NCBI GenBank assembly: GCA_964560005.1
Contig: CAZLKB010000004.1
Location: forward strand, 76,112 to 140,111
Direction of reading: 5' to 3'
Source of the DNA: an uncultured Gammaproteobacteria bacterium
Lineage (GTDB): Bacteria > Patescibacteriota > Patescibacteriia > Patescibacteriales > GWC2-42-12
DNA: 64,000 bases
Part shown: positions 1-64,000 of the stretch, piece by piece
Layout: each line of letters begins with the position of its first letter
Numbering within the stretch: the stretch's first letter is position 1
Made by a program: the position numbers and the translations under genes
The notes under the pieces: model-generated
Told to the model about the DNA's origin: nothing
Seen by the model: the letters and a program-made list of their open reading frames with translations, nothing else
Databases searched by the model: none

Positions 1-140
1 ATATGATTTGTCGTTGCGAGCGGAAAGCCCTCCTTCTAAAGGAGGGGTAGGGGAGGTTAAATTGTAATGGAATTAATTTAACCCCCTTAATCCCCCTTTT
101 GAAGGGGGACAAAATAAAATCGCTCCCCGCAATGACAAAA
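1..140. repeat. GC-rich composite hairpin element at window edge (possibly partial)
   Basis: Imperfect inverted termini GTCGTTGCGAGCG (10-22) and CGCTCCCCGCAATGAC (121-136) enclose CCCTCC/GGAGGG and CCCCC/GGGGG mini-hairpins. The same building blocks recur elsewhere in the window. Confidence 0.6.
24..63 (+). repeat. 39-bp element AAAGCCCTCCTTCTAAAGGAGGGGTAGGGGAGGTTAAAT, copy 1
   Basis: Its reverse complement recurs at 21807-21845 with one mismatch. Confidence 0.85.
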
Positions 141-163
141 GGTTTTCTTACAATAAATAATAT

Positions 164-1255
164 ATGGAGGATCTAAAATATTGGCTGGCTCTAAGCCAAT
201 TTTATAAATTCGGCCCGGTTAAATTTAAGAAAATAAAAAAATACTTTCCGAATATGGAAACCGCTTTCCGCGCGCCGTTTCAGGAGTATGTCCGAGCCGG
301 GATTGATGAAAAGACGGCCGAAGAATTCACAATTTTTAAGCATCAAATTGAACCAGATCGGCTCTTGGAAAATTTAAACAAGGAAAAAATCAAAACTTTA
401 ACCATTGACGATTCGGCCTATCCAAAACTCCTAAAGCAAATCTACGACCCTCCCCTATTAATTTACTATCGCGGCGAATTGGAAGCTTTTACTGATTTCA
501 TGCTAGCCGTTGTGGGCACCAGAAAATTTACTGCTTACGGACAGCAGGTTACGGAAAAAATAGTTAGGGAGCTGGTGGCCAATCAGTTAACTATCGTCAG
601 TGGCTTGGCCTTAGGCATAGACACGCTGGCGCATCTGGCGGCTGTGGACGCGGGCGGCAAAACCATCGCGGTACTGGGATCCGGACTGGATCAGCAAAGT
701 ATTTTCCCCTCGCAAAACCGCTATCTGGCCGATAAAATAGAAGCTCACGGCGGCCTGGTTTTAACCGAATACGCTCTTGGCACACCGCCATTAAGCCACC
801 ACTTTCCCAGAAGAAACCGCTTAATTTCCGGGCTGTCTCTCGGCACCCTGGTGATTGAAGCCGGAGATAAGTCAGGCGCGGTTATTACCGCTATGCACGC
901 TCTGGATCAAAATCGGGAGGTTTTCGCCATCCCCGGCAATATCTACTCGCCTTACTCGGCCGGCACCAACAGCCTAATCAAAATGGGAGCCAAGCTGATA
1001 GCCGGCGCCAAAGATATCATTGAATCTCTTAATTTAACCGAAGCGGTCGCTTTTACCGAGAATAAAAAAATTATTCCCGAATCGGCTGAGGAAGAATTGA
1101 TTTTGGCCAGTTTAAATTACGAACCGGTTCATGTTGACGAGCTGGTTCGCTTGACAAAGCTTGACACCTCGGTTATAAATAGTACACTTACTATCATGGA
1201 AATGAAAGGAATGATAAAAAATTTGGGCAGTATGCAATATGTACTGGCTAGATAA
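164..1255 (+). CDS. dprA: DNA-processing protein DprA/Smf
   Basis: 363-aa ORF with the DprA core 'VVGTRKFTAYGQQ...IVSGLALGIDTLAHLAAVDAGGKTIAVLGSGLD...RNRLISGLS'. It sits directly upstream of topA, a common arrangement. Confidence 0.85.
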   Translation: MEDLKYWLALSQFYKFGPVKFKKIKKYFPNMETAFRAPFQEYVRAGIDEKTAEEFTIFKHQIEPDRLLENLNKEKIKTLTIDDSAYPKLLKQIYDPPLLIYYRGELEAFTDFMLAVVGTRKFTAYGQQVTEKIVRELVANQLTIVSGLALGIDTLAHLAAVDAGGKTIAVLGSGLDQQSIFPSQNRYLADKIEAHGGLVLTEYALGTPPLSHHFPRRNRLISGLSLGTLVIEAGDKSGAVITAMHALDQNREVFAIPGNIYSPYSAGTNSLIKMGAKLIAGAKDIIESLNLTEAVAFTENKKIIPESAEEELILASLNYEPVHVDELVRLTKLDTSVINSTLTIMEMKGMIKNLGSMQYVLAR

Positions 1256-1268
1256 TCTGGCAAGAACT

Positions 1269-1396
1269 AAATTTAAAATGTAAAAATCAAAATGAAAAAT
1301 GACAGTTTAAAATTTAAAATTATTAATCATTTGGGTAATTAGACATTTTGCATTTTACATTGTCATTTTACATTTTCAGATTTTAACTTTACATTA
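1269..1396. repeat. AT-rich palindromic intergenic module, family A (AAAATGACA / TGTCATTTT arms)
   Basis: The left arm ...TGTAAAAATCAAAATGAAAAATGACAGT... is mirrored by ...CATTGTCATTTTACATTTTCAGATTTTAACTTTACATT. It ends 4 nt before the topA ATG. Confidence 0.85.
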
Positions 1397-1399
1397 TTT

Positions 1400-3625
1400 A
1401 TGAAGCTAGTCATCGTTGAATCTCCAACTAAAGCCAAAACCATTACTAAATTTTTAGGTTCGGATTTTACCGTTGAATCTTCTTTCGGGCATGTCCGCGA
1501 TTTGCCTTTAAGCACTATGGGTATTGAAATTGATAATAATTTTGAACCTAAGTATGTGGTGCCGGCTAAGGCTAAAAAGAATTTAAAAAATCTTCAATTA
1601 TTAGCCAAAAAATCAGATAAAATTATACTGGCAACCGACGAAGACCGAGAGGGCGAGGCTATCGCTTGGCATTTGGCCCAGGCGCTAAAAATCAACGAGG
1701 CCCAAACCGATCGCATAGTTTTTCATGAAATTACCAAACCGGCCATAGAACAGGCCTTAGAGAAGCCCAGAAAAATTGATATGAAACTGGTTGATGCCCA
1801 GCAGGCCAGAAGGATTCTTGACCGCTTGGTCGGCTATGAGCTGTCCCCTTTTTTATGGAAGAAAGTCGCCAAAGGCTTATCCGCCGGCCGCGTGCAATCG
1901 GTCGCGGTGCGCTTAGTGGTTGAACGGGAACGGGAAATTAAAAAATTTAAGACGGATGAATTTTGGACGGTGGAGGCAAGTTTGCAAAACGAGCAGAAGC
2001 TGCCGTTCTCAGCCAGGCTGAATAAAATCGCGGACAAGACGATTGATAAGCTGGAAATAAAAAACCAAGAACAGGCGGAAAAAATATTAGAAGCGCTTAA
2101 CGGGGCAAAATATCTGGTGGCCGACCTGGAAAAAAAACAAACCAAAAAACAGCCGCCTAAGCCATTTACCACCTCCAGCTTACAGCAAACCGCCAATCGC
2201 TGGCTCGGTTTTTCCGCCAAGCAAACCATGATGATAGCGCAGCAGCTTTACGAAATGGGCTTTATTACTTACATGAGAACCGATTCGCTGAATCTGGCTG
2301 ATAAATTTTTAACCGAAACGGCACAATATTTAAAAACTAATTTGGGTGAAAAATACAGTTTAGCCTCGCCGCGCCGCTTTAAAACCAAAGCTAAGGGCGC
2401 TCAAGAAGCCCACGAAGCCATTAGGCCGAGCGAAGCCTCCCGCGCTCCCGAGTCAGTCAGTTCTGATTTAAATCCAAATCAAAATAAATTATATAAATTA
2501 ATCTGGCAGAGAGCCATCGGCTCGCAGATGCCCGAAGCGATTGTTGATACCACTACGGTTGATATTGACGCCCTAGAAACGCCCTATCAATTCAGAGCCA
2601 ACGGCCAAATTGTAAAATTTGACGGCTATCTAAAAATTTATCCCGAGGCAAGCCAGGAAATAGTGCTCCCGGAGATGAAAACAAAAGAAGAGTTGGAGCT
2701 TCTGGATTTAAAAAAGGAGCAGCATTTTACCAAGCCGCCGGCGAGATTCTCGGACGCCGGCTTGGTCAAAGAATTGGAAAAACACGGCATCGGCCGGCCC
2801 TCAACCTACGCGCCGACTATTAACACCATTATTGAACGGAATTATGTTCAGCGCGACGAGAATAAGCGTCTGGCTCCGACCGACATCGCTTTCGTGGTGA
2901 TTGATTTATTGGTTGAGCATTTTCCTAAAATTGCAGACTACGAGTTTACCGCTAAAATGGAAAATGATTTGGATATGATCGCCGAGGGCGAGGTTAAATG
3001 GCAGCCGATTATTAAAGAATTCTATGAACCATTTCACGCCAATCTGGAAAGTAAATATGAAACCATAAACAAAAATGATATTGTCCCGGAAGAGAAATCT
3101 ACCGAAATCTGCGATAAGTGCGGCGCTCCCATGATCGTTAAAACCGGCCGCTACGGAAAATTCCTGGCTTGCAGCGCTTTTCCGGGATGTAAAAATATAA
3201 AATCCATGCCCGGAACCGATCGAGATAAAAACGGCCGAGCTGACAGTAAGGAGATTGACGAACTTAAAGATAAATATAAGACGGAAGTTTGTGATAAATG
3301 CGGCGCGCCTATGGCGGTCAAAGTAGGAAAATTCGGCCCCTTTCTCGCCTGCTCCGCCTACCCTAAGTGTAAAAACATTAAAAGCATCAACGGCGCAGGC
3401 CAGGGAACCGGCGCAACCTGCCCGGTTTGCAAAAAGGGCGAGGTCGTGCAAAAACGCAGCCGCCGCGGCATCTTCTACGCCTGCAACCAATATCCTGCCT
3501 GCAAAACCACCTTCTGGAGCAAACCCACGGGCGAAAAATGCCCGGATTGCTCGAGCCTCTTGATTGAAGACGCGAAAAAAGGCGAAATAAAATGCTCCAA
3601 TAAGGATTGCGGGTATATTAAATAA
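1400..3625 (+). CDS. topA: DNA topoisomerase I with C-terminal zinc-ribbon repeats
   Basis: 741 aa. N-terminal TOPRIM 'LVIVESPTKAKTI...ATDEDREGEAIAWH', the active-site region 'GFITYMRTDS', and four CxxC...CxxC ribbons ('CDKCGAPM...CSAFPGC'). Confidence 0.95.
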   Translation: MKLVIVESPTKAKTITKFLGSDFTVESSFGHVRDLPLSTMGIEIDNNFEPKYVVPAKAKKNLKNLQLLAKKSDKIILATDEDREGEAIAWHLAQALKINEAQTDRIVFHEITKPAIEQALEKPRKIDMKLVDAQQARRILDRLVGYELSPFLWKKVAKGLSAGRVQSVAVRLVVEREREIKKFKTDEFWTVEASLQNEQKLPFSARLNKIADKTIDKLEIKNQEQAEKILEALNGAKYLVADLEKKQTKKQPPKPFTTSSLQQTANRWLGFSAKQTMMIAQQLYEMGFITYMRTDSLNLADKFLTETAQYLKTNLGEKYSLASPRRFKTKAKGAQEAHEAIRPSEASRAPESVSSDLNPNQNKLYKLIWQRAIGSQMPEAIVDTTTVDIDALETPYQFRANGQIVKFDGYLKIYPEASQEIVLPEMKTKEELELLDLKKEQHFTKPPARFSDAGLVKELEKHGIGRPSTYAPTINTIIERNYVQRDENKRLAPTDIAFVVIDLLVEHFPKIADYEFTAKMENDLDMIAEGEVKWQPIIKEFYEPFHANLESKYETINKNDIVPEEKSTEICDKCGAPMIVKTGRYGKFLACSAFPGCKNIKSMPGTDRDKNGRADSKEIDELKDKYKTEVCDKCGAPMAVKVGKFGPFLACSAYPKCKNIKSINGAGQGTGATCPVCKKGEVVQKRSRRGIFYACNQYPACKTTFWSKPTGEKCPDCSSLLIEDAKKGEIKCSNKDCGYIK

Positions 3626-3660
3626 AAAGAGCCGCCAACTTATTTAAAGCGGCGGCGACC
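3626..3660. terminator. Hairpin GCCGCC-N14-GGCGGC after topA; on the minus strand it is followed by a T-run
   Basis: Stem 3631-3636 / 3651-3656. The minus-strand reading is GCCGCCGCTTTAAATAAGTTGGCGGCTCTTTTT. Confidence 0.6.
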
Positions 3661-3878
3661 TCCGGTTTTTAGCCGAAGCGGGCAAATGCTTATAGAATTT
3701 CAAAGAACTCTACCCCCACCTTTCATTGCCTCCTGGCGGGAAAATGGACTAAAAGACCACACCGTACACCTAGTTATTATTATTATTGATCACATTCATA
3801 AGTTTAGCGCCGATTTATGCGCCTAGTGTTTAGGTTCACCCTATCTGACCATCGCGCCAGGGGGTTTGTCGTAAATAA
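3627..3878 (-). ncRNA. Candidate ~250-nt small RNA of unknown class
   Basis: On the minus strand it is bounded by a TTGACA-N16-18-TATATA/TATATT promoter (3880-3908) and by the hairpin plus T-run at 3626-3660. It is more GC-rich than other spacers. A long-range pairing CCCCCTGGCG / CGCCAGGAGG is possible. There is no credible ORF and no match to tmRNA, SRP or RNase P signatures. Confidence 0.35.
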
Positions 3879-3879
3879 A

Positions 3880-3908
3880 ATATATAATATGAGCAATAAG
3901 CTTGTCAA
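3880..3908 (-). promoter_or_regulatory. Sigma70-like promoter (TTGACA, then TATATA/TATATT at 16-18 nt)
   Basis: The minus-strand reading is TCTTGACAAGCTTATTGCTCATATTATATATTTT. The -35 is the complement of 3903-3908. Confidence 0.5.
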
Positions 3909-3911
3909 GAT

Positions 3912-3952
3912 AAAAAAAGCGGAAACGCCACGAAGCGCGTTTCCGCTTTTTT
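3912..3952. terminator. Bidirectional intrinsic terminator
   Basis: A perfect 10-bp stem GCGGAAACGC (3919-3928) / GCGTTTCCGC (3937-3946), flanked by an A7 run on one side and a T6 run on the other. Confidence 0.85.
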
Positions 3953-3965
3953 CGTATCTTCATTT

Positions 3966-4051
3966 TTATTCCTCTTTTTTCGCCCTCCGGCCGCCGTCTT
4001 TCTTTTTTTCCGTCAGACCCCTCACAACTTCCACCAATTTTTTTATGCCTT
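3966..4051 (-). pseudogene. Orphan duplicate of the last 28 codons plus stop of the 104-aa gene at 5227-5541
   Basis: 85 of 86 bp are identical to 5227-5312, with one C/T difference. It begins exactly at the stop codon and lacks the rest of the gene. Confidence 0.7.
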
Positions 4052-4075
4052 AGCCTAAAATTTTAAGTGGAAAAA

Positions 4076-5119
4076 TTATCGCTCTGGCGTATTTAACGCG
4101 AAACGCCCACTCTGCCAAGTGATTTGACGATGATTAAGAACTTCATAAAAAATATTTTCTTGTATATGATTGGGTAATTTATTATATCTCTCCCCTAGTG
4201 CTTTACGTTTTTTCTCTAATTCAGCAGCTTCTGCCGGTACAAGGTTAGATCTTTTATTTCTCCATTTCACATACTCTCCACTAAGCTCAATGTATTCTTC
4301 TCGTTCAGTGTTCTTGCTTAAAATCAAATCAATGGTTTGCTTTTCCTTGCCACTAAAAAAACCGAGTGATTTTTTTAATTCTTCAAATTCTTTAAAAATA
4401 TTACTAATTTTACTTCCTTCATCCCATTTTCTAATATCATTTCGAAACCTTCTTAAAAGAGCAGCCACTTCCTGTCGCTTTTTCCCTTTTCCTTCCTCGA
4501 GCTTTGTAAAAGCTGCATCAATAACCTCTATAAATTTCTCATATGCTGTTCTAAATTTATTTTCAATTTCACGTATTTTATTATCAATCTCTCTGCTTTT
4601 CAGAATTAACGCCTTTGCCTCATCAGCTAACAGCTCCACTTCTTTTCTAAAATCCTCCTTAAGCTTTTCCGTCTCCCGCTTCTCTTCAGCTTCTTGCCTC
4701 TTCTTTTCGTCTTCGGCTTGTATTATATCTGAAACGCCGGGAAAAGCTTCTAGGGAGGCAATTTTTTTGCTTATCTTGTCTTGCTGTTGATGCACGCCCT
4801 CTAAAAAAACTTCCGCCGCTTCCACCTGCTTTAAAAAATCAGGGTCTTTGCCAACGCCTTCTTGTTGCTTAAGTAACTCAAATTCTTTTAGTGACTCTTG
4901 GGTTTCTGATTCTAACTGATTTAGTTTTTCCGCTTCTTCTAAAAGGGCTTTTCTTTCATGAAACTTTTCATTAACAGTTTCTGCTCTTTCCCGTTTTGCT
5001 TGTTCTGCTTTTTGTTTTAAAATGGCAACGTTTTGTTTTATAGTCTCAAGACTATCTATCGGCTGTAACTCCGTCTTTTTCGGTTGAGGAGGATTTTCTC
5101 CGATCCTATTCTCGTTCAT
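4076..5119 (-). CDS. Hypothetical E/K-rich coiled-coil protein
   Basis: 347-aa ORF with strongly charged, heptad-like composition. No motif I recognise. It is bracketed by the 86-bp direct repeat. Confidence 0.6.
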   Translation of the reverse strand: MNENRIGENPPQPKKTELQPIDSLETIKQNVAILKQKAEQAKRERAETVNEKFHERKALLEEAEKLNQLESETQESLKEFELLKQQEGVGKDPDFLKQVEAAEVFLEGVHQQQDKISKKIASLEAFPGVSDIIQAEDEKKRQEAEEKRETEKLKEDFRKEVELLADEAKALILKSREIDNKIREIENKFRTAYEKFIEVIDAAFTKLEEGKGKKRQEVAALLRRFRNDIRKWDEGSKISNIFKEFEELKKSLGFFSGKEKQTIDLILSKNTEREEYIELSGEYVKWRNKRSNLVPAEAAELEKKRKALGERYNKLPNHIQENIFYEVLNHRQITWQSGRFALNTPER

Positions 5120-5226
5120 ATTTTTGGGGGGTTATCTATTATAATAATTTTCTCAATATTATTATATTATAATAGAAGAAACTTCATATTATAAATTTAT
5201 ATTATATAAAAAAATAAAATAATTGC

Positions 5227-5312
5227 TTATTCCTCTTTTTTCGCCCTCCGGCCGCCGTCTTTCTTTTTTTCCGTCAGACCCCTCATAACTTCCACCAATT
5301 TTTTTATGCCTT
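5227..5312 (-). repeat. 86-bp direct repeat, copy B (the genuine 3' end of the 104-aa gene)
   Basis: Matches 3966-4051 with a single mismatch. The two copies are 1261 bp apart. Confidence 0.9.
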
Positions 5313-5541
5313 CGCCAATCAAGAACAAATAAGACGCGCTATGCTCGATTTTTTCTTTTAGAGAATCAATAATTGTGTCGACCTTATGCAGCCGGTCGCG
5401 CATCTCCTTGATAATCTGGGAAGATTGCTTTAATATCATGGCCAGATAAAAAATCGCCCAGCAGGTAAAAATAGCTAGACCTAAAATTGAAATAGAGATG
5501 ACGATGTATAATAGGTCTTGGCTGTTGTTGAGTAGAGACAT
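5227..5541 (-). CDS. Small membrane protein (one N-terminal TM helix, charged C-terminal helix)
   Basis: 104 aa. 'LLYIVISISILGLAIFTCWAIFYLAMIL' followed by an amphipathic tail. Confidence 0.55.
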   Translation of the reverse strand: MSLLNNSQDLLYIVISISILGLAIFTCWAIFYLAMILKQSSQIIKEMRDRLHKVDTIIDSLKEKIEHSASYLFLIGEGIKKLVEVMRGLTEKKKDGGRRAKKEE

Positions 5542-5717
5542 AGAATTAAATTTAAAGTTTAAAAATCAAAATGCAAAATGCTAGCTCCGCTAGCACCCCG
5601 CAGATGCGGGGTCATTGCAGAGCAATGACAATGCAAAATTTAAAATTATTTATATTTAGACATTTTGCATTTTTAATTGTCATTTTAAACTTTGATATTT
5701 ACATTTTGCATTAATAA
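5542..5717. repeat. Family A palindromic module with GC mini-hairpins nested at its centre
   Basis: The AT-rich arms AAAATCAAAATGCAAAATG / ATTGTCATTTTAAACTTTGATATTTACATTTTGCATT flank CCCCGC-AGAT-GCGGGG and GTCATTGC-AGA-GCAATGAC (5596-5629). Confidence 0.85.
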
Positions 5718-6059
5718 CTAATTTGATTTTAACTTTTTGCTTTTTTCACCCATATCCTCAACCTCCACCTTAACCCCGCCCGCTTTTGCCGCAAACCAAT
5801 TATATATTCCCGCCATCATATAACCTAAACCCCAGCCCAATAAAGCGGTTAAGAGCGCGGTTAATACCCCTATTAATATTCCTTCGCCGAGGTTAAATAA
5901 AACTACCAGAACAGCCGAACCCAGAAAATCCTGACGCAGGATAATGTTGACTATAGTGTAAACCGCCACTATCATGGCCATAACGAAGCCGACCAAACCG
6001 TAAAGCAAAGCCGTTATTCTGGCAAACGAATTTTTGTTAATTTTTATTATTTCTTTCAT
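5718..6059 (-). CDS. Small integral membrane protein
   Basis: 113 aa with three predicted hydrophobic helices and a lysine-rich tail. Confidence 0.55.
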   Translation of the reverse strand: MKEIIKINKNSFARITALLYGLVGFVMAMIVAVYTIVNIILRQDFLGSAVLVVLFNLGEGILIGVLTALLTALLGWGLGYMMAGIYNWFAAKAGGVKVEVEDMGEKSKKLKSN

Positions 6060-6064
6060 AGAAA

Positions 6065-6141
6065 ACGAATTTAATGCGAATTAAAAGCGAATAATTTTAT
6101 CTTAGCTCAAATTATATTCGTATTAATTCGATTTAATTCGT
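6065..6141. repeat. AT-rich palindromic module (AATTCG / CGAATT words)
   Basis: ACGAATTTAATGCGAATTAAAAGCGAATA is mirrored by TATTCGTATTAATTCGATTTAATTCGT. Confidence 0.8.
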
Positions 6142-6170
6142 GCCTTGGTTCGCTATTTATTATATCACTT

Positions 6171-7061
6171 TTATCTAAAAACCGTAAATAATTTTAACCA
6201 ATCCTCAACCGATAATTCCTGGGCTCTAATTTTTCCGTTAAAACCGGCATTCTCGATGATACTTTGCGCTTCAGACTGCTCCATTTTCAACCCGGCGGCT
6301 AAATTATTTTTTAACATTTTCCGCCTTGAGCTAAAACCAAACTTTACCAGCCTAAAAAAATCTTTCTCTCTATTCTTTCCCCCTTGATACCCGCCCGACT
6401 GAACAGTCGTTCGGGCGGGAAGGGGGTGAGGGGGATTAATTTTTATCTTCACAATCGCCGAATCCACTTCTGGCTGCGGCCAGAAATATTCTTTTGGCAC
6501 CAACCGGACAATTTCTGCCTTGGCGTAAAACTGCACTGACACCGAAAGCAAACTCATCTTCCCGGGCTTGGCAGTAATCCTTTCCGCCACTTCTTTTTGC
6601 AGCATCAGCACCATTAACTCGGGTTTATTTTCTGCTTCCAAAAACTTCCTCAAAAAAATTGAAGTAATATTATAGGGTAAGTTTGCAACAATTTTAAAAT
6701 TGGATAATTGAAAATTGTTTGAAAATTGATAATTGAAAATTGAAAATTTCAATATATCTTCATTCACCACCTCCACATTTTTTATACTCTTTGCTGTTAA
6801 GCCGATCTGCAGAACTTCCGCCAATCTGTCATCCAACTCTACAGCCACTACCCGCCCGGCGTGAACCGCCAGTTTGGCGGTCATGAAACCCAGGCCGGGC
6901 CCGACCTCCAAAACCGTATCACTAGGCTTTAAATCCGCCGCCGCCACTATCTGGTCATAGATTTCTTCCCTAATTAAAAAATTCTGCCCTTTTGAACGGG
7001 CAGGCTTGATGTTATAAAGGCGGCAGAGTTCCTTGGTTTTTTCCAATAGGTCTGTATGCAT
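6171..7061 (-). CDS. rsmA: 16S rRNA (adenine1518/1519-N6)-dimethyltransferase with two repeat-derived inserts
   Basis: 'KGQNFL', the SAM site 'VLEVGPGLGFMT', 'ANLPYNI' and 'FSSRRKML'. Extra segments are 'SIFNYQFSNNFQLSNF' (nt 6690-6755) and 'PPHPLPARTTVQSGGYQGGK' (nt 6379-6434). Confidence 0.85.
   Translation of the reverse strand: MHTDLLEKTKELCRLYNIKPARSKGQNFLIREEIYDQIVAAADLKPSDTVLEVGPGLGFMTAKLAVHAGRVVAVELDDRLAEVLQIGLTAKSIKNVEVVNEDILKFSIFNYQFSNNFQLSNFKIVANLPYNITSIFLRKFLEAENKPELMVLMLQKEVAERITAKPGKMSLLSVSVQFYAKAEIVRLVPKEYFWPQPEVDSAIVKIKINPPHPLPARTTVQSGGYQGGKNREKDFFRLVKFGFSSRRKMLKNNLAAGLKMEQSEAQSIIENAGFNGKIRAQELSVEDWLKLFTVFR
6379..6434. repeat. GC-rich hairpin element in frame inside rsmA
   Basis: CCCCC...CCCGCCCGAC-TGAACAGTCG-TTCGGGCGGG...GGGGGTGAGGGGG. 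The architecture matches the intergenic G/C-run hairpins. Confidence 0.7.
6690..6755. repeat. Family B (TGAAAATT) word repeat in frame inside rsmA
   Basis: ATTGGATAATTGAAAATTGTTTGAAAATTGATAATTGAAAATTGAAAATTTC, the same words as the intergenic family B modules. Confidence 0.75.
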
Positions 7062-7080
7062 TTTTTTTACTTCTTAATTC

Positions 7081-7605
7081 TTACTTCTGACTTTTTCTAA
7101 ATCCTGCTATAATAAATTTATCAAGCTTTTCCAGCCAGGCATAAATTTTATTGGTAATCCCCGGTCCAACCGCGCAAGCCGAGCCATAACAGCCTCCGAC
7201 AGAGGCTAAAGAAGCGTCCGGAGAAATATACATTGAATTTGTCGTTCCGCCGTAAATCAGCTGACCGCCCGACGATAAACCAGTCTGGCTTGCCGCTATG
7301 ATAGACAATAATAAAGGCGGCTGGCCGGTACCACCGGCCGACGATCCATTAACATCTTCATACAAACTGCAATCTGCCGAGTCAACTAAATTGCAAAGAG
7401 TTCCTCCGGTGCAAGTATAACCGCTGGTGGTGCAGGGCGTAACTATCACATTAGTTAAACCAACCTGGAAAGGCATGCCGCCGGCCGCGCCGGCGAAATT
7501 ATTCCAGCGCCAAGACACCACCGATTTATGCATTATCAATCCGCCCATTACGAACACTAACAGCATGATGACAGAACCGATAGTTATTTTTTTTAGCATT
7601 TTCAT
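7081..7605 (-). CDS. Secreted or membrane-anchored G/S/T/C-rich hypothetical protein
   Basis: The ORF is 7081-7632. The likely start is M10 'MKMLKKITIGSVIMLLVFVMGGL', a signal/anchor sequence. It has several Cys residues. Confidence 0.5.
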   Translation of the reverse strand: MKMLKKITIGSVIMLLVFVMGGLIMHKSVVSWRWNNFAGAAGGMPFQVGLTNVIVTPCTTSGYTCTGGTLCNLVDSADCSLYEDVNGSSAGGTGQPPLLLSIIAASQTGLSSGGQLIYGGTTNSMYISPDASLASVGGCYGSACAVGPGITNKIYAWLEKLDKFIIAGFRKSQK

Positions 7606-7632
7606 AGCTTCTATTATTATAACATAATTCAA

Positions 7633-8625
7633 ATGAAGTCAAAAATACTTATTACCTCCATAATAGGATTAAGCGCTTCGGCCCTGCTCGGCACCAGTGC
7701 TTTGCCGGCAACAGCGCAAGGTAGTTTAGCGCAAAAATTATCCGGCCGGATCTTACTGCAGGTTGAAGCCAAGGGCGAAGCCTGGTACATTAACCCGACC
7801 GACCAAAAAAGGTATTTTTTAGGCCGGCCGGCTGATGCCTTTACTCTAATGCAACGGCTGGCTTTGGGCGTCAATAACGCCAATTTAAGTAAAATCGCCG
7901 TGGGCCTATTGGATTATTCGGGCGCGGACGACGATGGCGATGGCTTGCCTAATAATTTAGAACAGGCCATCGGCACCGACCCGGCTAAAACCGATTCCGA
8001 CAATGACGGGCACGAAGATAAGACCGAAATTATAAATAATTACAGCCCGTTGGGTACGGAGCGAGTTGCTATTGACCAGAGTTTAATAAAACAGCTGCGC
8101 GGAAAAATTTTATTGCAAGTTGAAAGCCTTGGCGCCGGTTGGTATTTAAACCCGGCCGACAATAAAAAATATTATTTAGGCAGACCCGATGATGCCTTCG
8201 CGATTATGCGCCATTTGGCATTAGGCATCACTAATAATAATTTAAATCAAATAACCATCGGTCAACCGCCTATTACGCCTCCCCCCGACCTACCTCCGGC
8301 GATTCCGCCGGAAGACCCGCCCGTTAACCGGGATTCCGTGCTTGATCAGGCCGCCGCGAGCATCAGAAGCGGCAACTCTACCGAAGTTCAATCATTCTTT
8401 ATTGAATCAATGCGCAAATCAATTGAATATGCGGTTGAACATTTAAGCGCGGAAAGCCGGCTCCTGTTAGCTAACCTTTTATCCGGCGCTAAATTATCCG
8501 GTTCAAGTGAGACGGAAAAAATATATTCAAATAAAGCTTATTTCTCCTTAAGAGGCACCGAGGTCTCGCTTAATTTCCGAGTGGTCAAACAGTCCGACGG
8601 CAGTTGGTTAATAGCGAATTTATAA
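7633..8625 (+). CDS. Secreted protein with a duplicated ~55-aa module and thrombospondin-type-3-like Asp-rich repeats
   Basis: Signal peptide. The module 'GRILLQVEAKGEAWYINPTDQKRYFLGRPADAF..' (nt 7729-7896) repeats as 'GKILLQVESLGAGWYLNPADNKKYYLGRPDDAF..' (nt 8086-8253). Also 'DDDGDGLPNNLEQAIGTDPAKTDSDNDG'. Confidence 0.6.
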   Translation: MKSKILITSIIGLSASALLGTSALPATAQGSLAQKLSGRILLQVEAKGEAWYINPTDQKRYFLGRPADAFTLMQRLALGVNNANLSKIAVGLLDYSGADDDGDGLPNNLEQAIGTDPAKTDSDNDGHEDKTEIINNYSPLGTERVAIDQSLIKQLRGKILLQVESLGAGWYLNPADNKKYYLGRPDDAFAIMRHLALGITNNNLNQITIGQPPITPPPDLPPAIPPEDPPVNRDSVLDQAAASIRSGNSTEVQSFFIESMRKSIEYAVEHLSAESRLLLANLLSGAKLSGSSETEKIYSNKAYFSLRGTEVSLNFRVVKQSDGSWLIANL

Positions 8626-8705
8626 AAATTGCATTTGCATTTTAACTGCGAGCATAGAAAAAGTTAGGAAAAACTAAAAAAATATATTTAGAATCACCAA
8701 GGGGG

Positions 8706-8819
8706 TTTGGGGGTCTGAGCTGAGCGCCGAGACGCGTGGAACGAAAGTTACAGAATTAATAGCGAATTGAAGACCCCCAAAACTTCTTTGGTTACTTTCT
8801 TGGTTACAAGAAAGTAACC
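8706..8819. repeat. GC-rich hairpin cluster
   Basis: TTTGGGGGTCT (8706-8716) pairs with AGACCCCCAAA (8771-8781). A perfect 13-bp hairpin GGTTACTTTCTTG-GTTA-CAAGAAAGTAACC lies at 8790-8819. Confidence 0.75.
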
Positions 8820-8903
8820 CCAAGCGGAGCGAAGCGAACAGTTCTGCTGGCAAAGAGACAAAAAACACGCCTTAATGTTTAATTAAAGTGTGTTTTTTAA
8901 TAT

Positions 8904-11900
8904 TTACTTTACTACAATATTCACCAACCTCCCCTTCACAAAAATCACTTTCTTTACTTCTTTGCCTTCAAGCCACTTCTTTATTTTTTCACTTTCTAAA
9001 GCAATTTTTTTAGCGTCTTCTTCGCTAATATTAACACTAACCTTCGCAGTATCTCTGACTTTTCCGTTAACCTGAATAACCAGATTAATCATTTCGTCGT
9101 GTGCTAATTTCGGATCATACTTAGGCCAGGTTTCTTTAAAAATACTTTGTTGATTGCCCAGTTTAACCCACAGTTCTTCCGCCAGATGGGGCGCGAACGG
9201 CGAGAGAACTATTAAAAATTTCTCCGCAGCCGCGCGCGGCATGGAATCTAACTTACCCGCGAAATTCATAAAAATCATCATTTGGGAGATGGCAGTATTA
9301 AATTTCATAGCTTCAATATCCTCGGTAACCTTTTTTATAGTTTTATGAAGTAATTTTGGCATGCCCTCGGGAACATTCTGACTAGGCTTTTTTCCGCTAC
9401 CGCCCGCCTGCCGGCCTACCTGTCCGATAGGCAGGCTAGACAAGCAATCAACAAATTTAACATTTATATAAAATTCAAAAATCTTTTCCAAAAATCTTTT
9501 CGCGCCCGCCAGTCCATCCGTACTCCAAGCGATAGCTTGATCAAACGGCCCCATGAACATTTCATAAACGCGCAAGGCGTCTGCGCCGTACTGTTTAACG
9601 ATATCATCTGGATTAATGACATTACCCTTTGATTTTGACATCTTCACTCCGCCCTCGGCTAAAATCATGCCATGCGAAGTCCGCTTGGCGTAGGGTTCGC
9701 TGGTCGGCACCAGGCCCAGGTCAAACAAAAATTTATGCCAAAAACGAGAGTATAGAAGATGTAAAGTCGTATGTTCCATGCCGCCGTTATACCAATCAAC
9801 CGGGATCCAATATTTAAGCTTTTTAAAATCAGCGAATGCTTTTTTGTTTTTTGGATCAGTGTAGCGCAAATAATACCAGCTTGAACCGGCCCAATTCGGC
9901 ATGGTATCGGTTTCTCGCTTGGCCTCGCCGCCGCAGCGCGGACACTTAACATTGACCCAGTCGGTAATGGCCGCTAGCGGCGATTCGCCCGTGTTGGTCG
10001 GTTGATATTTCTCCACCTTAGGCAATTCAACCGGCAAGTCTTTTTCCGGAATCGGCACATAACCGGTATTTTTCGCGCGCCCTACCCATTCCAACAATTC
10101 CGGAATTTGCTCGCCGAGAAAATGCCCGAAACCGTCCCACACTTCAAAATCCCATTCCTTAGGAATATGATCGTGGGTATAGAGCGGCACTGAATCGTCG
10201 TCTCTAGAAATCACTATTCTGATTTTATCGGCATATTCGGTAACTTTATTTAGGTCTATTTTCTCAAGCCAAAATTTCTGAAGAGCGTCTATATCCGAGC
10301 CTGTCCATTCCTGGCGCATTCTTTCCCAATCTCTGGGCGACAATTCTCCGATCGCCGAACCGATAAGCAATAAATGTCCAATTTTCTTTTTTGCCTTTAA
10401 TAAAAGATGCAAGGCGGCCTTACTGCCTAAACTATGCCCGATCACAATATCATCCGGGCTGAAATCTTTAATCAGAGGCAAAAGTTCTTTCATCCACTTT
10501 TTCAAATCAGGGTGGTCGGCGGTGGTCATGGTCGGTAGCCTAACCTCAAAACCGCGTTTCTCTAATTCATTTTTCAGCCAGGGTTTCCATTCACTGTCGC
10601 CCCGCCCCTCAAAGCCGTGGATTATCAAAACTTTTTGTTTAACCTTTTTACAATTTTCGCAGAATACCACCGGAATAGGCTCGCCCCAATAATGCTGACG
10701 CGAAAAAACCCAGTCGCGTAGTTTATAATTTACTTTTCTCGCCCCAATTTTTTCCTTTTCCAGCCACTCAGCCATTTTTTCACGGGCTTCAGCTGAATTG
10801 AGGCCGTTATAATCGCCAGAATTAAATAAAATACCATCGTTCGTATAAATTTTTCTTTTAATAAACTTATCAAAAAGATACTTGTGCAGTTCATCCGCAA
10901 CTTTTTGTTCCGCCTCTTTTTCGCTTAACCACTCAACCTTAAATTTATTTTGTTCGTTTTTCTCCAATTTTTGCTCAATTTTTTCCTCATCAACCAAGTC
11001 AAAAAGAAAACCCGTTGCTTCAATATTTCGCTGCACATTTTTTGAATGAGCGAAATAGTGATGATGTATTTTCTCGGATTGTTCCACTAATTTCACATTT
11101 TTATAACCCGTCTCTTCTTTGATTTCCCTTAAAGCGCACTTTAAAGCATCTTCTTTACTATTTAAACCGCCGCCAATAAATAAATTTCCGCCCAAATTTG
11201 ATCCCCAATTAATAGAAAGTAATTTTTTGGTTTTAGGATTCCTGACGATTGCGACAATACTCTCTCTGAATTCTTCTTTTTCCCGAGGTTTGCCTGTAAT
11301 CGGCTCAATCGTATAAACAATTTTCAAGCCGTACTTTTTGGCAAAATCAAAATCCCTCTCGTCGTGCGCCGGAACAGCCATGACTGCGCCAGTGCCGTAA
11401 TTGACCAAAACATAATCAGCAATCCAAACCGGAATTTCCTCGCCATTCAACGGATTGATCGCCTTAATTCCTTTTAATTCTACTCCGGTTTTCTCTTTTA
11501 CCTCTGCCGCTCTCTCTAAATCAGACTTCTCTTTCGCAGCTTCCAAATATTTTTTTACCTCTGACCAATTTGTTATTTTAGCCCTTAATTCTTGGGTTAA
11601 CTCATGCTCTGGAGATAAAACCACATAGGTGCATCCAAAAATTGTATCAAGACGAGTCGTAAAAACTTTAATTCGTAATTCGTAATTCTTAATTCTAAAT
11701 TCTATTTCCGCTCCTTCCGACCGCCCGATCCAATTCTGCTGTTGAATTTTTATTTTTTCCAGATACTCCAGCGGCCGCCGGCCCAATATTCTGGGCAGAA
11801 GATTTTCTTGGAGCGCCTGGCGGACTTTTCTATAGCGCACCTCGTCTGGTTGTTCCGATTTATATAAACCGGTTTTAGGATCTTTAATTAACGCTTCGGT

Positions 11901-13046
11901 CGGATAGCCGGGAGTAAAGGAGGGCGCTTCTATATTTTGCAAAATATATTCATAAGGAACGGCCTCAAACGACGCCGTGCCCGAACCGTCGGTGAAGGCC
12001 ATGGCATAATGGAAATTAGCGCGCGATTGCCCTTTTTCCCGGACGAATTTTTTCAAATAGTCAATCACTTCCCTGTCGCTGGCGCGCGGGCTTCGCGGAT
12101 TGGCGTGCTTTCTGATATGCAAGACATAGCCGTTATTTTCCGGCCACTTTTCTATCCAAAAAATATGATCGGTTGAAATGGTCGGCAAGCCGGTTTTTTT
12201 AAAATAAAATTCCGATTTCATCCGGGCGTTTTTAATCGGATCATCGCCCTCAATCAGCCGGCTATCGTCAACCGCGGTCAAGTCGTCTAAAGTAACAAAG
12301 ATTATTGACGGGACATGCGCCAGGCAGTTCTTAATCATTTTTACCTTAGCCGGATTTCGCGTGCCTATTAAAATTTTTTTTGGCTCTTTCCCGCCGCCCA
12401 GGGTCGCGATGGCCATATCCAAATCCCTATCCAACCGGTCGGCGTATTTCGTGATAGCCAGCATCCATTGATCTTTTTCCCGCTTTTCCGCCGGCGTACC
12501 GCATCTTTCGCAGCTGCCATCAACCACCTCTTCGTTGGCCAGGCCGATTTTACACGACGGACACCAATTAATGGACATTTTTTTCTTATACGCCAATCCT
12601 CTCTTTAATAATTGTAAAAATATCCATTGCGTCCATTTATAATATTCCGGGTCGGTAGTATTTATTTCCCGATCCCAATCAAAAGAAAAACCCAGCTCTT
12701 TAAGCTGGCGCCGGAAAGTGTCCGTATTCTTCTTGGTTACGGCTATGGGATGTGTGCCTGTTTTGATAGCGTAATTCTCCGTGGGCAAGCCGAAAGCGTC
12801 CCAGCCAATCGGGTAGAGCACATTATATCCTTCTAAACGGCGCTTGCGGCAGATTATGTCCATGGCCGTATTGGAGCGGATGTGGCCGACATGAAGCCCT
12901 TCCCCTGACGGATAAGGAAATTCAATCAAACCATAAAATTTAGGCTTTTTATCGCCATCAATCGCTTTGGCAAACTGATTTTTCTCCCAATATTTCTGCC
13001 ACTTAGCCTCTATTTTTTTGTGGTCATATTTCTCCATAATACTCAT
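8904..13046 (-). CDS. leuS: Leucyl-tRNA synthetase with three inserted hydrolase-type domains
   Basis: 1380 aa. HIGH region 'PYPSGEGLHVGH', CP1 'VFTTRLDTIFGCTYVVLSPEH..GTGAVMAVPAHDERDF', 'YKLRDWVFSRQHYWGEPIP' and 'KMSKS' are all present. Extra modules lie at aa ~211-426, ~583-735 (Nudix box) and ~800-993 (GHSLG serine hydrolase). Confidence 0.9.
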   Translation of the reverse strand: MSIMEKYDHKKIEAKWQKYWEKNQFAKAIDGDKKPKFYGLIEFPYPSGEGLHVGHIRSNTAMDIICRKRRLEGYNVLYPIGWDAFGLPTENYAIKTGTHPIAVTKKNTDTFRRQLKELGFSFDWDREINTTDPEYYKWTQWIFLQLLKRGLAYKKKMSINWCPSCKIGLANEEVVDGSCERCGTPAEKREKDQWMLAITKYADRLDRDLDMAIATLGGGKEPKKILIGTRNPAKVKMIKNCLAHVPSIIFVTLDDLTAVDDSRLIEGDDPIKNARMKSEFYFKKTGLPTISTDHIFWIEKWPENNGYVLHIRKHANPRSPRASDREVIDYLKKFVREKGQSRANFHYAMAFTDGSGTASFEAVPYEYILQNIEAPSFTPGYPTEALIKDPKTGLYKSEQPDEVRYRKVRQALQENLLPRILGRRPLEYLEKIKIQQQNWIGRSEGAEIEFRIKNYELRIKVFTTRLDTIFGCTYVVLSPEHELTQELRAKITNWSEVKKYLEAAKEKSDLERAAEVKEKTGVELKGIKAINPLNGEEIPVWIADYVLVNYGTGAVMAVPAHDERDFDFAKKYGLKIVYTIEPITGKPREKEEFRESIVAIVRNPKTKKLLSINWGSNLGGNLFIGGGLNSKEDALKCALREIKEETGYKNVKLVEQSEKIHHHYFAHSKNVQRNIEATGFLFDLVDEEKIEQKLEKNEQNKFKVEWLSEKEAEQKVADELHKYLFDKFIKRKIYTNDGILFNSGDYNGLNSAEAREKMAEWLEKEKIGARKVNYKLRDWVFSRQHYWGEPIPVVFCENCKKVKQKVLIIHGFEGRGDSEWKPWLKNELEKRGFEVRLPTMTTADHPDLKKWMKELLPLIKDFSPDDIVIGHSLGSKAALHLLLKAKKKIGHLLLIGSAIGELSPRDWERMRQEWTGSDIDALQKFWLEKIDLNKVTEYADKIRIVISRDDDSVPLYTHDHIPKEWDFEVWDGFGHFLGEQIPELLEWVGRAKNTGYVPIPEKDLPVELPKVEKYQPTNTGESPLAAITDWVNVKCPRCGGEAKRETDTMPNWAGSSWYYLRYTDPKNKKAFADFKKLKYWIPVDWYNGGMEHTTLHLLYSRFWHKFLFDLGLVPTSEPYAKRTSHGMILAEGGVKMSKSKGNVINPDDIVKQYGADALRVYEMFMGPFDQAIAWSTDGLAGAKRFLEKIFEFYINVKFVDCLSSLPIGQVGRQAGGSGKKPSQNVPEGMPKLLHKTIKKVTEDIEAMKFNTAISQMMIFMNFAGKLDSMPRAAAEKFLIVLSPFAPHLAEELWVKLGNQQSIFKETWPKYDPKLAHDEMINLVIQVNGKVRDTAKVSVNISEEDAKKIALESEKIKKWLEGKEVKKVIFVKGRLVNIVVK
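9406..9436. repeat. GCCTGCC...GGCAGGC hairpin in frame inside leuS
   Basis: It encodes 'LPIGQVGRQAGG'. The same CCTGCCTACCGGCAGGCAGG-type hairpin is intergenic near 32860 and 51420. Confidence 0.65.
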
Positions 13047-13121
13047 ATTTTATCCTAAAATTGGCGAAAAGGCAAGGTTAATTAAAAAATTATTCATTCC
13101 ACCTAACGGCGCTTGAATTTT

Positions 13122-13889
13122 TTAGGTTTTTACTTCTATGCCAACTGGACAATGATCCGAACCCATGATTTTATCCATGATAAAAGCGTCTTTCACTGTC
13201 TTACTTATGCCTTTTGAAACGCAAAAATAATCTATGCGCCAGCCGATGTTTCTGGCTCGTAAATTAAAACGATAACCCCACCAGGAATATTGAACTTTAT
13301 TTTTATTAACCTGCCTGTAGGTATCGGTAAAACCTGAGCTTAAAAATTTTGTCATCCAAGCGCGTTCTTCATCCGTAAAACCCGGATTGCCGATATTATC
13401 TTTCGGCCTGGCCAAATCAATCTCCTCGTGCGCCACATTAAAATCTCCGCACAAGATAACCGGTTTAGCCTTTTCCAATTTCTTAATATATTTCAAAACC
13501 TTATCGTTAAATGCCAATTTATAATCAAGCCGGGATAATTCATGATTGGCATTGGGAAAATATGTATTAACCAAGTAAAATTTTTCAAACTCCACGGTCT
13601 GCGCCCGCCCTTCGCGGTCAAAAACCATCTCACCCAAGCCATTTTTCACCGAGAGCGCCGGCAAACCGTTCTTTATTAATATTGCCGTACCGCTATAGCC
13701 AGGCCTTTCGGCCGGATGCCAAAATTCTTGATATCCTTGAAAATCAAACTGCTCCTTGGCTCTGGCCGCATCATCAATTTTAATTTCCTGCAAACATAAA
13801 ATATCCGGCTTTTCCTTTCGTAAAAAACCGGAAAAATCTTTTTTTACCGCCGCTCTGATGCCATTGACATTCCAGGAAATAAATTTCAT
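13122..13889 (-). CDS. xth: Exodeoxyribonuclease III
   Basis: 'MKFISWNVNGIR', 'DILCLQE', 'GDFNVAH' and 'SDHCPV'. The ORF extends to 13910, but M8 fits the usual family N-terminus. Confidence 0.85.
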   Translation of the reverse strand: MKFISWNVNGIRAAVKKDFSGFLRKEKPDILCLQEIKIDDAARAKEQFDFQGYQEFWHPAERPGYSGTAILIKNGLPALSVKNGLGEMVFDREGRAQTVEFEKFYLVNTYFPNANHELSRLDYKLAFNDKVLKYIKKLEKAKPVILCGDFNVAHEEIDLARPKDNIGNPGFTDEERAWMTKFLSSGFTDTYRQVNKNKVQYSWWGYRFNLRARNIGWRIDYFCVSKGISKTVKDAFIMDKIMGSDHCPVGIEVKT

Positions 13890-13962
13890 AGATATAAATC
13901 GGTAAAACAATAGGCCTAATCCTTGGAAAGAACTAAGCCCATCTTATCGTACTGAAAATTAT

Positions 13963-14604
13963 CTATACTTTGCAGGCCGGACCGCGAGATTTATCTTCAC
14001 TATTTTTATTCTGCATCTCATCTTGAATAATCGGCGCTATGACATCTTTGTGCATGCTATATTCGCAAAAAACCGCCACAGCAATAACCGTGGTCCAAAG
14101 ACCGTCCTTATTACCTTCGGCCGATTGACAGATGTTACAAGTATTGATGATGTTGCCGCTGGCCTTATAAATCTGCTCTCTCTCCTCCCAGGCCTTGGCT
14201 GAATCAAACTCAATGCCTAGGGTGGTAGCTAACATCGTAGCCGCCAAGTCTTCGGCATACTCGCCGCTTTTTTTTGCTACTTCGCCGAAAGCGTGATGTT
14301 CGGACAAATAGCCGTAATTATTGTGGTCGCTCGGCCTGGCCAAGCCGATGGCCGCGGAGATCAACCGATTGGGCTCGTTGGTTTCGCTTCTGGCTAAAAC
14401 GCAAAAGACTATTTGACCGGGGTAGAGCATCTTCTCGCCTTTTTCCTTTGAAGTGATGTGACAATTAGGCGGCATAATACTGGAAACGGTCACTAAATTA
14501 TGTTTTTCAATACCAGCATCCCTAAGAGCCAGCTCGAATGAGGCTAAGCGGTCTTTATGAACGCCGACTCCTTTGGTTAAAAACATTTTCTTAGGTGTGA
14601 ACAT
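13963..14604 (-). CDS. pdaD: Pyruvoyl-dependent arginine decarboxylase
   Basis: '[27 protein letters not shown]' contains the self-cleavage Ser-Ser motif of PdaD proenzymes. Confidence 0.8.
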
Positions 14605-14728
14605 ACTTTTTTTGATTTTCTCTTGATTAAAAATTAATTAAATATATTTTCTAGCGCCTTAAGGCGTAATCTAATTATACAGCTTTGTGATTATTTTGCA
14701 ATGAATATATTTAAAAAATAACCACAAG

Positions 14729-14875
14729 CTACTTCCGCGACGAGCTCAAGATAATTTTTTGCAACTGCTTAAGACCGGCGCCGCTGACTTTCATCCGTTT
14801 CCTTTTTCTTTTATCAAGCTTTTTAAGCCGTTTGGCCGTGCTTAAGTCTAAATCGTCCAAATTTTGTTTATTCAT
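14729..14875 (-). CDS. Possible 48-aa basic small protein, below the ORF-track cutoff
   Basis: An ATG..TAG ORF reading 'MNKQNLDDLDLSTAKRLKKLDKRKRKRMKVSGAGLKQLQKIILSSSRK'. It fills an otherwise empty 330-bp gap. I recognise no homology. Confidence 0.25.
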   Translation of the reverse strand: MNKQNLDDLDLSTAKRLKKLDKRKRKRMKVSGAGLKQLQKIILSSSRK

Positions 14876-14932
14876 AAATAAATGGTATAATTAATACACT
14901 ATTTATAATAAAACTAATTTTTATAAATATCA

Positions 14933-15610
14933 ATGGAACATTCAATTATGCCTTGGTATAAAAAATGGTGGGGAGTTATAATAATTATCTTTTTAGCCAT
15001 AATCCTATTTTTTTTGGCGGCCAGCGCCTTTTATTTTGTCGGCGAGATAAAAAATGCCAGCCTTAAGCTAAATCAGCCCAGCCAGCCGTTAAGCGGGCAA
15101 AAATATGAAGCCGCCGGACGGGATAATTATTGGCTAGGCTCGCCAACCGCTAAAATAACTATTGTTGAATTCGGCGATTTCGCTTGTTCTAACTGCGAAA
15201 AAGCCTTTTCTACCACCGGACAAATCCGCCAGAACTATAAAAATAATGTTAAATTTATCTGGCGGGACTACCCGGTAGTTGCCGAGGATTCAGCCAGCCT
15301 GGCTATGGCCGGGCGATGCGCCGGCGAACAGGGGTTATTTTGGCTGATGCATGACAAGTTATTTCAAAACCAGGGTATTAATAAAGTTGACCAGCTAGTC
15401 GCCATAGCCAACCAAATCGGCGCCGATACCGTAAAATTCCAAAATTGCCTAAATCAGCAAAAATATTTAAAACAGATTCAAGAAGACCTATCCGATGGGC
15501 AAAATTTCGGCATCACCGGCACCCCGACATATTTTATTAACGGCTACAAAATAGAAGGCGATGTTCCGTACGAGACATTTGTTAAAATTATTGAAGAGCT
15601 TAAAAAATAA
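14933..15610 (+). CDS. DsbA-family thiol:disulfide oxidoreductase, membrane-anchored
   Basis: N-terminal TM helix, a thioredoxin fold with 'FGDFACSNCEKA' (CxxC), and 'GITGTPTYFINGY'. Confidence 0.75.
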   Translation: MEHSIMPWYKKWWGVIIIIFLAIILFFLAASAFYFVGEIKNASLKLNQPSQPLSGQKYEAAGRDNYWLGSPTAKITIVEFGDFACSNCEKAFSTTGQIRQNYKNNVKFIWRDYPVVAEDSASLAMAGRCAGEQGLFWLMHDKLFQNQGINKVDQLVAIANQIGADTVKFQNCLNQQKYLKQIQEDLSDGQNFGITGTPTYFINGYKIEGDVPYETFVKIIEELKK

Positions 15611-15619
15611 TTCTTTATT

Positions 15620-15710
15620 GTCATTGCGGGCTTGACCCGCAATCCAGAAACTTTTTTCAAACACTAGAATCTGGATTCCGGCTCGCCTTCGGCTTTAAGG
15701 CCGGAATGAC
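15620..15710. repeat. GTCATT...AATGAC-bounded GC-rich composite hairpin element
   Basis: GTCATTGCGGG-CTTGA-CCCGCAAT, TCCAGA..TCTGGA and ATTCCGGC..GCCGGAAT hairpins. The terminal AATGAC supplies a spurious ATG for porG. Confidence 0.8.
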
Positions 15711-15720
15711 AAATAACCAT

Positions 15721-16260
15721 ATGATTGAAATACGAATTCACGGCCGGGGCGGCCAGGGCGCGGTTACCGCCGCCGAACTAATTGCTATTGCCGCTTTTAA
15801 GGATGGATTGCAGGCTCAAGCTTTTCCTTCTTTCGGCGTGGAAAGAACCGGCGCTCCGGTAGAGTCGTTCGCTAGGATTGATGATCGGCCGATTTTAACC
15901 AGAGAGCAAATTTATGCGCCGAATGTTTTAATTGTTCAAGACTACACCCTGCTTTCTACTGTGGACATCACCAGAGGAGCCGATAAAAAAACTATTATGA
16001 TAATTAATACGGCTAAAGCTAAAGACGAATTGAAAATAAATTTACCGGAAAATAATATTTACACGATTGACGCGACTAAAATCGCTTTGGAAATAATCGG
16101 TAAAAATATAGTTAACACCGTGATTCTCGGAGCTTTTGCCAAAGCCACAGGACTGGTTAGCTTAAAATCGCTCTTGGAGGCTGTAGAGGAAAAATTCGCC
16201 GGTAATGAAAATTTAATTGCTAAAAACATTGAAGCCATCAAACGGGCTTATGAATTATAA
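15721..16260 (+). CDS. porG: Pyruvate:ferredoxin oxidoreductase gamma subunit
   Basis: 'MIEIRIHGRGGQGAVTAAELIA'. The ORF-track start at 15706 lies inside the repeat element. Confidence 0.85.
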   Translation: MIEIRIHGRGGQGAVTAAELIAIAAFKDGLQAQAFPSFGVERTGAPVESFARIDDRPILTREQIYAPNVLIVQDYTLLSTVDITRGADKKTIMIINTAKAKDELKINLPENNIYTIDATKIALEIIGKNIVNTVILGAFAKATGLVSLKSLLEAVEEKFAGNENLIAKNIEAIKRAYEL

Positions 16261-16262
16261 CT

Positions 16263-16535
16263 ATGAAAATACCAATTAATGTACGGCCAAATACAACTTT
16301 AGCTAATAAAACCGGGGCTTGGCGCACGCTCAAACCGAAATTCCTGCATGATAAGTGCGCCGCCTGCGGCGTCTGCGCCAGAGTCTGCCCCGAAGGTATT
16401 ATTTATCAGACCGACGAGGCCAACGGCAGCGGTAAAAAATATTTTGAATGTGATTTATCTTATTGTAAAGGCTGCGGCTTATGCGCTATTGAATGCCCGT
16501 TTAAGGCGATCGTAATGGAGCTAGACCAGAAATAA
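16263..16535 (+). CDS. porD: Pyruvate:ferredoxin oxidoreductase delta subunit (2x[4Fe-4S])
   Basis: Two ferredoxin motifs, 'CAACGVCARVCP' and 'CKGCGLCAIECP'. It starts 2 nt after porG. Confidence 0.85.
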   Translation: MKIPINVRPNTTLANKTGAWRTLKPKFLHDKCAACGVCARVCPEGIIYQTDEANGSGKKYFECDLSYCKGCGLCAIECPFKAIVMELDQK

Positions 16536-16689
16536 AATTTTCAATTTTCAAGTACCAATTTTCAATGAATTTTCAATTTACAATTTACAATTTACAATGA
16601 AAACTTTTTCTTTGTTTGAAAATTAATTCATTGGAACTTCATTGAAAATTGGGATTTGAAAATTTATTGATATTTAACTTTACATTTTT
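16536..16689. repeat. AT-rich palindromic module, family B (AATTTTCA / TGAAAATT words)
   Basis: AATTTTCAATTTTCAAGTACCAATTTTCAATGAATTTTCAATTTACAATTT... is mirrored by ...TTCATTGAAAATTGGGATTTGAAAATTT. It ends in TTTAACTTTACATTTTT directly before the porA ATG. Confidence 0.85.
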
Positions 16690-17931
16690 ATGAATAAACC
16701 CCAGATGCTAGAGGGCTCACGCGCCATCGCCCTGACTATCAACAATATTAAACCCACGGTTATTTCCGCTTATCCGATCACGCCGCAAACGCATATCGTC
16801 GAAGACCTGGCTAAATTTAAAGCCGACGGCCAAGTTGAATACGAGTATGTTAGGGCTGAATCGGAATTTGCCGCCGCTTCAATCGTGGCCGGCGCCTCGG
16901 CGGCCGGGGTCAGGACTTATAGCGCCACCAGTTCGCAAGGGCTTCTCCTAATGGCTGAAGTGATTTTTAATATCGCCGGCATGCGCTTGCCCGTGGTGAT
17001 GACTTGCGCCAATCGCGCGGTTTCCGCGCCGATTAATATTTGGAACGATCAGCAGGATGTGATGGCTATTAGAGACGCGGGCTGGATTTTACTTTTTGCC
17101 GAAAATCACCAGGAAGCGGTTAATCAGCATATTATGGCTTTTAAAATCGCCGAGCAGCTTAAAATACCGGTAATGGTCAATGTAGACGGGTATATTATGA
17201 CCCATACTTATGAACCGGTGATCATTCCTACGGCCGAACAGATAAAAAAGTATTTGCCTGATTATAAACCAGCGGCCGGACAATTTTTAGACACGAAAAA
17301 CCCGGCAACCTTAGGCGCCCTGGCCACGCCGGCTCATTATCTGGAAATTCGCCAGGAACTGCACGACGACCTAATCGCCAGCCTTAAAACCATTAAACAA
17401 GAATATGACAGTTTTAATAAAATCATTCCTTCATTAAAAATTAAAAATTACAAAATTAAAAATTTTAGTAAAACTTCAATAATAGTTGATACTGGGTTGT
17501 TTGAATATACCGGTCCTAAATCTCCACGAACAGTGCTGGTTGCCATGGGTTCGGTCGTCGGCACTATTAAAGACACTGTCAGCAACTTCCCCCCTGACAA
17601 GGGGGGCAAGGGGGGTTTTTCCTCTGGCGGAAAAGATGAGAGCAAGGTTGGCATTTTAAAAATCAAAGCTTTTAGGCCTTTTCCGGCAGATCAAATCCTT
17701 AAAATAATTAAACCGGCCAAAAATATTGCCGTGATAGATAAATCCATCTCCTTAGGTCATATCGGAACGCTAGCCTCAGACATTAAAGCCGTAGCTCAAG
17801 GAAAAATCAATGCTAATATTTCCAGTTTCGTCGTCGGCCTGGGGGGGCGCGATATTACTAAAGAGATAATTAAAAAAATTATTAAATTAGCCAATAGAAA
17901 AAGCGACGGAGCGCAATTTATTGGAAAATAA
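16690..17931 (+). CDS. porA: Pyruvate:ferredoxin oxidoreductase alpha subunit with repeat-derived inserts
   Basis: 'EGSRAIALTI...AYPITPQT.IVE', typical of PorA. Extra segments are 'SLKIKNYKIKNFS' (nt ~17434-17466) and 'FPPDKGGKGGFSSGG' (nt 17589-17615). Confidence 0.9.
   Translation: MNKPQMLEGSRAIALTINNIKPTVISAYPITPQTHIVEDLAKFKADGQVEYEYVRAESEFAAASIVAGASAAGVRTYSATSSQGLLLMAEVIFNIAGMRLPVVMTCANRAVSAPINIWNDQQDVMAIRDAGWILLFAENHQEAVNQHIMAFKIAEQLKIPVMVNVDGYIMTHTYEPVIIPTAEQIKKYLPDYKPAAGQFLDTKNPATLGALATPAHYLEIRQELHDDLIASLKTIKQEYDSFNKIIPSLKIKNYKIKNFSKTSIIVDTGLFEYTGPKSPRTVLVAMGSVVGTIKDTVSNFPPDKGGKGGFSSGGKDESKVGILKIKAFRPFPADQILKIIKPAKNIAVIDKSISLGHIGTLASDIKAVAQGKINANISSFVVGLGGRDITKEIIKKIIKLANRKSDGAQFIGK
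17589..17615. repeat. CCCCCC/GGGGGG mini-hairpin in frame inside porA
   Basis: CCCCCCTGACAAGGGGGGCAAGGGGGG. Confidence 0.7.
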
Positions 17932-18067
17932 ATTAATTTTCAATTTACAATTTTCAATGAATCTACAATTAATTAATTTTCAAACAAATTTTTTGTAGCT
18001 GTTTGAAAATTTAAACATTAAATCATTGAACATTGTTAGAAAATTGAAAATTGAAAATTGAAAATTT
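17932..18067. repeat. Family B palindromic module
   Basis: AATTTTCAATTTACAATTTTCAATGAA... is mirrored by ...GAAAATTGAAAATTGAAAATTGAAAATTT. It forms the left border of the block inserted in the por operon. Confidence 0.85.
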
Positions 18068-18661
18068 ATGCTTAAGTCTTTCCCCAAAATATTAATTATC
18101 GCCTTTCTCTCAATTTTTATTATCCAATCATTCTGTTTAATTTTATTGTTAACTTTACCCCTGGCTAGCCAGGCAGCCGAAATTAAATTCATACCGCAAG
18201 TCGGCATTCCTAATTCTGAATTTGACGCGGGTAAAGGTTACACTTTTGTTAAAGATGACTCTACCGCGCCGATTGCTAAATATATTAAAGCCATTTATCA
18301 ATACGGTATCGGCATTGTCGGCATCTTGGCCGCCGTGGTCTTAATGTACGGCGGCGTGCTCTGGATCGTGGCCGGCGGCAACGCCTCGCAAGTCGGCGAA
18401 GCTAAAGCCTGGATCGGCGCCGCCCTGACCGGCCTGATTTTAGCCCTGACTTCTTATATGATTTTAAATACAATTAACCCCGCGCTGGTGAATTTGCAGA
18501 CTACGCCGGTACCGGGGGTGAAAGAAGCGCCTGCTACTGATAAGGGCTGTTGTATAACGCCAGATGCTACAAACGAAAATAACACCGAGGACGAATGTAA
18601 GTCAAAGGCTGGCGCTACCCAGGATTATGACTGGAGTGAAATAATGTGCCCTATAACATAA
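18068..18661 (+). CDS. VirB2/TrbC-like (CPR 'T4SS pilin'-like) membrane protein with a Cys-rich C-terminal tail
   Basis: 197 aa. Signal peptide, then 'YIKAIYQYGIGIVGILAAVVLMYGGVLWIVAGGNASQVGEAKAWIGAALTGLILALTSYMILNTI', which is two hydrophobic helices joined by a short polar loop. The tail is 'CCITPDA..ECKS..IMC'. Confidence 0.55.
   Translation: MLKSFPKILIIAFLSIFIIQSFCLILLLTLPLASQAAEIKFIPQVGIPNSEFDAGKGYTFVKDDSTAPIAKYIKAIYQYGIGIVGILAAVVLMYGGVLWIVAGGNASQVGEAKAWIGAALTGLILALTSYMILNTINPALVNLQTTPVPGVKEAPATDKGCCITPDATNENNTEDECKSKAGATQDYDWSEIMCPIT
18281..18504 (+). repeat. 224-bp segment 100% identical to 19187-19410
   Basis: Read base by base, from TATATTAAAGCCATTTATCAATACGG to AATTTGCAGACTAC. The flanks are unrelated. 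Confidence 0.95.
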
Positions 18662-18844
18662 CAATCTTATTAATTTATAATAAAATATTAATTACTTACT
18701 TTTCCAATCACGCCGAGAATAATTTTACATTCTAAAAAACATAAAATAAGTTTTTATAAAAACCGGTTGGAGTGGCTATAGCTATGCCGAAAAAATTTGG
18801 TAGAAAAACCGGACTCATAACTATACCCACCAATAATAAAATTT

Positions 18845-19744
18845 ATGTTTAAATTAATTTCCAAAATTGTTGTTATAATTTTTCTTTCAATCTTATTTTT
18901 TCAAATCAATACAACATATGCCGCAAATGAATGCGTCTGGGCGTATAAAATTAACGGCCTATGCAGTGCACAGGGTCTAGGTTATGATGTAGCTGATAAC
19001 AGTTGCTCTAATGTCAGTAAACCCCTGGGTTGCGCGGGTGGTGCCAATTTTTCTTGTAAATGTTGCTGTACAACAAAGTCCGAGTCATCATCCGCTTCAA
19101 AAACTGGAATTAACTTTAAGCCTCAAGTTGAGGGGCTGACTTATAATTTTAACAATTCCGATACTACTACCGGCAATATCGCCAACTATATTAAAGCCAT
19201 TTATCAATACGGTATCGGCATTGTCGGCATCTTGGCCGCCGTGGTCTTAATGTACGGCGGCGTGCTCTGGATCGTGGCCGGCGGCAACGCCTCGCAAGTC
19301 GGCGAAGCTAAAGCCTGGATCGGCGCCGCCCTGACCGGCCTGATTTTAGCCCTGACTTCTTATATGATTTTAAATACAATTAACCCCGCGCTGGTGAATT
19401 TGCAGACTACCAGTGTGCCGGGGGTGACAGAAATGGCAACTGGTAGTTGCACTACTCCTGCAGATTTGGATACAGGAAACGTTACCTGTACAGATAACGT
19501 TTTAAAAGAAAATTGTAAATATAACTTCGCAAAAGGTGAAACGTGTCCTCAGGCGTGCTGTCTTTGGGGAAAATTTGGAACAAGAGATCTTTGGAATGGT
19601 TGCTTTGCTTCAAAAAATTTAATTGAAAGTGATTGCAAAAGAACTGGTGGGTCTGATGCATTATATATACCTAACGCTGCAAATATCGCGTGTCAAATTG
19701 ATAAATTGAATAGCAGTATATATACTGGATGTACAAAAAAATAA
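18845..19744 (+). CDS. VirB2/TrbC-like pilin paralog with Cys-rich N- and C-terminal ectodomains
   Basis: 299 aa with the same hairpin core as 18068-18661. The N-terminal part is 'ECVWAYKINGLCSAQ..CSNVSKPLGCAGGANFSCKCCC' and the C-terminal domain carries about 11 Cys. Confidence 0.55.
   Translation: MFKLISKIVVIIFLSILFFQINTTYAANECVWAYKINGLCSAQGLGYDVADNSCSNVSKPLGCAGGANFSCKCCCTTKSESSSASKTGINFKPQVEGLTYNFNNSDTTTGNIANYIKAIYQYGIGIVGILAAVVLMYGGVLWIVAGGNASQVGEAKAWIGAALTGLILALTSYMILNTINPALVNLQTTSVPGVTEMATGSCTTPADLDTGNVTCTDNVLKENCKYNFAKGETCPQACCLWGKFGTRDLWNGCFASKNLIESDCKRTGGSDALYIPNAANIACQIDKLNSSIYTGCTKK
19187..19410 (+). repeat. 224-bp segment 100% identical to 18281-18504
   Basis: See the paired feature at 18281-18504. 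Confidence 0.95.
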
Positions 19745-19745
19745 T

Positions 19746-19861
19746 TATGCTATACTTTACTAAATACGCTGACCCGCCTACACTAAAGCTACCGCGGGTA
19801 AAAAATAAATTTATCTTGAATATAACTTATAATTTATGCTCTACTTTACTAAATACGCTGA
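19746..19861 (+). repeat. 27-bp direct duplication of the start of the next gene, flanking a GC hairpin
   Basis: TATGCTATACTTTACTAAATACGCTGA (19746-19772) against TATGCTCTACTTTACTAAATACGCTGA (19835-19861). Between them lies ACCCGC-N16-GCGGGT. Confidence 0.85.
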
Positions 19862-20051
19862 AAATAAATTTGATATCCTAAACAAGCATAAAGTTTTTTT
19901 TACGCGAGAACAGGTTGAAGACGCTGTGGCCACGCCGGACAAACCGGGCAGAAAAGCCGGATTTCTAACAATTAAAAAGGATAATATTAAAGTTATTTAT
20001 AAAAAAGAGGCTGGAGTGATTAAAATAATCACTTTTTATCCAGTTAAATAA
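19836..20051 (+). CDS. DUF4258-like small protein (putative toxin component)
   Basis: 71 aa. The pattern 'F.KYA..K...... ...V..A...PD...... ...IKVIYKKEAGVIKIITFYP' resembles the DUF4258 family. Confidence 0.5.
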   Translation: MLYFTKYAENKFDILNKHKVFFTREQVEDAVATPDKPGRKAGFLTIKKDNIKVIYKKEAGVIKIITFYPVK

Positions 20052-20167
20052 TCCGAATACTACAATTGATAAGCGAATACTACGAATAAAATGTTTAAGG
20101 TAAAAATTAGGTGAATAGTTTTTGTAGTATTTGGATATCATTTGTAGTATTCGGATTATAATATTAT
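20052..20167. repeat. AT-rich palindromic module (GAATACTAC words)
   Basis: AATCCGAATACTACAA ... TTGTAGTATTCGGATT is a perfect 16-bp inverted repeat, with further inner word copies. Confidence 0.85.
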
Positions 20168-20377
20168 ATGCAATACGACGCTGAAACCAATATTTTAAGC
20201 TGGGAAATAACCAAAGATCCAATTGACCGCTGTTTGGAGCTCGGCAATTTTATTATCCACTTGTCAAAAGGAAAAAAACCGGTTTTAATTGAAGTACTAA
20301 ACGCCTCAAAGTTCGTGGGGCAGATGGACAAAATAAAACTTGAGAGTATAAAAAAACAGATGATGGAAACGAACTAA
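20168..20377 (+). CDS. DUF2283-like small protein (putative antitoxin component)
   Basis: 69 aa. 'MQYDAETNILSWEI...PVLIEVLNASKF' matches the DUF2283 pattern (YD.E.D.L.. .....IEIL.AS). Confidence 0.55.
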   Translation: MQYDAETNILSWEITKDPIDRCLELGNFIIHLSKGKKPVLIEVLNASKFVGQMDKIKLESIKKQMMETN

Positions 20378-20546
20378 CTAATTTTCAATTTTCAATTTCT
20401 AAACAATTTCCAATGTTAAAATTATTCAATTTTTTAAACAGTCGCAATATATTAGTTTGAAAATTAGAGCATTAAGTCATTAAAAATTGTTTGAAAATTG
20501 AAAATTGGGATTTGAAAATTAATAAATTTGGATAAAAAAGTAAAGT
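20378..20546. repeat. Family B palindromic module
   Basis: AATTTTCAATTTTCAATTTC... is mirrored by ...TTGTTTGAAAATTGAAAATTGGGATTTGAAAATT. It shares GAAAATTGGGATTTGAAAATT with 16536-16689 and forms the right border of the block inserted in the por operon. Confidence 0.85.
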
Positions 20547-21497
20547 ATGAATAATATAATAACAGTCAAAAAATCATCTGATTCTAAAAAAACCCTCCTC
20601 TCCCCCGGCCATAGGGGTTGCGCCGGCTGCGGCCAGATGATCGCGGCTCGGCTGGTAGTCGACGCGCTCGGACCCAATACTATTATTGCCAACGCCACCG
20701 GTTGTTTGGAAGTCGTCACTACGGCTTATCCGGAAAGCTCCTGGGGCATGCCCTGGGTGCATTCGCTTTTTGAAAATGCCTCCGCCGTGGCCAGCGGAAT
20801 TAGAGCGGCATTGGATTATAAGGAAAAAAAATCTCCCCAAACCACTCTTGCTAAGGGGGGCGTTAAAGTAGTTGCGCAGGGCGGTGATGGCGGCACTTTT
20901 GATATCGGCTTCGGCTTAATTAGCGGCATGTGGGAACGGGGCGAAAATATTTTATATGTTTGCTACGATAACGAAGGTTATATGAACACCGGGGCTCAAG
21001 CGTCTGCCTCTACTCCTTGGGCGGCCAATACCACCACTACTCCAGCCGGCAGTTCACCTGAATTAGCCGGCATGGGCTCGCATTTTATGAAAAAAAATAT
21101 GCTGGCGATCGCTTTAGCTCATGGCTTAAAATATGTGGCCCAAACCACAGTCGCCTACCCTCTGGATATAGTAAAAAAAGTAAAAAAAGCCATTGCTACA
21201 CCGGGTCCGTCATACCTGCAGATTCTAGTGCCCTGCATCCCGGGCTGGAAGACTGAACCAAAAGACACTATTCAATTAGCTAAATTAGCCGCTCTAACCG
21301 GAATCTACCCGGTTGTGGAATATATTAATGGCCAGCTGTCCGAAGTCGTAAAAAGGCCGGCTGATTATCCTCGAGTTGAAGAATATCTAAAGCCCCAGGG
21401 CCGATTTAAGCATTTATTTCGCGATGAACGCGGTAAAGAGCAAATCGCCTATATCCAAAAATTGGCGGATCAGAATACGAAAAAATATAATTTGTAA
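20547..21497 (+). CDS. porB: Pyruvate:ferredoxin oxidoreductase beta subunit (TPP-binding)
   Basis: 'GHRGCAGCG', 'GGDGGTFDIGF' and 'CYDNEGYMNTG'. An extra 'KKSPQTTLAKGGVK' comes from a CCCC..GGGGGG hairpin at 20835-20860. Confidence 0.9.
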   Translation: MNNIITVKKSSDSKKTLLSPGHRGCAGCGQMIAARLVVDALGPNTIIANATGCLEVVTTAYPESSWGMPWVHSLFENASAVASGIRAALDYKEKKSPQTTLAKGGVKVVAQGGDGGTFDIGFGLISGMWERGENILYVCYDNEGYMNTGAQASASTPWAANTTTTPAGSSPELAGMGSHFMKKNMLAIALAHGLKYVAQTTVAYPLDIVKKVKKAIATPGPSYLQILVPCIPGWKTEPKDTIQLAKLAALTGIYPVVEYINGQLSEVVKRPADYPRVEEYLKPQGRFKHLFRDERGKEQIAYIQKLADQNTKKYNL

Positions 21498-21525
21498 ACC
21501 CTGATTATCATAAAAAAATCCAAAC

Positions 21526-21568
21526 AAAAAAGGCATCGGGCTTAGCCGCAATGCCTTTTTTGTTTTTT
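21526..21568 (+). terminator. Intrinsic terminator after porB
   Basis: AGGCAT-CGGGCTTAGCCGCA-ATGCCT followed by TTTTTTGTTTTTT. Confidence 0.8.
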
Positions 21569-21806
21569 ATCTATAAAGAACAAGTAAATATATTTAAACT
21601 GTCTGGCAAAGATATTATTTTTGAGCGGCTCCTCGGTGCTTGCCTCTGAGCCAAAACGGCCAACCAGAAAGAAATTGTAGCTATTTTTTATAAAAAATCT
21701 ACATTAATTAGCAATGAAAAAAGATTTTTTATAAAAAATGCCCAAATTTCATCTTAAGCGAAAAAGTAGTATTCCACTCGGCAGCCGTTCCGCTAAAATG
21801 ACTAAT

Positions 21807-21845
21807 ATTTAACCTCCCCTACCCCTCCTTTAAAAGGAGGGCTTT
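21807..21845 (-). repeat. 39-bp element, copy 2 (inverted relative to 24-63)
   Basis: ATTTAACCTCCCCTACCCCTCCTTTAAAAGGAGGGCTTT. It lies immediately 3' of the rpoC stop codon. Confidence 0.85.
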
Positions 21846-24800
21846 TTACTCTTTCACCCGATACCCCGTCCCGGCCGGAATCGGCCGACCAATGATGACA
21901 TTCTCCTTCAGGCCTTCAAGGTGATCAATCTTGCCGGTTACGGCCGCGTCAATTAGAACTCTGGCGGTTTCCTGAAACGACGCCGCCGACAGAAAACTAT
22001 TAGTGGTCAAAGACGATTTGGTGATGCCCAATAATAGCTCCTCGCCCCGAGCTTCTTTTTGACCGGCCGCCCGCGTCTCGTCGTTAGTCTGATCAAAGAT
22101 GGCTTTTTCAACGATTTCTCCGGGCAATAAGACAGTATCTCCCGCGTCGTTAACATAAACCCGAGAAAACATCTGACGCGCGATAATTTCAATATGCTTA
22201 TCGTTCAGGGGCTGGCCTTGGGACGAATAAACATATTGAATTTCTTTAATAATATATTTTTGCGCCGCCAGCTTGTCTCTTAGCTTGTACAGCTGGTGCA
22301 AATCCAGCGAGCCGTCGGTCAACTGATCGCCGATTTTTACTTTCTCGCCGTCTTTAACCCAAATGCCAAAGCCTTTTGGCACAATATATTCCTTGACTTT
22401 TTCCGCTTGACTAACCACTTTTAGGCTTTTATCTTCTAATCTTACTATACCGGCTTTCTTAGCATTAAATACTTTTTTACCGATAGAAAATAATTCGCTA
22501 TTTTTTTCAACCGAAGCGCCGTCTTTAACCAATATTTTCACGGCCTGCTTTTTATTATTTTTATTCTCCAACACCGCTTCTTTCGCCGACTCGTTAAAAT
22601 GATATTTATCTGTTTCCTGCCCCTCATAATATATCTTCAAAATTTTTGATTGCGGATTGGAAATAATCATCTCTCCGCCCTCATTAGCAATGGTTCTTTG
22701 GGCGGTTTCAATCTCAACGGTGCCGGCTACATCAGCGATAAAAGCTTTCTTCTTCGGCGGCCGGCCTTCAAAAATTTCTTCCACCCGGGGAAGCCCCTGG
22801 GTAATATCTTCCTGACCGGCCACGCCTCCGGTGTGGAAAGTTCTCATAGTCAGCTGAGTACCCGGCTCGCCGATTGACTGGGCGGCGATAATCCCAACGG
22901 CTGTGCCGATAGCTACCGGTTTATTATAAGCCAAATCGTAGCCATAGCATTTTGAACAGACGCCGCGATGGACTTTACAGGTTAAAATTGATTTAATTTT
23001 GGCTTGGGTAATATCTTCCTTGGCAATTTTTTCCGCAATCTCTTCAGTAACCAATTCACCGGCTTTGAGCAAAGTTTTACCGGCTTTATTCTTTAAGTCA
23101 GCTGCCAGGTATCTCCCGGTCAAACGCCTCATCATGGTCTCGCCCATGGCTTCGCTTTCTTCTTTAATTATGAGTAGTCCTTCTTTATCGCCGCAGTCGT
23201 CCTTAACTATGATAATATCCTGGGAGACATCAACTAAGCGCCTGGTCAAATAACCAGCGTTGGAGGTTCTAAGAGCAGTATCGGACAAGCCTTTTCTGAC
23301 GCCGTGGGTGGAGATAAAATATTCCAAAACGCTAAAGCCTTTCTTAAAATTCCCTTTAACCGGCAATTCAATAATATCGCCTCCCGGAGAGGTTACTAAG
23401 CCCTTCATGCCTAAAACCTGGGTTAACTGCGCCCAGCTCCCCCGAGCACCAGATTCAATCATGGAATAAACCGGACCGTTTTTAGGCAGATGATTGCGGC
23501 AAATTTCCGTAACTTTTTCTTTTACCGTAGTCCAAAGTTCAATAATTTTACTATAGCGCTCGCTATCGGTTAATAAGCCGTCGCGGTATTGTTCGGCGAT
23601 TTCTTCGGCTTGCTTGGTAGCATTGACAATCATTTGATCTTTCTCGTATAGATGAGGAATATCGTCCATACCCCAAGATAGGCCGCTCTTGGTAATATAT
23701 CGGAAGCTCGTATTCTTAATTTGATCCAATAACTCTATGGTTGTCTGCTCGCCAAAATGCCTTAAACATTCCTTAATCAAATTTTTAAGTTTGCCCTTGC
23801 CTACTGTCTCGTTGACATACCTAAGCTTGACCGGCAAGGCTTCGTTAAAGACTACTCTGCCGACCGAGGTAATAACGGGCTTGCCGTTGATTATGACCCT
23901 GATTTTTTGCTGTAATTTTATATTTTTCAGGTCATAGGATAAAATCGCGTCCTGGGGCGAATAAAAATTCTTTAATTTGGTTTCATCCGCGGTTAAATAA
24001 TCCTGGCCGACATTGGTAATATAAAAAGCTCCCCAGACAATATCTTGATTCGGCGTTACTACCGGGTCGCCGGTGGCCGGCTTTAATAAATTGTGGCTAC
24101 TAAGCATAATGTCGCGGGCTTCGGCAATCGCTTCCTCGGTTAAAGGAACGTGAACGGCCATTTGGTCGCCATCAAAGTCAGCATTAAATGCCGTGCAGAC
24201 CAGGGGGTGAATTTGTAAAGCCAAGCCTTCAATTAAAATCGGCCTGAAAGCCTGAATACCTAAACGATGTAAAGTTGGCGCTCGATTTAAAAAGACATAA
24301 GCGCCCTTGACAATATCTTCTAAAATATCCCAAACCTCCTCTTTGCCGGAGTCAATAAAACGAGAAGCGCTTCTAACATTATGAACGATTTCTTTATTAA
24401 TCAGCTTGGAAATAATAAAAGGCTTAAACAATTCCAAGGCCATGCGCTTAGGCAAGCCGCATTGGTCCAGTTTTAAATTAGGATTAACCACAATAACGCT
24501 CCGGCCGGAATAATCTACTCTCTTGCCGAGTAAGTTCTGCCTAAACCGGCCTTGCTTGCCTTTCAAGGAATCGGCCAACGACTTTAGCATTCTTTTTTGT
24601 CCGGTTGAAGCCACCACGGTCTTGCCGTGCCTGATAGAATTATCAACCAAGGCGTCAACCGCTTCCTGGAGCATTCTTTTTTCATTGCGGCAGATTACTT
24701 CAGGCGCGTTTAAATCAATCAGCTGTTTCAAACGGTTATTGCGATTAATGATACGGCGGTACAAATCGTTTAAATCAGAGGTGGCAAACCGGCCGCCGTC

Positions 24801-25787
24801 CAGCGGTACCATAGGCCTAAGATCCGGCGGTATCACCGGTACGACGGTTAGAATCATCCATTCCGGCCTTAAATGATTAGCTTTTAGGCTCTTTAACAAC
24901 TTTAAACGCCTAATCAATTTATCTTTTTTAGAATCAATCGCCGAGGTCAGATCTTTTTCCAGCTGGGGAATTAATTTGTCATAATCAATCTTTTCCAGTA
25001 ACTTCCTAACGGCGTCAGCGCCGATATCGGCCGTAAAAATGTGGCCGTATTTTAAGCTTAAATTTTGATAAACGCTTTCGGATATAACGGTTAATGGCTT
25101 CAGGTCTTTTAATTCTTTCTGTGCCTGATCAAAGGCTTGCTCTAAGTTGTGCAGTTTATCGTTTTTTATTTTTTCCAAAGCTTCTATTTCCGCGCTCAAT
25201 ACGCTTTCAATTTCAAATTCACTCTTGCCTTGCGTTAATAATTTGCCTTTCTTATTCCTAATTTCTCCGACCTGCCTTTGCCAATCCGCTTCAATAGACT
25301 TTCTTTTATTCTTATATTCTTGCTTGATTTGCTCAATCGTCTGGAGGCGCAAATCTTCATTGACATCGGAAATTATAAAACTGGCGAAATAAACCACTTT
25401 CTCAAGAGCTTGCATGGATAAATCCATAATTAAACCGATTTTTGAAGAGGTGCCTCGTAAAAACCAAATATGAGTAACCGGCGCTTCCAGCTTAATATGA
25501 CCCATCCGTTCGCGGCGCACCAGGCTTCTGGTCACTTCCACTCCGCATTTATCGCAGATTATGCCCTTATAGCGGATCTTTTTATATTTACCGCAATAGC
25601 ACTCCCAATCTTTGGATGGACCGAAAATGCGCTCGCAAAATAAGCCGTCTTTTTCCGGCTTTTGCGTTCGGTAATTAATAGTTTCCGGCCTGATCACTTC
25701 GCCATGCGACCAGCTTAAAATAACTTCCGGTGAAGCTAATTTTAATTTAATGGCGTCAAAATCGGTGGTCTTTATAGGATTTAACAT
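21846..25787 (-). CDS. rpoC: DNA-directed RNA polymerase subunit beta'
   Basis: 1313 aa. Zinc motif 'CYCGKYKKIRYKGIICDKCGV', the catalytic 'NADFDGDQM', and the bridge-helix and trigger-loop regions. Confidence 0.97.
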   Translation of the reverse strand: MLNPIKTTDFDAIKLKLASPEVILSWSHGEVIRPETINYRTQKPEKDGLFCERIFGPSKDWECYCGKYKKIRYKGIICDKCGVEVTRSLVRRERMGHIKLEAPVTHIWFLRGTSSKIGLIMDLSMQALEKVVYFASFIISDVNEDLRLQTIEQIKQEYKNKRKSIEADWQRQVGEIRNKKGKLLTQGKSEFEIESVLSAEIEALEKIKNDKLHNLEQAFDQAQKELKDLKPLTVISESVYQNLSLKYGHIFTADIGADAVRKLLEKIDYDKLIPQLEKDLTSAIDSKKDKLIRRLKLLKSLKANHLRPEWMILTVVPVIPPDLRPMVPLDGGRFATSDLNDLYRRIINRNNRLKQLIDLNAPEVICRNEKRMLQEAVDALVDNSIRHGKTVVASTGQKRMLKSLADSLKGKQGRFRQNLLGKRVDYSGRSVIVVNPNLKLDQCGLPKRMALELFKPFIISKLINKEIVHNVRSASRFIDSGKEEVWDILEDIVKGAYVFLNRAPTLHRLGIQAFRPILIEGLALQIHPLVCTAFNADFDGDQMAVHVPLTEEAIAEARDIMLSSHNLLKPATGDPVVTPNQDIVWGAFYITNVGQDYLTADETKLKNFYSPQDAILSYDLKNIKLQQKIRVIINGKPVITSVGRVVFNEALPVKLRYVNETVGKGKLKNLIKECLRHFGEQTTIELLDQIKNTSFRYITKSGLSWGMDDIPHLYEKDQMIVNATKQAEEIAEQYRDGLLTDSERYSKIIELWTTVKEKVTEICRNHLPKNGPVYSMIESGARGSWAQLTQVLGMKGLVTSPGGDIIELPVKGNFKKGFSVLEYFISTHGVRKGLSDTALRTSNAGYLTRRLVDVSQDIIIVKDDCGDKEGLLIIKEESEAMGETMMRRLTGRYLAADLKNKAGKTLLKAGELVTEEIAEKIAKEDITQAKIKSILTCKVHRGVCSKCYGYDLAYNKPVAIGTAVGIIAAQSIGEPGTQLTMRTFHTGGVAGQEDITQGLPRVEEIFEGRPPKKKAFIADVAGTVEIETAQRTIANEGGEMIISNPQSKILKIYYEGQETDKYHFNESAKEAVLENKNNKKQAVKILVKDGASVEKNSELFSIGKKVFNAKKAGIVRLEDKSLKVVSQAEKVKEYIVPKGFGIWVKDGEKVKIGDQLTDGSLDLHQLYKLRDKLAAQKYIIKEIQYVYSSQGQPLNDKHIEIIARQMFSRVYVNDAGDTVLLPGEIVEKAIFDQTNDETRAAGQKEARGEELLLGITKSSLTTNSFLSAASFQETARVLIDAAVTGKIDHLEGLKENVIIGRPIPAGTGYRVKE

Positions 25788-25864
25788 ACTGGTATAATAT
25801 TTAAAATATATTTTAATAAATAAATTAATCTATTTTCCCATCATGTGCTGATTACCTAATTACA

Positions 25865-26004
25865 AATTTTCAATTCTCAATTTCCAATTTTCAAACAATG
25901 ACCAATGAATCAATGACTAAATTTTCAAAAAAAATGCTGTTGAATTAATTGAAAATTATAAAATTGAAAATTCATTGAAAATTGATAATTGAAAATTGAA
26001 AATT
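25865..26004. repeat. 140-bp family B palindromic element, dispersed copy 1 (between rpoB and rpoC)
   Basis: Roughly nine-tenths identical by eye to 48465-48604. Shared core: TTTTCAAACAATGACCAATGAATCAATGACTAAATT...TTAATTGAAAATTAT...ATTGAAAATTCATTGAAAATTG. Confidence 0.9.
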
Positions 26005-26012
26005 ATTCTTCC

Positions 26013-29000
26013 CTATTCTTTCCTCTCCACTTCCGGCTTAATTTCAATCGCCCGGCCATACTTTTCTTCCGCCGGCTTATCATCCCCCTGGCGTTCCAAA
26101 TTAATCACTTGATTGCCTTGCATAAGCTCAACATCCAAACACAGCCCCTTTAATTCTCTGACCAAAACATTGAATGATTCGGGAACATTTATTTTTCTAA
26201 TCGGTTCTCCTTTAATGATAGACTCATAGGCTTTACTGCGGCCCGGAACATCGTCTGATTTAATGGTTAAAATCTCCTGCAAACAATGAGCCGCGCCATA
26301 AGCTTCCAGCGCCCAAACTTCCATTTCGCCGAAGCGTTGGCCACCGAATTGAGCTTTGCCGCCTAACGGCTGCTGGGTAATCAAAGAATACGGGCCGATA
26401 GAGCGCTGGTGCATTTTGTCTTCCACCATATGATTCAGCTTCAACATATATTGATAGCCAACCACTATTCTGTTGTCATAGCTTTCTCCGGTCTTGCCGT
26501 CGTACAGCGTGGCCTTGCCGTCGGTCGACAAGCCGGCTTTTTTAAGCTCCTCCTTAATCTGCTCTTCGCTGATGCCGTTTAACGACGGCACCGCGACTTT
26601 GTAATTTAATTTTTTGGCGGCCGAACCTAAGTGGGTCTCTAAAAGCTGTCCCAAGTTCATTCTGGAAATTACTCCCAAGGCTGATAAAATTATATCAATC
26701 GGCGTGCCATCGGCTTGATAAGGCATATTCTCCACCGGCACAATCTTAGAAATAACGCCCTTATTGCCGTGGCGGCCGGCCATTTTATCGCCGATCTGAA
26801 TTTTTCTCAAATTGGCTACCGTTACCTGAATTGACTGGATAACTCCGGCGGACAGCTTATCGCCGTCTTCTCGGGAAAAAATCTTGATATCAACCACTTT
26901 GCCATGTTCGCCATGTTCTAAATAAAGAGATGAATCCCTGACATCTTTAGCTTTCTCGCCGAAAATCGCTCTTAAAAGTTTTTCTTCGGCCGATAATTCG
27001 GTTTCGCCCTTGGGCGTGATTTTTCCGACTAAAATATCGCCCGAAGATACTTCGGCGCCGATACGGACGATGCCGCGTTCATCCAAGTCTTTTAACTTTT
27101 CTTCGCTGATATTGGGTATGTCGTTAGTGATCAGCTCCGGGCCGAGCTTGGTATCTCGGACATCAATCGTATAATGCTCTATATGAATGGAAGAGTAAGT
27201 ATCTTCTTTAATTAACCGTTCGGAAATAATTATGGCGTCTTCGTAGTTAAAGCCTTCCCAGCTCATAAAGGCGACTAAGATATTCCGCCCGAGCGACAAC
27301 TCGCCGTGATCTATCGCCGAACTATCGGTTAAAACATCGCCGGCCTTTACCAGATCGCCACGATTGACAATCGGGCGCTGGTTTATACAGGTTGAGGCGT
27401 TGGAGCGCAAAAATTTATTTAAAACATATTTGCTGATTTTTCCGGTTTTGTCTTTTAATTCAATTGAACCGCCGTCAACTTTAACCACTTCGGCTTCGGC
27501 TTCGGCTAAAATAACATGGCCCGAATCGATGCCGGCCCGCGCTTCCACGCCGGTGCCGACGATCGGCGCTTCGGCCGTAATTAAAGGTACGGCCTGCCGC
27601 TGCATGTTGGTTCCCATTAAAGCCCTAATGCCGTCGTTATGCTCCAAAAATGGAATCAAAGAAGTAGCCACGGAAACAATCTGGTTAGGCGCTACGCCGA
27701 TTAAATCTATATTTTCCACTAACTCCATGGCCGGCTGACCGTATTTCCTGGCTTCGGCTTTCTCCACCGTAAAATGGCCGGCCTGATCAATCGGCGTGGT
27801 TGAGGAAGTGGTGATATATTTTTCTTCTTCAAAAGCGTCAAGATAAATAATTTTATCGGTCACAACCGGTACGATCGGTATGGTGACATGACCCATCTTT
27901 TCTTTAAGTTCGCGAGCCGTCTTTTTATCTATTACTTCACCGGCTTTAATGATTAATTTGCCTTTGCTGAGCGACCCGCCCTGAGCAGAGCCGAAGGGAG
28001 TCGAAGCGCCGGTTTTTTGGCCGGATGAAGAATCTTTCTCTACCGGCTCCCCTTTGACGCTTAATTTAAAATCAAGGGGGTCAGCCGACGCCTTGCTATG
28101 AATTTCATAAATATCTTGGCGGGCGGTTTTTCCTTCGGTAATTTCAACTTTATTATCAACATCATGCAAAACCACCTGGTACGGCGCTTCAATAAAACCG
28201 TAGCTGTTAAGCCGAGCGTAGCTGGATAAATGCCCGACCAGGCCGATATTAGGGCCTTCCGGAGTAGCAATCGGACAAATACGGCTATAGTGTGTAGTGT
28301 GGACATCGCGAACCTCAAAGCCCGCCCGTTCGCGCGTCAGCCCGCCCGGACCCATAGCTGAAAGCCTTCTCTTATGCTCCAGCTCGGCCACCGGATTGGT
28401 CTGATCCATGAACTGCGAAAGCTGGCTGGACATAAAAAATTCTTTCACTACGCTGATAACCGGCCGGGCGTTAATCAGCTTATTCGGCGTTAAGCTGTCT
28501 ATCTCCATTATACTCATTCTGTCTCTGATAATTCTTTCCATGCGAGCCAAACCGACTCTGAATTTATTTTGAATTAATTCCCCGACGGCTCTAACCCGGC
28601 GGTTGCCTAAGTGATCAATATCGTCTTCTTTCTCCTGAGTAATGGTCAATCTGATTACTTCTTTAACGATTAAAACCAAGTCCTCTCTTCTTAAAACTCT
28701 ATTGGCTTTGTTATTGGAAACATCCAAGCCGAATTTTTTATTCATTTTATAACGCCCAACCCGATCAAAGTCATAACGGTCAAAACGAAAAAACATGGAA
28801 TGAATCAGCTGCCTGGCATTATCGGTCGTAGCCAAATCTCCCGGCCTGATTCTTTTATAAACTTCTTTTAAGCCTTCGGCCTCATTTTTGGCCGCATCTT
28901 TAGCTAAAGTAGCCTCAATAAAACTAAGTATATTTTCATTGCCGTTGGCGCCTAAAATTTCCTCGCCCTTGCCCGACTCGGAAAAAAGCTGCTTAATCTC

Positions 29001-29603
29001 TTCGTCCGTGGAATAGCCGAAAGCGCGGAATAAAGAAGTGATAGCGACTTTTCTTTTGCGGTCTATCCTAACCCAAATAACATTATTCATGTCGGTTTCA
29101 ATCTCCAGCCAAGCGCCGCGGTTGGGTATGACTTTAGCGCCGTAATATTTTTTCCCCTTGATGAATTCCGAGGTAAAAATTACGCCGGCGCTTCTGATTA
29201 ATTGCGAAACCACGACTCTTTCAATGCCATTAACAATAAAAGTTCCATTGTTGGTCATTAAAGGAAAATCGCCTAAAAATACTTCTTGAACCACCGTCTG
29301 GCCGGTTTTTTTATTGGCCAGCCTGGCTTTAACTCTTAAGGAAGCTTCATAGGTAATATTTTTCGCCTTGCTTTCGCTTTCGTTAAATTTCGGCTCGTCT
29401 AAATAATAATCTTCCAAATATAACTCAAGATCCCGGCCGATAAAATCGGTAATCGGCGAAATTTCTTGAAATAGGTCGGCCAAGCCTTCGCGTAAAAACC
29501 AATTATAAGAGTCTTTCTGGATTTCAATTAAATCCGGCAAATCAATCGCCGCCATGGTTTCGTTAAAAAATTTCCGCGCCGATGATTTTATTCTCATGGT
29601 CAT
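26013..29603 (-). CDS. rpoB: DNA-directed RNA polymerase subunit beta
   Basis: 1196 aa. 'GRHGNKGV', 'NMQRQAVP' and 'SRMNLGQ'. A lineage-specific insert of ~95 aa follows 'GFIEAPYQVV' and includes the low-complexity stretch 'KDSSSGQKTGASTPFGSAQGGSLSKGK'. Confidence 0.97.
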   Translation of the reverse strand: MTMRIKSSARKFFNETMAAIDLPDLIEIQKDSYNWFLREGLADLFQEISPITDFIGRDLELYLEDYYLDEPKFNESESKAKNITYEASLRVKARLANKKTGQTVVQEVFLGDFPLMTNNGTFIVNGIERVVVSQLIRSAGVIFTSEFIKGKKYYGAKVIPNRGAWLEIETDMNNVIWVRIDRKRKVAITSLFRAFGYSTDEEIKQLFSESGKGEEILGANGNENILSFIEATLAKDAAKNEAEGLKEVYKRIRPGDLATTDNARQLIHSMFFRFDRYDFDRVGRYKMNKKFGLDVSNNKANRVLRREDLVLIVKEVIRLTITQEKEDDIDHLGNRRVRAVGELIQNKFRVGLARMERIIRDRMSIMEIDSLTPNKLINARPVISVVKEFFMSSQLSQFMDQTNPVAELEHKRRLSAMGPGGLTRERAGFEVRDVHTTHYSRICPIATPEGPNIGLVGHLSSYARLNSYGFIEAPYQVVLHDVDNKVEITEGKTARQDIYEIHSKASADPLDFKLSVKGEPVEKDSSSGQKTGASTPFGSAQGGSLSKGKLIIKAGEVIDKKTARELKEKMGHVTIPIVPVVTDKIIYLDAFEEEKYITTSSTTPIDQAGHFTVEKAEARKYGQPAMELVENIDLIGVAPNQIVSVATSLIPFLEHNDGIRALMGTNMQRQAVPLITAEAPIVGTGVEARAGIDSGHVILAEAEAEVVKVDGGSIELKDKTGKISKYVLNKFLRSNASTCINQRPIVNRGDLVKAGDVLTDSSAIDHGELSLGRNILVAFMSWEGFNYEDAIIISERLIKEDTYSSIHIEHYTIDVRDTKLGPELITNDIPNISEEKLKDLDERGIVRIGAEVSSGDILVGKITPKGETELSAEEKLLRAIFGEKAKDVRDSSLYLEHGEHGKVVDIKIFSREDGDKLSAGVIQSIQVTVANLRKIQIGDKMAGRHGNKGVISKIVPVENMPYQADGTPIDIILSALGVISRMNLGQLLETHLGSAAKKLNYKVAVPSLNGISEEQIKEELKKAGLSTDGKATLYDGKTGESYDNRIVVGYQYMLKLNHMVEDKMHQRSIGPYSLITQQPLGGKAQFGGQRFGEMEVWALEAYGAAHCLQEILTIKSDDVPGRSKAYESIIKGEPIRKINVPESFNVLVRELKGLCLDVELMQGNQVINLERQGDDKPAEEKYGRAIEIKPEVERKE

Positions 29604-29611
29604 ATTATTAA

Positions 29612-29706
29612 AGGGATACGAATTACAAATTTAATACAAATTTACAAATATTTTATAAACTCTATTTAAAGTATTTGTAAATTCGTAACAGATTTGTAAT
29701 TCATAT
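29612..29706. repeat. AT-rich palindromic module, family D (TACAAAT / ATTTGTA words)
   Basis: ACGAATTACAAATTTAATACAAATTTACAAATA is mirrored by TATTTGTAAATTCGTAACAGATTTGTAATTC. It lies directly upstream of the rpoB start. Confidence 0.8.
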
Positions 29707-30213
29707 ATTTTAAAAAGACAAAAAAACTTCAAACTATCGGTTTAATTTGATTTTATAAAAATATTTAATTGATGAGATAAGTTTTCACTTATTTTAGATT
29801 TAAAAGATATGACAATTTAGAAGCATGGGGGTTTGGCATCTTCGCATTTTTGATAACAAAAAAACGGCTAAACATAAGTTTCCTTTCCCGCTGGAAGTCT
29901 TTCGTGGCGGAGCCGTCTTGTATTTTTATCCGCCGGAGCTTTAGGCATAGGCGGATTATTTGGTATAGATTTTATTTAAATAACATCTGGAGGAAAAAAA
30001 TCCAAATGTTAGTCGGATAAAAACTTATTAAATACTAACAACAATTATCCGACTTGTCAAGTATTTTTATGGCAATTTAATAAAAATATTCAAGAGCAAT
30101 TTATTTTATTTAACTTTAGCTATAATCTCTACTTTAACAATAATCTTGTCTTTGATTATAAATAATTATCCACAGGCCAAAGTTTCGTATCCCATAACTC
30201 CTTTAGTCCGGCA

Positions 30214-31665
30214 TTATGAGTTACCCGTCTCGCCAAGGCGAAGCCGAGGCGGACGAGTTATGAGACTTAATTCCTCCCTCACTACCACCCTATCGTCCCA
30301 GGGAATTTTCATTCCTCTTGCCACGCAAATCGCCTGCTCCGAGCCCTTGCCGGTGATTAGCACTATATCATTATCTCGAGCCGAGGCTAGAGCTTTTCTG
30401 ATAGCCTCGCGCCGATCTTCTATTTTAAATAAATTTTCATTTAGAACTTTACCCGAGTCCAAAGCTCCGGCCACCACTTGATCAATAATCAACTTTGGGT
30501 CATCGTCATAAGGATCTTCATTTGTGACTATAACCAAATCGGCGTTCTGCCCGGCTAAACGGCCGAGCTTGGGACGGCGAGCCGCGTCTCGGCCGCCTCC
30601 GGCTGAACCCAAAACATGAATAATTTTATTATGATCTAATTTTAAAATCGTCTGATATATTTTTTTTAAAGCTTCGGGCTCAAAAGCGTAATCAATTATT
30701 ACGGTAAAAGCCGGATTCGCGTTTTTTATTAATTCCATGCGTCCGGGAATTATTCCGACTTTCTCCAAACCCTCTTTTAATGCTGACAATTTTATTCCCT
30801 GGCTAAGCCCGAGACAAACCGCGTTCATAGCGTTGGCAGCGTTGTACTCGCCCAATAAATTCAACTTTATTTCAGACTCGCCCACCTTAAAACCAACCCC
30901 CTGATTATCGCTTTTTATATTTTCATATTCCACGATGTTAACTTGAGATTTTTTATCTTGACTTTGAACTTTTAACTTTGAACTTTTAACTTCATACCCC
31001 CATTTCTCTTCCGCCCAAAAGTCTAAAAAATAATTAGCATATTGGTCGTCGGCATTAACAATTACAGTCTTTTTAACCCGATTAGCTTCCAGCTTTTTAA
31101 AGCCATTGTCAGCTTTAACCACCCTCTTTTTATCATCAGCATATTTGGTTCGGCATTGCTTAAGGTGGGCGAATAACTTGCCTTTGGCTTTTTTGTAATT
31201 CTCAAAGCCGCCATGCGCTTCAATATGCTCGGGGTATAGGCCGGTAAAAATTAAGACATCGTAATTGATGAATTTATGGCGAAACTGATCTATGCCTTGC
31301 GAAGTAGTCTCTATGATAGCATATTGGCATTTATTTTTTACCATTCTTTTTATTATTTTTTGAGTGTAGAATCTCCCCGCCATGGTCATTTTTTTGTCGT
31401 TTAACCATTCGTTTTGACCATCGTTAAACCCGGCGGTTGAAGTAAAACCGGCCTTAAATCCCGCCGAAGCTAGCATTTTCGCGATTAAATATATGCTCGT
31501 GGTCTTGCCTGTGGTGCCGGTAATCCCGATAACGATTAATTTATTGGACGGCCCGCCGTACCAAATAGCCGCCAAGGCGCTTAATAAAAAATGATAAGCC
31601 GGCTGCAACCGCTTAAACAGTTTTACGGGAATGTATTTTTTTATTATATGAAGAAATTTATCCAT
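30214..31665 (-). CDS. Mur ligase family protein, MurE-like
   Basis: 'VIGITGTTGKTTSIYL' P-loop, Mur ligase middle and C-terminal domains ('DYAFEPEAL', 'VLGSAGGGRD', 'TNEDP'). The AT-word insert 'KSSKLKVQSQDKKSQ' is present, and the C-terminal 'RPPRLRLGETGNS' is encoded by a GC hairpin. Confidence 0.7.
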   Translation of the reverse strand: MDKFLHIIKKYIPVKLFKRLQPAYHFLLSALAAIWYGGPSNKLIVIGITGTTGKTTSIYLIAKMLASAGFKAGFTSTAGFNDGQNEWLNDKKMTMAGRFYTQKIIKRMVKNKCQYAIIETTSQGIDQFRHKFINYDVLIFTGLYPEHIEAHGGFENYKKAKGKLFAHLKQCRTKYADDKKRVVKADNGFKKLEANRVKKTVIVNADDQYANYFLDFWAEEKWGYEVKSSKLKVQSQDKKSQVNIVEYENIKSDNQGVGFKVGESEIKLNLLGEYNAANAMNAVCLGLSQGIKLSALKEGLEKVGIIPGRMELIKNANPAFTVIIDYAFEPEALKKIYQTILKLDHNKIIHVLGSAGGGRDAARRPKLGRLAGQNADLVIVTNEDPYDDDPKLIIDQVVAGALDSGKVLNENLFKIEDRREAIRKALASARDNDIVLITGKGSEQAICVARGMKIPWDDRVVVREELSLITRPPRLRLGETGNS

Positions 31666-31787
31666 GACTAATAATGTAAAATTTAAAAATCAAAATGGAA
31701 AATGACAATTAAAAATGAAAAATGTCTGAATTTATTATTTTAAATTTTACATTGTCATTTTACACTTTGAGATTTACATTTTTAATT
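31666..31787. repeat. Family A palindromic module
   Basis: ATGTAAAATTTAAAAATCAAAATGGAAAATGACAAT... is mirrored by ...ACATTGTCATTTTACACTTTGAGATTTACATTTTT. Confidence 0.85.
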
Positions 31788-32780
31788 TTAAAACGTTCTC
31801 CTCACCTTCCTGACCATCTTGTAAATATTATACCAGCCCGGGTCGTAGATTAAATCAAAAGTGCCGGGATAGTTCACCTCGTTGCCGCCAAAACCCATTT
31901 TAAATCTGGTTACTCCGGGCCACTTGGCTTCGTTAATGCCGTGAAAATCATAATATTTTTGTCCGCTGGCTTTGGCTAGCTTAATAGCGTGCCATTGCAA
32001 GAGATATGGCGCCATAACATTTCGATCTTCGTTGGCTGATCCGCCGTGAATATAGGTAGCCGTATCGCTAAAAAAGCAAACCAACGCCGTGGCGATCGGC
32101 TTACCCTTATATTCGGCAAAAAATAATTTTACCGGATTATCGGCATAAGGCTCTACCATAGCCTGATAATAACTCCGGCCATGCGGCCTGAATTTATCCC
32201 GGCCGCTGGTCTGGTCTAAAAGACTCCAAAAATCTTCAAACCTGCTTTCGCTTGATTCAACTATCTTAACCCCCTTTTTCTTCGCTAAATTTATATTATA
32301 TCTGGTTTTTTGCTGCATGGCGCCGAGAAGCTCGGCTTCCGACTTGGTTAAATCCAAAATTAAAGTCTTAGCCGGCTGGACATCCAGGGTTTGAACTAAA
32401 GTTTCATCGCCTTTAATTTTATAATCGTCGTCTTTCGGCTTATCAATCGGGTCAAAACGCAAAAACATTGCGCCAACCTCTCCGGCAAGCCTGGCAATTT
32501 CGCCAAACATTAATCTGGTAACTTCTTTTTTATCCTTGCCCTTGGCGATAACCGGCCCGCGCGCGCAATATAAATATTTCTTGCCGATCGGCAGGTCTTT
32601 GGCGTTTATCTCCGCGCTGGCCGCTAATTTACCGTCGGCCAGAACGCCGATTCGCCAAACCTGGCTGCTCACTTTCGCATGAAATTCTCCCCATTGCCAA
32701 GACTGCAAAAATTGGCTCATCTTCTGTGAGCCGACAAAATCGTTTAATTGTTTTTTGTCCTTAATTTCAATTATTTGCAT
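31788..32780 (-). CDS. FemAB-family peptidoglycan interpeptide-bridge aminoacyltransferase
   Basis: 330 aa. 'FLQSWQWGEF', 'KTRYNINLAKKKGV' and 'YYDFHGI', typical of the FemX/FemAB family. It is adjacent to the Mur ligase. Confidence 0.75.
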   Translation of the reverse strand: MQIIEIKDKKQLNDFVGSQKMSQFLQSWQWGEFHAKVSSQVWRIGVLADGKLAASAEINAKDLPIGKKYLYCARGPVIAKGKDKKEVTRLMFGEIARLAGEVGAMFLRFDPIDKPKDDDYKIKGDETLVQTLDVQPAKTLILDLTKSEAELLGAMQQKTRYNINLAKKKGVKIVESSESRFEDFWSLLDQTSGRDKFRPHGRSYYQAMVEPYADNPVKLFFAEYKGKPIATALVCFFSDTATYIHGGSANEDRNVMAPYLLQWHAIKLAKASGQKYYDFHGINEAKWPGVTRFKMGFGGNEVNYPGTFDLIYDPGWYNIYKMVRKVRRTF

Positions 32781-32792
32781 AGAATTAATATT

Positions 32793-32872
32793 GTCATTCC
32801 GGCCTCCGCCAGCTCGCCTCGCTGGAGCTTTAGCGAAGCGGGCTGGCGGAGAGCCTGCCTACCGGCAGGCAG
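32793..32872. repeat. GTCATTCC-type GC-rich composite hairpin element
   Basis: GTCATTCCGGCCTCCGCCAGC...GCTGGCGGAG and GCCTGCCTACCGGCAGGCAGG hairpins. Confidence 0.75.
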
Positions 32873-32880
32873 GTAAATTA

Positions 32881-32947
32881 GAACAATTAGACATTTTACA
32901 TTTTAAACTTTCATTTTCCATTTTGATATTTTAATTTTAAACTTCCC
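32881..32947. repeat. Family A half-module
   Basis: TTAGACATTTTACATTTTAAACTTTCATTTTCCATTTTGATATTTTAATTTT. Confidence 0.7.
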
Positions 32948-33523
32948 CTACTTTCCCATCTTCTTAAGCGCCTGCCTAATTCTTTCGGAGCTGTCTTTTA
33001 CTTTCGCGTCCACTCCTTTTAAAGCCTCTCTGGCCTGGGGCAAAGAATAGCCCAGCGCCATTAAAGCATCGATTTCGTCGCTCGAGCCTAAATTGCTCCG
33101 AAGCTGGCTATCGCCTATATTAAGCTTGCCAACCTTGTCTTTAAGCTCTAAAACCACCCTCTCGGCGGTTTTTCTGCCGATGCCGGATACTTTAGTTAAA
33201 AGCGCCGAATCGCCTCTGGCGATCGACTCTTTAATATCTTCCGCGACGGCAATAGACATAATACCTAAGGCTGATTTCGGTCCAATGCCGGTAATGCTTA
33301 TTAACATCTCAAATAATTCCAACTCCGATAAAATCCTAAAACCATATAGATTGATGGCGTCTTCGCGCACATACTGATGAATATAAAATTCAAACTCTTG
33401 GCCGGCCTTTATATCAGCATAAAGCGGCGGGGTGATAAAAATCTTGTAGCCGATATTATTTACTTCTACAATCGCGGAACCATTGCTTTTGTTTCTGATT
33501 CTGCCTTTTAAATATGAGATCAT
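32948..33523 (-). CDS. ruvA: Holliday junction DNA helicase subunit RuvA
   Basis: 'MISYLKGRI', the OB fold, and two HhH motifs 'LISITGIGPKSAL' and 'LTKVSGIGRKTAERV'. Confidence 0.9.
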   Translation of the reverse strand: MISYLKGRIRNKSNGSAIVEVNNIGYKIFITPPLYADIKAGQEFEFYIHQYVREDAINLYGFRILSELELFEMLISITGIGPKSALGIMSIAVAEDIKESIARGDSALLTKVSGIGRKTAERVVLELKDKVGKLNIGDSQLRSNLGSSDEIDALMALGYSLPQAREALKGVDAKVKDSSERIRQALKKMGK

Positions 33524-33531
33524 AATATTTA

Positions 33532-33610
33532 CCCCACAAATCTACAAATCGACAACAAATAATACAAATACTATTCGTGATATTCGTAGCGAATTTGTAG
33601 CTTTGTGGGG
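33532..33610. repeat. Family D palindromic module
   Basis: CCCCACAAATCTACAAATCG ... CGAATTTGTAGCTTTGTGGGG. Confidence 0.8.
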
Positions 33611-33644
33611 TGATTACGATTAACCGGCTAAAACTATTATTTTA

Positions 33645-36600
33645 CTATTTACTTTGAATCGCTTGTATTTGCATTTTTAAATCATCAATTTGCTTTTGCT
33701 GTTCCAGGTTTTGCCTCTCTAAAGCCTGAATCCTTTCGTCGTGGACTAGGAACTTCTTAAACAAATCTTCAACCTTGGCCGCTAGATTGCTTAAAGCGGC
33801 GGCCAATTCTTTAATCGCTTCAACTATAAAAGCTTCAATACCCTGCTTTTCCAGCGATTTATAGCCGTTTTGATCGGTTTTAACCCATTCGGGAAAAACT
33901 TTTTCCACATCTTGGGCGATAAAGCCGCGCTGCAAGCCCTCTCCCCGGCTTTTATCTTTCCAATAGAAACTGACGCCCTGTAAGCTGGTTATTTTATCAA
34001 GAGAGCCCTCCAGCGGCTGAATCATTTCCTTCAGTCTGGCGTCAGAGATCACTGCCCAGACTCCTGTGGTATTGGCGGCACTGCCGTCTTTAGTAAAAAT
34101 TATCTGGTCATCAAGATTCCAAAATCTTAATTCGTCGGTCTCATCGTCTTGATAAATCCCCCAATAGGGGCTATCGGCGCTCTGGATTTCAATTTCTGCG
34201 TTGCCGCTGGCGGTTTTTAGATGCACTAATTTATTCGGCGCCGCCGTGCCTATGCCTAAAAAGCCGGAAGCGTTGAAAACCGCCTGAACCGCGTTAGAGC
34301 TGTTTTTTATCTCCATTATATTGGCCGTTTGGCCTCCTGAATAACCATAGAGCGCTAGGGCCGGGACATTTACGCTCAAATTATTGATGCCGGCGATAAC
34401 CATAAGCGAAGCGGCGTCGCAGACGCTTTCCTGGCATGCGATCGCTGAAGGATTAGCTGCCGTATGCCTATTGCCGAGCACCTCGATACCATAATAATTG
34501 AACATTCTGATGCCATAATTAGAAATTGTCTGTATTCCAGACTGCTCATTCACCCAAAAAGACGGCATCACCACCTTGCCGGCATTCGTAAAATCGGTCT
34601 GATAAAACTTCCTGCCGGAATCGCCGAAGAATAAATAGCTATTTCCGGCGGCGTTAGTTCCCGCGATATGCAAGTCGTTATAGTTTGTATTAAGCCCTTT
34701 AACGGCATATATCTGCGCCTGCTGTGTCGGAAAATCCGGGCTGGAAAGAAGAAGCTTGGCATTTACCTTGTCGTATTGAAAAGTAGTGCCGATACCCACA
34801 TCGCCGCCGGCATAATTTATTCCTCCGGCAACATCAGCCCACTGGCTGGTGGCGGCCGGCCAGCTGGTTCTGGTCACTCCTCCCAAACGGATGCCGCCCG
34901 AACTCATGTCTAGAGCGGCTTGCGGATTAGTCGTGCCTATGCCCACATTGCCGCTTGCATTGATAAAAACCTTAGGCGTATCGGCTGATTCAACGGTATT
35001 ATCAGGAAAAAAAGCAATACCGCCGTTATTAGCGCCAATCCGAAGCCAATTACCGTTAACTTTGGCCACCAACGATAGATCATTGTTCCTGCCTAAACCC
35101 ATAAACCCTTTAAGCGCTGTCCCGTCATTCGTATAGAAATTAACATCATTATTATTCCAAAGACCGATACTGCCGTTATTTACGCTTAATTTCTGGGCTG
35201 GCGCCGCTGTGCCGATGCCCACATTGCCGTTTTTAAGCACGGTCAGGGCGTTAGACGGACTGCCGGCGGCCGTCCCGTTGCCTACGATAAACAACGGATC
35301 GGTCGCTACCCAGCTATCCACGGTCCCGCTAATAACATTATATTGCCCAAATACCGCCGAAGCGTAGGCTTGAGCCGTGGTATGAGCGCCGAAGGCGGCT
35401 GAATAGTTGCCGCTAGCGCCGTTATCAAATCCGCCGCCGACAAAAGAATATTGTCCTTGCGCAATATTTAACTTTCCTCCACTAACTGCGGCCGAAAGGC
35501 CTATCGCTTGGTTTCCCTGCCCGCCACTGATTGTAGAATAATCGCCTTGAGCGATACTCTGCCGAGTAGGTATAACATCTGTTGCCGGTCCGCCTCCGGA
35601 TACTACGGAATAACCGCCTAAAGCGTGGTTGTCTCTCCCGCCGCCGACAAAAGAATGAGCGCCGTCGCTACTGTTATTGCTGCCGCCGCCAACGAAGCTG
35701 ATAGACCCGCCGGCAAAATTATTTTGCCCCGCTGCAAAACTGTTATCTCCGCTGGCATTGTTGTTTTGCCCGAAAGCAACGGAATAGTTACCGATATTAT
35801 CATTATTCCATTGTGCTCCGTTAACATAGCCTGCTCTAAACGCGGCTTTCCTGGGATACCAAAAAAGCCTTGTGCCCGCGCTTAGATTAACTTCTGTCCA
35901 GCCTTGGCCGAACTCGCCTACGGCCAAAATATCCCCTCCTGAAACGATTTCAATCGCCGTCCTTGGTTCCGTAGTACCAATGCCAATACTGCCGTTGCGG
36001 GCTATGGCAAACTTGTATTCAAAAGCAGGATCGATTTGAGAATCGTGCAAACCGAAATTTTGTGAATTTTGAAAATACCAATTGCCTGTTGATTTACTAA
36101 AACCTATGCGACCGGTATAACCGTCATTCAAAACTTTATTTGTATTTAATAAACTATCCCAATAGGAATTAGCGTATAAAATAAAATTACCACTCTTAGC
36201 GTCAGCGAGAGTCATTCTACCGTCAACGTGAAGAGTATTCTTTGGAGTTGATGTGCCGATGCCGACCTTTCCCGAATTATAATAAATATCACTTTCGGAA
36301 GTTGTCCATTGGCTATTACCAAACAAAATACCATTTTTACGTAAATTACCAGTAAAATTAATATCACCGGCAACGGCTAATTTATAGCCCGGACTCGTCG
36401 TCCCGATGCCGACATTACCGGTTGTATTTTGTAAAACTATTTTTCCGGAGTTATCATCAATAAACCAAAGGCTGCCAGCAACGTTAGCCACCTCATAATC
36501 CTCAGATCCAGCCGATAAATTAACACCAGCACTTCCTCCGCTTGACGAAATATTTAAATATCTGGTTATAGAAGAGGGTGAAAAAGGATTATTCGTTCCA

Positions 36601-37889
36601 ATCCCGACATTGCCGGTATTGTAATATATGCTACTACCAAAATTATGCCATTGGCTGCCACCTCCATTAGGAAGTGATGCGACATTTAATTCTTGTTTAC
36701 CAGAAGTCATAACTCGGTTAATACTATTACCGGGCACGGCCACGAATAAACCATTGCCGTAAGTTACGGATTGCCAGCTATTAGCTTCGGCGGCTGTTCT
36801 AGCGGTCCAGTTGGCGCCGTCAGGAGAAGTCATAACACGATTAGCGCCATCAGACGCCACGGCCACGAATAAACCATTGCCGTAAGTTACGGATTTCCAT
36901 TGATTAGCTTGAGCGGCTGTTCTGGCGGTCCAGCTGATGCCGTTAGGAGAAGTCATGACTCGATTAGTACCATTAGTAGACACAGCTACAAACAAGCCAT
37001 TACCATAGGTCACGGATTTCCATTGATTAGCCTCTATGGCCGTTCTGGGAGTCCAAATTGCGCCGTCGGGAGAAGTCATGACTAGATTTAAACCATTATC
37101 AGTACCCACAGCCACGAATATGCCATTACCGTAGGTCACAGAAGTCCAATTAGTGGCTATAGAAGCTGTTACAGGGGTCCAAATAGCGCCATCAGGAGAA
37201 GTCATAACGCGACGGCCGCCATCACCAGCCACGGCTACATATATACCATTACCGTAGGTTACGGAATGCCAGGCATTAGCTTCAGGGATTATTGCACCAG
37301 TCCAGGTGATGCCATCAGGAGAAGTCATGACGCGGTAAGAACCTCCTGCTGACACGGCATCAGCCACGGCCACGAATAGCCCGTTGCCGTAGGCCACGGA
37401 AACCCAACTACTATTATCGGCGGCTGTTCTGGCGGTCCAGTTGATGCCGTCGGAAGAAGTCATAACTTGACCAAAAGCAGCATAATCAGACACGGCCACG
37501 AATATACCATTGCCATAAGCCACAGAAGTCCAAACATTAGTTACGGGAGTTGATCTGGCGGTCCAAGATGTTCCCTTAGAAATAATATCTCCGACGACTT
37601 CCAGCGCCGCGCCCGGTGTGATTGTCCCGATGCCGACCTTGCCATAAACCGCCAAACCGGTAGCCAGAATATCATCCATATTAACCTTTAAAGATCCATA
37701 TTTAATCTGCGGCAATGAACCCATATTAATCGGCGCATCGCAACCCGGATTACCGGTCGCACAAGTCGGCGGACTCGCTAAAGGCGCTGTCCAGGCGGCT
37801 AAAAGTGATTGAAAAGAGATTAATAAACCTAAAGTTAAAAAAACTGTTATTAATAAATAGCTAAAAATTTGTAAATTTCTCTTGGTCAT
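33645..37889 (-). CDS. Giant surface fibre/adhesin: 7-blade propeller, tail-fibre-like 'GNVGIGT' repeats, YadA-head-like beta-roll, C-terminal S74 intramolecular-chaperone domain
   Basis: 1414 aa with an N-terminal anchor. Seven ~41-45-aa repeats of the form 'W.SV.YGNG.FVAV....RVMTSPDG..WT.RT' (nt ~36690-37577). 'SVAFGQNNNASGDNSFAAGQNNFAGGSISFVGGGSNN'. C-terminal 'ISDARLKEMIQPL...GVSFYWKD...GFIAQDVEKVFPEWV' (nt 33648-34046) followed by a coiled coil. Confidence 0.85.
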   Translation of the reverse strand: MTKRNLQIFSYLLITVFLTLGLLISFQSLLAAWTAPLASPPTCATGNPGCDAPINMGSLPQIKYGSLKVNMDDILATGLAVYGKVGIGTITPGAALEVVGDIISKGTSWTARSTPVTNVWTSVAYGNGIFVAVSDYAAFGQVMTSSDGINWTARTAADNSSWVSVAYGNGLFVAVADAVSAGGSYRVMTSPDGITWTGAIIPEANAWHSVTYGNGIYVAVAGDGGRRVMTSPDGAIWTPVTASIATNWTSVTYGNGIFVAVGTDNGLNLVMTSPDGAIWTPRTAIEANQWKSVTYGNGLFVAVSTNGTNRVMTSPNGISWTARTAAQANQWKSVTYGNGLFVAVASDGANRVMTSPDGANWTARTAAEANSWQSVTYGNGLFVAVPGNSINRVMTSGKQELNVASLPNGGGSQWHNFGSSIYYNTGNVGIGTNNPFSPSSITRYLNISSSGGSAGVNLSAGSEDYEVANVAGSLWFIDDNSGKIVLQNTTGNVGIGTTSPGYKLAVAGDINFTGNLRKNGILFGNSQWTTSESDIYYNSGKVGIGTSTPKNTLHVDGRMTLADAKSGNFILYANSYWDSLLNTNKVLNDGYTGRIGFSKSTGNWYFQNSQNFGLHDSQIDPAFEYKFAIARNGSIGIGTTEPRTAIEIVSGGDILAVGEFGQGWTEVNLSAGTRLFWYPRKAAFRAGYVNGAQWNNDNIGNYSVAFGQNNNASGDNSFAAGQNNFAGGSISFVGGGSNNSSDGAHSFVGGGRDNHALGGYSVVSGGGPATDVIPTRQSIAQGDYSTISGGQGNQAIGLSAAVSGGKLNIAQGQYSFVGGGFDNGASGNYSAAFGAHTTAQAYASAVFGQYNVISGTVDSWVATDPLFIVGNGTAAGSPSNALTVLKNGNVGIGTAAPAQKLSVNNGSIGLWNNNDVNFYTNDGTALKGFMGLGRNNDLSLVAKVNGNWLRIGANNGGIAFFPDNTVESADTPKVFINASGNVGIGTTNPQAALDMSSGGIRLGGVTRTSWPAATSQWADVAGGINYAGGDVGIGTTFQYDKVNAKLLLSSPDFPTQQAQIYAVKGLNTNYNDLHIAGTNAAGNSYLFFGDSGRKFYQTDFTNAGKVVMPSFWVNEQSGIQTISNYGIRMFNYYGIEVLGNRHTAANPSAIACQESVCDAASLMVIAGINNLSVNVPALALYGYSGGQTANIMEIKNSSNAVQAVFNASGFLGIGTAAPNKLVHLKTASGNAEIEIQSADSPYWGIYQDDETDELRFWNLDDQIIFTKDGSAANTTGVWAVISDARLKEMIQPLEGSLDKITSLQGVSFYWKDKSRGEGLQRGFIAQDVEKVFPEWVKTDQNGYKSLEKQGIEAFIVEAIKELAAALSNLAAKVEDLFKKFLVHDERIQALERQNLEQQKQIDDLKMQIQAIQSK

Positions 37890-37941
37890 ACTTTTAAATT
37901 TTTAGTTGGATAAAAATAATTTACTATTTATTTTATTGCTG

Positions 37942-38343
37942 TTATTTTACCTGCAAGGTTTCTTGCTGTAATATTTTCTCCAGTTCAGCTTTTCTTTGTT
38001 GGTCTGCCTTTAATTGCTCTGGGGTTTTAAGTTGTAATTTTTCCATAAGTTCTCGAGTTTCCACTTCAATTATTTTATTTCCGGCATCTACAGTAATGCC
38101 GCCGGTGGCCGTCTTGCCCTGTTCAACTATTTGCTCAACCTGCTGGCGGGTATTATCTTCAATTATTTTTATTTTCTGTTCAACCGGAGATAATTCTCCC
38201 TGACTTGCCGTACTGGCTGGAGTATTGTCGCTATTACCGACTGGCCGGTCGGCCGCCATTTTATTTATATATAATAAAACAAACGCCGCCACTACTATGA
38301 AAAATAGAATCAATACGATAATTAAAGCTTTCTTAGGCGTCAT
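37942..38343 (-). CDS. Hypothetical membrane-anchored protein
   Basis: 133 aa with one N-terminal TM helix and a Q/E-rich helical ectodomain. Confidence 0.5.
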   Translation of the reverse strand: MTPKKALIIVLILFFIVVAAFVLLYINKMAADRPVGNSDNTPASTASQGELSPVEQKIKIIEDNTRQQVEQIVEQGKTATGGITVDAGNKIIEVETRELMEKLQLKTPEQLKADQQRKAELEKILQQETLQVK

Positions 38344-38421
38344 ATAATACAGTTATAAAGTTGAAAGTTTATAAAGTTATTTGTTTATTGACTTTATAAC
38401 TTTACAAACTTTATAAACTTT
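38344..38421. repeat. AT-rich palindromic module, family C (ATAAAGTT / AACTTTAT words)
   Basis: GTTATAAAGTTGAAAGTTTATAAAGT is mirrored by ACTTTATAACTTTACAAACTTTATAAAC. Confidence 0.85.
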
Positions 38422-39402
38422 CTACTTAATCATATTATTCACCATTCTAACCAGCTTGCTCGCCCCCCTGCTTTTATTCAATTCAAGAAACAGCGATGTC
38501 CAGGCGGTGATCTGAAAAACCGACAAAGCCGCGCCGCCGGCGATGACGATGAATAAAAAGCCGGCAAAAGCCAAAACCGCGATCAGCCAAGAGCCGGCCG
38601 CGGAAAATGAGTAATAGAAGATTAAGCCCAAAAACATAAACGGCACGGCCAGAGTTAAGATGGTTAAAACGATGGCCAGACCGGCTAAGAGATTAATGAA
38701 AAAAAGAATTATGGACATTTCAACGCTAATAAGCCAATTGCTTATAAATAACCGCCAGCTCTGCTTTAAAGCCGAACCGACCTTATGCTTATTAACCACT
38801 ACATAGGCCACGGCATACTTAGAGATAAAAGACAAAATTACCGCTAACGGCACGGCGATAATTAAAGCCGCAACATAAAAAATCTTAACTCCCGAACTGG
38901 CCGGCAAAAAAACCGCCGGCAAGCTGACGGCTAATAATATCAAATAGACTACGGCTTTAATTAAAATATTTATCAATAAAACCGGCCAAAAATTCAACAT
39001 GCCGGCCTCCCAGCCGTTTCTTAAAGAGTTTTTTTTCTGGCTTAAGAGTGCGGCCGAATTGTTGACTATAGCCGCTTGCGAAACCACCACCAGCCAAACC
39101 AAGAATATTAAAAACGCCAAAGCAATTAAAGCGATGATAAAGACAATAATTAGATTTAGAGTATTATCTCTCAGTAAATTTCCTATATTGGCGAAAGTCT
39201 TCGCGCTTAGCACCCCGGTTGAAAAAATGCTTTGCCAAGAAGAAAATAAGGCCTGGCCGGGATTATTGCCGGTATTATTCAATAAAATATCCAATTCCCC
39301 GCTATTGCCTAAGAGGGCGGCGAAAATTCCCAGCCACCAAAGATATTTGTTGCGCCAAGTTAATCTCCAGGCTTGTTTTAGAATATTCCGATAAAATGGC
39401 AT
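38422..39402 (-). CDS. Polytopic membrane protein of unknown function
   Basis: 326 aa with about 6-7 hydrophobic helices. N-terminal 'ILKQAWRLTWRNKYLWWLGIF'. Confidence 0.6.
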   Translation of the reverse strand: MPFYRNILKQAWRLTWRNKYLWWLGIFAALLGNSGELDILLNNTGNNPGQALFSSWQSIFSTGVLSAKTFANIGNLLRDNTLNLIIVFIIALIALAFLIFLVWLVVVSQAAIVNNSAALLSQKKNSLRNGWEAGMLNFWPVLLINILIKAVVYLILLAVSLPAVFLPASSGVKIFYVAALIIAVPLAVILSFISKYAVAYVVVNKHKVGSALKQSWRLFISNWLISVEMSIILFFINLLAGLAIVLTILTLAVPFMFLGLIFYYSFSAAGSWLIAVLAFAGFLFIVIAGGAALSVFQITAWTSLFLELNKSRGASKLVRMVNNMIK

Positions 39403-39524
39403 AGGGGTTCCTCCTAAATCGCTTTAATTATATTAGCGAAGGTTAAATTATTAGCGGATATAATCGTAAAGTCTTGGCTAAAATCATTAACTCACATAAT
39501 CCAGATATATTATACCACAAAAAT

Positions 39525-41402
39525 TTATTTTGTTGTAATTTCTTCGCCGCCTTCTTTTGGGCCGACAATTTTCTCAAATTCCTCTTTTTCCAAAGTTTCT
39601 TTTTCCATAAGAGCCGCTACGGTCTTTTCCAAAAAATCATGCTTAGCCTTAATAATGCCTTTGGCTTTTAAAACCGCCAGATCGATAAAATTAGAAATTT
39701 CTTTGTCAATCTGCTCGGCAACCTTTTCGCTATAATCCCTCTGCTCGTGGATTTCTCTGCCCAAGAAAATCATTTCTTCTTTATCCCCGTAAGTCCTGGG
39801 GCCTAAAGCGTCGCTCATGCCGTAATCGGTAATTAATTTTCTGGCCAAGCCGGTCGCGCGCCTTAAGTCGGAAGTGGCGCCGGTGGTTACTTCGCCGAAA
39901 ACTTCTTTTTCCGTAACATAACCGGCCAAGAGAACCGCGATTTCCTCCACATATTCAGTTCGGGAATACATGTGCTTGTCTTCCAGCGGCAGTTTTAAAG
40001 TATAGCCGCCGGCCTGGCCGCGGGCAATAATGGAAATTTTTTGCACCGGGTCGGTCAGCGGAGAAAAATGAGCCACGATGGCGTGGCCGGCTTCGTGATA
40101 GGCGGTGATCTTTTTTTCTTTGTCGGATAAAATTCTTGATTTTCTCTCCGGCCCCATCATAACTTTTTCAATGGATTTGAAAATATCTTCCAGGCTGATT
40201 ATTTTTTTATTCTTCATGGCGGCTACGATCGCGGCTTCATTTAAAAGATTGGCTAAATCCGCGCCGGTAAATCCCGGCGTTCTTTCGGCTACTCTCTTTA
40301 AGCTGACTTCTTTGCTTAATGGCTTCTTTTTGACATGCACCTTTAAAATTGCTTCGCGATCGGCTAAATCAGGCTCATCTAAAATAACACGGCGGTCAAA
40401 ACGCCCGGGCCTAAGTAGCGCCGGATCTAAAACGTCCGGCCGATTGGTGGCGGCGATGACTATCACATTAGTGTTGGGATCAAAGCCGTCCATCTCCACT
40501 AATATTTGGTTTAGAGTCTGTTCGCGCTCGTCGTGCGAGCCGCCGAGTCCGGAGCCGCGCTTGCGTCCGACCGCGTCAATTTCGTCTATAAAAATTATGC
40601 AAGGAGCGCTCTTTTTGGCTTTTCTAAATAAATCCCGGACGCGGGAGGCGCCCACGCCGACGAACATCTCAACGAATTCCGAGCCGGACAAGCTGAAAAA
40701 AGGCACATTGGCTTCGCCGGCTACCGCCCGGGCTAAGAGCGTTTTGCCCGTTCCCGGACTGCCTAAGAGCAAGACTCCGCGCGGCGTACGCGCGCCCAGC
40801 TCGGAAAATTTCTGCGGGCTTTTTAAAAATTCAACCACCTCTTTTAATTCTTCCTTAGCTTCTTTAACTCCGGCCACTTCTTTAAAGGTCACCTTGTCCT
40901 TAAATTCCCGGCCGATTTCTTTGGCCTGGGACTGGCCGAACATCATGGCTTTTGAATTCGCGCCCTGGACCGAACGGAGCATGAAATAAATAAAAACGCC
41001 AATCAATAAAAAGGGAATTAAAAACGGCAAAATCGCGCCCAGCCAATAATTCAGGCCCTCATCGTCTTTAACTTCAATCTTTATGGCCGCCACTTTAGCC
41101 TGATCAAGATTAAAATTTTTAACGATTTGCGAAAAGGTCTCGCCGGCTTCTTTTTTTACCACCTCGCTCTTCCCCGCCTGTTCGGCCTGCCCGCCGGTAG
41201 GCAGATCCGATTTTAAAGTCACCTGCATTTCACTGCCGGCGATTACTATTTTTTCAACTTCCTGGTTATTAATTTGCGCCACTAAAGTATCAATGCCCAC
41301 TACCTCGGTCTTGCCGCCACCGCCGCTGATAATGCTAAAAACCGCGGCGATCAGCAAAAAAGTCGTAAAAAATATCAAAAAATTTTTAATTAAATTTTTC
41401 AT
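39525..41402 (-). CDS. ftsH: ATP-dependent zinc metalloprotease FtsH
   Basis: Walker A 'GSPGTGKT', SRH '[20 protein letters not shown]', and the zinc site 'HEAGH'. Confidence 0.95.
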
Positions 41403-41420
41403 TGGTTTAAATTATGGTTC

Positions 41421-41470
41421 ACCCGTTAAATCCCGATCAAGCTTGGGACGCAGAGCGTATTTAACGGGGT
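41421..41470 (-). promoter_or_regulatory. ~50-nt three-way hairpin element in the ftsH 5' leader (copy 1)
   Basis: Sense reading ACCCCGTTAAATACGCTCTGCGTCCCAAGCTTGATCGGGATTTAACGGGT. The outer stem encloses ACGC-N3-GCGT and a CCCAAG.../...GGG hairpin. It starts about 7 nt after the predicted TSS. Confidence 0.55.
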
Positions 41471-41483
41471 AAATTATGTTAAA

Positions 41484-41512
41484 ATTATATAATATTAATC
41501 AATTATTGGCAA
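41484..41512 (-). promoter_or_regulatory. Near-consensus sigma70-type promoter, TTGCCA-N17-TATAAT
   Basis: Minus strand TTGCCAATAATTGATTAATATTATATAAT. The -35 is the complement of 41507-41512 and the -10 is the complement of 41484-41489. Confidence 0.65.
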
Positions 41513-41602
41513 CATTTAAAAAAACCGGTCATGCATGGCATAACCGGTTAGTACGATTTTCCCCGATTATTTCGGGGTATTGCTTCCTTATTCCGGAAAC
41601 GC

Positions 41603-43198
41603 CTAGTACGGCGATCGGAGCCGGTAGAAACGAACGGGATAATTCGTCCACTGGCTATCGCTGAAATAGGCCGAGCCTCCGGCCAGGGTATTGGTTTTTA
41701 CCGCCAGCCAAACCGGATTGGCCGCGTTCGTCGCGGCCTCCACCACCACGACCTGGCCGCTGGTTCCGGCGATAAAAAACCCGAACTGATTCGTTCGCAC
41801 GCCGACGCCGGCGATGCTGGGCCGCTCCGGCGCCGGCGGCCACCATAACGCGGTCGGAAAACCGGCGAAGGTTGACTTCCAACCCGTGGTTCCGGCTCGA
41901 TAATAAACGGTCGCACCGCTAACGAAAGCAAAGGTGGACGAATCTACGCTCGGGGCATTGCCTAGGAAGTAAATTCTTTTCAGTTTGGAGCAGAAAAAAA
42001 ACGCTTCGTGGCCGATGTGGGTAACGCTCTTCGGAATAATTATACTAACTAAGCTCTCGCACATATAGAATGCGCCATCACCGATAAAAGCAATAGGCGC
42101 GAGAATGACGAGATTGGTCAGTTTATCGCAATATGAAAAGGCGTCACCAAAGCTAACGACACTGGCTGGAATAGTAATACCCTGAAGGCCGCTTAGGGCA
42201 AAGGCCTTATCACCAATTCTGACGACACCCTCAGGGATGGTGAGGTTTGTTAAACTTGGACATTTATAGAATGCCAGATACCCAATATGTAAGAGGTTCG
42301 CCGGCATAACGACAGTGGCCAATTTTAAACAAGAATAGAACGCATAATCACCAATATTAGTGACGCTATGGCCGATGATGACACTCTTTAGGCTGGGGCA
42401 AGTGCTAAACATACGGTCCCCGATGCTCACAACTCCTTTGCCGATGATGACGTTGGTCAAATTAGGACAAGTGCTGAATGCCTGTGCCCCGATGCTTAAA
42501 ACGCTGTCCGGGATAGTAACACCGGTCAGGCTGGGGCAGGAGTTAAACGCGTAATTGCCGATGCTTATAACGCTCTCCGGAATCGTGTAGTTGCCTTCGG
42601 CCTTGCCCCAGGGGTAATGAATGAGCGCGGTCCGATTTTTATCAAACAACACGCCGTCCAGACTGGAGTAGAAGGCATTAGAAGCGGCCACATTTATCGC
42701 GCTTAGACTGCCACAGCCGTAAAACGCCCAGTCGCCGATCCGGTCAACGCTCTCCGGGATAGTGATGCTCTCCAGGCTGGTACAGCTGTCAAACGCCCCG
42801 TCGCCGACACGGCCGACGCCGTTGTTGATGGTGACGCTGGTCAGGCCGGTGCAGAGGTGGAAAGCGCCGTTGCCGATCCGGGTAACGCTACCCGGAATGG
42901 TGACGCTGGTCAGGCCGGAACAGGAATCGAACGTCGAGTAGCCGATGTTGGTGACGCTTAAGGGAATGGTGACGCTGGTCAGACTATAACACCCCTCAAA
43001 CGCCTGATCTCCGATACTGACGACCGGCAGGCCGCTCATCGCGTTAGGAATGGCCACGTCGCCGCCGGAACCGATGTACTTAACGATGGTGATTGCGCCG
43101 TTATCGATGGTGTAATTGAACGGGAACTGCTCATCAGCGCAAGCGCTGAAGACGAATAGAGCCAGGCTTAAATAGATCTCTTTGCTAACACTTTTCAT
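41603..43198 (-). CDS. BspA-type leucine-rich-repeat (LRR_5-like) secreted protein, compositionally GC-rich
   Basis: About 12 repeats of the form 'IPxSVTxIGxxAFxxCxxLTSVTI'. The signal peptide starts at M32, 'MKSVSKEIYLSLALFVFSACA'. The C-terminus is '...VRFYRLRSPY'. GC content is visibly higher than its neighbours; one 60-nt line I counted (41761-41820) is 36/60 G+C. Confidence 0.8.
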   Translation of the reverse strand: MKSVSKEIYLSLALFVFSACADEQFPFNYTIDNGAITIVKYIGSGGDVAIPNAMSGLPVVSIGDQAFEGCYSLTSVTIPLSVTNIGYSTFDSCSGLTSVTIPGSVTRIGNGAFHLCTGLTSVTINNGVGRVGDGAFDSCTSLESITIPESVDRIGDWAFYGCGSLSAINVAASNAFYSSLDGVLFDKNRTALIHYPWGKAEGNYTIPESVISIGNYAFNSCPSLTGVTIPDSVLSIGAQAFSTCPNLTNVIIGKGVVSIGDRMFSTCPSLKSVIIGHSVTNIGDYAFYSCLKLATVVMPANLLHIGYLAFYKCPSLTNLTIPEGVVRIGDKAFALSGLQGITIPASVVSFGDAFSYCDKLTNLVILAPIAFIGDGAFYMCESLVSIIIPKSVTHIGHEAFFFCSKLKRIYFLGNAPSVDSSTFAFVSGATVYYRAGTTGWKSTFAGFPTALWWPPAPERPSIAGVGVRTNQFGFFIAGTSGQVVVVEAATNAANPVWLAVKTNTLAGGSAYFSDSQWTNYPVRFYRLRSPY

Positions 43199-43334
43199 AC
43201 TTTTATTTCTTTCGTGCTTTTCTTTCGGAAAATTTACCCGGCAACGCCCGGGTTTTGCGTCCGCCTTTGGCGGAGTTATTTTAAAGGACAAAAGTAATTA
43301 TTTTTTACCATTCATTTTAATTTTTGTCAAATCC

Positions 43335-43366
43335 AAAAAACACCCTGGAATAACCCAGGATGTTTT
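43335..43366 (-). terminator. Intrinsic terminator downstream of rpsA
   Basis: Minus strand CATCCTGGG-TTATT-CCAGGGTG followed by TTTTTTGG. Confidence 0.75.
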
Positions 43367-43417
43367 ATTGAATTTTATTGTTTATTTTTCCGATCCAAGA
43401 CCGGACGAGCAGGCGTC

Positions 43418-44797
43418 TTAGGCGGATTTCTTCTTTTCAGTCTTGGCCTTTTTTTCCGCGGCCGGTTCGGTTTTTTCCTTATTAACCTTTTTAGCCTTGG
43501 GCTTCTTTTCGACCGAGGTTTTTTCCGGCCCGGGCTTTTTAGCCTTTTTATCTTTTTCGGCCTGGACTGAACCTGTTGAAGCGCCATCTACTTTTGCCTC
43601 GACTTTTTCCTTAGCCATGGTTTTTTCTGCTTTTGCTTGGCCGGTTGCCTGATCTTTCGTGGGCAGGGAAACCGCCAAACCTAAACGATGGTCTCTGGGT
43701 TCAATAGAAACCACGCTGAATTCCTTTTTATCGCCGGCCTTATAAACCTCATTAATTTTCTGTCCGGGCTTAAGCCCTAATTGGCTGATATGCGATAAGC
43801 CGTGGATATCTTTGTCCAGCTCGACGAACAAACCGAAAGGATTAACCTTAAGTATCGTGCCGGCGACGGTCTGCCCGACCTTATATTTTTTCTCCACATT
43901 ATGCCAAGGATCCTGCAGTAATTTTTTGGCGGATAAAAATATCTTTGATCCTTCAATGGAAATAATTTCCGCCTTAATCTTATCGCCGACCTTAAATAGG
44001 TCCGAAGGATCGTCTATTCTTTGCCAAGCCAATTCACTGATATGAATTAAGCCTTCCAAATTTTCGCCAAAACTTAAGAAAACGCCGAAATCGGTTAAAG
44101 CGGCTACGGTGCCTTCAACCAGGCTGCCGACTTTATATTTAGAGATGATATCTTTTTGCTTTTCTTGCCAGGCTTCTTTTTCGCTGACCACCAGTTTTTC
44201 GTCTTTTTCATCTAAAGTCATAACTTTGACTTCAAAATCGGTGCCGACAAAAGATTTTAGCTTGTCCAGAATCTTGCCTTTATCGCCACCGTTGACGCGG
44301 GGGTAATTTTCCGGCGCCAATTGCGAAACCGGTAAAAATCCCTGAATTTGAGCATAGCTGACTAAGAGCCCGCCCTTGTTGGCGTCGTTCACTCTGACTT
44401 TTAAAATTCCCCGGTTATCAAAAGCGTCGATCAAAGTGCTCCAGGCCTTTTGCTGGCCGGCGCTTCTGAATGATAATTCAAGTTCGCCGTTTTCGTTTTC
44501 TTCCTCAATGATGGTAGCCTCAACTTCGTCGCCCGGCTTTAAGTGGGCGTATTCATCAGCCTCGAAATAAAGCTCTCGGCCGCGGACCACTCCGGTAGTT
44601 ATGCCGTCAATATCCAGCTTTACCTCGGCTTTTGAGGCGGATAAGACCGTGCCTTTGACAATGTCGCCGGCTACGGGAATTTTTACATTCTCTTTATCTA
44701 ATAACTTTTGAAACTGCTCGCCGCTGGCTTCGTCGAATTTTATGTCGCCCGGCGCAACCGGTTTATACTTGCTATTGTTTTTTGTTTCTTCTGCCAT
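43418..44797 (-). CDS. rpsA: 30S ribosomal protein S1 (four S1 domains) with a lysine-rich C-terminal tail
   Basis: Repeated S1 motifs 'G.IV.G.V......G..V......G..H.S'. The tail is 'KKAKKPGPEKTSVEKKPKAKKVNKEKTEPAAEKKAKTEKKK'. Confidence 0.85.
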   Translation of the reverse strand: MAEETKNNSKYKPVAPGDIKFDEASGEQFQKLLDKENVKIPVAGDIVKGTVLSASKAEVKLDIDGITTGVVRGRELYFEADEYAHLKPGDEVEATIIEEENENGELELSFRSAGQQKAWSTLIDAFDNRGILKVRVNDANKGGLLVSYAQIQGFLPVSQLAPENYPRVNGGDKGKILDKLKSFVGTDFEVKVMTLDEKDEKLVVSEKEAWQEKQKDIISKYKVGSLVEGTVAALTDFGVFLSFGENLEGLIHISELAWQRIDDPSDLFKVGDKIKAEIISIEGSKIFLSAKKLLQDPWHNVEKKYKVGQTVAGTILKVNPFGLFVELDKDIHGLSHISQLGLKPGQKINEVYKAGDKKEFSVVSIEPRDHRLGLAVSLPTKDQATGQAKAEKTMAKEKVEAKVDGASTGSVQAEKDKKAKKPGPEKTSVEKKPKAKKVNKEKTEPAAEKKAKTEKKKSA

Positions 44798-44815
44798 AGA
44801 ATTAATTGTTAATTA

Positions 44816-45541
44816 TTATTTGTCGTCTTCAAGCACCTCATCCTTCGGTAAAATTCCTTGTTTAGTATAAGGATGTATTTTTCTAATCTCTTGCAACGCT
44901 ATCTTTACAGGCAACTCGCTTGGTTGCGCGGGATAGAACACGCTCGTTGCCGCAGTAAATTTGTCCTGATGTTTTATTAAATACCGCTTAATCCGGGGCC
45001 AATGCTCAAAATCAGAAACTATCACAACTTTATTATCTTTAGAAATTAAACTTTTCGGGAAATCTTCAAACTGGTGATCGGTATGTTCAATATCCCGGGA
45101 TTCGGTTATCTGGATTTTGCTTCCGGGAAATCCATAGTTTTTCATAAGTTCCCCGTTTTTTATGAATTCCTTAAAATAGTCGTTTTGGGCGGCTGATCCG
45201 TTCCAGTAAACCACTGGGCCTTGTTTTTCTATGTCTTCAGGAGTCACCTCGGCTATTTTCTTTCCGCAACGGCGGGCGGTAACGGAGCGGGCCACCTGCA
45301 AGGCAGTTTCAAATCTCCTCTTGGTCATGTTATAATGGACGGCTTTATGACTTTCTTTCGGGCGGGGCGGGGCATTTTCTTCCAATGTCGTCTCCGGTCC
45401 GCTCAATGCCCAAATAACACTCCAATCTTGTTCAGGAATAGGAAGTTTTTGCTTAGCTAGCTCACGGTATTCTTCCACTACTTTGTGACGAGAATCAGTA
45501 TATTCTTGATTAAAATAACCGCTCTCTTGTTCTGGCTTCAT
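44816..45541 (-). CDS. Hypothetical protein, weakly DUF218/YdcF-like
   Basis: 241 aa, ending 18 nt upstream of rpsA, so probably co-transcribed. 'VVIVSDFEHWPRIKRYL' faintly resembles the DUF218 C-terminal motif. Confidence 0.5.
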   Translation of the reverse strand: MKPEQESGYFNQEYTDSRHKVVEEYRELAKQKLPIPEQDWSVIWALSGPETTLEENAPPRPKESHKAVHYNMTKRRFETALQVARSVTARRCGKKIAEVTPEDIEKQGPVVYWNGSAAQNDYFKEFIKNGELMKNYGFPGSKIQITESRDIEHTDHQFEDFPKSLISKDNKVVIVSDFEHWPRIKRYLIKHQDKFTAATSVFYPAQPSELPVKIALQEIRKIHPYTKQGILPKDEVLEDDK

Positions 45542-45637
45542 AATAAAAAAACGCGTCTAACCTCTTGCCGCCGACAGGCGAAAAAAGAAGTCCTTTAGCC
45601 ACCTTATGCTAAAGGTTGAATTATAGGTGTTTTTTTT

Positions 45638-45688
45638 ACCCCGTTAAATCCCAATCAAGATTGGGACGCAAAGCGTATTTAACGGGGT
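45638..45688 (-). promoter_or_regulatory. ~50-nt three-way hairpin element in the leader of the 241-aa-gene/rpsA operon (copy 2)
   Basis: Sense reading ACCCCGTTAAATACGCTTTGCGTCCCAATCTTGATTGGGATTTAACGGGGT. It starts about 8 nt after the predicted TSS. A CCTTTAGC-N8-GCTAAAGG hairpin plus a T-run lies further downstream in the leader. Confidence 0.55.
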
Positions 45689-45702
45689 GAATTTGTTTTA
45701 TT

Positions 45703-45730
45703 ATTATACATTATACCTAAAAAATTGCAA
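45703..45730 (-). promoter_or_regulatory. Sigma70-type promoter, TTGCAA-N16-TATAAT
   Basis: Minus strand TTGCAATTTTTTAGGTATAATGTATAAT. Confidence 0.6.
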
Positions 45731-45757
45731 GTTATCGCGGTTTCCGGCCCCTCTGAA

Positions 45758-45795
45758 ATAAAAACGGCTGGCAATAATGCCAAACCGTTTTTATT
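45758..45795 (-). terminator. Intrinsic terminator after the thioredoxin-like lipoprotein gene
   Basis: Interrupted stem AAACGG..TTGGCA-TTAT-TGCCAG..CCGTTT followed by TTTTAT on the minus strand. Confidence 0.6.
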
Positions 45796-45821
45796 TATAT
45801 TATTGGTTCTAATTTTTATTT

Positions 45822-46793
45822 TTACTGTCCGCAATCGGCCGCCGCCGAGCCGGAGTTGTCCGAGCCGGCGCCAAAACCGGCGGATGGGGAAGCGCTGGAT
45901 AGCTGTTTAGCGCATTCAGACGGCGGCGTATTGAAAGCCGCGCAGATGCCGACTAAATAGCTGGCCGCGTCCCGGCCGGCGTTAGACTGTACCCCGTTAA
46001 TCACTAAGGTCGGACTGCCGGAAACTCCGTAACCGTTGCTAAGATCGGAATCGGTTTTATAATAACCCTTGGCTTTAGCGGCCACGCAGCTGGTCAATTT
46101 CGCCTGGTTAACCCCGGCTTGAGTAACGCATTTGGCGCTATCGCCTTCAATAATAAAGCATTTCAAATAACCGTTATACTTATCCGCCTGCTCTTCTCTG
46201 ATACAAACTTGATTATAGGTTTCCTGCTCTTCTTTGTCCCCGTGCATAAAATAATGGACGAATCTGATTTTAGCGTCAATCTTATTGCCTAGCGCTTCGT
46301 AAGCGGGGATAATCCCCTTTTCCGCTTGAAGCCCATAAGGACAATAAGTCATAACGAATAATTCAACTTTCGGCTTATCGGTTTTAGGCACCGTGGTATT
46401 TTGATTTTGCGTGTCGGCGGAGGCTTCATTATCGGCCGCGGCTTTGGCGTCAGCGGTCTCTTGGGCGAACTTCACCATATCAATGCCGCTTTGAAAAAAT
46501 TTCTCGCCGTCTTTGGTCATATACGAAGTGTATTCCTGGCCGTTAACCTCTAAATTGATGTTATAAACATCGCCCTCTAAAGTAGCGCTCTTAATCGTAG
46601 CCGTAACGCCGGTTGACAATAAATTATCGTTAATAAATTTTTCCGATACCGCCTTAGCCTCTTCCGGGCTAAGAATCTTCTTGGCATTATCATCAAGCTT
46701 AACCAGCGGAATAGAACAGCCGCTAACCAGCAGGGCTAACAGCAAGCTTAGGATAATTATTTTATTTTTCCCGTTAGATCTTGTATTCGTCAT
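45822..46793 (-). CDS. Thioredoxin/glutaredoxin-fold lipoprotein
   Basis: Lipobox 'LLVSGCS'. 'VELFVMTYCPYGLQAE' (CPYG redox motif) and 'GVSGSPTLVINGV'. Confidence 0.65.
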   Translation of the reverse strand: MTNTRSNGKNKIIILSLLLALLVSGCSIPLVKLDDNAKKILSPEEAKAVSEKFINDNLLSTGVTATIKSATLEGDVYNINLEVNGQEYTSYMTKDGEKFFQSGIDMVKFAQETADAKAAADNEASADTQNQNTTVPKTDKPKVELFVMTYCPYGLQAEKGIIPAYEALGNKIDAKIRFVHYFMHGDKEEQETYNQVCIREEQADKYNGYLKCFIIEGDSAKCVTQAGVNQAKLTSCVAAKAKGYYKTDSDLSNGYGVSGSPTLVINGVQSNAGRDAASYLVGICAAFNTPPSECAKQLSSASPSAGFGAGSDNSGSAAADCGQ

Positions 46794-46965
46794 ATTTTTG
46801 TCTAACCCCGCGGATAAGAATATCTGGCGGGATTCGTGTTTGAGTAAGTTAATTATTATTTATATAGACTATCAGATTTTTTTTAACAAGTCAAAAATAA
46901 TCTTTCATTTTCAGGCGTTCTGAATTATTTATATAATTATTGCGCACTTTTTTAACCCGTACTTG

Positions 46966-47364
46966 CTATTTATTCAAATTAGTAATGGTTAATTGCAGAA
47001 TAGTGGCGAACGCCACCCATAAAAAATATGGAATATTGGCGTAAACTACCCGACGAGCGTGCGGCCAAACCGCCGCCAAAGCCCAAATAAGCGTTGCCAG
47101 CACCAGCACTATATCAATCGCCGCCAAAATATTGCTTCTAAGCCCGAATTGCAAAGGTGTAAAAATAAAATTAAAAATCAGGTTTAAGGCGAATGGCAGA
47201 GCGACAATCCAGGGCAATTTTCCGGTAAACGCCTTATAGAACACGGTGCCGTAACTCACGAAGATTAAAATATACAGGATTGTCCAAACCGGACCGAAAA
47301 GCCAGCTGGGCGGCGCCCAGGAAGGCTTAATCAGGCTTTGATACCAATCGTAAGCGTTGTTCAT
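46966..47364 (-). CDS. tspO: TspO/MBR family tryptophan-rich sensory protein (short form)
   Basis: 'WYQSLIKPSWAPPSWLFGPVWTILYILI'. 132 aa with four hydrophobic helices. Confidence 0.75.
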   Translation of the reverse strand: MNNAYDWYQSLIKPSWAPPSWLFGPVWTILYILIFVSYGTVFYKAFTGKLPWIVALPFALNLIFNFIFTPLQFGLRSNILAAIDIVLVLATLIWALAAVWPHARRVVYANIPYFLWVAFATILQLTITNLNK

Positions 47365-47396
47365 AATTATATTTAATTATGCTAATTAATTATAGT

Positions 47397-47521
47397 AGTC
47401 TTGGTAAAATTTATTTATTTTTGAAGCGAGGCTTCGTCGTGAGCTCAGCCGAACGGATTGACCGGCTGGCACATAATGAATTTGATCCGCAGCGAAAAAA
47501 TAAATAAATTTTACCAAGACT
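47397..47521. repeat. 125-bp MITE-like element with perfect 26-bp terminal inverted repeats
   Basis: AGTCTTGGTAAAATTTATTTATTTTT (47397-47422) pairs with AAAAATAAATAAATTTTACCAAGACT (47496-47521). Together they enclose a 73-bp GC-richer core. Confidence 0.85.
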
Positions 47522-47585
47522 TAACGGCTAACCAGCACAATCCATATTTAATTATTAATATAACTAAATATCATTAAGGCTCGAA

Positions 47586-48386
47586 TTACTCGGCGCTGAA
47601 CCTTGAAAGCTGGCCGTTTTTTAAATTTCGCCGATAAATCATGATTAGAAAAATATACATCGCCGCCAGATAAAGCATAGCCAGGACGGCGCCAATAATT
47701 AGATTGGCTAAGAGACCGGGGTCGTGGACGCCGCCGCTTAAAGCGCGCAGACTGTCAAAAACATAAGTGGCCGGGAGAATTTTAGAGACGACTTGAAGCG
47801 GCGCCGGCAAGGTATCCACCGGATAAAACACGCCGACGAAAACCGACATGGCGAAAGGAATAGGCCAGCCCAGCCATTCGGCCGACGGGCCGAAGCGTAA
47901 AATTATGGCCGTCATAAATATTCCCATGGCTACGGCAAAAATAAAAAGTATCATCAAAAAGAGTATGATCAGCAAGCCGATTGTAAAAACATTATAACCA
48001 AAGGCCAGACCGGCCAAGAGAACCATGGCTAAGAAGCCGACCAAGCCGGTAGCCAGGCTGGTTGCCACCAGGCCGGCGACATACTCTTTAACCTCTAGGG
48101 GCGAGGTAAAAAAATTAATAAAATTCTGGGTCCAGATATCTTCTAAAAATGCGGTCATCACACCCTGCATGATCCGGCCTAAAAAATCCCATAAAATAAT
48201 CGCGCCCAAAACCACATTAACGAAGCTGAAAGTCGCGGCGCCGAAAGTGCTTAAGTACTTGCTGATAAAGCCCCAAAGGATGATATCTAGAAACATCCAT
48301 AAAAAAACCGCGATCAAGCGCACCGGGTTGCCCTTTAATAAAAATATCTGGCGGATAAAAATGGCGTAAATTCTGGTTAAGCTCAT
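47586..48386 (-). CDS. ABC-2 type transporter permease
   Basis: 266 aa with six TM helices and typical ABC-2 topology. It pairs with the ATPase gene upstream. Confidence 0.75.
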   Translation of the reverse strand: MSLTRIYAIFIRQIFLLKGNPVRLIAVFLWMFLDIILWGFISKYLSTFGAATFSFVNVVLGAIILWDFLGRIMQGVMTAFLEDIWTQNFINFFTSPLEVKEYVAGLVATSLATGLVGFLAMVLLAGLAFGYNVFTIGLLIILFLMILFIFAVAMGIFMTAIILRFGPSAEWLGWPIPFAMSVFVGVFYPVDTLPAPLQVVSKILPATYVFDSLRALSGGVHDPGLLANLIIGAVLAMLYLAAMYIFLIMIYRRNLKNGQLSRFSAE

Positions 48387-48464
48387 ATATAAGGTTATTT
48401 AATAATTTTTTGTACCAAGATAACGTCTAAAATTTAACCGATCATTAATGTTAAAACTAATTCT

Positions 48465-48604
48465 AATTTTCAATTCTCAATTTTCAATTTTCAAACAATG
48501 ACCAATGAATCAATGACTAAATTCTCAAACAGAAATGCTATTTATTAATTGAAAATTATGACATTGAAAATTCATTGAAAATTGGTACTTGAAAATTGAA
48601 AATT
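48465..48604. repeat. 140-bp family B palindromic element, dispersed copy 2 (between the ABC ATPase and permease genes)
   Basis: See 25865-26004. Confidence 0.9.
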
Positions 48605-48659
48605 CTGCTTTTTCGATAGGTAATATATTCAATCTTAATCTATCGCTTTATAAAAATGA

Positions 48660-49406
48660 TTATTTGTTAAAGGTTAACGGCTCCCGCGCCACGGCGATGA
48701 ACAATTCTTCCAAATCCTTTTTACCGTGCTCGGCCGGCAAGGTTTTAGGATCGCCCGATAATAAAATTTTACCATGCGACATAAATAGCACCCGATGACA
48801 GACATCCGTAATCTCCGCCATATTATGCGAAGTCCAAAGTACGGCTGAACCGGTCTCCCGAGCGTAATTTTTTATTTTCTGCCTGACCAGCTGGGCAATA
48901 CTCGGATCTAATGAAGCGGTTGGTTCGTCCAATAGCAATAAATAGGGCTGATTAATCACGGCTTTGGCTAAATTAAGGCGGCTGGTTTCGCCGGAAGATA
49001 AAAGTCCGACCTTGGTTTTGGCAAATTTTTCCAGCTCAAAATCATGTAATAGAACATTGATTCTCTTTTTCAAATCTTTAACGCCGTAGAGCAGGCCGAA
49101 GACATAGAGATTTTGCCTGACTGTTAAGTTGCCGGGCAGATGCGCGTAGACCGCGGCGAAATTGGTCCGCCGGCTCGCCTCGCAATGTTTAGTTTTAATA
49201 TTATTGCACAGAATTTCAATTAATCCGGCGCTGGGCTCCAGGATTCCCAAAACCATATTAATGGTCGTGGTTTTGCCCGCGCCGTTAGGCCCTAAGAGGC
49301 CGACGATTTCTCCGGCTTTGACCGAAAATGAAATATTATTAACGGCTTTTACATCCTTGTATTGCTTTGACAGGTTGCTGATTTTTAAAACTATTTCTTC
49401 GGACAT
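48660..49406 (-). CDS. ABC transporter ATP-binding protein
   Basis: Walker A 'GPNGAGKTT', signature 'LSSGETSRL', Walker B 'LLLLDEPT'. Confidence 0.9.
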   Translation of the reverse strand: MSEEIVLKISNLSKQYKDVKAVNNISFSVKAGEIVGLLGPNGAGKTTTINMVLGILEPSAGLIEILCNNIKTKHCEASRRTNFAAVYAHLPGNLTVRQNLYVFGLLYGVKDLKKRINVLLHDFELEKFAKTKVGLLSSGETSRLNLAKAVINQPYLLLLDEPTASLDPSIAQLVRQKIKNYARETGSAVLWTSHNMAEITDVCHRVLFMSHGKILLSGDPKTLPAEHGKKDLEELFIAVAREPLTFNK

Positions 49407-49411
49407 AACTT

Positions 49412-49915
49412 TTATCTTTGAAGCAAATTGTTATTATTCTCGCTATCAACGCACAGTGGCACCATCTCTCTTGGCATGCCGTATTTGTCGGTAGCTGCGC
49501 AAGGAATAATGCCATTGCCGTCAAAAGCTAATTCCCATCCTTGTTCCGTTTTGGCGGCAAACCACAACCCGCCGGCCGTTGCTTCAGCAAATCTAACCGA
49601 ACCGCTGGCAAAATCGGCAATTTCTTTTTCAACCTTAACCGTAACGGTTTGTGCATATTTAGGATATTTGATCGCAAATAATTTTTGAATCGCTTGGCTG
49701 GTTGATTCTTCGTTGTTATTAATTTCTTCAACAAAGGTTTGCCCGTTCGCCCGGCACTGGCGCGGATAGCTTTCCATCACCGGGTTGCCTAGGGCGGCGC
49801 ATTCCGTGAAATTAGATACTTGCTTTGGCGCCGGCTTAAAATACTTCTGCCATAATATATCGCCGGCTAAAAAAACAATAACGATGATAATAACGCCGAT
49901 TAATGTTTTTTTCAT
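49412..49915 (-). CDS. Hypothetical secreted or anchored protein
   Basis: 167 aa with an N-terminal TM/signal sequence. It ends 5 nt upstream of the ABC ATPase start. Confidence 0.5.
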   Translation of the reverse strand: MKKTLIGVIIIVIVFLAGDILWQKYFKPAPKQVSNFTECAALGNPVMESYPRQCRANGQTFVEEINNNEESTSQAIQKLFAIKYPKYAQTVTVKVEKEIADFASGSVRFAEATAGGLWFAAKTEQGWELAFDGNGIIPCAATDKYGMPREMVPLCVDSENNNNLLQR

Positions 49916-50035
49916 AAAATTGTCTGTTAGATAGCTTAATATTACTCAAATTCTACCATAAATTAAATATGAAATCAACTTTAAATAGCCGTAACTTTAA
50001 GCCACGCCTGCTCGGACAAAAAATGCCAATTTCTT

Positions 50036-50064
50036 TTGACACTTTAGTGATATTCCTCTAATAT
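50036..50064 (+). promoter_or_regulatory. Consensus-like promoter TTGACA-N17-TAATAT ending 8 nt before the proS ATG
   Basis: TTGACA at 50036-50041, TAATAT at 50059-50064, ATG at 50073. There is no Shine-Dalgarno sequence. This implies a leaderless or near-leaderless mRNA. Confidence 0.65.
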
Positions 50065-50072
50065 TAAGTTAT

Positions 50073-51302
50073 ATGAAACAATCTCAACTTTTTACCAAAA
50101 CCGAACGCTTCGCTCCTAAAGACGAGGAGACCATCAATGCCCGGCTATTAACCAGAGCCGGCTTTATAGAGAAACTCATGGCTGGCGTCTATAATTACCT
50201 GCCCTTAGGCCTCTTAACCTTGAGAAAAATTGAGCAGGTGGTCAGAGAGGAAATGGACAATATCGGCGGACAGGAAATTCTCATGCCCATGTTGCATCCT
50301 AAAGAGAACTGGGAAACTACCGGGGGCTGGAATAGTATTGAGGTGCTGTTTAAAATCAAGAGCCGAACCGAAAAAGAATACGCCCTGGGTCAAAGCGAAG
50401 AAGAAGTAGTTACGCCTCTGGTTATGCGCCGGGTGCGAAACGAAAAAGACCTGCCGCTCTCGGTCTACCAAATTCATTGGAAATTCCGCGACGAATTAAG
50501 GGCTAAATCAGGACTTTTGCGCGGACGGGAATTTTTCATGAAAGATATGTATAGTTTTCACGCCGACCAGGCGGATTTTGACAGATTTTACGAAATTGCC
50601 AAACAGGCCTACTTAAAAATTTTTGAGCGTCTCGGCTTGACCGCAAAAGTGACCGAGGCTTCGGGCGGAAGTTTCAGTAAAAAAATATCTTATGAATTCA
50701 TGGTGCTTACGGACGCTGGCGAAGACGATATTTTATACTGCGACAAGTGCGTTTTTTGCGTTAATCAGGAAATCGCCGAACAGAAAGAAAACGACGCCTG
50801 TCCTAAATGTAAAAAAGGTAAATTACACCGCGCCAAGGCTTCCGAGGTAGGTAATGTTTTTGACTTGGGTCAAAAATACGGTAAAGATTTTAACCTAGGA
50901 TTTAAAGATAAGGACGGAACTAAAAAATATCCAGTCATGGGCTGCTACGGCATCGGCATCTCCCGCCTGATGGGCGTGATCGTGGAAAAGATGCACGACG
51001 AAAAGGGCATCATCTGGCCGGAGACGATCGCGCCATTTAAGGTTCATCTTCTATCATTAAACCAAGATGCGACAGCGGAAAAAATTTATAATGATTTAAT
51101 AAAAAACAACATTGAAGTACTATACGACGACCGCGACATTCGTCCGGGGGAAAAATTCGCGGACGCGGATTTAATCGGCCTGCCTCTCCGCTTAGTGGTC
51201 AGCGAAAAGTCTTTGCGTGCCGGCGGGGTGGAGTTAAAAAAGAGAAATGAGAGTAAGAGTGAGATTGTGAAAGAAGAGGAGGTTGTGAAGAGATTGAAAT
51301 AA
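50073..51302 (+). CDS. proS: Prolyl-tRNA synthetase, short form lacking the INS editing domain
   Basis: 'RLLTRAGFIEKLMAGVYNYLPLGL', class II motifs 'FRDELRAKSGLLRGREF' and 'GCYGIGISR', and an anticodon-binding C-terminus. A Cys-rich segment 'CDKCVFC...CPKCKKG' sits where INS would be. Confidence 0.85.
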   Translation: MKQSQLFTKTERFAPKDEETINARLLTRAGFIEKLMAGVYNYLPLGLLTLRKIEQVVREEMDNIGGQEILMPMLHPKENWETTGGWNSIEVLFKIKSRTEKEYALGQSEEEVVTPLVMRRVRNEKDLPLSVYQIHWKFRDELRAKSGLLRGREFFMKDMYSFHADQADFDRFYEIAKQAYLKIFERLGLTAKVTEASGGSFSKKISYEFMVLTDAGEDDILYCDKCVFCVNQEIAEQKENDACPKCKKGKLHRAKASEVGNVFDLGQKYGKDFNLGFKDKDGTKKYPVMGCYGIGISRLMGVIVEKMHDEKGIIWPETIAPFKVHLLSLNQDATAEKIYNDLIKNNIEVLYDDRDIRPGEKFADADLIGLPLRLVVSEKSLRAGGVELKKRNESKSEIVKEEEVVKRLK

Positions 51303-51315
51303 ATTTAGATTCCAT

Positions 51316-51348
51316 AAAAAGACGAGGCCTTAAAGCCTCGTCTTTTTT
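51316..51348 (+). terminator. Intrinsic terminator after proS
   Basis: GACGAGGC-CTTAAA-GCCTCGTC followed by TTTTTT. Confidence 0.85.
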
Positions 51349-51354
51349 GATATT

Positions 51355-51454
51355 GTCATTCCCGCGTAGGCGGGAATCCATAATTGTGACCCGAGTTATA
51401 TTTCTGGATTCTCTGGTTTCCTGCCTACCGGTAGGCAGGAAACCAGAGAATGAC
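51355..51454. repeat. GTCATTCC...GAATGAC GC-rich composite hairpin element
   Basis: GTCATTCCCGC-GTAG-GCGGGAAT and CTCTGGTTTCCTGCCTACCGGTAGGCAGGAAACCAGAG hairpins. Confidence 0.8.
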
Positions 51455-51515
51455 AACAAATAGATTATATTTTATTGACAAAACCTAGTTGTTGGCGGTA
51501 AGGTTAATATAGAAA

Positions 51516-51634
51516 AACCTTGACTATACCGTTAGATGCGAGCCCTTTCAGGGTGGTTGCATGACGGCGCAAGGTTTAACAAAACAACCAAAGACCCGGA
51601 TGCGTGCTTATAGCGGTCGCGTGGGTCGAAGGAG
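51516..51634 (+). promoter_or_regulatory. Structured 5' leader plus canonical Shine-Dalgarno site of the orphan gene
   Basis: Nested hairpin AACCTTG..CCGT..ATGC..CCCT-TTC-AGGG..GCAT..ACGG..CAAGGTT (51516-51576). A second stem GACCC(51593)...GGGTC(51627) abuts GAAGGAG (51628-51634). Confidence 0.4.
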
Positions 51635-51639
51635 ACATA

Positions 51640-52395
51640 ATGAATCATATACAGTTCACGGATCTGCCCCATAAGGTGGGCAATGATAACATCCTCTTAT
51701 TCCAGCCGGAAACAACGGTTAAAGCTGGAATATACTCTTGTCCCGGACGAGAGTGCATGGAGAGAGCGTTTACCGATACGGTAAAATTAACTGGCCTAAT
51801 CCACGTTTGCTCGGTAAGTTGTTCTAGCGCGAATGATGAGATTGGAGGGCCATACGGGCTGGATAAATGCGGTGGGAATTTAATTCTCAAACCCGTTCGT
51901 TCAGTTAAATTACTACGGCGATGCAAGCCTGAAACCGAAATTGCACTGACATGTTCAAACCCAAAGTGCAATATGGCTGTCACCTCTTCGGACTATCCCT
52001 CCAAACCAGATCTTTCAAATCTACTACTGCATCTGGCGTTCAAGCAGATGGTACCAGGCCTGCCCATTGCGAACTACTTCGATTGCAGCAAAAAAATGAA
52101 CGATCATCGTCTGCGGCTAGGTCTTGGAGATGCAATCCGAGCACTCGGATTAATCGCCTTTGCTTCAGAAACTCTCTGGGGATTCGTGGACAACGAATTT
52201 TTCGGCCGTCACTTAGTCACCCAACGTTTTGGCCTCGGATTTATGTTTGCTCCTGACATGCAAACCGCTGACGAATGCGGAGGTTACGACGCCTGGCTTA
52301 AATTCCTCGTTGAAAAAAAATTTGAGAGCCTGAAAGCCGCGCACCGGTGGTTCGCGCCTTTCTTGCTCGGACCTAAGCCGTTCCAAAGAAAATAG
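51640..52395 (+). CDS. Orphan Cys-containing hypothetical protein, compositionally atypical
   Basis: The ATG at 51640 follows GAAGGAGACATA. The ORF-track start at 51604 is a GTG upstream of the SD site. It has 252 aa with 'CPGRECM', 'CSVSC' and 'CSNPKC', and is GC-richer than its surroundings. Confidence 0.55.
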   Translation: MNHIQFTDLPHKVGNDNILLFQPETTVKAGIYSCPGRECMERAFTDTVKLTGLIHVCSVSCSSANDEIGGPYGLDKCGGNLILKPVRSVKLLRRCKPETEIALTCSNPKCNMAVTSSDYPSKPDLSNLLLHLAFKQMVPGLPIANYFDCSKKMNDHRLRLGLGDAIRALGLIAFASETLWGFVDNEFFGRHLVTQRFGLGFMFAPDMQTADECGGYDAWLKFLVEKKFESLKAAHRWFAPFLLGPKPFQRK

Positions 52396-52416
52396 GAGAT
52401 TAGTAAAACGAATTAC

Positions 52417-52451
52417 CAGACTCTACGCATTTCATAGCAGAGTCTTTTTTT
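52417..52451 (+). terminator. Intrinsic terminator after the orphan gene
   Basis: AGACTCT-N14-AGAGTCT followed by TTTTTTT. Confidence 0.8.
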
Positions 52452-52454
52452 ATT

Positions 52455-53993
52455 TCACTTAAACACCTGCGCCATAAACACCTGAATCTCCGTATCCTTA
52501 TCTTTATAGCAACTGGGCGCGAGCCCGGCCTTCTGCCAGCAAAGCTGGGCTAAAAATTCTTCCAGGCTCCAGCCGGTTTCGGTCGCGACTTGAGGCAGAA
52601 ACACTCCCCGATTTCCGCCTTGCCCGAGGATAACGCCATGCTTGCCCAATTCAATCTTTCGCCAATCATCAATCGGCTCAGGCGTTGATAGGACGCTGAC
52701 TTCATATTCCAGTCCGTCCAACTCCTCGGCGCTAACCGGATTAAACCGGTCGTCTTCGCTACATGCGGCCACGGCCATTTCGCGCACCACCTGCCAAAGT
52801 GGCAAATCTGACGGCACAATCTGGCCGATACAGCCGCGCAGTTGACCATTTTTATTTAAAGTCACGAAGGCGCCTTGTTTTTTATTTAATCCTTGATCAA
52901 CCACATTAAATCCCGGTATTTTCCCGGTTTTCACATAACTTTCCACCGTCTCTTTGGCAATCTTTAATAACATCTTCTGTTGTTCATTATTTAATTCCCC
53001 GTTTACCCCGGATTTAGCTGAGATCGCATTGGCATTTTCCTTCTCATTTCTAACTTCTAACTTCTTACTTCCAAACGCGATCGCTCCATACCCCACTACC
53101 TGGCTTTTATCGCCGATCCCCGGCGCATCGCCGCTATTGGCATATTTTAAAATCTCAACTTCATCCCAGCCGGCCAAATTAGCCAGTTCCATTACGGTTT
53201 TCACCGCGTCAACGCCGCAAAGCACGGTTTGTTCGTTAGCGTAATTAGCGCTCTCAACGGTTGCCACATAATTTTCCAGTTCTGCTATGTCTCCAGTCTT
53301 TATTTTTTCCAAAGCGCCTTGATCAATCTTGTTAGCGTCCTCATACTTAGGGTAATGCGACATATCTGTAGAAATTACCACCAAATCATTCTCGCCCAGA
53401 TTGTCATAAAGCGCCTGCGCCAACTTTTTATATGTTCCATCATCTTTATTGCCGAATTCAATGGCTACAATTTTAAAGCCCGGCTCCAGAACTGTCTGCA
53501 AAAACGGCAGCTGGACTTCCAGGTTATGGTCGGTTTGGTGCGGCGCGCCGTCGAATTTTATGGACGTATCAGAATTTACCAACTGCCCTGCCAATTCCTT
53601 ATCAACCGCCACCTGGCCTAAAGGCGTTTGCCAAGCGTCGCTATCATCAACGGCCGCGCCATCAAAATAGGCCTGGTGTGAATTACTGATAATTACTGCT
53701 GTCCCAATTTTTTTGCCGGCCAGTTGCTTATAGCCGTAAGCCGCCACTGCTCCGCTATAGTCGTAACCGGCGTGCGGCACGATTATGGCTTTAATCTGTC
53801 CGAAAATTTTTTGCTCCGGCGTCTGCTTTAAAAATCTTTGAATTTTATCGGAAATAGCGCCTTTTTCAAAAGGGTAAAACTGCCCGGCCACCGCCGGCTC
53901 ACGAATTTTTTTTGGCATATCATTAGTAGCCTGATTATTTACACAGGCGGTTAAAAATAACAATGCTATAAACAATAACACTATTCTTTTCAT
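52455..53993 (-). CDS. Memo-like / AMMECR1 fusion protein with a lipoprotein signal peptide
   Basis: Lipobox 'LLFLTAC'. Memo region 'AGQFYPFEK...IIVPHAGYDYSG...STDMSHY'. AMMECR1 hallmark 'GAFVTLNKNGQLRGCIG'. The linker 'KKLEVRNEKENA' is encoded by an AT-word repeat. Confidence 0.8.
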   Translation of the reverse strand: MKRIVLLFIALLFLTACVNNQATNDMPKKIREPAVAGQFYPFEKGAISDKIQRFLKQTPEQKIFGQIKAIIVPHAGYDYSGAVAAYGYKQLAGKKIGTAVIISNSHQAYFDGAAVDDSDAWQTPLGQVAVDKELAGQLVNSDTSIKFDGAPHQTDHNLEVQLPFLQTVLEPGFKIVAIEFGNKDDGTYKKLAQALYDNLGENDLVVISTDMSHYPKYEDANKIDQGALEKIKTGDIAELENYVATVESANYANEQTVLCGVDAVKTVMELANLAGWDEVEILKYANSGDAPGIGDKSQVVGYGAIAFGSKKLEVRNEKENANAISAKSGVNGELNNEQQKMLLKIAKETVESYVKTGKIPGFNVVDQGLNKKQGAFVTLNKNGQLRGCIGQIVPSDLPLWQVVREMAVAACSEDDRFNPVSAEELDGLEYEVSVLSTPEPIDDWRKIELGKHGVILGQGGNRGVFLPQVATETGWSLEEFLAQLCWQKAGLAPSCYKDKDTEIQVFMAQVFK

Positions 53994-54117
53994 GACAATA
54001 ATGTAAAGTTTAAATCTTAAAGTGTAAAATGACAGTTTAAAATTAAAAATGTCTAATTATTATAATTTTACATTTTGCATTGTCATTTTACATTTTGAGA
54101 TTTACATTTTAAATTTT
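53994..54117. repeat. Family A palindromic module
   Basis: AATGTAAAGTTTAAATCTTAAAGTGTAAAATGACAGT is mirrored by GCATTGTCATTTTACATTTTGAGATTTACATTTTAAAT. Confidence 0.85.
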
Positions 54118-54894
54118 TTATTTCCCGTTCACCGCCTTTAATATCTGCGTGTGCACCTTGCCGTTAGAGGCCGCGATATTAGGTTCGCCTAAACGCCAAT
54201 CACGGCCCTTAAAATCCGTCACCTTGCCGCCGGCTTCCCGGACTAATAATACCCCGGCCGCCACATCCCAGTCGTTGGTGCCGGGCGCGACGAAAGATTC
54301 CACCCGGCCGGTAGCTACATAGGCGAGTTCAATCGCGGCCGAGCCCATTTGCCGGCAATCCAATTCGTTCAATTTTTGCTTGCGCCAATAGGCCAGGGCT
54401 TTTTTAATATAAACATCTTTGGTGCCATGGCAAAAAGTATTTAAAACCTTGCCTTGGCTGATACTGGAAACATGAATTTTCCTGCCGTTCAATTCCGCGC
54501 CCTGCCCGGTTTCGGCTGAGTAAGTTTCCTCCAGCATCGGCGCGTAAATCAGGCCGAAAATTAATTCGCCTTGCTTGGCTAAGGCCATAGAAATTGACCA
54601 GAGAGGGTTATGCATGGAGAAATTAGTAGTGCCGTCAATCGGGTCAATATACCAGGTATATTCGGCAGTATTTTTCTCCCTTGGCCTCTCTTCGGAAACA
54701 ATGCCATGGCCGGGAAAATATTTTTTGATCTCACTAATAATTATTTCCTGGGAAAGTAAATCAGCCTTGGTTAAAATTTCATGATGCGATTTAAGCATGA
54801 CATCAAGACGATTAAATCTGGCGTATTCTTTTTTTAGCATCCGCCCCGACAGTTCAACCGCGCTTAAAGCGATTTTTTTTATTTGATCAGACAT
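54118..54894 (-). CDS. Inositol monophosphatase family protein
   Basis: 'WYIDPIDGTTNF' and 'WDVAAG'. The likely start is M12, 'MSDQIKK'; the upstream part of the ORF is repeat sequence. Confidence 0.85.
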   Translation of the reverse strand: MSDQIKKIALSAVELSGRMLKKEYARFNRLDVMLKSHHEILTKADLLSQEIIISEIKKYFPGHGIVSEERPREKNTAEYTWYIDPIDGTTNFSMHNPLWSISMALAKQGELIFGLIYAPMLEETYSAETGQGAELNGRKIHVSSISQGKVLNTFCHGTKDVYIKKALAYWRKQKLNELDCRQMGSAAIELAYVATGRVESFVAPGTNDWDVAAGVLLVREAGGKVTDFKGRDWRLGEPNIAASNGKVHTQILKAVNGK

Positions 54895-55000
54895 AGGATT
54901 AATTTTCAATTTACAATTTTCAAACAAAGTCGCTATTTATCTCATTGATAATTTAGTCATTGAAAATTCATTGAAAATAAAAATTTGAAAATTTAAAATT
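54895..55000. repeat. Family B palindromic module
   Basis: AATTTTCAATTTACAATTTTCAAACAA... is mirrored by ...GTCATTGAAAATTCATTGAAAATAAAAATTTGAAAATTT. Confidence 0.85.
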
Positions 55001-55531
55001 TTATAATAATTCCAACATCTTTAGTTCCAGCTTCCCATTTTCGCTATCCCAAACCGCGAAGGTGGCTTTGGTAAAAACCCCGCCTAAAGTTCCCGGATTA
55101 ACGGTTGTTACGGAGTCTTTTTCCCCTATCCAGGGCTCATGAGTATGGCCGTAAAATACTATTTCACATTTTTTTAAATTTAAAACGCTTTTTATATACC
55201 AAGGTTCGTGGCATAAACCAATGGTTTTACCGTCTATTTCCGTAACGCCAAAACGACCCAAATAATTTATATTTTTATATCTCTTAACTTCTGCTTCATC
55301 ATATATTTCTAAATTACCGCGCACTAAATACATGGTTTTAAAATTTTTCGCCAGATAGGCCAGGGTCTCGCTGTTAACCACATCGCCGCAGCAAATCGCC
55401 CGATTAATAGACTGGTTCTTGCCCCAATTTATGCATTTTTCCAGATTTACTAAATTGTCATGGATGTCGGAGATAATTAAATATTTTCCGCCAGAGGCGG
55501 ATCCGCCTTGGGCGGACATATTATTCATCAT
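55001..55531 (-). CDS. YfcE/MJ0936-type metallophosphoesterase
   Basis: 'LIISDIHDN', 'CCGDV' and 'GHTHEP'. The start is uncertain (M1 at 55585, M19 at 55531, M23 at 55519). 'SAQGGSASGG' is encoded by a GC hairpin. Confidence 0.75.
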   Translation of the reverse strand: MMNNMSAQGGSASGGKYLIISDIHDNLVNLEKCINWGKNQSINRAICCGDVVNSETLAYLAKNFKTMYLVRGNLEIYDEAEVKRYKNINYLGRFGVTEIDGKTIGLCHEPWYIKSVLNLKKCEIVFYGHTHEPWIGEKDSVTTVNPGTLGGVFTKATFAVWDSENGKLELKMLELL

Positions 55532-55566
55532 AATTACTTTAATAAATTTATTCTTACAATTTACTT

Positions 55567-56703
55567 TTAATTCGCGATACTCCATATTTCATATATCATT
55601 CCCAAAATAAATAGACACGATAAAAAATAGGCCATGGGTTTGGTTAATTTATTTTTCACCGCCGAAACCTTCTCCGGCTTGGCTTTTATTATAATTACCA
55701 GCCAAATTAATATAAGGCCGGACAACCCGCCGGTAACGGCGCCGGTAAAACTGATAACCTTGGTTAAGTCGGCCAGGCCTAATAAAAATAAAAAATAAGG
55801 CACGAAGCCGGCTAAAAACCAGGCTAATTTATTATTCAATTTAAAATCCCATTCAAAAATTTCTTCAGTGGCCTGGGCGGTCAGGATGTATGAAGTGATA
55901 ATCGCCAACAAGCCGAAAACCAAAGCGAAAGTCACCACCCCGTCCTGTAAAACTTGGCTTAGACCGAATAAAGTGTCGGGCGAAGTTTTAGCGCCGGTTA
56001 TGCCCAGCACCAGCAAAACAAAAAATAGCATCAAGCCGGCGGAAATAAAAGTCCCCCAGGCAATCGCGCTCTTGATTTTATTTTTTTCATTGGCTAAAAG
56101 GCGGCAAACTTCCGGAATGGCCATCATGCCGCCAACGGAAAAAAATATCGGGCCGTAAGGCAAAAAAATATTATTCCAGTCAACTAAATGATAATTAGCC
56201 ATTGCTACATAGCCGAAGCCTCGCCAAGCGATCAAACCGATGATAAGAATCAAAATACCGGTTAAAATTAATTCTGTTCCGGAGATTAATTTTATATCAA
56301 AAAAGGTTATTGCTGTAACGAAGATAAACAGGCAGCTGGAATAAATCAAAACGCTGCCGCCGAAATAGGGACCTAATAATTGGTTTAAAAAAAGCCCGCC
56401 CACGATGATATAGGCTAAAATTGAACCATAAGCGCCAATGATTTCAACCGCGAAGGTGGCTGCTTGACTCTTTTCCCCGGCATATTTCTCCGCAAAACCG
56501 GGCAGACGGTGCTTATCTTTGGTTGACAAAACCACCTCGGCGAAAAGCAGATGTAAAAAATATTGGATAGCCGCCAACCCTATCATAAAAACGAATAACG
56601 GTATAATCCCGGCCTGGTTAATAGCGAAAGGTATGGCGAAAACGCCAACGCCGATAATCGCTCCCATTAATGTGGTTACGGCTAATAAATAATTTTTAGA
56701 CAT
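55567..56703 (-). CDS. Amino-acid permease-like transporter (Aa_trans / aromatic amino-acid permease-like)
   Basis: 378 aa with about 11 TM helices. N-terminal 'AVTTLMGAIIGVGVFAIPFAINQAGI'. Confidence 0.65.
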   Translation of the reverse strand: MSKNYLLAVTTLMGAIIGVGVFAIPFAINQAGIIPLFVFMIGLAAIQYFLHLLFAEVVLSTKDKHRLPGFAEKYAGEKSQAATFAVEIIGAYGSILAYIIVGGLFLNQLLGPYFGGSVLIYSSCLFIFVTAITFFDIKLISGTELILTGILILIIGLIAWRGFGYVAMANYHLVDWNNIFLPYGPIFFSVGGMMAIPEVCRLLANEKNKIKSAIAWGTFISAGLMLFFVLLVLGITGAKTSPDTLFGLSQVLQDGVVTFALVFGLLAIITSYILTAQATEEIFEWDFKLNNKLAWFLAGFVPYFLFLLGLADLTKVISFTGAVTGGLSGLILIWLVIIIKAKPEKVSAVKNKLTKPMAYFLSCLFILGMIYEIWSIAN

Positions 56704-56711
56704 AACTATTC

Positions 56712-56772
56712 GTCATGCCGGCCTCCCCGCCTAGACTCGTTAGGCGAGGCTGGCGAGCCGGCATCTGTCATT
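56712..56772. repeat. GC-rich hairpin element abutting the permease start
   Basis: GTCATGCCGGC...GCCGGCATCTGTCATT with an inner CGCCTA..TAGGCG stem. Confidence 0.7.
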
Positions 56773-56881
56773 TAATTAATAATCCATTTCCTCTTCTTTA
56801 ATTATAACCCAAACATCTGCTAATTACCAAATAAAAAAAAAGCGCGCCACTTTAAGTGACACGCTGCGCGTTAAATTCCTC

Positions 56882-57388
56882 CTACTTAACCCCAATTATC
56901 TCATCAATTTCATCAAAAAAACCTTGAAACAAAGTTTCCAATGACATTGGCGGCGTATCGCTGGAACCGGGACTCAGGTTTTCGTGTTTACCGCCGAGAT
57001 ACCACTCCCGTCGTTTTCGCCAGGCTGCTTGGATTAGCTCTTGATCATCATAAATATATTGCTCCCGATGATACCGCTGGGCAAACTTGGTATGCCATAC
57101 GGTTATGGGGTCCGTGTCCCACTTCACTAACTTGGCTCCGTGTTTTTCACAGATGGTAAAAGTCAATTTGGTGACACGCCGAATCCACCAACGTCTTCTG
57201 CCTTTAGAACTGCGATAAGACCTTGCTTCATCGGGCGGAAGCAGTATTTTAGAAATGCGTTTGGTTGTTCGACCGCAGCCTTCATGAGTGCAACGGCGTC
57301 CGATTCGCTTATAAACACGATGAAGATACATGCAGAAGGCTATTATGGCCACAGTTATTATCGCTCCGACAATATGATAGACATTCAT
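56882..57388 (-). CDS. Orphan membrane-anchored basic protein
   Basis: 168 aa with an N-terminal TM helix. 'CTHEGCG' and 'CEKHG'. An AAAGGA SD-like site lies upstream. It is GC-richer than its neighbours. Confidence 0.45.
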   Translation of the reverse strand: MNVYHIVGAIITVAIIAFCMYLHRVYKRIGRRCTHEGCGRTTKRISKILLPPDEARSYRSSKGRRRWWIRRVTKLTFTICEKHGAKLVKWDTDPITVWHTKFAQRYHREQYIYDDQELIQAAWRKRREWYLGGKHENLSPGSSDTPPMSLETLFQGFFDEIDEIIGVK

Positions 57389-57552
57389 GACTATTTTTTC
57401 CTTTCGTTACTAAACTTTTTGGCAAATTTTATTGAGATTACTTTCGCTGGATTCTTCATCCTAGCTAATAATAATCCCGGTTTTAAAGAACGTTTATGGC
57501 ATTTAAATCATTTAAACATTATCATATAGCCAAATTTTTATCAATGACCAAA

Positions 57553-57588
57553 TAAAAAAGAAAGGCAAATTTTGCCTCTCAATTTTTT
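57553..57588 (-). terminator. Intrinsic terminator after the translin-like gene
   Basis: Minus strand GAGAGGCAAAATTTGCCTTTC followed by TTTTTTATTT. Confidence 0.75.
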
Positions 57589-57599
57589 ATAATACTGCT

Positions 57600-58169
57600 T
57601 TATTTTCTCAAATTTATCTCGTAATTTATCTGCTCAATCTTTCTTAAATGCCCCTTGGCTTGATCATACTTTGTCCTTAAATAGCTTCTCATGTCAAACT
57701 CCACCAGTTCGGCCATTAAACAATCGGCGATTTTATGAATTTTTTTCACTTCATTATATTTTTTCTCGGTAGCCATTTTTATCGCCAGCCTGACCAACTC
57801 GCCGATTAAATCGCTTAACCCGCCGAGATAGCTTTCATAATTCAGGGTTACTTCCTTAATTTTATCTATTTTCTCGCCCGCCAGCACTAAGAAAAACATT
57901 TTTGCTTCAACATATTCTTCCACCGCCGCCTTATACGAACCCTCTTCCTGGAGCCTATCGTAACTGAATTTATTTTCCAAATTCTTTAAAATATCTTCAA
58001 CTTCCTTAAGCGTTTGTCCGGCGCTTTTAATATCGCCACGGTGCAAGGAAAAAATCGCTTTTTTAGCGTCATGCAAAACCGCGTTAGCCAGACTGATAAT
58101 CTGCCGGCATTCTCCCGCATGAATATCAAACTCCTTTTTTAATTGCTGAATGAATTTTTTATTAATCAT
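57600..58169 (-). CDS. Translin-family (COG2178-like) predicted nucleic-acid-binding protein
   Basis: 189 aa, all-helical. 'YVEAKMFF' and 'YLGGLSDLIGELVR' resemble prokaryotic translin-like proteins. Confidence 0.55.
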   Translation of the reverse strand: MINKKFIQQLKKEFDIHAGECRQIISLANAVLHDAKKAIFSLHRGDIKSAGQTLKEVEDILKNLENKFSYDRLQEEGSYKAAVEEYVEAKMFFLVLAGEKIDKIKEVTLNYESYLGGLSDLIGELVRLAIKMATEKKYNEVKKIHKIADCLMAELVEFDMRSYLRTKYDQAKGHLRKIEQINYEINLRK

Positions 58170-58261
58170 AATTAAGTTATAAAGATAAAAAGTTCATAAA
58201 GTTATAAAGTTGCTTTTTAAACTTTCAACTTTATAACTTTACAAACTTTATAACTGATAAT
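58170..58261. repeat. Family C palindromic module
   Basis: GTTATAAAGATAAAAAGTTCATAAAGTTATAAAGTT is mirrored by AACTTTATAACTTTACAAACTTTATAAC. It shares ACTTTATAACTTTACAAACTTTATAA with 38344-38421. Confidence 0.85.
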
Positions 58262-59965
58262 TTATTCCGAAACTCTAAAGACCTCTTCTACGCTAGTGAT
58301 ACCGTCCAAAGCTTTTAACAGCCCGTCCTGCACCATGGTAATCATGCCGTTTTTCTTGGCATTATTGCGCAAATCATATTCGCTGGCCGTACCGGTTAAT
58401 ATTATTTTTTCCATTTCTTCATTCATAACCATCACTTCGTAAATGCCGATTCTGCCTTTATAGCCGATGCCCTGGCAGGACTCGCAGCCATCGCCTTGAT
58501 AGAATTTTAAATTATTTAAGTCAAACTTTTTCTTTTCCTCCTCCCCAAGCTCGCCTAAAATCCCTTTAACCCGCTCTAAAATGCCGCTATCCAGCTTTAC
58601 TTCTTTTTTGCACTTTTCACAATTTTTTCTAACCAGTCTCTGCCCGATCATGACATTTAAAGCCGGCGCCAAGAGATAAGGCTTGGCTCCCATGGATAAA
58701 AATCTGGGCACCGTTCCGGCGGCATCATTGGTATGAATTGTGGATAGAACCAAGTGCCCTGTTAAGGCCGCTTGAATGGCGATTTCCGCTGTTTCTAAAT
58801 CGCGAATTTCGCCTACCATGATTATATCCGGATCTTGCCGGACAATCGAGCGCAAGCCTTGGGCAAAAGTATAATTTTTACTGGCCTGCGATTGATTAAC
58901 GCCGCTCAGTTGATATTCAATCGGGTCTTCAATGGTGATAATTTTTGTTGTCGGAATATTCAGCTTTTTTAAAACCGCGTAAAGAGTGGTGGTTTTACCG
59001 GAACCGGTCGGCCCGGTAGTGATAATCATGCCGTTGGGGCGCTCAACCTCCCTCTTCAGCTGGTCAAAGGCTTGCCCGCGAATGCCTAGATAACCGAATT
59101 CCAATCCCACCGCGCTTGATCTTAATAATCTCATCACCACGCTCTCGCCGAAATTAGTCGGTAAAAAAGACGCCCTGATATCAATCCTGTCTGTTTTCAT
59201 AAAGATTGACAGGCGGCCGTCTTGCGGCTTGTCGGTAATGTTGATTTTCACCCCGGCCAGATATTTCATGCGTGAAATTATTTTTCCCCAGGCCGATTTA
59301 TCAATCGTAGCCGCGTCGTGCAAAACGCCGTCAATTCTGAACCTTACCTTTATAATCCCTTCCTCGCCCTCTATATGGATATCGGAAGAATTTGATTTTA
59401 TGGCCGCGGCCATAATCATTGTCACGATTTCCGTAGTTTGCGCCCCGCTTATTCCCGTTTGTAAATCTCGGAAGCTGGAAAATTTTTCACCATACTTATT
59501 CAGATCTTCTTCGGTAATTTTGACGCCGCGGACGATTTCTCTGACTTTAGGTATGGTTTTAAACATGTCCAGGCCGTAATTAAAGCTGTTTTCGGTGACT
59601 AAATAGACTTTTGTTTCGGCAAAATATTTTTCCGCCAGCTGGCGAGCCTTATTCTGCACTTCTGGATTACCGGGGTTTAGACTGGCCAAACGGATATTCT
59701 GCCCGTTATAAAAAAAACACAAAGTGTTTAGCTCCTTGGTTTCGTTTTCATCAATTAAAACCAAAGCTTCCGGACTGATGGGAAAGCCGACTAAATCAAC
59801 ATAAGGCAAGCCTAGACTTTCGGCCTTTTGCTTGGTAATCCGTTCCAGTTCTTTAATCCTTAGTTGTTTTTGCTTAACCGCGAATTTCGCCGTGGCGCTT
59901 TCGTCGTCGCCCGCTTGACCGGCCGCATCGCTAAACAAATCGGAGATTGATTGATTAGTTGGCAT
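58262..59965 (-). CDS. pilB: GspE/PilB-family type II/IV secretion (type IV pilus assembly) ATPase
   Basis: Walker A 'GPTGSGKTTTLY', the Asp box, Walker B 'IMVGEIRD', the His box 'GHLVLSTIHTN', and the tetracysteine motif 'CEKCK...CESCQG'. Confidence 0.9.
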   Translation of the reverse strand: MPTNQSISDLFSDAAGQAGDDESATAKFAVKQKQLRIKELERITKQKAESLGLPYVDLVGFPISPEALVLIDENETKELNTLCFFYNGQNIRLASLNPGNPEVQNKARQLAEKYFAETKVYLVTENSFNYGLDMFKTIPKVREIVRGVKITEEDLNKYGEKFSSFRDLQTGISGAQTTEIVTMIMAAAIKSNSSDIHIEGEEGIIKVRFRIDGVLHDAATIDKSAWGKIISRMKYLAGVKINITDKPQDGRLSIFMKTDRIDIRASFLPTNFGESVVMRLLRSSAVGLEFGYLGIRGQAFDQLKREVERPNGMIITTGPTGSGKTTTLYAVLKKLNIPTTKIITIEDPIEYQLSGVNQSQASKNYTFAQGLRSIVRQDPDIIMVGEIRDLETAEIAIQAALTGHLVLSTIHTNDAAGTVPRFLSMGAKPYLLAPALNVMIGQRLVRKNCEKCKKEVKLDSGILERVKGILGELGEEEKKKFDLNNLKFYQGDGCESCQGIGYKGRIGIYEVMVMNEEMEKIILTGTASEYDLRNNAKKNGMITMVQDGLLKALDGITSVEEVFRVSE

Positions 59966-60160
59966 AAAAAAATTGAAAGTGAAAATATCAAAATTAAAAA
60001 TGAAAATGCAAAATGTAAAATTATAATTCCCAAAATCTAACTAAACTAATTTCTAATTAATGTTATATTCTTAATGATCAAAAAAAATTAAATAACTAAA
60101 CATTTTGCATTTTAAACTGTCATTTTTCATTTTGATATTTACATTTTACATTATTCTAAG
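59966..60160. repeat. Family A palindromic module (long spacer)
   Basis: GAAAGTGAAAATATCAAAATTAAAAATGAAAATGCAAAATGTAAAAT is mirrored by CATTTTGCATTTTAAACTGTCATTTTTCATTTTGATATTTACATTTTACATT. Confidence 0.8.
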
Positions 60161-60229
60161 TGTATTATACTTCATTTTATTAATAAAAAAAAGTGTGAGT
60201 CAGATAACTGCACCAAACCTAAAACATAA

Positions 60230-61174
60230 TTATTTTACCCTCTTCACTCTTATCAACCCCGAAGTAGCAATTACTTCTACTCCGTTCTTTTCAACTTCAT
60301 CCAAAAATAAATTTAAGCCCAATGAATCCGAGGCCATATGGCCGGCGATGACCACATTAACATGATTTTTTTCCGCTTCTTTCCGATGCTCTTCGCCCAT
60401 ATGCATGCCGATAACCGTACCAATGCCGGCCTGGGACATTTTTTCGTAAATTTCCTTGGAGCCCGAAGTGCCGCCGGTAAACTCGGTTACCACTACCCGG
60501 CCGCAGCTGTTATCCGGCGCTCCGGCAAAAATCTTCGGCCCGGCGTTGAATTGAGTCGCCGCTTTAAATTCAGGAATTTCTTTCAGCATCTCAACTACCT
60601 CGCCTATATTTTCAGGATTATTTTTCTTTATTATTTTAACTAAAAAATTAGCGCCTAGATTGTCAGCCGGCGTATGCACGCAGATAAAATCCAAACCTAA
60701 AATCCTGGCCATATCCACCGCGCGGTTATGATTAATGGGCGAAATGCCCCGGGCTACTTCGGCGATTCTCGGCTTGATTACCGACTCGGCCACATTTATC
60801 GGCACGCCGTAATCAGCCAAGACTTGCGCTTGTAAATCCATGACGCTATGAAGATCGGCTAAGGCCTTGCCTTCCGGATGATGAGCGATCACCAAATCAA
60901 CGCCAAGCTTTTCCGCCATCAGCAATTCCGCGCCTTCCATATCTATTCCAACCATGACTTTTTTAATATTTTTTTTCTTTACCTCTACTAAAATTCTGGA
61001 ATCGCTATAAGGATTGGACAATTTTTCCAAGTCAAATTCGCCCTTTTCTTGGGTGCTCATTTTTTCATACTTTTGCTTAGCGCGAGCCAAATATTTCTTC
61101 ACCTTTTCCGGCCCCCTTAGATCGGCCTTCATTCCCATCTTAATGGCTAAATCGTAAATTTGTTTTGTAGTCAT
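60230..61174 (-). CDS. NIF3-family dinuclear-metal-centre protein
   Basis: 'DLVIAHHPEG' and 'VVIAGHMASD'. Confidence 0.75.
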   Translation of the reverse strand: MTTKQIYDLAIKMGMKADLRGPEKVKKYLARAKQKYEKMSTQEKGEFDLEKLSNPYSDSRILVEVKKKNIKKVMVGIDMEGAELLMAEKLGVDLVIAHHPEGKALADLHSVMDLQAQVLADYGVPINVAESVIKPRIAEVARGISPINHNRAVDMARILGLDFICVHTPADNLGANFLVKIIKKNNPENIGEVVEMLKEIPEFKAATQFNAGPKIFAGAPDNSCGRVVVTEFTGGTSGSKEIYEKMSQAGIGTVIGMHMGEEHRKEAEKNHVNVVIAGHMASDSLGLNLFLDEVEKNGVEVIATSGLIRVKRVK

Positions 61175-61253
61175 AATAATATTAAGTTATAAAGTTTTAA
61201 AGTTGAAAGTCAAAACAATGAACTTTATAACTTTATAAACTTTTTACTTTTAA
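61175..61253. repeat. Family C palindromic module
   Basis: AAGTTATAAAGTTTTAAAGTTGAAAGT is mirrored by GAACTTTATAACTTTATAAACTTT. Confidence 0.85.
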
Positions 61254-62171
61254 CTAATTTCTCTCCATTCCCCTTAACGCCGCGATCCTCTCCTCTATCG
61301 GCGGGTGGGTCATAAAGAGCTTGGTGAAAAAACCTATTTTATGCTCTTCGTTTTCTTTAAATGGCGAAGCGATATATAAATGCGCAGTAGCTCGGTTAGC
61401 CACTTCTAAAGGCTCTTGATCGGCCGAGATTTTTTGGAGCGCCCTGGCTAAACCCTCGGGATGGCGCGTCAGCATGGCGCCATCGGCATCAGCTAAAAAT
61501 TCTCGTTTGCGGGAAATCGCAAATTGCATTAAATAAGCGAAAATTGGCGCTAAAATTGACAAAATAATGGCCGCAATCATTAATATTAAACCTAGCTGGC
61601 CGCCGCCTTTATCGTTACTTCTCCTATGGCCGCCGAAAAAAGACCACCTTCTAAACCAGTCGGCCAGTAGCACGATCATGCCCACCATCACGGTTACTAG
61701 AGTGGCCAATAAAATATCGCGATTACCGACATGAGACAGCTCATGGGCAATTACGCCTTCCAGCTCTGACTTTTCTAGCTTAGAGAGTAAACCGACAGTA
61801 ACTGCGATCACTGCGTGCTCCGGATCTCGGCCGGTGGCGAAAGCGTTGGGCGCCGTATCGTTAATAATATAAATTTTCGGCAGAGGCAAACCGGCGGTGA
61901 TGCAAAGATTTTCTACGATATGGTATAGCTCGCGGTTTGAATCGTGGTCAATTTCCTTGGCGCTGGACATGGCTAAAACGATTTTATCGCTCCACCAATA
62001 ACTGATAAAACTGGTAACAACACTAAAAATAACGGCGAAGTAAAGAATGGCGCTATCATTCATGGCATAACTAAAAACATAGCCGATTAATATGATCGCC
62101 ACGAAGAAAACGGAAAACAACAGCCAGGTTTTTCTTTTATTGGAATCTATTTGAGTGTAAATTGTCGGCAT
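61254..62171 (-). CDS. htpX: Zinc metalloprotease HtpX (M48)
   Basis: 'HELSHVGNRD' and TM helices. C-terminal 'THPPIEERI'. Confidence 0.9.
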   Translation of the reverse strand: MPTIYTQIDSNKRKTWLLFSVFFVAIILIGYVFSYAMNDSAILYFAVIFSVVTSFISYWWSDKIVLAMSSAKEIDHDSNRELYHIVENLCITAGLPLPKIYIINDTAPNAFATGRDPEHAVIAVTVGLLSKLEKSELEGVIAHELSHVGNRDILLATLVTVMVGMIVLLADWFRRWSFFGGHRRSNDKGGGQLGLILMIAAIILSILAPIFAYLMQFAISRKREFLADADGAMLTRHPEGLARALQKISADQEPLEVANRATAHLYIASPFKENEEHKIGFFTKLFMTHPPIEERIAALRGMERN

Positions 62172-62285
62172 AATAAATTTTGAAGAACGAATTTTGAATT
62201 TTGAATCAATTTTGAATGAAATAATTATTAAACATTCAAAATTAAAAATTCAATCAAAATTCTAAATTCAAAATTAAAAATTTTC
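62172..62285. repeat. AT-rich palindromic module (GAATTTTGA / TCAAAATTC words)
   Basis: GAATTTTGAATTTTGAATCAATTTTGAATG is mirrored by CATTCAAAATTAAAAATTCAATCAAAATTCTAAATTCAAAATT. Confidence 0.85.
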
Positions 62286-62852
62286 TTAGAATTTCACATT
62301 CACCACTTCCTTTTCCTTAGCGTCTTCAATGCCAAAAAACTCTCTGGCCTTAAAGCCTAGCAAGCCGGCCATAAAGTTAGTCGGAAAAACCTGCAGTTTG
62401 GTATTAAAGTCGCGGACATTGCCGTTATAAAATCTTCTGGAAGCTTGCACTTTGTCTTCAGTATCGGTTAATTCTCTCTGTAATTCCAAAAAATTCTGGT
62501 TGGCCTTTAAGTCGGGATAGGCCTCCGATAAGGCAAACAGGGATTTCAAAGTCCCGGTCAGCATGTTTTCCGCTTCAGCCAATGCTTTGCTGTCGCCGCC
62601 GGCCTGCGCCTGCATAGCGGCATTCCTGGCCTTTGTCACTTTATCAAAAGTAGCCTGTTCGTGCGCCGCATAACCCTTAACGGTTTCCACTAAATTAGGA
62701 ATTAAATCATGGCGCCTCTTTAATTGAACATCAATATCCGACCAGGCTTCGTCAACGCGAACCTTCAAGCGGATTAAACTGTTGTACATGGCAATAATCG
62801 CAAAGATAATAATCGCGATAATCGCCAGAATGATCCAAAGAAATGTGTTCAT
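62286..62852 (-). CDS. lemA: LemA family protein
   Basis: 'MYNSLIRLKVRVDEAWSDIDVQLKRRHDLIPNLV'. The likely start is M15; the first 14 codons of the ORF lie in a repeat element. Confidence 0.85.
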   Translation of the reverse strand: MNTFLWIILAIIAIIIFAIIAMYNSLIRLKVRVDEAWSDIDVQLKRRHDLIPNLVETVKGYAAHEQATFDKVTKARNAAMQAQAGGDSKALAEAENMLTGTLKSLFALSEAYPDLKANQNFLELQRELTDTEDKVQASRRFYNGNVRDFNTKLQVFPTNFMAGLLGFKAREFFGIEDAKEKEVVNVKF

Positions 62853-62889
62853 AGATTTTGTCTGCCATCGCGTGCGACCACCTCTTTCC

Positions 62890-62955
62890 GTCATTCCCGC
62901 GAAGGCGGGAATCCAGACAAAATTCTTTTTGGATCCCTGCTTTCGCAGGGATGAC
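62890..62955. repeat. GTCATTCC...GGGATGAC GC-rich composite hairpin element
   Basis: GTCATTCCCGC-GAAG-GCGGGAAT and CCCTGC-TTTC-GCAGGG hairpins. Confidence 0.8.
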
Positions 62956-62993
62956 GAACCGAAGGCACTCCTCGCAATAACAGTTATTATTTT

Positions 62994-64000
62994 TTACTTC
63001 TTAGTTTTTACTTCTACTTTAACTTTTTTCCCCCTGACTTTAGCCGCGTAATACCCGGTCAGTATCGCCGCTACGCTCAAAATTTCCTCTTCACTTTTTT
63101 CCTCGCCCAACTTTAGCTCGCTCATTTTTAATTCCGTCTGCACATTTATTTCTTTGCTTTCATTTTTGATTCTTACTTTTGACTTCTTACTTCTTACTAA
63201 GCTCGTCGGTCCGGCTTCATCGCCCAAATCAATTAAAGTATCTCCGGCTTTAGCCAGCTTCTCCAGTTTTTGATTCTCTTTTTCATTCCTGCCGATCACC
63301 AATAACACTTTTCTCTCCGCTTCGGCATGCAGCCAAAAAATTCTACCGTATTTTAACAACTCTATATCGCTGCCCCGGCACTCGGACCAATATTCCAGCA
63401 TCTGCATCAGTTTCTCGCTAAAAACCCGATCGGTTAAAAGGCAGCCGCCGCTCGGATTCTCATATTCTTTTATATCATATTTCTTTAATAATTCAAATTG
63501 CGGTTTTCGCGACCGGCCGCTAATATCTAATAGCCGGCTCCGGTCAACCTTGCCTTCTCTTTCCGGATCAGATTCGTCTAATAATTTTGCCGAGAGCGGC
63601 CTGACTAATCTGCCCTTTAGGCCCGCGGCTTTTTCCACTATCTTCAAAGCTTCTAAATTCTGCGACATCGGCCGTTCGCCCAAGACTTCTCCGGTGGCGA
63701 TGAAATCAAAATCGTATATACCCCCTTTAGCAAAGGGGGGTTGGGGGGATTTAATGCCCCCCTTCAAAGGGGGGGGGAGGGGAGTTAAATATTCCGCCGC
63801 CTTTTTCAACATCATGGCGTGGCAGTCAATGCAGGGATTCATGTTTTTACCATAACCGTATTTAGGATTCTTTACCATTTTTAAATGTTCATCGGAAAAA
63901 TCTATTTCTATAAATTTCACGCCCAGTTGCTCGGCCGCTCTTCGCGCCTTATCTGTATCAAAAAAATAACTTTTAAAACTTACCCCGGTTACTTCAATCC
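62994..64000 (-). CDS. PP-loop/AANH-superfamily ATPase-like protein (thiouridylase-like), 5'-truncated by the window edge
   Basis: The frame stays open upstream of the GTG at 63920 ('IEVTGVSFKSYFFDTDKARRAAEQLG' reads through to nt 64000). 'NPCIDCHAMM' and 'ATGEVLGERPMSQ'. An in-frame insert 'PLPPPLKGGIKSPQPPFAKGG' lies at 63721-63786. Confidence 0.5.
   Translation of the reverse strand, partial: IEVTGVSFKSYFFDTDKARRAAEQLGVKFIEIDFSDEHLKMVKNPKYGYGKNMNPCIDCHAMMLKKAAEYLTPLPPPLKGGIKSPQPPFAKGGIYDFDFIATGEVLGERPMSQNLEALKIVEKAAGLKGRLVRPLSAKLLDESDPEREGKVDRSRLLDISGRSRKPQFELLKKYDIKEYENPSGGCLLTDRVFSEKLMQMLEYWSECRGSDIELLKYGRIFWLHAEAERKVLLVIGRNEKENQKLEKLAKAGDTLIDLGDEAGPTSLVRSKKSKVRIKNESKEINVQTELKMSELKLGEEKSEEEILSVAAILTGYYAAKVRGKKVKVEVKTKK
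63721..63786. repeat. CCCCC/GGGGG mini-hairpin pair in frame inside the PP-loop ATPase gene
   Basis: CCCCCTTTAGCAAAGGGGGG and CCCCCCTTCAAAGGGGGGGG, the same type as at 80-110 (CCCCCTTTTGAAGGGGG). Confidence 0.75.

Follow-up and report, generated by a model that had tools for sequence, protein, structure and literature searches.

A lineage-specific insertion-duplication at the 3' end of a small membrane-protein gene in a Patescibacteria genome

In the 64,000-nucleotide stretch of DNA analysed here (the window), the 3' end of a small membrane-protein gene is present twice, and a segment carrying a single gene of foreign composition lies between the two copies. This arrangement is derived, and the segment contains no mobility genes. 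We interpret the locus as a lineage-specific insertion-duplication, for which the leading explanation, held at somewhat less than an even chance, is Campbell-type integration of a circular DNA by host homologous recombination. The features of the locus are collected in Table 1.

Table 1. Features of the small gene-topA region, in window coordinates
Feature	Coordinates	Strand	Description
topA	1400..3625	+	Pfam Topoisom_bac, Toprim and Zn ribbons; most related loci also have it convergent with the small gene
Hairpin T1	3629..3660		Abuts the topA stop codon; read from the sequence
Bidirectional intrinsic terminator T2	3912..3952		Same position relative to a stop codon as the terminators of relatives
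Copy A	3966..4055	-	Orphan duplicate of the last 28-29 codons and stop of the small gene; non-coding; in-frame TAA 4052-4050
Spacer, 20 nt	4056..4075	-	From the inserted-gene stop to copy A; in-frame TAG 4057-4055 at the junction
Inserted gene, 347 aa	4076..5119	-	E/K-rich, all-helical; member of an uncharacterised Patescibacteria family
Upstream region, 107 nt	5120..5226	-	AT-rich; promoter-like site 5195..5166
Copy B	5227..5316	-	Functional 3' end of the small gene; encodes the family-invariant E77, G78, K80 and L82
Small membrane-protein gene, 104 aa	5227..5541	-	N-terminal transmembrane helix, helical region, K/R-rich tail; conserved Patescibacteria family

The duplicated gene end

The two copies form a direct repeat with 88 of 90 nucleotides identical, a start-to-start spacing of 1261 and an exact match over the initial 59 nt (in window coordinates). 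The first-pass annotation had reported 85/86 identity between 3966-4051 and 5227-5312, and the alignment agrees with this and extends the repeat to 3966-4055 and 5227-5316. It had also suggested a search for other copies of the 86-mer; with up to three mismatches allowed, copies A and B were the only two across 64 kb, against a chance expectation of 0 (100 shuffles).

As had been claimed, copy B is the real 3' end of the 104-aa ORF (5541..5227, minus strand), containing its last 28 codons and the stop codon, which is the exact end of the repeat. For the 104-aa protein, 163 homologues of about 100 aa were found in the Patescibacteria group, with the helical region highly conserved. The four residues E77, G78, K80 and L82, all encoded within copy B, were invariant in 32 aligned members (alignment A1). 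The small protein scored 18.6 bits with DUF948 (PF06103), which is under the Pfam gathering threshold of 37.2 and is a resemblance only.

Copy A had been described as an orphan fragment next to a strong bidirectional terminator, and the ORF reading and the folding of the region both fit this description, with 13 nt separating copy A from T2. In the frame of copy B, copy A reads G, a stop, GIKKLVEVVRGLTEKKKDGGRRAKKEE and a second stop, and in the profile of the small-protein family it aligns with the C-terminal positions 78-103. The first difference between the copies is in the Glu77 codon, which is GAA in copy B and TAA in copy A (4052 A against 5313 C), and the second is ATG in copy B against GTG in copy A, exchanging Met for Val (4025 C against 5286 T). 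With E77 unchanged across the 32 aligned proteins and Met the consensus residue, copy A is the simplest place for both changes to have arisen. It is a decaying orphan that has kept its link to the ancestral terminator, and copy B keeps the small gene intact.

T2 folds at -29.6 kcal/mol (z = -6.6; 0/200 shuffles were as good), with an A-run on one side and a T-run on the other. Ancestrally it terminated the small gene, and it is now located downstream of the inserted gene; the proposal that the old terminator had been left downstream of the newcomer is supported by the placement of T2, which matches the layout of stop codon, spacer and terminator in relatives. No terminator separates the small gene from the inserted gene, and the small gene, now without its own terminator, probably reads through into the inserted gene.

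The gene neighbourhood in the window consists of dprA, topA, the small gene, a gene for a 113-aa membrane protein, ksgA/rsmA and leuS. The leucyl-tRNA synthetase (8904-13046, minus strand) has 1380 aa, with NUDIX and serine-hydrolase/alpha-beta-hydrolase domains inserted, and the hydrolase insertion is common to two relatives (L002 and L008).

Other repeats were also observed in the window. An AT-rich repeat family of 7-8-nt units (CATTTTG and AATTTTC types), often in inverted pairs, occupies many intergenic regions, including 1263-1398, 5542-5716, 16529-16674, 17925-18067, 20373-20525, 25860-26014, 31666-31790, 48460-48604, 53993-54119, 59964-60155 and 62176-62296; the units at 5572-5602 surround a GC-rich hairpin. 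Tandem coding repeats of 123-126 nt are found at 36612-37596, inside a 1414-aa ORF (33645..37889) with Peptidase_S74 and YadA-head-like domains. Two further pairs may be shared terminator-like elements: a 39-nt pair (24-62 and 21807-21845), 97% complementary and 21.7 kb apart, each member with its own small hairpin, and a hairpin-containing direct repeat of 54 nt (41422-41475 and 45640-45693), 93% identical and 4.2 kb apart.

Ancestral state of the locus and origin of the inserted gene

The region was compared with 57 related loci carrying the small gene. The first-pass annotation had predicted that a comparison downstream of topA would show an uninterrupted small gene followed by the terminator, and this was seen in the closest readable relatives. 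In L057, L058, L009, L005, L008 and L012, nothing interrupts the small gene, and after it come 8-30 nt, one bidirectional terminator and the convergent topA stop. The identity of the small protein to that of the window is 80% in L057, 77% in L058 and L009, and 72% in L005, and the gap between the small gene and topA is 50-90 bp in the closest readable relatives compared to about 1600 bp in the window. The closest relative, L074 (84% identity), is uninformative, its contig ending 46 nt past the stop codon. No second copy of the small gene's 3' end was found in the 57 loci, where extra matches were 7-bp tandem repeats or chance, and none of these loci encodes a relative of the inserted protein. 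As the close relatives are uninterrupted and no other locus has the duplicate or the inserted gene, the arrangement with the insert is derived and lineage-specific. Copy A together with T2 reproduces the ancestral order of stop codon, short spacer and terminator, and copy B is continuous with the body of the gene and is then followed by the AT-rich DNA of the cassette.

T1 and the adjoining 3661-3911 are extra DNA, absent from the close relatives with their short gaps. The approximately 250 bp of 3661-3911, between T1 and T2, contain a strong minus-strand promoter-like site (3908..3879, 11/12 matches), with no credible ORF and no Rfam match, and may be a lineage-specific small-RNA unit. An RNA family at the locus was also considered; the Rfam scan of 3400-6200 returned sub-threshold chance matches only.

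Among the loci with an adjacent topA, 13 of 29 have the gap enlarged to 0.4-4.4 kb by unrelated DNA; across the group, this convergent space next to the small gene recurs as a site of gene gain. Lineage-specific gap DNA was observed in L011, L013, L014, L021, L030, L037 and L041-L046: L014 has a toxin-antitoxin-like pair and L037 a 4.4-kb multi-gene island, and small ORFs of the coiled-coil or membrane type also occur. In L002, topA and dprA have become separated.

The insert is 1171 bp long, and no DNA similarity to it was detected elsewhere in the window or in 74 loci. The description of a 347-aa E/K-rich ORF with an AT-rich upstream region between the copies was accurate: the protein contains 16.7% E and 13% K, and its AlphaFold model is all-helical (mean pLDDT 77). 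The inserted gene has a GC content of 0.367 and a GC3 of 0.297, both of them the lowest among the 47 window genes, and its GC3 is 3.3 sd under the window mean (0.478, sd 0.055). With these minima, the inserted gene looks foreign, from an AT-richer source.

No family or solved fold matching the 347-aa protein was found in Pfam, NCBIfam, PHROG or PDB. A word-indexed protein search gave the impression of a true orphan, and a word-index profile search recovered only 3 family proteins; this impression was corrected by an exhaustive phmmer search, which detected about 30 full-length relatives of 340-415 aa with 23-29% identity and E-values down to 4e-28. The inserted gene therefore belongs to a sparse, fast-evolving Patescibacteria family of helical proteins of about 350 aa, with the motif R.SLG.F.GK.K.A.D.ILS; the alignment of this family (A2) was too diverse for locus scans. 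A search for other copies of the coiled-coil gene had been proposed, and these distant members at other loci are what it yielded.

In other Patescibacteria, the chromosomal contexts of the family members are unrelated. One is in a Candidatus Taylorbacteria genome (L049), two (L054 and L056) are beside ribosomal protein L25 and an SLT_2 protein, and another (L055) is in a primase/ArdC/relaxase region. A native locus of the family in the window was considered, and L25, SLT_2 and the other neighbours from L054 and L056 were searched for and found to be absent. No copies of the cassette were detected in JGI metagenomes, IMG/VR, GenBank phages or PLSDB plasmids, and no relatives of the inserted protein were found in viral, phage or plasmid collections.

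The inserted ORF ends at a TAA (4078-4076), with a second in-frame stop, TAG, seven codons further on at the junction with copy A. The homologues have 9-25 residues past a conserved (T/S)P, compared to two in the 347-aa protein, and from this reading of the sequence the present stop may be a recent premature one.

A contig of 1426 bp (L053) carries one distant homologue of the inserted gene between two similar terminator hairpins (52-104 and 1243-1295), which are 53 nt long at 79% identity with a core of 39 nt at 87%. The layout resembles that of the window, and the likeness is unproven. A link between the small gene and the inserted gene in L053 was also considered, based on the K-rich 21-aa tail of an upstream partial ORF, and was given no support by a profile search.

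The near identity of the repeats had been taken as a sign of a recent event. The two copies differ at 2 of 90 positions, compared to about 19% nucleotide divergence of the small gene from its nearest known relative despite purifying selection, which indicates that the insertion is much younger than the split from that relative; this part of the claim stands, and "recent" holds only in this relative sense. It is highly improbable that the arrangement is instead old and stable, with its repeats kept similar through gene conversion. Gene conversion is evident in this genome from a 224-nt identical block in neighbouring paralogues (described below), and the L053 homologue between two similar terminators (53 nt at 79%) could be seen as a parallel. 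However, the cassette is in no relative at the locus, the closest relatives are uninterrupted, and the composition of the insert shows no drift towards that of the host. The first-pass annotation had named relatives with the same arrangement and diverged repeats as the mark of an old structure; there were none among the 57 loci.

Read-set evidence for the cassette

Apart from the window, the inserted protein is recorded only in a 1262-bp k=31 unitig (L001, Logan) from the read set SRR12133404, which is not necessarily the read set behind the deposited contig. The unitig is identical to window 3995-5256, with 61 nt of one end and 30 nt of the other belonging to the repeat. Its first 31-mer is the earliest to hold the copy-A-specific C4025, its last 31-mer is the final one with the unique base 5226, and these breaks are the points where a k=31 de Bruijn graph must branch given both repeat copies. 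The unitig therefore shows that there are real molecules with repeat sequence on either side of the cassette. An exact look-up of the 104-aa protein gave no match, probably since the unitig breaks within its gene.

The first-pass annotation had proposed that about 1.26 kb carrying the coiled-coil gene was inserted at the end of the small gene. This unitig, the uninterrupted locus of the relatives and the atypical composition of the insert all support the proposal.

A k=31 unitig cannot phase the 59-nt core of the repeat, and an integrated cassette gives the same graph as an empty site plus a 1261-bp circle, the two states having all four junction k-mers in common. As the Logan unitig stops at exactly those branch points, it would also be compatible with an assembly or population artefact, in which the chromosome is uninterrupted and the 1261-bp unit, whether a separate circle, a tandem array or a variant from a minority strain, was threaded once by the assembler. 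We consider this very unlikely. Reads of 100-150 nt cross 59 nt, so standard assemblers would phase the core, the contig continues for 152 kb, and a 1.26-kb circle with no replication gene is an implausible replicon. Even in that case, real molecules would carry the cassette with repeat flanks.

Mechanism and meaning of the insertion

Campbell-type insertion-duplication by a single crossover is exploited for insertion-duplication mutagenesis in naturally transformable bacteria. The homologous segment becomes a direct repeat flanking the insert, a segment that extends to the gene end leaves the target gene whole, and recombination between the repeats reverses the event. The locus is like this in its layout: a contiguous insert is bracketed by two direct copies of a single chromosomal segment, and the sequence outside them is collinear with the ancestral, uninterrupted locus. 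The Campbell-type explanation is favoured. The locus differs in that the homology is only 86-90 bp, the circle is a proposed one, and the locus is known from its sequence alone.

The donor would have been a circular DNA carrying the 3' end of the small gene, taken up by the cell and presumably acted on by the host's homologous recombination. One reciprocal crossover between chromosome and circle, inside the 59-nt identical core, would have placed the 1171-bp segment, which brings the foreign-looking gene together with an AT-rich promoter region of its own, after the small-gene stop codon and ahead of the original terminator, so that T2 would now end the transcript of the newcomer. A reverse crossover between the copies could precisely excise the cassette as a 1261-bp circle and restore the ancestral locus. 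As precise excision is possible, the cassette is potentially unstable and could be variable within the population. No further genome carrying the cassette came up, nor did any empty-site allele from the same species or any circular form.

DprA, RuvA and a PilB-type ATPase, which have recombination and DNA-uptake functions, are encoded in the window; no recA was seen in its 64 kb. In two adjacent T4SS-pilin-like paralogues (18068-18661 and 18845-19744; 197 and 299 aa), the transmembrane core is encoded by a 224-nt block with 100% identity between them, while their flanks are unrelated. This block points to recent gene conversion or a segment swap, indicating that recombination or gene conversion is active in this genome.

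The Campbell-type model is weakened by the short homology, as 86-90 bp is little for an efficient RecA-type crossover. It is also weakened because the circle must already join the foreign gene to a 98%-identical piece of the host small gene; with this requirement, the model explains spread or re-integration better than the first event. No pre-formed composite circle is needed, and no integrase, if the target was duplicated de novo during illegitimate capture of a foreign 1171-bp fragment at a break or stalled fork at the stop codon and terminator. Host sequence would then have been copied twice, either by filling in ends offset by about 90 nt or by a polymerase that switched template and came back in about 90 nt upstream. 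This is the main rival to Campbell-type integration, and we regard it as somewhat unlikely. It directly explains the near-identity of the repeat to the host allele, the nearest relatives being only about 80% identical in this stretch, and it accounts for both differences appearing derived in the copy that is under no constraint. Unrelated DNA without mobility genes in the same gap of 13 of the 29 other lineages suggests a fragile or permissive site; those other insertions, however, have no flanking duplication, though old ones would have decayed. A duplication of 86-90 bp would also far exceed the usual bacterial target-site duplications, and no donor locus with which to compare the junctions is known. 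The positions of the two mismatches were considered as a discriminator between the models and were uninformative, as both would fall in the first 31 nt (in gene orientation) by chance with a probability of about 0.12.

Another possibility is a remnant or non-autonomous integrative element, whose attP included the small gene's 3' end and, through site-specific integration, gave rise to the repeats as attL and attR, the integrase having been lost or acting in trans. Integrative elements that have decayed to keep attL and attR after losing their integration genes are known as CIMEs (PMC5704250). The locus is like these and other elements that insert at the 3' ends of genes: the target gene is undisrupted, the orphan gene end is distal, and mobility genes may be absent (PMC5704250). 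One of the flanking direct repeats includes the 3' end of the target gene, which is intact, as with elements in the 3' ends of housekeeping genes, and the composition of the insert is foreign. Nevertheless, such an origin is quite unlikely. A search of the cassette and the 64-kb window gave no site-specific recombinase, and neither an att-like duplicate nor an integrase was found at the site in the 57 small-gene loci. The identity segments of att sites are 8-60 bp (PMC5704250), compared to a repeat of 86-90 bp with a 59-bp exact core here. The element would be only 1.17 kb with a single gene as cargo, in a Patescibacteria host; no related autonomous element is known, and the phage, plasmid and viral collections contain no relative of the inserted gene.

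Bacterial microdiversity has a known minor class made up of variable segments between direct repeats. Like the insert here, they are short, lineage- or strain-specific and not ascribed to any known mobile element, and their direct repeats permit deletion (PMC2884548). In a survey of such segments, 66-94% of the flanking repeats were shorter than 30 bp (Touzain et al. 2010, PMC2884548), whereas the repeat here, a copied coding 3' end, measures 86-90 bp.

A single-gene unit of about 1.2 kb bounded by repeats, with a conceivable circular intermediate, also resembles an integron cassette. In contrast to integron cassettes, there is no IntI found here, one of the repeats is part of a conserved gene, and the insert has its own promoter-like region. 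The repeat was also considered as an attC site and rejected, as it folds at only -7.5 kcal/mol (z = -1.8) with no attC-like imperfect hairpin. A direct duplication of the target flanking the insert is also seen with transposons, but the duplication is 86-90 bp here instead of the 2-14 bp that is usual. The ends of the cassette have no terminal inverted repeats, and neither an integrase nor a transposase was found in the cassette or among ORFs of at least 110 aa in the 64-kb window. The locus is without the defining features of a CIME, an integron cassette or a transposon, and it resembles Campbell-type insertion-duplication and att-flanked elements.

A more far-reaching version of Campbell-type integration, to which we give a slim chance, is that the 1261-bp unit is a minimal integrase-free mobile cassette. 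It would consist of one gene and an 86-90-bp "homing arm" derived from the 3' end of a host gene, and would cycle by excision, natural transformation and single-crossover re-integration that spares the target. To our knowledge, Patescibacteria have few classical mobile elements, and such a cassette, if real, would mean a homology-guided spread of accessory genes in this group.

To summarise, the locus is a tidy and fairly ordinary gene-gain event in a Patescibacteria (Falkowbacteria-like) genome and is not a new kind of system. As far as we know, gene gain in the ultra-small Patescibacteria is poorly documented. The locus is a rare readable scar of the recent acquisition of a single gene, in which the ancestral state is recoverable, the newcomer is of foreign composition, the end of a gene is duplicated and the terminator is reused. 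If occupied and empty alleles or circles do exist, the locus would be a natural system for integrase-free gene gain and loss.

Follow-up and report, generated by a model that had tools for sequence, protein, structure and literature searches.

In-frame short-repeat sequences in two segments of a ksgA gene and the dispersal of a 30-nt hairpin

How does repeat DNA come to lie in frame within a gene as conserved as ksgA (rsmA), and is it translated there? In the 64-kb stretch of DNA analyzed here (the window), a sequence-only reading had noticed an AT-word repeat and a GC hairpin within this gene and proposed that repeat families otherwise populating spacers had colonized an essential gene without breaking its frame. 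KsgA is universally conserved, yet it is dispensable in Escherichia coli, and the word "essential" was therefore an overstatement. The following analysis concerns the two segments themselves, their counterparts in relatives, and the wider distribution of the hairpin.

Two repeat segments within an intact ksgA gene

The ksgA open reading frame is intact and contains both repeat segments in frame (Table 1). Its product was assigned to the KsgA/RsmA 16S rRNA dimethyladenosine transferases by a full-length profile match above the curated cutoff (Pfam RrnaAD, PF00398; residues 22 to 294, E = 5e-57, 193.3 bits versus a cutoff of 24), and it matched Bacillus subtilis KsgA (6IFS) with an E value of 1.8e-47. 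The motifs VGPGLG (SAM-binding GxGxG), ANLPYN (catalytic NLPY), and FSSRRK (F..RRK, C-terminal domain) were all present and are invariant or nearly so in the alignment of ksgA orthologues. An AF2 model of the protein had a mean pLDDT of 84, with the core above 85 and values below 50 only at residues 23 to 25, 114 to 117, and 215 to 227; both repeat segments are predicted to be disordered.

Site 1 lies between motifs III (DILK) and IV (NLPY), where it encodes (K)FSIFNYQFSNNFQLSNF, including the peptide S107-F122 (SIFNYQFSNNFQLSNF; positions 6696 to 6743), and is composed of (ATTTTCA)n words with the variants ATTATCA and AACA. The 39-mer at 6708 to 6746 was found again in the window at 18026 to 18064 (three mismatches) and 25964 to 26002 (two mismatches), with a chance expectation of 0, and the second of these copies shares with the ksgA arm the word order AATTTTCAATTTTCAA-TTAT-CAATTTTCAA (37/39 identical). 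The word AATTTTCAA occurs 45 times in the window versus 4.5 expected, and all copies outside ksgA except one are grouped in six heptamer-word palindromes that fill six spacers (family B), one of which (25865 to 26004) folds as DNA at -26.2 kcal/mol (z = -4.35). A k-mer survey of the window showed that site 1 is the only long multicopy block of spacer type within a gene, the remaining genic repeat blocks being internal tandem repeats of the open reading frame at 33645 to 37889. The forward word (ATTTTCA) has no stop in any frame, and three reverse words (TGAAAAT) give TGA in all three frames. Because only the (ATTTTCA)n orientation can be coded, the ksgA frame contains half an element and not a whole palindrome; this coding limit explains the half element at site 1.

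The AT segment is real, in frame, and repeat derived, being homologous to an arm of the family B palindromes. Two further parts of the original claim were not supported. The segment is no insertion in the sense of a net gain in length: the B. subtilis KsgA loop at this position is equally long, and word or hairpin sequences, differing in type and length, occupy it in all 120 orthologues compared. Nor do relatives favor a movement from spacers into the gene, since the same B arm is present in ksgA of three of them (L077, L078, and L201) that have no B palindromes in the 15 to 21 kb around ksgA (56 kb of flanks in total), versus six in the window; the arm may predate the spacer expansion of the window genome. 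Third-codon identity of site 1 between the window and L077 was 15/17, versus 0.49 in the rest of the gene. As a marker for the origin of the arm, TTTTCAATTTTCAATTWTCAATTTTCAA was discarded because the pattern is too generic: a metagenome scan gave at least 120 loci, most of them simple (ATTTTCA)n arrays from unrelated organisms; of the matches listed, L167 alone resembles a ksgA site by its flanking codons.

Site 2 is a composite in which a C5TT/AAG5 mini-hairpin shell surrounds an exact 30-nt hairpin; the whole folds as DNA at -19.3 kcal/mol (z = -4.7), and P210-K229 of KsgA are encoded at 6375 to 6434. Empty shells without the 30-mer were found in L079 (CCCCCTAACCCCCTT^TATCAAGGGGG) and L201 (CCCCCTATCCCCCTT^TGTCAAGGGGG), and the window and L001 carry the 30-mer at the point marked ^, precisely between CTT and TAT. 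In L080 and B. subtilis KsgA, the whole site 2 element is absent. The 30-mer is 100% identical in ksgA of L001, and third-codon identity reached 18/20 over site 2 (window versus L001) and 10/10 over the shell (versus L079); in general, it was 0.88 to 1.0 within the elements and 0.48 to 0.54 in the rest of ksgA. L001 had come from protein homology, so that the comparison with it is free of DNA-search bias. In two other orthologues (P0020 and P0006), the same shell loop holds other hairpins.

These comparisons identify the GC segment as a real, in-frame, repeat-derived, and true insertion. A hairpin had been correctly recognized, but it is not a single element: two elements are nested, of which the inner one, the 30-nt hairpin found across phyla, was beyond the reach of a sequence-only reading. 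Neither occurs chiefly as a spacer repeat in the window, where the exact 48-mer of site 2 occurs once and four of the five C5..G5 mini-hairpins lie within genes and one in a spacer. The description of this family as one that otherwise populates spacers was therefore abandoned.

Table 1. Positions of ksgA, its repeat segments, and related repeats in the window
Feature	Position	Strand	Basis or remarks
rsmA/ksgA open reading frame, 296 aa, intact	6171..7061	-	Pfam RrnaAD, 6IFS match, AF2 model
Site 1, one stop-free arm of family B heptamer-word palindrome	6696..6749	-	Word block, window recurrences, same arm in relatives
Site 2, composite	6375..6437	-	Shell around 30-nt hairpin
Shell 5' half, AATCCCCCTCACCCCCTT	6420..6437	-	Encodes NPPHPL; outer stem CCCCCTT at 6420-6426
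30-nt hairpin element CCCGCCCGAACGACTGTTCAGTCGGGCGGG	6390..6419	-	Stem 9 bp, loop 12 nt; encodes PARTTVQSGG (P215-G224); inner stems CCCGCCCGA at 6411-6419 and TCGGGCGGG at 6390-6398
Shell 3' half, TATCAAGGGGGAAAG	6375..6389	-	Encodes YQGGK; outer stem AAGGGGG at 6379-6385 pairs with CCCCCTT
Spacer copy of C5/G5 shell family, CCCCCTTAATCCCCCTTTTGAAGGGGG	82..108	.	
C5/G5 mini-hairpin, in frame in ORF 16690-17931 (presumably PorA-like, by its sequence alone)	17589..17606	+	Peptide NFPPDKGGKGG
Two C5/G5 mini-hairpins, in frame in ORF 62994-63920	63721..63777	-	Peptide LTPLPPPLKGGIKSPQPPFAKGG
Family B spacer palindrome	16536..16664	.	AATTTTCAA word clustering
Family B spacer palindrome	17935..18066	.	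39-mer recurrence and word clustering
Family B spacer palindrome	20380..20520	.	Word clustering
Family B spacer palindrome	25865..26004	.	Right arm 37/39 identical to ksgA arm
Family B spacer palindrome	48465..48604	.	Word clustering
Family B spacer palindrome	54901..54993	.	Word clustering

Among the 120 ksgA orthologues, the translations of words and hairpins form a mosaic at both sites; at the interdomain linker, a hairpin or an array of words is present in nearly all of them, and FSIFNFQFSNNFQ-type peptides occur in at least 13 of the 120. Further genes of the window also hold in-frame words or hairpins. A neighbor-joining tree of the orthologues was used for display of the mosaic only, being too weakly resolved to date gains and losses. 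Relatives such as L080, L201, and L001 are equally distant (78 to 80% amino acid identity) and conflict in their character states: the B arm is shared by the window and L201 and the 30-mer by the window and L001, and L080 has neither. Such conflicting states among equally distant relatives require homoplasy or recombination. Homologous segments at these positions turned up only among ksgA orthologues from Patescibacteria-type MAGs; none was seen in unrelated phyla, the case that the original reading had named as a refutation. The top homologue match, P0002, was raised to that rank by the 30-mer.

Dispersal and reading frames of the 30-nt hairpin

A 20-mer core of the hairpin was found at 75 loci in MAGs of Patescibacteria, Bacteroidota, and others, where about 1 is expected by chance; all of these loci were picked by the exact core, and the set is therefore not suited to judging copy age and decay. 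The 30-mer begins with CCCGC and ends with GCGGG, and its copies have sharp ends and unrelated flanks, with neither a target-site duplication nor a flank consensus found in 76 copies. Exact-core copies per genome were few (up to five seen), as were diverged or loop-length variants, and a search for split elements with left and right halves around a cargo yielded only loop-length variants of 35, 36, and 42 nt. An inverted repeat of at least 7 bp flanked 12 of the 76 copies versus about 4.4 expected, and tandem words flanked 5 of the 76 versus 0.7 expected. Variants in the stem are mismatches and not compensatory pairs (GCAGG in 16 copies).

We found no match of the 20-mer in viral contigs, and BLAST against phage and plasmid records gave partial chance matches only. 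An Rfam 15 search of positions 6000 to 7200 with permissive thresholds reached at best 25.9 bits versus a gathering threshold of 74, which does not place the region in a known RNA family. Literature searches with the 16-mer core, the five encoded peptides, and such repeats in CPR/Patescibacteria found no description. All-against-all clustering of 1,538 open reading frames from the 75 loci revealed housekeeping families only and no recurrent linked gene. A Y1/IS200-like transposase was rejected as the mobilizer, since it was neither adjacent to the 30-mer nor enriched over chance: Y1_Tnp homologues lay in 2 of the 75 loci (L009 and L051, 2 to 4 kb from the 30-mer). Two Y1/IS200-like transposase genes flank ksgA in L077, a locus without the 30-mer, and no Y1 homologue was found in the window by tblastn.

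Open frames of at least 200 aa enclose 54 of the 76 copies (71%), 27 in forward and 27 in reverse orientation. These genic copies were distributed over the frames as F0 20, F1 5, F2 2, R0 13, R1 14, and R2, which contains TGA, 0; the chance of avoiding the stop frame is (5/6)^54, about 5e-5. Because all five stop-free frames are used by the genic copies and the stop frame never is, the frame statistics indicate that the 30-mer is translated, that is, read through by the ribosome. Ten hosts were confirmed with Pfam (purA, typA, a gene for a recJ-like DHH protein, def, a gene for a T9SS-tail protein, a gene for a MurD-like ligase, rpoD, eno, tsaD, and pgk), nine of which are housekeeping genes and one of which encodes the T9SS-tail protein. 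The encoded peptides include PARTTVQSGG, PARLNSRSGG, RPTEQSFGR, RPNDCSVGR, and PERLFSRAG. One copy, in alr of L030, shows a frameshift at the element.

Origin of the ksgA segments

Taken as a whole, the explanation that we consider moderately probable is that the ksgA segments are filled by short-repeat DNA families behaving as DNA-level entities and not as protein parts, in what appears, from the gene sequence and the AF2 model, to be a working gene with two sequence-permissive surface segments. The first would be the loop that joins the SAM-adenine motif (DILK) to the catalytic NLPY strand, and the second would be the linker from the methyltransferase domain to the C-terminal helical domain. 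At site 2, a discrete 30-bp unit has been inserted into the loop of a C5TT/AAG5 mini-hairpin. Dispersed at low copy in several phyla, exactly ten codons long, stop-free in five of six frames, and lacking a target-site duplication, this unit may be a non-autonomous element moved in trans, with some preference for preexisting hairpin loops and word arrays. The mover might be a single-strand hairpin-recognizing transposase of the HUH/Y1 type, or the unit might be captured at hairpin-nuclease breaks, both of which are guesses. The inserts would be near-neutral, disordered loops, and their high nucleotide conservation would result from recent copying, conversion, or insertion from a repeat pool and not from selection on KsgA.

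It is possible, though we hold it to be the less likely course, that the AT-word segment arose in place by heptamer slippage and template switching against native codons, the same mutational process making the same words everywhere, so that nothing moved from spacers. The words have their reverse complements in the native codons flanking site 1, those for ILK (ATATTGAAA) and KIV (AAAATTGTT). The segment has a local fold of -11.8 kcal/mol (z = -3.45), the number of words differs among orthologues, and (ATTTTCA)4 arrays are common in metagenome contigs of many unrelated taxa. The three relatives that carry the arm without nearby spacer copies likewise favor such an origin. However, the ksgA arm and the spacer copy at 25964 to 26002 have in common a higher-order arrangement beyond the word itself, orthologous arms are near identical at synonymous sites at which the genes are saturated, and in other orthologues this site is occupied by C5/G5 hairpins or by word families that are wholly different, which looks like replacement and not gradual growth. 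We regard it as improbable that hairpins and words are selected nucleic acid signals in ksgA, such as a protein-binding site, an element of mRNA stability or processing, or a ribosome pause at the domain boundary. A signal would account for nucleotide identity far above the synonymous background, for the strong folds, and for the array at the linker of nearly every orthologue, but the sequences at these sites are unrelated between orthologues and some, such as L080, have none; a role of the sense-strand RNA is further opposed by the equal use of both orientations and the arbitrary places of the 30-mer in unrelated genes. The uncompensated stem variants and the lack of an Rfam match also speak against selected signals.

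The remaining alternatives are weaker still. An adaptive role of the inserted peptides within KsgA, perhaps as contacts with the particular ribosomes of this lineage, is very unlikely: FSIFNFQFSNNFQ-type peptides do recur among the orthologues, but conservation extends to third codon positions, the same DNA is read in other frames elsewhere to give different peptides, disorder is predicted for both segments, and close orthologues lack them. Slightly less credible again is that the inserts escape translation by ribosome bypass or removal from the mRNA. The mobile GC clusters and "byp" elements of yeast mitochondrial genes and the T4 gene 60 element are short GC-rich hairpin inserts in coding sequence, of which the byp and gene 60 inserts are skipped by the ribosome and may hold stops or shift the frame. 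The 30-mer resembles them as a short, hairpin-forming, putatively mobile GC-rich insert in coding sequence of AT-rich genomes, but its frame and stop statistics point to read-through: none of the 54 genic copies uses the stop-containing frame, every length known from a gene preserves the reading frame, and the codons before (CTT) and after (TAT) the insert in ksgA are not matching take-off and landing codons. Besides, a self-splicing intron could not fit into 30 nt. An assembly or sequencing artifact can practically be dismissed, as nothing specific speaks for it beyond the tendency of hairpins to cause long-read assembly errors and the frameshifted alr copy, whereas assemblies made independently in many studies show the features too, at orthologous positions between diverged flanks; the frame is preserved, and no adaptor that we know of matches them.

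Relation to known repeats and implications

Repeat DNA of the kind proposed here to fill the ksgA segments can be compared with several known systems. The short tandemly repeated repetitive (STRR) heptamers of heterocystous cyanobacteria are tandem heptanucleotide intergenic repeats with several families per genome, as are the heptanucleotide words of the window, which differ in taxon and words, in building spacer-filling palindromes of about 130 bp, and in that single arms are also translated in genes. MITEs, with terminal inverted repeats, a target-site duplication, and some 50 to 500 bp, differ from the 30-mer, which has 9-bp inverted termini, no duplication, and a length of 30 bp.

A close parallel is provided by the Rickettsia palindromic elements (RPEs), dispersed palindromic repeats of about 100 to 150 bp that lie in frame in unrelated housekeeping genes of Rickettsia (Ogata et al. 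2000, reviewed in PMC10969869). Like RPEs as described there, the present repeats lie in frame in unrelated housekeeping genes, are apparently translated, and are tolerated at permissive sites in small, reduced genomes. They likewise form dispersed multicopy families (six B palindromes and five shell loci in the window, and 75 loci of the 30-mer elsewhere), and the 30-mer lies in frame in functional genes (54 of 76 copies in long open frames), with empty orthologous sites in L079 and L201. Unlike the RPEs in that account, which are restricted to Rickettsia, the present unit measures 30 bp and occurs at low copy in Patescibacteria, Bacteroidota, and others, and the inserts are layered (words, then shell, then hairpin). 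The 30-mer, presumably unrelated to the RPEs in sequence, is set apart from them by size and host taxa; by analogy, it appears to work like an RPE without being a member.

REPs are GC-rich, non-autonomous hairpins of 20 to 40 bp without target duplication that are often nested in other palindromes, all of which appears to apply to the 30-mer, but they lie outside genes in many copies, bear a GTAG or CGTC tag, and are found flanking a RAYT (Y1/HUH transposase) gene (PMC3733652). In contrast, about 70% of the 30-mer copies are genic, no genome showed more than five exact-core copies, the unit starts with CCCG and has GCGGG at its other end and flanks without consensus, and no linked Y1 gene was found in the 75 loci, a set that represents loci and not whole genomes. 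Coding palindromes of up to 284 bp, with both arms coded, have been described in mitochondrial genes of Nematomorpha (PMC6649704). As in the genes described there, inverted repeats inside protein-coding genes appear to be translated here, but the GC hairpins are short and only one arm of the AT words can be coded.

We tentatively propose, as a possibility rather than an expectation, that the hairpin CCCGCCCGA-N12-TCGGGCGGG is a minimal mobile element, active and spreading horizontally, that has been molded for survival within genes, its length being a multiple of three and five of its six frames being open. It may prefer existing hairpin loops and word arrays and move between Patescibacteria and Bacteroidota-type genomes by a mechanism different from REP/RAYT or MITE transposition, possibly release and capture at hairpin-nuclease breaks. 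If the 30-mer is actively mobile, the layers of words, shell, and hairpin in ksgA would record successive rounds of this process. On our main explanation, annotation and phylogenomics would be affected, since shared inserts make sequences look more alike than they otherwise are, and the 30-mer would serve as a specific sequence to search with for the enzyme that mobilizes such hairpins. The explanation would also concern the ways in which conserved proteins gain new loop sequence and in which genes pass between ultra-small bacteria and other phyla. If our explanation is true, the reduced genomes of the candidate phyla radiation would carry a layer of selfish or self-propagating micro-repeats that rewrite surface loops of core proteins, the smallest of which would be a 10-codon hairpin held in common with Bacteroidota.

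Intact ksgA and its two repeat-encoded segments

The ksgA/rsmA ORF (minus strand, 6171-7061) is intact and encodes a 296-aa, full-length RrnaAD protein (Pfam, 193 bits; cutoff, 24) matching B. subtilis KsgA (6IFS) with an E value of 1.8e-47; its nearest relatives are proteins of 270 to 349 aa from metagenome-assembled genomes (MAGs), some labelled Patescibacteria/Falkowbacteria. The two repeat segments that the sequence-only reading had described in this frame were both found, and their coordinates are listed below with those of the related repeats. Site 1, the AT-word segment, stands between the strand that follows motif III and the NLPY strand, and site 2, the GC-rich segment, connects the final methyltransferase-domain strand with the opening helix of the C-terminal domain. 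With 39 orthologues as input, AlphaFold2 gave a model that was confident overall (pLDDT, 84; pTM, 0.82), with pLDDT below 50 only at residues 23-25, 114-117, and 215-227, the latter two stretches falling within the repeat-encoded segments. Both sites are expected from the model to be exposed loops. The inserts gave no indication of a function, and both would be nearly neutral for KsgA. A few kilobases away (164-3625) lie ORFs of 363 and 741 aa, whose lengths equal those of dprA and topA in the relatives at loci L001, L079, and L201, which suggests conserved synteny.

Repeat segments of ksgA and related copies in the window
Feature	Position	Strand	Encoded peptide
Site 1 AT-word block	6696-6749	-	(K)FSIFNYQFSNNFQLSNF
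Site 2 GC block	6375-6437	-	NPPHPLPARTTVQSGGYQGGK
Family B spacer palindrome	16536-16664
Family B spacer palindrome	17935-18066
Family B spacer palindrome	20380-20520
Family B spacer palindrome	25865-26004
Family B spacer palindrome	48465-48604
Family B spacer palindrome	54901-54993
Shell copy, spacer	82-108
Shell copy, in frame in another ORF	17589-17606
Shell copies, in frame in another ORF	63721-63777

Site 1 and the family B palindromes

The identification of the AT segment with an intergenic repeat held: the 39-mer at 6708-6746 has one copy at 25964-26002 with two mismatches and another at 18026-18064 with three (none expected by chance), and AATTTTCAA occurs 45 times in the window against 4.5 expected. 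Outside ksgA, the words of this family B, (ATTTTCA)n, form six imperfect palindromes of ~90 to 140 bp, one per spacer and filling it, and the DNA fold of one reached -26.2 kcal/mol (z = -4.35). They resemble the heptamer-word STRR repeats of cyanobacteria. According to a k-mer survey of the window, site 1 is the only long genic block of a multicopy spacer-type repeat, the remaining genic blocks being internal tandem repeats of ORF 33645-37889 (1414 aa; a repeat-domain protein with a period of ~123 nt at 36702-37504). Only half a palindrome stands in ksgA because three reverse words (TGAAAAT) bring TGA into all three frames, whereas the forward words are stop-free in every frame.

Site 1 is a rewritten loop instead of the net insertion proposed earlier, since the B. 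subtilis loop from DVLK to VVANLPY is equally long. Among 120 orthologues this loop ranges from 7 to ~60 residues and nearly always reads like translated short DNA words or C5/G5 hairpins (e.g., FSIFNFQFSNNFQ, ITNYELRNY, IKIQPPLFPPYQGGGY, TPLTPLLKGG, and LEIGNWKLKIGNF).

As for the proposal that a spacer repeat colonized ksgA, the homology with family B stands, but the direction does not follow. The same arm of the palindrome (B arm) is present, nearly base for base, in ksgA of L077, L078, and L201 and is thus common to several genomes, although no B words were found elsewhere within those 15- to 21-kb loci, compared with six palindromes in the 64 kb of the window. To judge from these sequences, the B arm may be older than the spacer expansion in the window genome. 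A live rival is that site 1 arose in place via slippage and template switching: the native codons on either side, ILK and KIV, match the words in reverse complement, and the local segment folds at -11.8 kcal/mol (z = -3.45). Arrays of (ATTTTCA)4 were frequent in unrelated organisms in a metagenome scan.

Some word palindrome is present in nearly every spacer of the window, the families other than B being family A (TTTTACA, TTTTGCA, and TGTCATT; 1269-1398, 5554-5731, 31673-31787, 32880-32939, 53997-54122, and 59963-60155, with a copy at 7646-7746 of L001), AAGTTATAAAGTT (38351-38420, 58174-58255, and 61184-61242), AATTTTGAA (62175-62283), and TACGAAT/AATTCGTA (6042-6160, directly downstream of ksgA, 20048-20159, 29616-29706, and 33526-33616). 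Heptamer words are also read in frame at 11666-11709 of a 1380-aa ORF (EIEFRIKNYELRIK), at 30958-30992 of ORF 30214-31665 (VKSSKLKVQSQ), and at 17437-17466 of ORF 16690-17931 (SLKIKNYKIKNF), which by eye we take to be PorA-like. Besides, we observed a perfect 22+22-nt palindrome at 51408-51451 (ATTCTCTGGTTTCCTGCCTACC/GGTAGGCAGGAAACCAGAGAAT), the motif CTGCCTACCGG(C/T)AGGCAG at several places (including 32855-32872 and 41194-41204), and ~70 nt (CCTCTTTTTTCGCCCTCCGGCCGCCGTCTTTCTTTTTTTCCGTC...CAATTTTTTTATGCC) present at 3943-4053 (region of the small ORF 3817-4053) and 5227-5310 (3' end of ORF 5227-5541), which looks like a duplicated gene fragment.

A 30-nt hairpin nested in the site 2 element

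Site 2 reads in L079 as AATCCCCCTAACCCCCTT|TATCAAGGGGGAAAA (NPPNPLYQGGK) and in L201 as AATCCCCCTATCCCCCTT|TGTCAAGGGGGAAAA; at the bar, the window and L001 carry exactly 30 nt more, CCCGCCCGAACGACTGTTCAGTCGGGCGGG, and the whole element is missing from L080 and B. subtilis. By this comparison, site 2 consists of two nested elements, a 30-mer hairpin within an outer shell, and the 30-mer is a precise insertion into a hairpin loop. The shell (C5-T.A-C5-TT/loop/AA-G5) is a small dispersed family in its own right; L079 ksgA has it at both sites in differing frames, and in other orthologues (e.g., proteins P0020 and P0006) its loop is occupied by other GC hairpins. In L077, site 2 holds nested in-frame hairpins unlike those of the window, CCCTGTTAAAT[CCCAATCTCGC-GAAA-GCGAGATTGGG][GCTTCGCT-GGAT-AGCGAAGC]ATTTAACAGGG, and in L078 two in-frame CTCTCC/GGAGAG hairpins at the same linker position. 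In the orthologue alignment (A1), the peptide DFGELSRTELGTKAGQA stands at site 2 in P0020 and after motif I in P0050, and SPREIPxISRGAKRISRG stands at a third position, after AERITA, in P0013 and P0058. These sequences suggest more GC-rich insert families and further permissive KsgA sites.

Conservation of the ksgA elements is at the DNA level. Pairwise codon alignments of ksgA gave a third-position identity of 0.48 to 0.54 outside the elements, compared with 18/20 at site 2 (window versus L001), 10/10 in the shell (versus L079), and 15/17 at site 1 (versus L077); between genomes with differing element types, the value at the site was at or below background. An uninterrupted run of 45 bases (30-mer and 3' shell) is shared by the window and L001, within coding DNA that is ~73% identical. 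Among four roughly equidistant relatives (78 to 80% amino acid identity outside the sites), the B arm unites the window with L201, the 30-mer with L001; the groupings conflict, so that one element or both must have had an independent gain, loss, or exchange.

Dispersal, translation, and novelty of the 30-mer

Among species-representative genomes, 75 stretches contain the 20-nt core of the 30-mer (~1 chance match expected), with up to five copies per genome; two further core matches without the flanking stem look like chance. By record title, the hosts are many groups of Patescibacteria (Nomura-, Pacei-, Sacchari-, Adler-, Ryan-, Yanofsky-, Taylor-, and Liptonbacteria), Bacteroidota (including a 2.15-Mb Bacteroidales contig), an Ignavibacteria MAG, and a Nanoarchaeota MAG, and one Bacteroidetes-labelled host protein bears a T9SS sorting domain. 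The 30-mer is dispersed to unrelated genes and phyla and shows nesting in other repeats. Its ends are sharp at CCCGC...GCGGG with unrelated flanks, and no flank consensus, target duplication, or stem extension was found at 76 sites; the few variants have one to three mismatches or are 35-, 36-, or 42-nt units with extra loop bases. Inverted repeats of at least 7 bp flank it at 12 of the 76 sites (~4.4 expected) and short-period word arrays at 5 (0.7 expected), an excess that matches the nested arrangement in ksgA. Heptamer-word arrays that hold the 30-mer (L035, L053, and L019/L033) include AAATTCC/AAATCCC in a patescibacterial enolase gene (L035) and (CCAGTAC)n and (GGCAGTA)n in Bacteroidota.

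Of the 76 copies, 54 fall within open frames that span 200 aa or more. Ten hosts were assigned by Pfam (purA, typA, a recJ-like DHH protein, def, the T9SS-tail protein, a MurD-like ligase, rpoD, enolase, tsaD, and pgk) and others by eye (mfd, gatA, alr, uvrC, tgt, metG, gltX, ddl, pilB, and efp). The unit equals ten codons and is open in five of six frames, read as PARTTVQSGG (20 copies), RPTEQSFGR (14), PARLNSRSGG (13), RPNDCSVGR (5), and PERLFSRAG (2). The TGA-containing frame is never used (chance, ~5e-5 if insertion were indifferent to stops), which favors read-through over bypass or removal and argues for translation of the genic copies, and the balanced orientation (27 versus 27) disfavors a sense-strand RNA function. 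In the alr gene of L030, the frame shifts at the 30-mer in that assembly, possibly a homopolymer sequencing error or a pseudogene.

The 30-mer would be non-autonomous and moved in trans. No recurrent linked gene was found among the ORFs of the 75 loci, and the 30-mer was not found in viral, phage, and plasmid collections. A Y1/IS200-like mobilizer was considered and rejected, the occurrence of such genes close to ksgA of L077 and at L009 and L051 not exceeding chance. The Y1_Tnp (IS200/RAYT-like) genes of L077 lie on both sides of ksgA (6880-7539 and 10258-10632), the former trailed by GC hairpins of its own (AAGCCACTCGGTGGCTT...), and have homologues in L009 and L051, both carrying the 30-mer.

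The closest functional analogues are the Rickettsia palindromic elements (RPEs), dispersed palindromes found in frame within housekeeping genes (PMC10969869). The 30-mer, with no demonstrated sequence relation to RPEs, is five times smaller and found across phyla; it differs from REP/RAYT elements (extragenic, high copy number, GTAG/CGTC tag, flanking RAYT) and MITEs (target duplication, size) in their defining features, and from bypass elements, which tolerate stops. No Rfam family matched the ksgA region. We found no paper containing the core or its peptides, which is weak evidence of novelty because much literature lies beyond text search. Thus, the observation in the sequence-only reading was confirmed and its interpretation was partly right: the ksgA case alone is a fresh example of a known phenomenon, and the 30-nt in-frame hairpin is a distinct, apparently undescribed variant that merits a proper census.

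Follow-up and report, generated by a model that had tools for sequence, protein, structure and literature searches.

Extra hydrolytic or modifying activities accompany aminoacyl-tRNA synthetases (aaRS) in several known forms, namely the class Ia and class II editing domains, the free-standing trans-editing factors AlaX and YbaK, and IleRS with a GNAT domain (NCBIfam NF040702, ileS_w_GNAT). These add-ons act on the aminoacyl-tRNA or the aminoacyl-adenylate, or are terminal appendages; internal placement in the connective-polypeptide (CP) region is a known theme among aaRS. The leucyl-tRNA synthetases (LeuRS) of Thermus thermophilus (Tt; 1h3n/2byt) and Escherichia coli (4aq7) have a Rossmann core, the HIGH and KMSKS motifs and ZN1, a CP1 editing domain after ZN1, an anticodon-binding domain and a C-terminal domain. 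The editing domain has been reported as an 'insertion-exclusive' module, never a host (PMC13114784).

Herein, we describe a 1380-aa LeuRS encoded in a 64,000-nucleotide window (the whole stretch of DNA analysed) from a Patescibacteria (CPR) bacterium. It has all of these elements in common with the two bacterial enzymes, but differs from them by 554 additional residues, arranged as three enzymatic domains at Tt 208/210, 367/375 and 443, and by the absence of the leucine-specific domain. Unlike the known add-ons, those of this LeuRS family are generic enzymes for nucleotide and ester housecleaning; one protein carries as many as three, all placed internally, and they are swappable between loops. 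A full-text literature search found no paper describing a hydrolase-bearing LeuRS, consistent with the view of an earlier note on this DNA that the architecture is undescribed; yet public databases contain many of these sequences, mostly annotated as LeuRS.

An over-long LeuRS in one reading frame

The leuS ORF starts with ATG, contains no internal stop and is present, letter for letter, in a separate Logan assembly of run SRR12133404. Its product scored 989.6 bits against NCBIfam TIGR00396 leuS_bact (cut-off 548.4), which bears out the earlier description of a single uninterrupted LeuRS about 500 aa over-long. The excess is explained by the 554 aa of inserts 1 to 3 minus the missing leucine-specific domain (~45 aa). 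The alignment to T. thermophilus LeuRS (1h3n) gave five colinear blocks (Table 1). HIGH, KMSKS and the editing motifs are intact, so the canonical blocks are present and colinear as had been claimed, and the limits of the inserts fell within a few residues of those first proposed. The first part of CP1 bears the T-rich motif VFTTRLDT and the conserved Asp motif GTGAVMAVPAHDERD, the segment between inserts 2 and 3 contains YKLRDWVFSRQHYWGEPIP and the first CxxC, and the remainder of the protein holds the second CxxC, the catalytic core, and the anticodon-binding and C-terminal domains. The AF2 model of aa 1-1200 had a pLDDT of 88 and a pTM of 0.73, and its core superimposed on Tt LeuRS (TMt 0.71). 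The pLDDT of the three inserts was 85-98, with dips at the junctions. The product of this ORF is a bacterial-type LeuRS with three hydrolase-type domains of small-molecule enzymes embedded in its surface loops. Domain searches of the 1380-aa protein found no Hint/intein or nuclease signature, in agreement with the reported lack of intein hallmarks, and none of the inserts is an intein; they are predicted to stay in the mature LeuRS.

Table 1. Features of the leuS gene and its product, in window coordinates. Tt, T. thermophilus LeuRS numbering (1h3n).
Feature	Residues	Nucleotides	Strand	Position or match
leuS, complete ORF	1380 aa + stop codon	8904..13046	(-)	
LeuRS N-terminal catalytic segment	1-210	12417..13046	(-)	Tt 1-208
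HIGH motif, HVGH	52-55	12882-12893		
ZN1 Cys4 motif, CPSC...CERC		12501-12563		N-terminal catalytic segment
Insert 1, Ham1/ITPase-fold NTP-pyrophosphatase-like	211-425	11772..12416	(-)	site A, between Tt 208 and 210
CP1 editing domain, first part	426-586	11289..11771	(-)	PF13603, 219.7 bits; Tt 210-367
Insert 2, Nudix hydrolase domain	587-731	10854..11288	(-)	site B, between Tt 367 and 375
Nudix box, GGLNSKEDALKCALREIKEETGY	626-648	11103-11171		insert 2
CP1 end and return to catalytic core	732-800	10647..10853	(-)	Tt 375-443
First CxxC, CENC		10650-10661		
Insert 3, YdeN/RBBP9-type alpha/beta serine hydrolase	801-994	10065..10646	(-)	site C, at Tt 443
GHSLG with Ser872	870-874	10425-10439		insert 3
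Remainder of LeuRS	995-1380	8907..10064	(-)	Tt 443-593 and 637-877
Second CxxC, CPRC		9933-9944		
KMSKS	1135-1139	9630-9644		
Colinear block 1	4-210			Tt 1-208
Colinear block 2	426-586			Tt 210-367
Colinear block 3	732-800			Tt 375-443
Colinear block 4	995-1144			Tt 443-593
Colinear block 5	1135-1380			Tt 637-877

The inserts are complete hydrolase-type domains

Insert 1 had been assigned tentatively to Maf/Ham1-like enzymes, and the Ham1/ITPase call is now firm. In isolation it matched Ham1p_like (PF01725) with 23.7 bits (cut-off 22.5; E 5e-5), and a profile from 21 Ham1-like inserts matched the dITP/XTP pyrophosphatase 6wwd (E 4.9e-9) and RdgB 1k7k (E 3e-6) in the PDB. The top Foldseek matches of its AF2 model (pLDDT 92.1) were all Ham1/RdgB/ITPA proteins (TM 0.7-0.8). 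A Maf identity was rejected, Maf proteins being clearly further away. The fold is that of the Ham1/ITPase/RdgB enzymes (PF01725; 6wwd, 1k7k, 4bnq, human ITPA), and the insert 1 clade has TxNxxK, ExGxxxxxNAxxK and the catalytic Asp in common with them, but the sequence identity of insert 1 to these enzymes is only ~18-21%. Residues T229, N231, K234, E266, G267, D269, N273, A274, K277 and D293 were invariant across the 21 inserts and include the ITPase phosphate/Mg residues. Compared with the ITPA/RdgB motifs, the canonical SHR motif for base recognition (specificity) at the C-terminal end has been lost from the Ham1-like clade, which has a near-invariant Met in place of the KxxE glutamate. Because of these losses, the substrate of the clade may be other than ITP or XTP. 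Whereas the Ham1/ITPase/RdgB enzymes are encoded by independent housekeeping genes, the insert 1 clade is embedded in LeuRS or encoded beside leuS.

Insert 2 is nested within the LeuRS editing domain, contrary to the 'insertion-exclusive' description of that domain (PMC13114784). The isolated insert matched NUDIX (PF00293) over the full domain length with 51.8 bits (E 1e-13; AF2 pLDDT 85-95), and its box fits GX5EX7REUXEEXGU exactly, the textbook box pointed out in the earlier note. The strict box was found in 72 of 92 embedded homologues, and EExG was retained in the rest. Despite this perfect box, in common with Nudix hydrolases such as the Ap4A hydrolases and the RppH/Dcp2-type enzymes, insert 2 could not be assigned to a characterised Nudix subfamily, and it differs from other Nudix hydrolases by an extra near-invariant HHHY motif. 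The Nudix profile gave weak, box-dominated matches in the PDB, the best to AvrM14 (E 1.7e-5), with an Ap4A hydrolase at 2.5e-4; the substrate specificity of the modules is not readable from sequence.

Insert 3 lies in the catalytic core, where it splits the second zinc knuckle immediately behind its first CxxC. The isolated insert matched Ser_hydrolase (PF06821) with 59.5 bits (E 5e-16; AF2 pLDDT 90-98), and Bacillus subtilis YdeN 1uxo was matched with E 1.2e-10. The catalytic positions ascribed to it in the earlier note were all located: the oxyanion HG (810-811), the Ser nucleophile, DDD (Asp949-951) and His975 within GHF (974-976). Insert 3 has the size of a whole free-standing enzyme and has the Ser-Asp-His triad and the HG oxyanion motif in common with the YdeN/RBBP9 enzymes (PF06821; 1uxo; human RBBP9), but unlike them it is inserted in an aaRS zinc knuckle. 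Among embedded homologues, the Ser was kept in 51/51 and the His in 49/51. Free-standing relatives, 181-183 aa long, match 94% of the insert at 39% identity. Valacyclovir, a nucleoside analogue esterified with L-valine, is cited as a substrate that human RBBP9 hydrolyses (Shenoy et al. 2020, PMID 32196348, cited in PMC7730578).

With significant HMM and structural similarity and a confident AF2 prediction as a discrete domain in each case, the three inserts are whole hydrolases, each folding on its own, and appear to be catalytically competent. Loss of the catalytic residues in homologues was looked for, and retention was found instead. Judged from the aligned homologues, these residues are under strong purifying selection in all three module types.

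The modules recur in LeuRS across Patescibacteria

Well over 100 independent Patescibacteria LeuRS carry combinations of the same modules at no fewer than five recurrent loops, together with HAD domains and, occasionally, nucleases. At least one such insert was present in 120/120 of the best homologues (935-1536 aa), with Pfam combinations that include NUDIX, Ser_hydrolase, Ham1p_like and HAD; this list favours LeuRS with inserts, since these raise the score, and is not a frequency for Patescibacteria. Of 25 Patescibacteria species-representative genomes with a close Ham1-like match, 24 had it within leuS, as one unbroken reading frame in 23; in the other (L026), the N-terminal leuS block was in a different frame. 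The Ham1-like domain occupied site A (n=18) or A2 (n=19), Nudix sites A, A2 and B, the Ser hydrolase C and A2, and HAD site B and a fifth site, D. The closest homologues of each insert were 64-69% identical and the cores of those proteins 59-69%, with no correlation between insert identity and core identity. The distribution of the modules was patchy on the LeuRS core tree. At the hot spot A2, some homologous LeuRS carry in-frame PD-(D/E)XK (PDDEXK_3) and DUF559/Vsr-like nuclease domains.

One Ser-hydrolase module in a homologous LeuRS is flanked by a duplicated peptide, PSPALPEGEGE. Most database entries are named just LeuRS, and some are called 'non-canonical purine NTP pyrophosphatase' or 'alpha/beta fold hydrolase' after the insert. 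Entry P0172 is an artefactual chimera of LeuRS, Ham1 and LysRS-like parts, and P0164 is a piece of a leuS riddled with frameshifts.

Stand-alone relatives are linked to leuS

The survey of related CPR genomes also yielded free-standing hydrolase genes. All five close stand-alone Ham1-like forms (P0169, P0171/L002, L030, P0167/L090 and P0180/L092) directly precede a co-oriented leuS, at a distance of 11-100 nt. The N-terminal region of leuS was readable at four of these loci and was insert-free at sites A and A2 in 4/4; P0169 is represented by a 787-aa leuS gene call and no DNA. At scorable loci with an embedded Ham1-like domain, none of the three hydrolases was found among the ORFs upstream of leuS. 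P0167 is a fusion of a Ser hydrolase followed by the Ham1-like domain and P0180 has the opposite order, which links the two hydrolases to each other. In the best 150 cluster representatives, every Ham1-like host longer than 700 aa was a LeuRS. More distant Ham1-like genes lie in unrelated contexts, e.g. a LexA-DinB operon, and the 39%-identity stand-alone Ser hydrolase relatives are likewise not beside leuS. The five leuS-adjacent forms include two Ham1-like clades with a mutual identity of only ~22%, and these adjacency cases may share ancestry.

Possible roles of the LeuRS-linked hydrolases

The reading that we favour, and hold to be probable though far from certain, is an active LeuRS to which housecleaning hydrolases are selectively coupled. 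The LeuRS would charge tRNALeu and edit normally, and the attached modules would perform nucleotide and ester housecleaning beside it or co-expressed with it. The CP region displays the ITPase/Ham1-like domain before the editing domain, the Nudix domain inside it and the serine esterase in the zinc knuckle. Candidate substrates for this hydrolysis are non-canonical NTPs, by-products of the NDP-X or Ap4N type, and esters or thioesters of amino acids. Adenylate or Ap4A clearance, or a further deacylation activity, as proposed in the earlier note, would likewise be a candidate role. While the architecture, the folds, the retention of catalytic residues, the recurrence and the linkage to leuS are observed, we infer that the hydrolases are active and that their chemistry may be coupled to LeuRS beyond mere co-expression; the fusions and the position upstream of leuS are equally expected from simple co-expression with an essential gene.

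Such co-expression is central to an alternative with a smaller but appreciable chance of being right, in which general housecleaning hydrolases are tied to leuS without a chemical link to leucylation. In CPR genomes, which are small and poor in regulation, they would have been operon partners first and would then have entered tolerant loops as in-frame inserts, with guaranteed constitutive co-expression and retention as the sole benefit. Every module type does come from families with generic roles in house-cleaning or metabolite repair, the CP region of class Ia enzymes is known to tolerate insertions (PMC13114784), and the distant Ham1-like genes and the stand-alone Ser hydrolase relatives have no leuS linkage. 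Moreover, the modules occupy many different loops, which suggests that placement relative to the LeuRS active sites is irrelevant. What this leaves unexplained is that leuS, and no other essential gene, serves as host or neighbour every time, both for the hosts above 700 aa and for the five close stand-alone forms. An ancestral ham1-leuS operon retained by inertia is possible, but at such divergence gene order would be expected to erode without selection.

We consider it improbable that the modules are selfish or mobile cassettes which, like homing endonucleases, repeatedly invade hot-spot loops of leuS and persist because removal would break an essential gene and not for usefulness. The nuclease domains at A2, the duplicated peptide, the occurrence of one domain family at different sites, the patchy distribution and the uncorrelated identities would fit this. 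However, the 1380-aa protein itself is free of intein and nuclease signatures, no direct repeats flank the insert junctions in the leuS DNA, the catalytic residues are strongly selected with inserts about as conserved as the essential core, and the modules that stand alone are encoded by ordinary genes preceding leuS. A chimeric assembly, or decayed pseudo-enzymes serving as structural spacers, is very hard to credit even though some family entries are clearly artefactual (P0172, P0164). Given the identical ORF from a second assembler, the same in-frame architecture in dozens of independent MAGs from different studies, the confident AF2 models and the intact, conserved catalytic motifs, that reading is effectively refuted.

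The 1380-aa enzyme represents one combination in a lineage-wide modular system in which the same hydrolase families and HAD phosphatases are placed in frame at several permissive loops or kept as separate genes upstream of leuS. The pairing of hydrolases with leuS is widespread in Patescibacteria (CPR) and apparently undescribed, and what is new here is the linkage of these modules to leuS, whether embedded or as upstream genes.

LeuRS scaffold and insert boundaries

The whole leuS product scored 989.6 bits against the NCBIfam equivalog TIGR00396 (leuS_bact; cut-off, 548.4). Pfam recognized the class I catalytic, LeuRS editing (PF13603, 219.7 bits) and anticodon-binding domains, together with NUDIX (aa 594-725) and Ser_hydrolase (aa 806-971). 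The HIGH (HVGH, aa 52-55) and KMSKS (aa 1135-1139) motifs were invariant in a 50-sequence alignment. The editing motifs, the T-rich TTRLDT and the conserved Asp motif AHDERD, were intact. Judged by these profiles and motifs, the query is a genuine bacterial LeuRS.

The insert boundaries were set by phmmer comparison with solved structures, with Thermus thermophilus LeuRS (Tt, 1h3n) as the reference. The query matched Tt LeuRS in five colinear blocks, which fixed the limits of the three inserts. The leucine-specific domain is missing from the query in this alignment. The second half of the Cys4 knuckle (CPRC) lies downstream of insert 3.

Features of the window and of the 1380-aa LeuRS (query)
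Feature	Window (nt)	Strand	Query (aa)	Remark
leuS	8904-13046	-		one open reading frame, 1380 aa, ATG start
Block 1			4-210	Tt 1-208
Insert 1, Ham1-like/ITPase	11772-12416	-	211-425	catalytic-core segment, just ahead of strand leading into CP1
Block 2			426-586	Tt 210-367
Insert 2, Nudix	10854-11288	-	587-731	within CP1 editing domain
Block 3			732-800	Tt 375-443
Insert 3, YdeN/RBBP9 Ser hydrolase	10065-10646	-	801-994	after first CxxC (CENC) of Cys4 knuckle
Block 4			995-1144	Tt 443-593
Block 5			1135-1380	Tt 637-877
Pyruvoyl-dependent arginine decarboxylase (PvlArgDC)	13122-13910	-		immediately upstream of leuS
Exonuclease III-family (Exo_endo_phos)	13963-14604	-		immediately upstream of leuS
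POR gamma	15706-16260	+
POR_N/PFOR_II	16690-17931	+
ORF without family assignment	18068-18661	+		between PFOR subunit genes
ORF with T4SS_pilin-like domain	18845-19744	+		between PFOR subunit genes
TPP-binding PFOR subunit	20547-21497	+
1414-aa Peptidase_S74 protein	33645-37889	-		C-terminal Peptidase_S74 and EPTP/DUF6242-like repeats

An AlphaFold2 model of aa 1-1200, built with 50 homologues, reached a pLDDT of 88 and a pTM of 0.73, and its LeuRS core superposed on T. thermophilus LeuRS with a target-normalised TM of 0.71. Structure prediction had been proposed as a check in the earlier note, and all three inserts were modelled confidently (pLDDT 85-98), with dips at the junctions. By profile matching, each insert can be placed in its Pfam family, the Ham1-like one as a divergent member.

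The neighbours of leuS are exonuclease III, PvlArgDC, DsbA-like, KsgA, topoisomerase I, DprA, RpoB/RpoC, a MurE-like ligase, FtsH, PFOR subunits and a type IV pilus ATPase. These are ordinary chromosomal neighbours, consistent with a Patescibacteria genome. The window yielded no tRNA gene. The PvlArgDC family is best known from archaea. The pyruvate:ferredoxin oxidoreductase (PFOR) subunit genes are spread over 15706-21497. Peptidase_S74 is the intramolecular chaperone of endosialidase and tail-fibre proteins, and the 1414-aa protein that carries it may be a phage-tail-fibre-like or self-processing surface protein in a CPR chromosome.

Characterization of the three inserts

Insert 1 alone matched Ham1p_like (PF01725) at 23.7 bits (E 5e-5), marginally above the cut-off of 22.5, and homologues of the query carry a precomputed PF01725 match. 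Searching the PDB with the single sequence yielded nothing above noise (PKC iota, E 1.6). When a profile of 21 homologous inserts was searched against the PDB, the dITP/XTP pyrophosphatase 6wwd was matched at E 4.9e-9, together with Coxiella Ham1 and E. coli RdgB. The AlphaFold2 model of insert 1 alone had a mean pLDDT of 92.1. The top 32 Foldseek matches to it were Ham1/RdgB/ITPA proteins or the Ham1-like KomBC (TM up to 0.80), and Maf proteins were clearly more remote. The Pfam match, the profile search and the fold search thus bear out the Ham1/ITPase-like assignment of the earlier note.

Ten residues of insert 1 were invariant in the 21 inserts (T229, N231, K234, E266, G267, D269, N273, A274, K277 and D293), including the phosphate/Mg-binding residues (TxNxxK, E, K, D) at T229, N231, K234, E266, K277 and D293. 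The C-terminal SHR purine-specificity motif was absent from the 21 aligned inserts, in which these positions read RYR or are variable. The KxxE glutamate was absent from them as well, being replaced by a near-invariant Met. Both motifs are those of ITPA and RdgB. Since they are missing, insert 1 is a divergent member of the ITPase fold, for which ITP/XTP specificity should not be assumed.

Insert 2 alone matched NUDIX (PF00293) at 51.8 bits (cut-off, 21.1; E 1e-13), and the Nudix box GX5EX7REUXEEXGU was matched exactly at aa 626-648. Its clade has an additional near-invariant HHHY motif. A profile of the closest Nudix inserts gave weak and scattered PDB matches (AvrM14, Ap4A hydrolase, ADPR pyrophosphatases and Dcp2), so the substrate class of this insert is not assignable. 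The G+C content of the Nudix-coding stretch (window 10750-11250) was 0.34, compared with about 0.40-0.50 in the rest of leuS and about 0.47 in the Ham1-like stretch; this may reflect a Lys/Glu/Asn-rich composition or a different history.

Insert 3 alone matched Ser_hydrolase (PF06821) at 59.5 bits (cut-off, 22; E 5e-16) and Bacillus subtilis YdeN (1uxo) at E 1.2e-10. Its catalytic positions are S872, D949-951 and H975, with the oxyanion HG at 810-811. Free-standing RBBP9/YdeN proteins of 181-183 aa were 39% identical over 94% of the insert, so a whole enzyme is embedded.

Recurrence and modularity among LeuRS homologues

Thousands of LeuRS homologues were retrieved from 5.8 billion proteins, and the best 120 (935-1536 aa) were analysed. 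Each was aligned to the insert-free query core, and inserts of at least 60 aa were classed with jackhmmer. Extra domains were present in all 120. The named sources were Parcubacteria/Paceibacterota, Taylorbacteria, Falkowbacteria, Pacebacteria and 'Patescibacteria group' MAGs. It is by these homologue names that the query is assigned to Patescibacteria/Paceibacterota.

Five recurrent sites were recognized. Site A (after RLDRDLD, Tt 208) held 18 Ham1-like and 3 Nudix domains. Site A2, a hairpin about 40 residues downstream of A and before VFTTRPDT, held 19 Ham1-like, 10 Ser-hydrolase and 3 Nudix domains; two of the Ham1-like ones were combined with a Ser-hydrolase domain, and both are included in the 10. 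Site B (Tt 367-375, inside CP1) held 86 Nudix domains and, in a few proteins, HAD, and site C (Tt 443) held 43 Ser hydrolases. The fifth site, D, is unused in the query. It follows the second CxxC of the zinc knuckle (KCPSCE|...|KAKRETNTMP) and held a HAD_2-like domain at locus L030 (5636-9151, Ca. Taylorbacteria JARIGV010000032.1), whose leuS also has Nudix at site B and is preceded by a separate ham1-like gene. One domain family thus sits in different loops in different lineages. In some LeuRS proteins, Nudix domains of two subtypes occur together. The full set of three module types, placed as in the query (A or A2, B and C), was found in 6 of the 120 homologues; a seventh, P0022, has all three types with its Ser-hydrolase pieces at another site.

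The strict Nudix box was present in 72 of 92 embedded Nudix domains, and the rest formed a distinct 'Q-type' subfamily that keeps EExG. Among 51 embedded Ser hydrolases, the Ser nucleophile was conserved in all, the His in 49 and the HG in 46. The loss of catalytic residues in close homologs, which the earlier note had named as a sign of decayed passenger sequence, was not seen in the Ser hydrolases (Ser 51/51) or in the ITPase motifs, invariant in the 21 inserts.

The nearest relative of each query insert was 64-69% identical, and the LeuRS core of the same proteins was 59-69% identical to that of the query. The best partner differed between inserts (P0003/P0004 for Ham1-like, P0045 for Nudix and P0007 for Ser hydrolase), and the modules were patchy on an NJ tree of the LeuRS core. 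These comparisons are suggestive of mosaic module histories; the core identities span only about 59-70%, so the pattern is not proof of recombination. P0172, a database protein related to the inserts, is an artefact in which LeuRS/Ham1-like is joined to a class II LysRS-like segment; its first ~137 residues are identical to the LeuRS of locus L089.

The LeuRS editing domain is host to Nudix in the query; relatives have Ham1-like, Ser-hydrolase or nuclease domains there as well. In contrast, a 2026 survey of domain insertions states that the LeuRS editing domain only ever acts as an insert, never as a host (PMC13114784).

Linkage of the Ham1-like module to leuS

An exhaustive HMM search with the Ham1-like profile against 1.84 billion cluster representatives gave 3299 relatives, of which the best 150 were examined. 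These comprised 17 LeuRS or LeuRS fragments, 108 free-standing proteins of ~200 aa and 25 other small multidomain proteins, and every host above 700 aa among the 150 was a LeuRS. Among the 25 Patescibacteria species-representative genomes that had a close Ham1-like match, the match lay within leuS in 24, the twenty-fifth being L030. In 23 of these 24 the embedded domain was in an unbroken frame with the LeuRS blocks; at locus L026 the N-terminal block was in another frame.

The closest stand-alone Ham1-like forms were directly upstream of leuS on the same strand in five of five cases. Three are single-domain genes: P0169 (205 aa, 25 nt before a 787-aa leuS, known from gene calls only), P0171 (locus L002; 204 aa, 11 nt) and the L030 gene (202 aa, 30 nt). 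The other two are fused to a Ser hydrolase. P0167 (locus L090; 405 aa, 40 nt to leuS) has the Ser hydrolase first, whereas P0180 (locus L092, GCA_054028255.1; 413 aa, 100 nt) has the opposite domain order and belongs to a different Ham1-like clade. The downstream leuS had no insert at A or A2 in all four readable cases (L002, L030, L090 and L092). At the embedded-domain loci that could be scored, no ORF upstream of leuS was any of the three hydrolases.

Adjacency to leuS was not shown in the contexts of the stand-alone Ser-hydrolase relatives P0123, P0125 and P0161, from the 39%-identical class, or in that of the more distant Ham1-like P0176. When the isolated Ser-hydrolase and Nudix inserts were used in word-indexed protein searches, only short proteins came back, and for Nudix no genuine close stand-alone form was among them. 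Three apparent ones were rejected: P0162 and P0163 are leuS fragments by their LeuRS flanks, and P0164 (locus L093) is, by its context on a long-read contig, a piece of leuS with many frameshifts. A metagenome scan with the stand-alone Ham1-like alignment gave three loci, two embedded in leuS and one at a contig end.

Other arrangements were also seen. P0175, a free-standing and more distant Ham1-like protein of the 'ATNNxxK' clade, follows, in an operon, genes for LexA, a Y-family polymerase (IMS, DinB) and peptidase S66 (the LD-carboxypeptidase/MccF family); the downstream gene runs off all three of its contigs (ENA ERZ1426827, ERZ1426847 and ERZ1426631). P0204 (672 aa) has three tandem Ham1-like domains, and P0187, P0197 and P0209 (300-520 aa) have N-terminal regions of 100-310 aa without an assigned family before the Ham1-like domain.

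Embedding in several loops, a position upstream of leuS and fusion of two hydrolases form a three-part pattern that is unlikely to arise from random domain accretion. Taken together, they indicate that these hydrolases are associated with one another and with leuS through selection.

Intein and mobile-element tests

The protein and the isolated inserts gave no Hint/intein Pfam match at E <= 1. The inserts start at M211, P587 and K801 and end at the junctions RP|L, KR|K and NT|G, which are not intein-type residues. Since Hint similarity and the required junction residues are both missing, we rejected an intein or other self-splicing element, in agreement with the view of the earlier note that intein hallmarks are absent. 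A search of the leuS DNA for target-site duplications or flanking direct repeats gave short low-complexity chance matches, none of which brackets a junction.

Two homologues carry nucleases at site A2. P0106 has an in-frame PDDEXK_3 (PD-(D/E)XK nuclease) domain at aa 236-413 (109.6 bits), and P0066 (aa 237-585) has a DUF559/Vsr-like endonuclease (113.8 bits) beside a Ser hydrolase, which is bracketed by the duplicated peptide PSPALPEGEGE. These nuclease inserts and the duplicated peptide hint at how modules might be inserted.

Discussion

We demonstrate an intact LeuRS scaffold with three complete hydrolase folds on CP-region loops, recurring phylum-wide and linked to leuS. No description of a LeuRS with embedded hydrolases was found in full-text literature searches, which matches the impression of the earlier note; the sequences themselves are public. 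Most of the public homologues are labelled 'leucine--tRNA ligase' or 'class I tRNA ligase family protein'. Some take their name from an insert ('non-canonical purine NTP pyrophosphatase', 'alpha/beta fold hydrolase'), which makes the finding relevant to annotation pipelines as well. The novelty lies in the architecture and in its genomic logic.

ITPase, Nudix and HAD are classical nucleotide 'house-cleaning' families, and RBBP9/YdeN is an esterase family. We infer that the query LeuRS would charge and edit tRNALeu normally and that the modules would be active hydrolases working beside it. According to Shenoy et al. 2020 (PMID 32196348), as cited in PMC7730578, human RBBP9 cleaves a nucleoside analogue's L-valyl ester. 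The same ester is a substrate of another alpha/beta hydrolase, BPHL, which is an efficient homocysteine thiolactonase (PMC4198189). The module families and these activities suggest candidate LeuRS-related substrates. Ap4N-type by-products, non-canonical NTPs competing with ATP, aminoacyl esters or thiolactones released by editing, and LeuRS-targeting aminoacyl-nucleotide inhibitors such as TM84 would all be plausible. TM84, from agrocin 84, is bound to E. coli LeuRS in structure 3zgz, which is among the structural matches listed.

A possible, if rather unlikely, reading is that Patescibacteria have a dedicated unit for small-molecule proofreading or detoxification, with LeuRS as its hub. Its modules (ITPase-like, Nudix, HAD and YdeN/RBBP9) would act on compounds made at, or aimed at, LeuRS active sites, and selection would keep them attached, physically or transcriptionally, whatever the loop or neighbouring position. 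The candidates would be Ap4N, non-cognate adenylate-derived nucleotides, amino-acid esters or thioesters (mis-acylated nucleotides, homocysteine thiolactone) and LeuRS-directed antibiotics of the agrocin-84/TM84 type, which are Trojan-horse aminoacyl-nucleotides. Such a unit would amount to a third 'editing' layer for an aaRS.

The main rival is that the linkage merely secures co-expression with an essential gene. Most of the data can be accommodated in this way, but co-expression gives no account of why the partner is always leuS. The nuclease-bearing inserts of some homologues would suggest a selfish-cassette origin, which does not fit with the strong conservation of catalytic residues and with the lack of flanking repeats in the query DNA. 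Some related database entries are chimeric or frameshifted. For this ORF an assembly artefact is excluded: an independently assembled Logan contig (run SRR12133404) encodes the identical 1380-aa product. The three-gene order exonuclease III-family/PvlArgDC/leuS is also found on the Logan contig.

The aaRSs are among the most conserved enzymes, and their internal insertions (editing domains, zinc modules) are textbook functional accretion. The finding would surprise a specialist and is directly testable. Across a bacterial radiation, whole enzymes of nucleotide and ester housecleaning, as many as three per protein, have repeatedly been built into LeuRS. If the link is functional, it would point to an unrecognised by-product, damaged metabolite or inhibitor tied to leucylation, in organisms that obtain all their nucleotides by salvage. 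If it is not, these proteins would still be a clear example from nature of an essential enzyme that tolerates domain insertion at multiple sites, useful for protein engineering.
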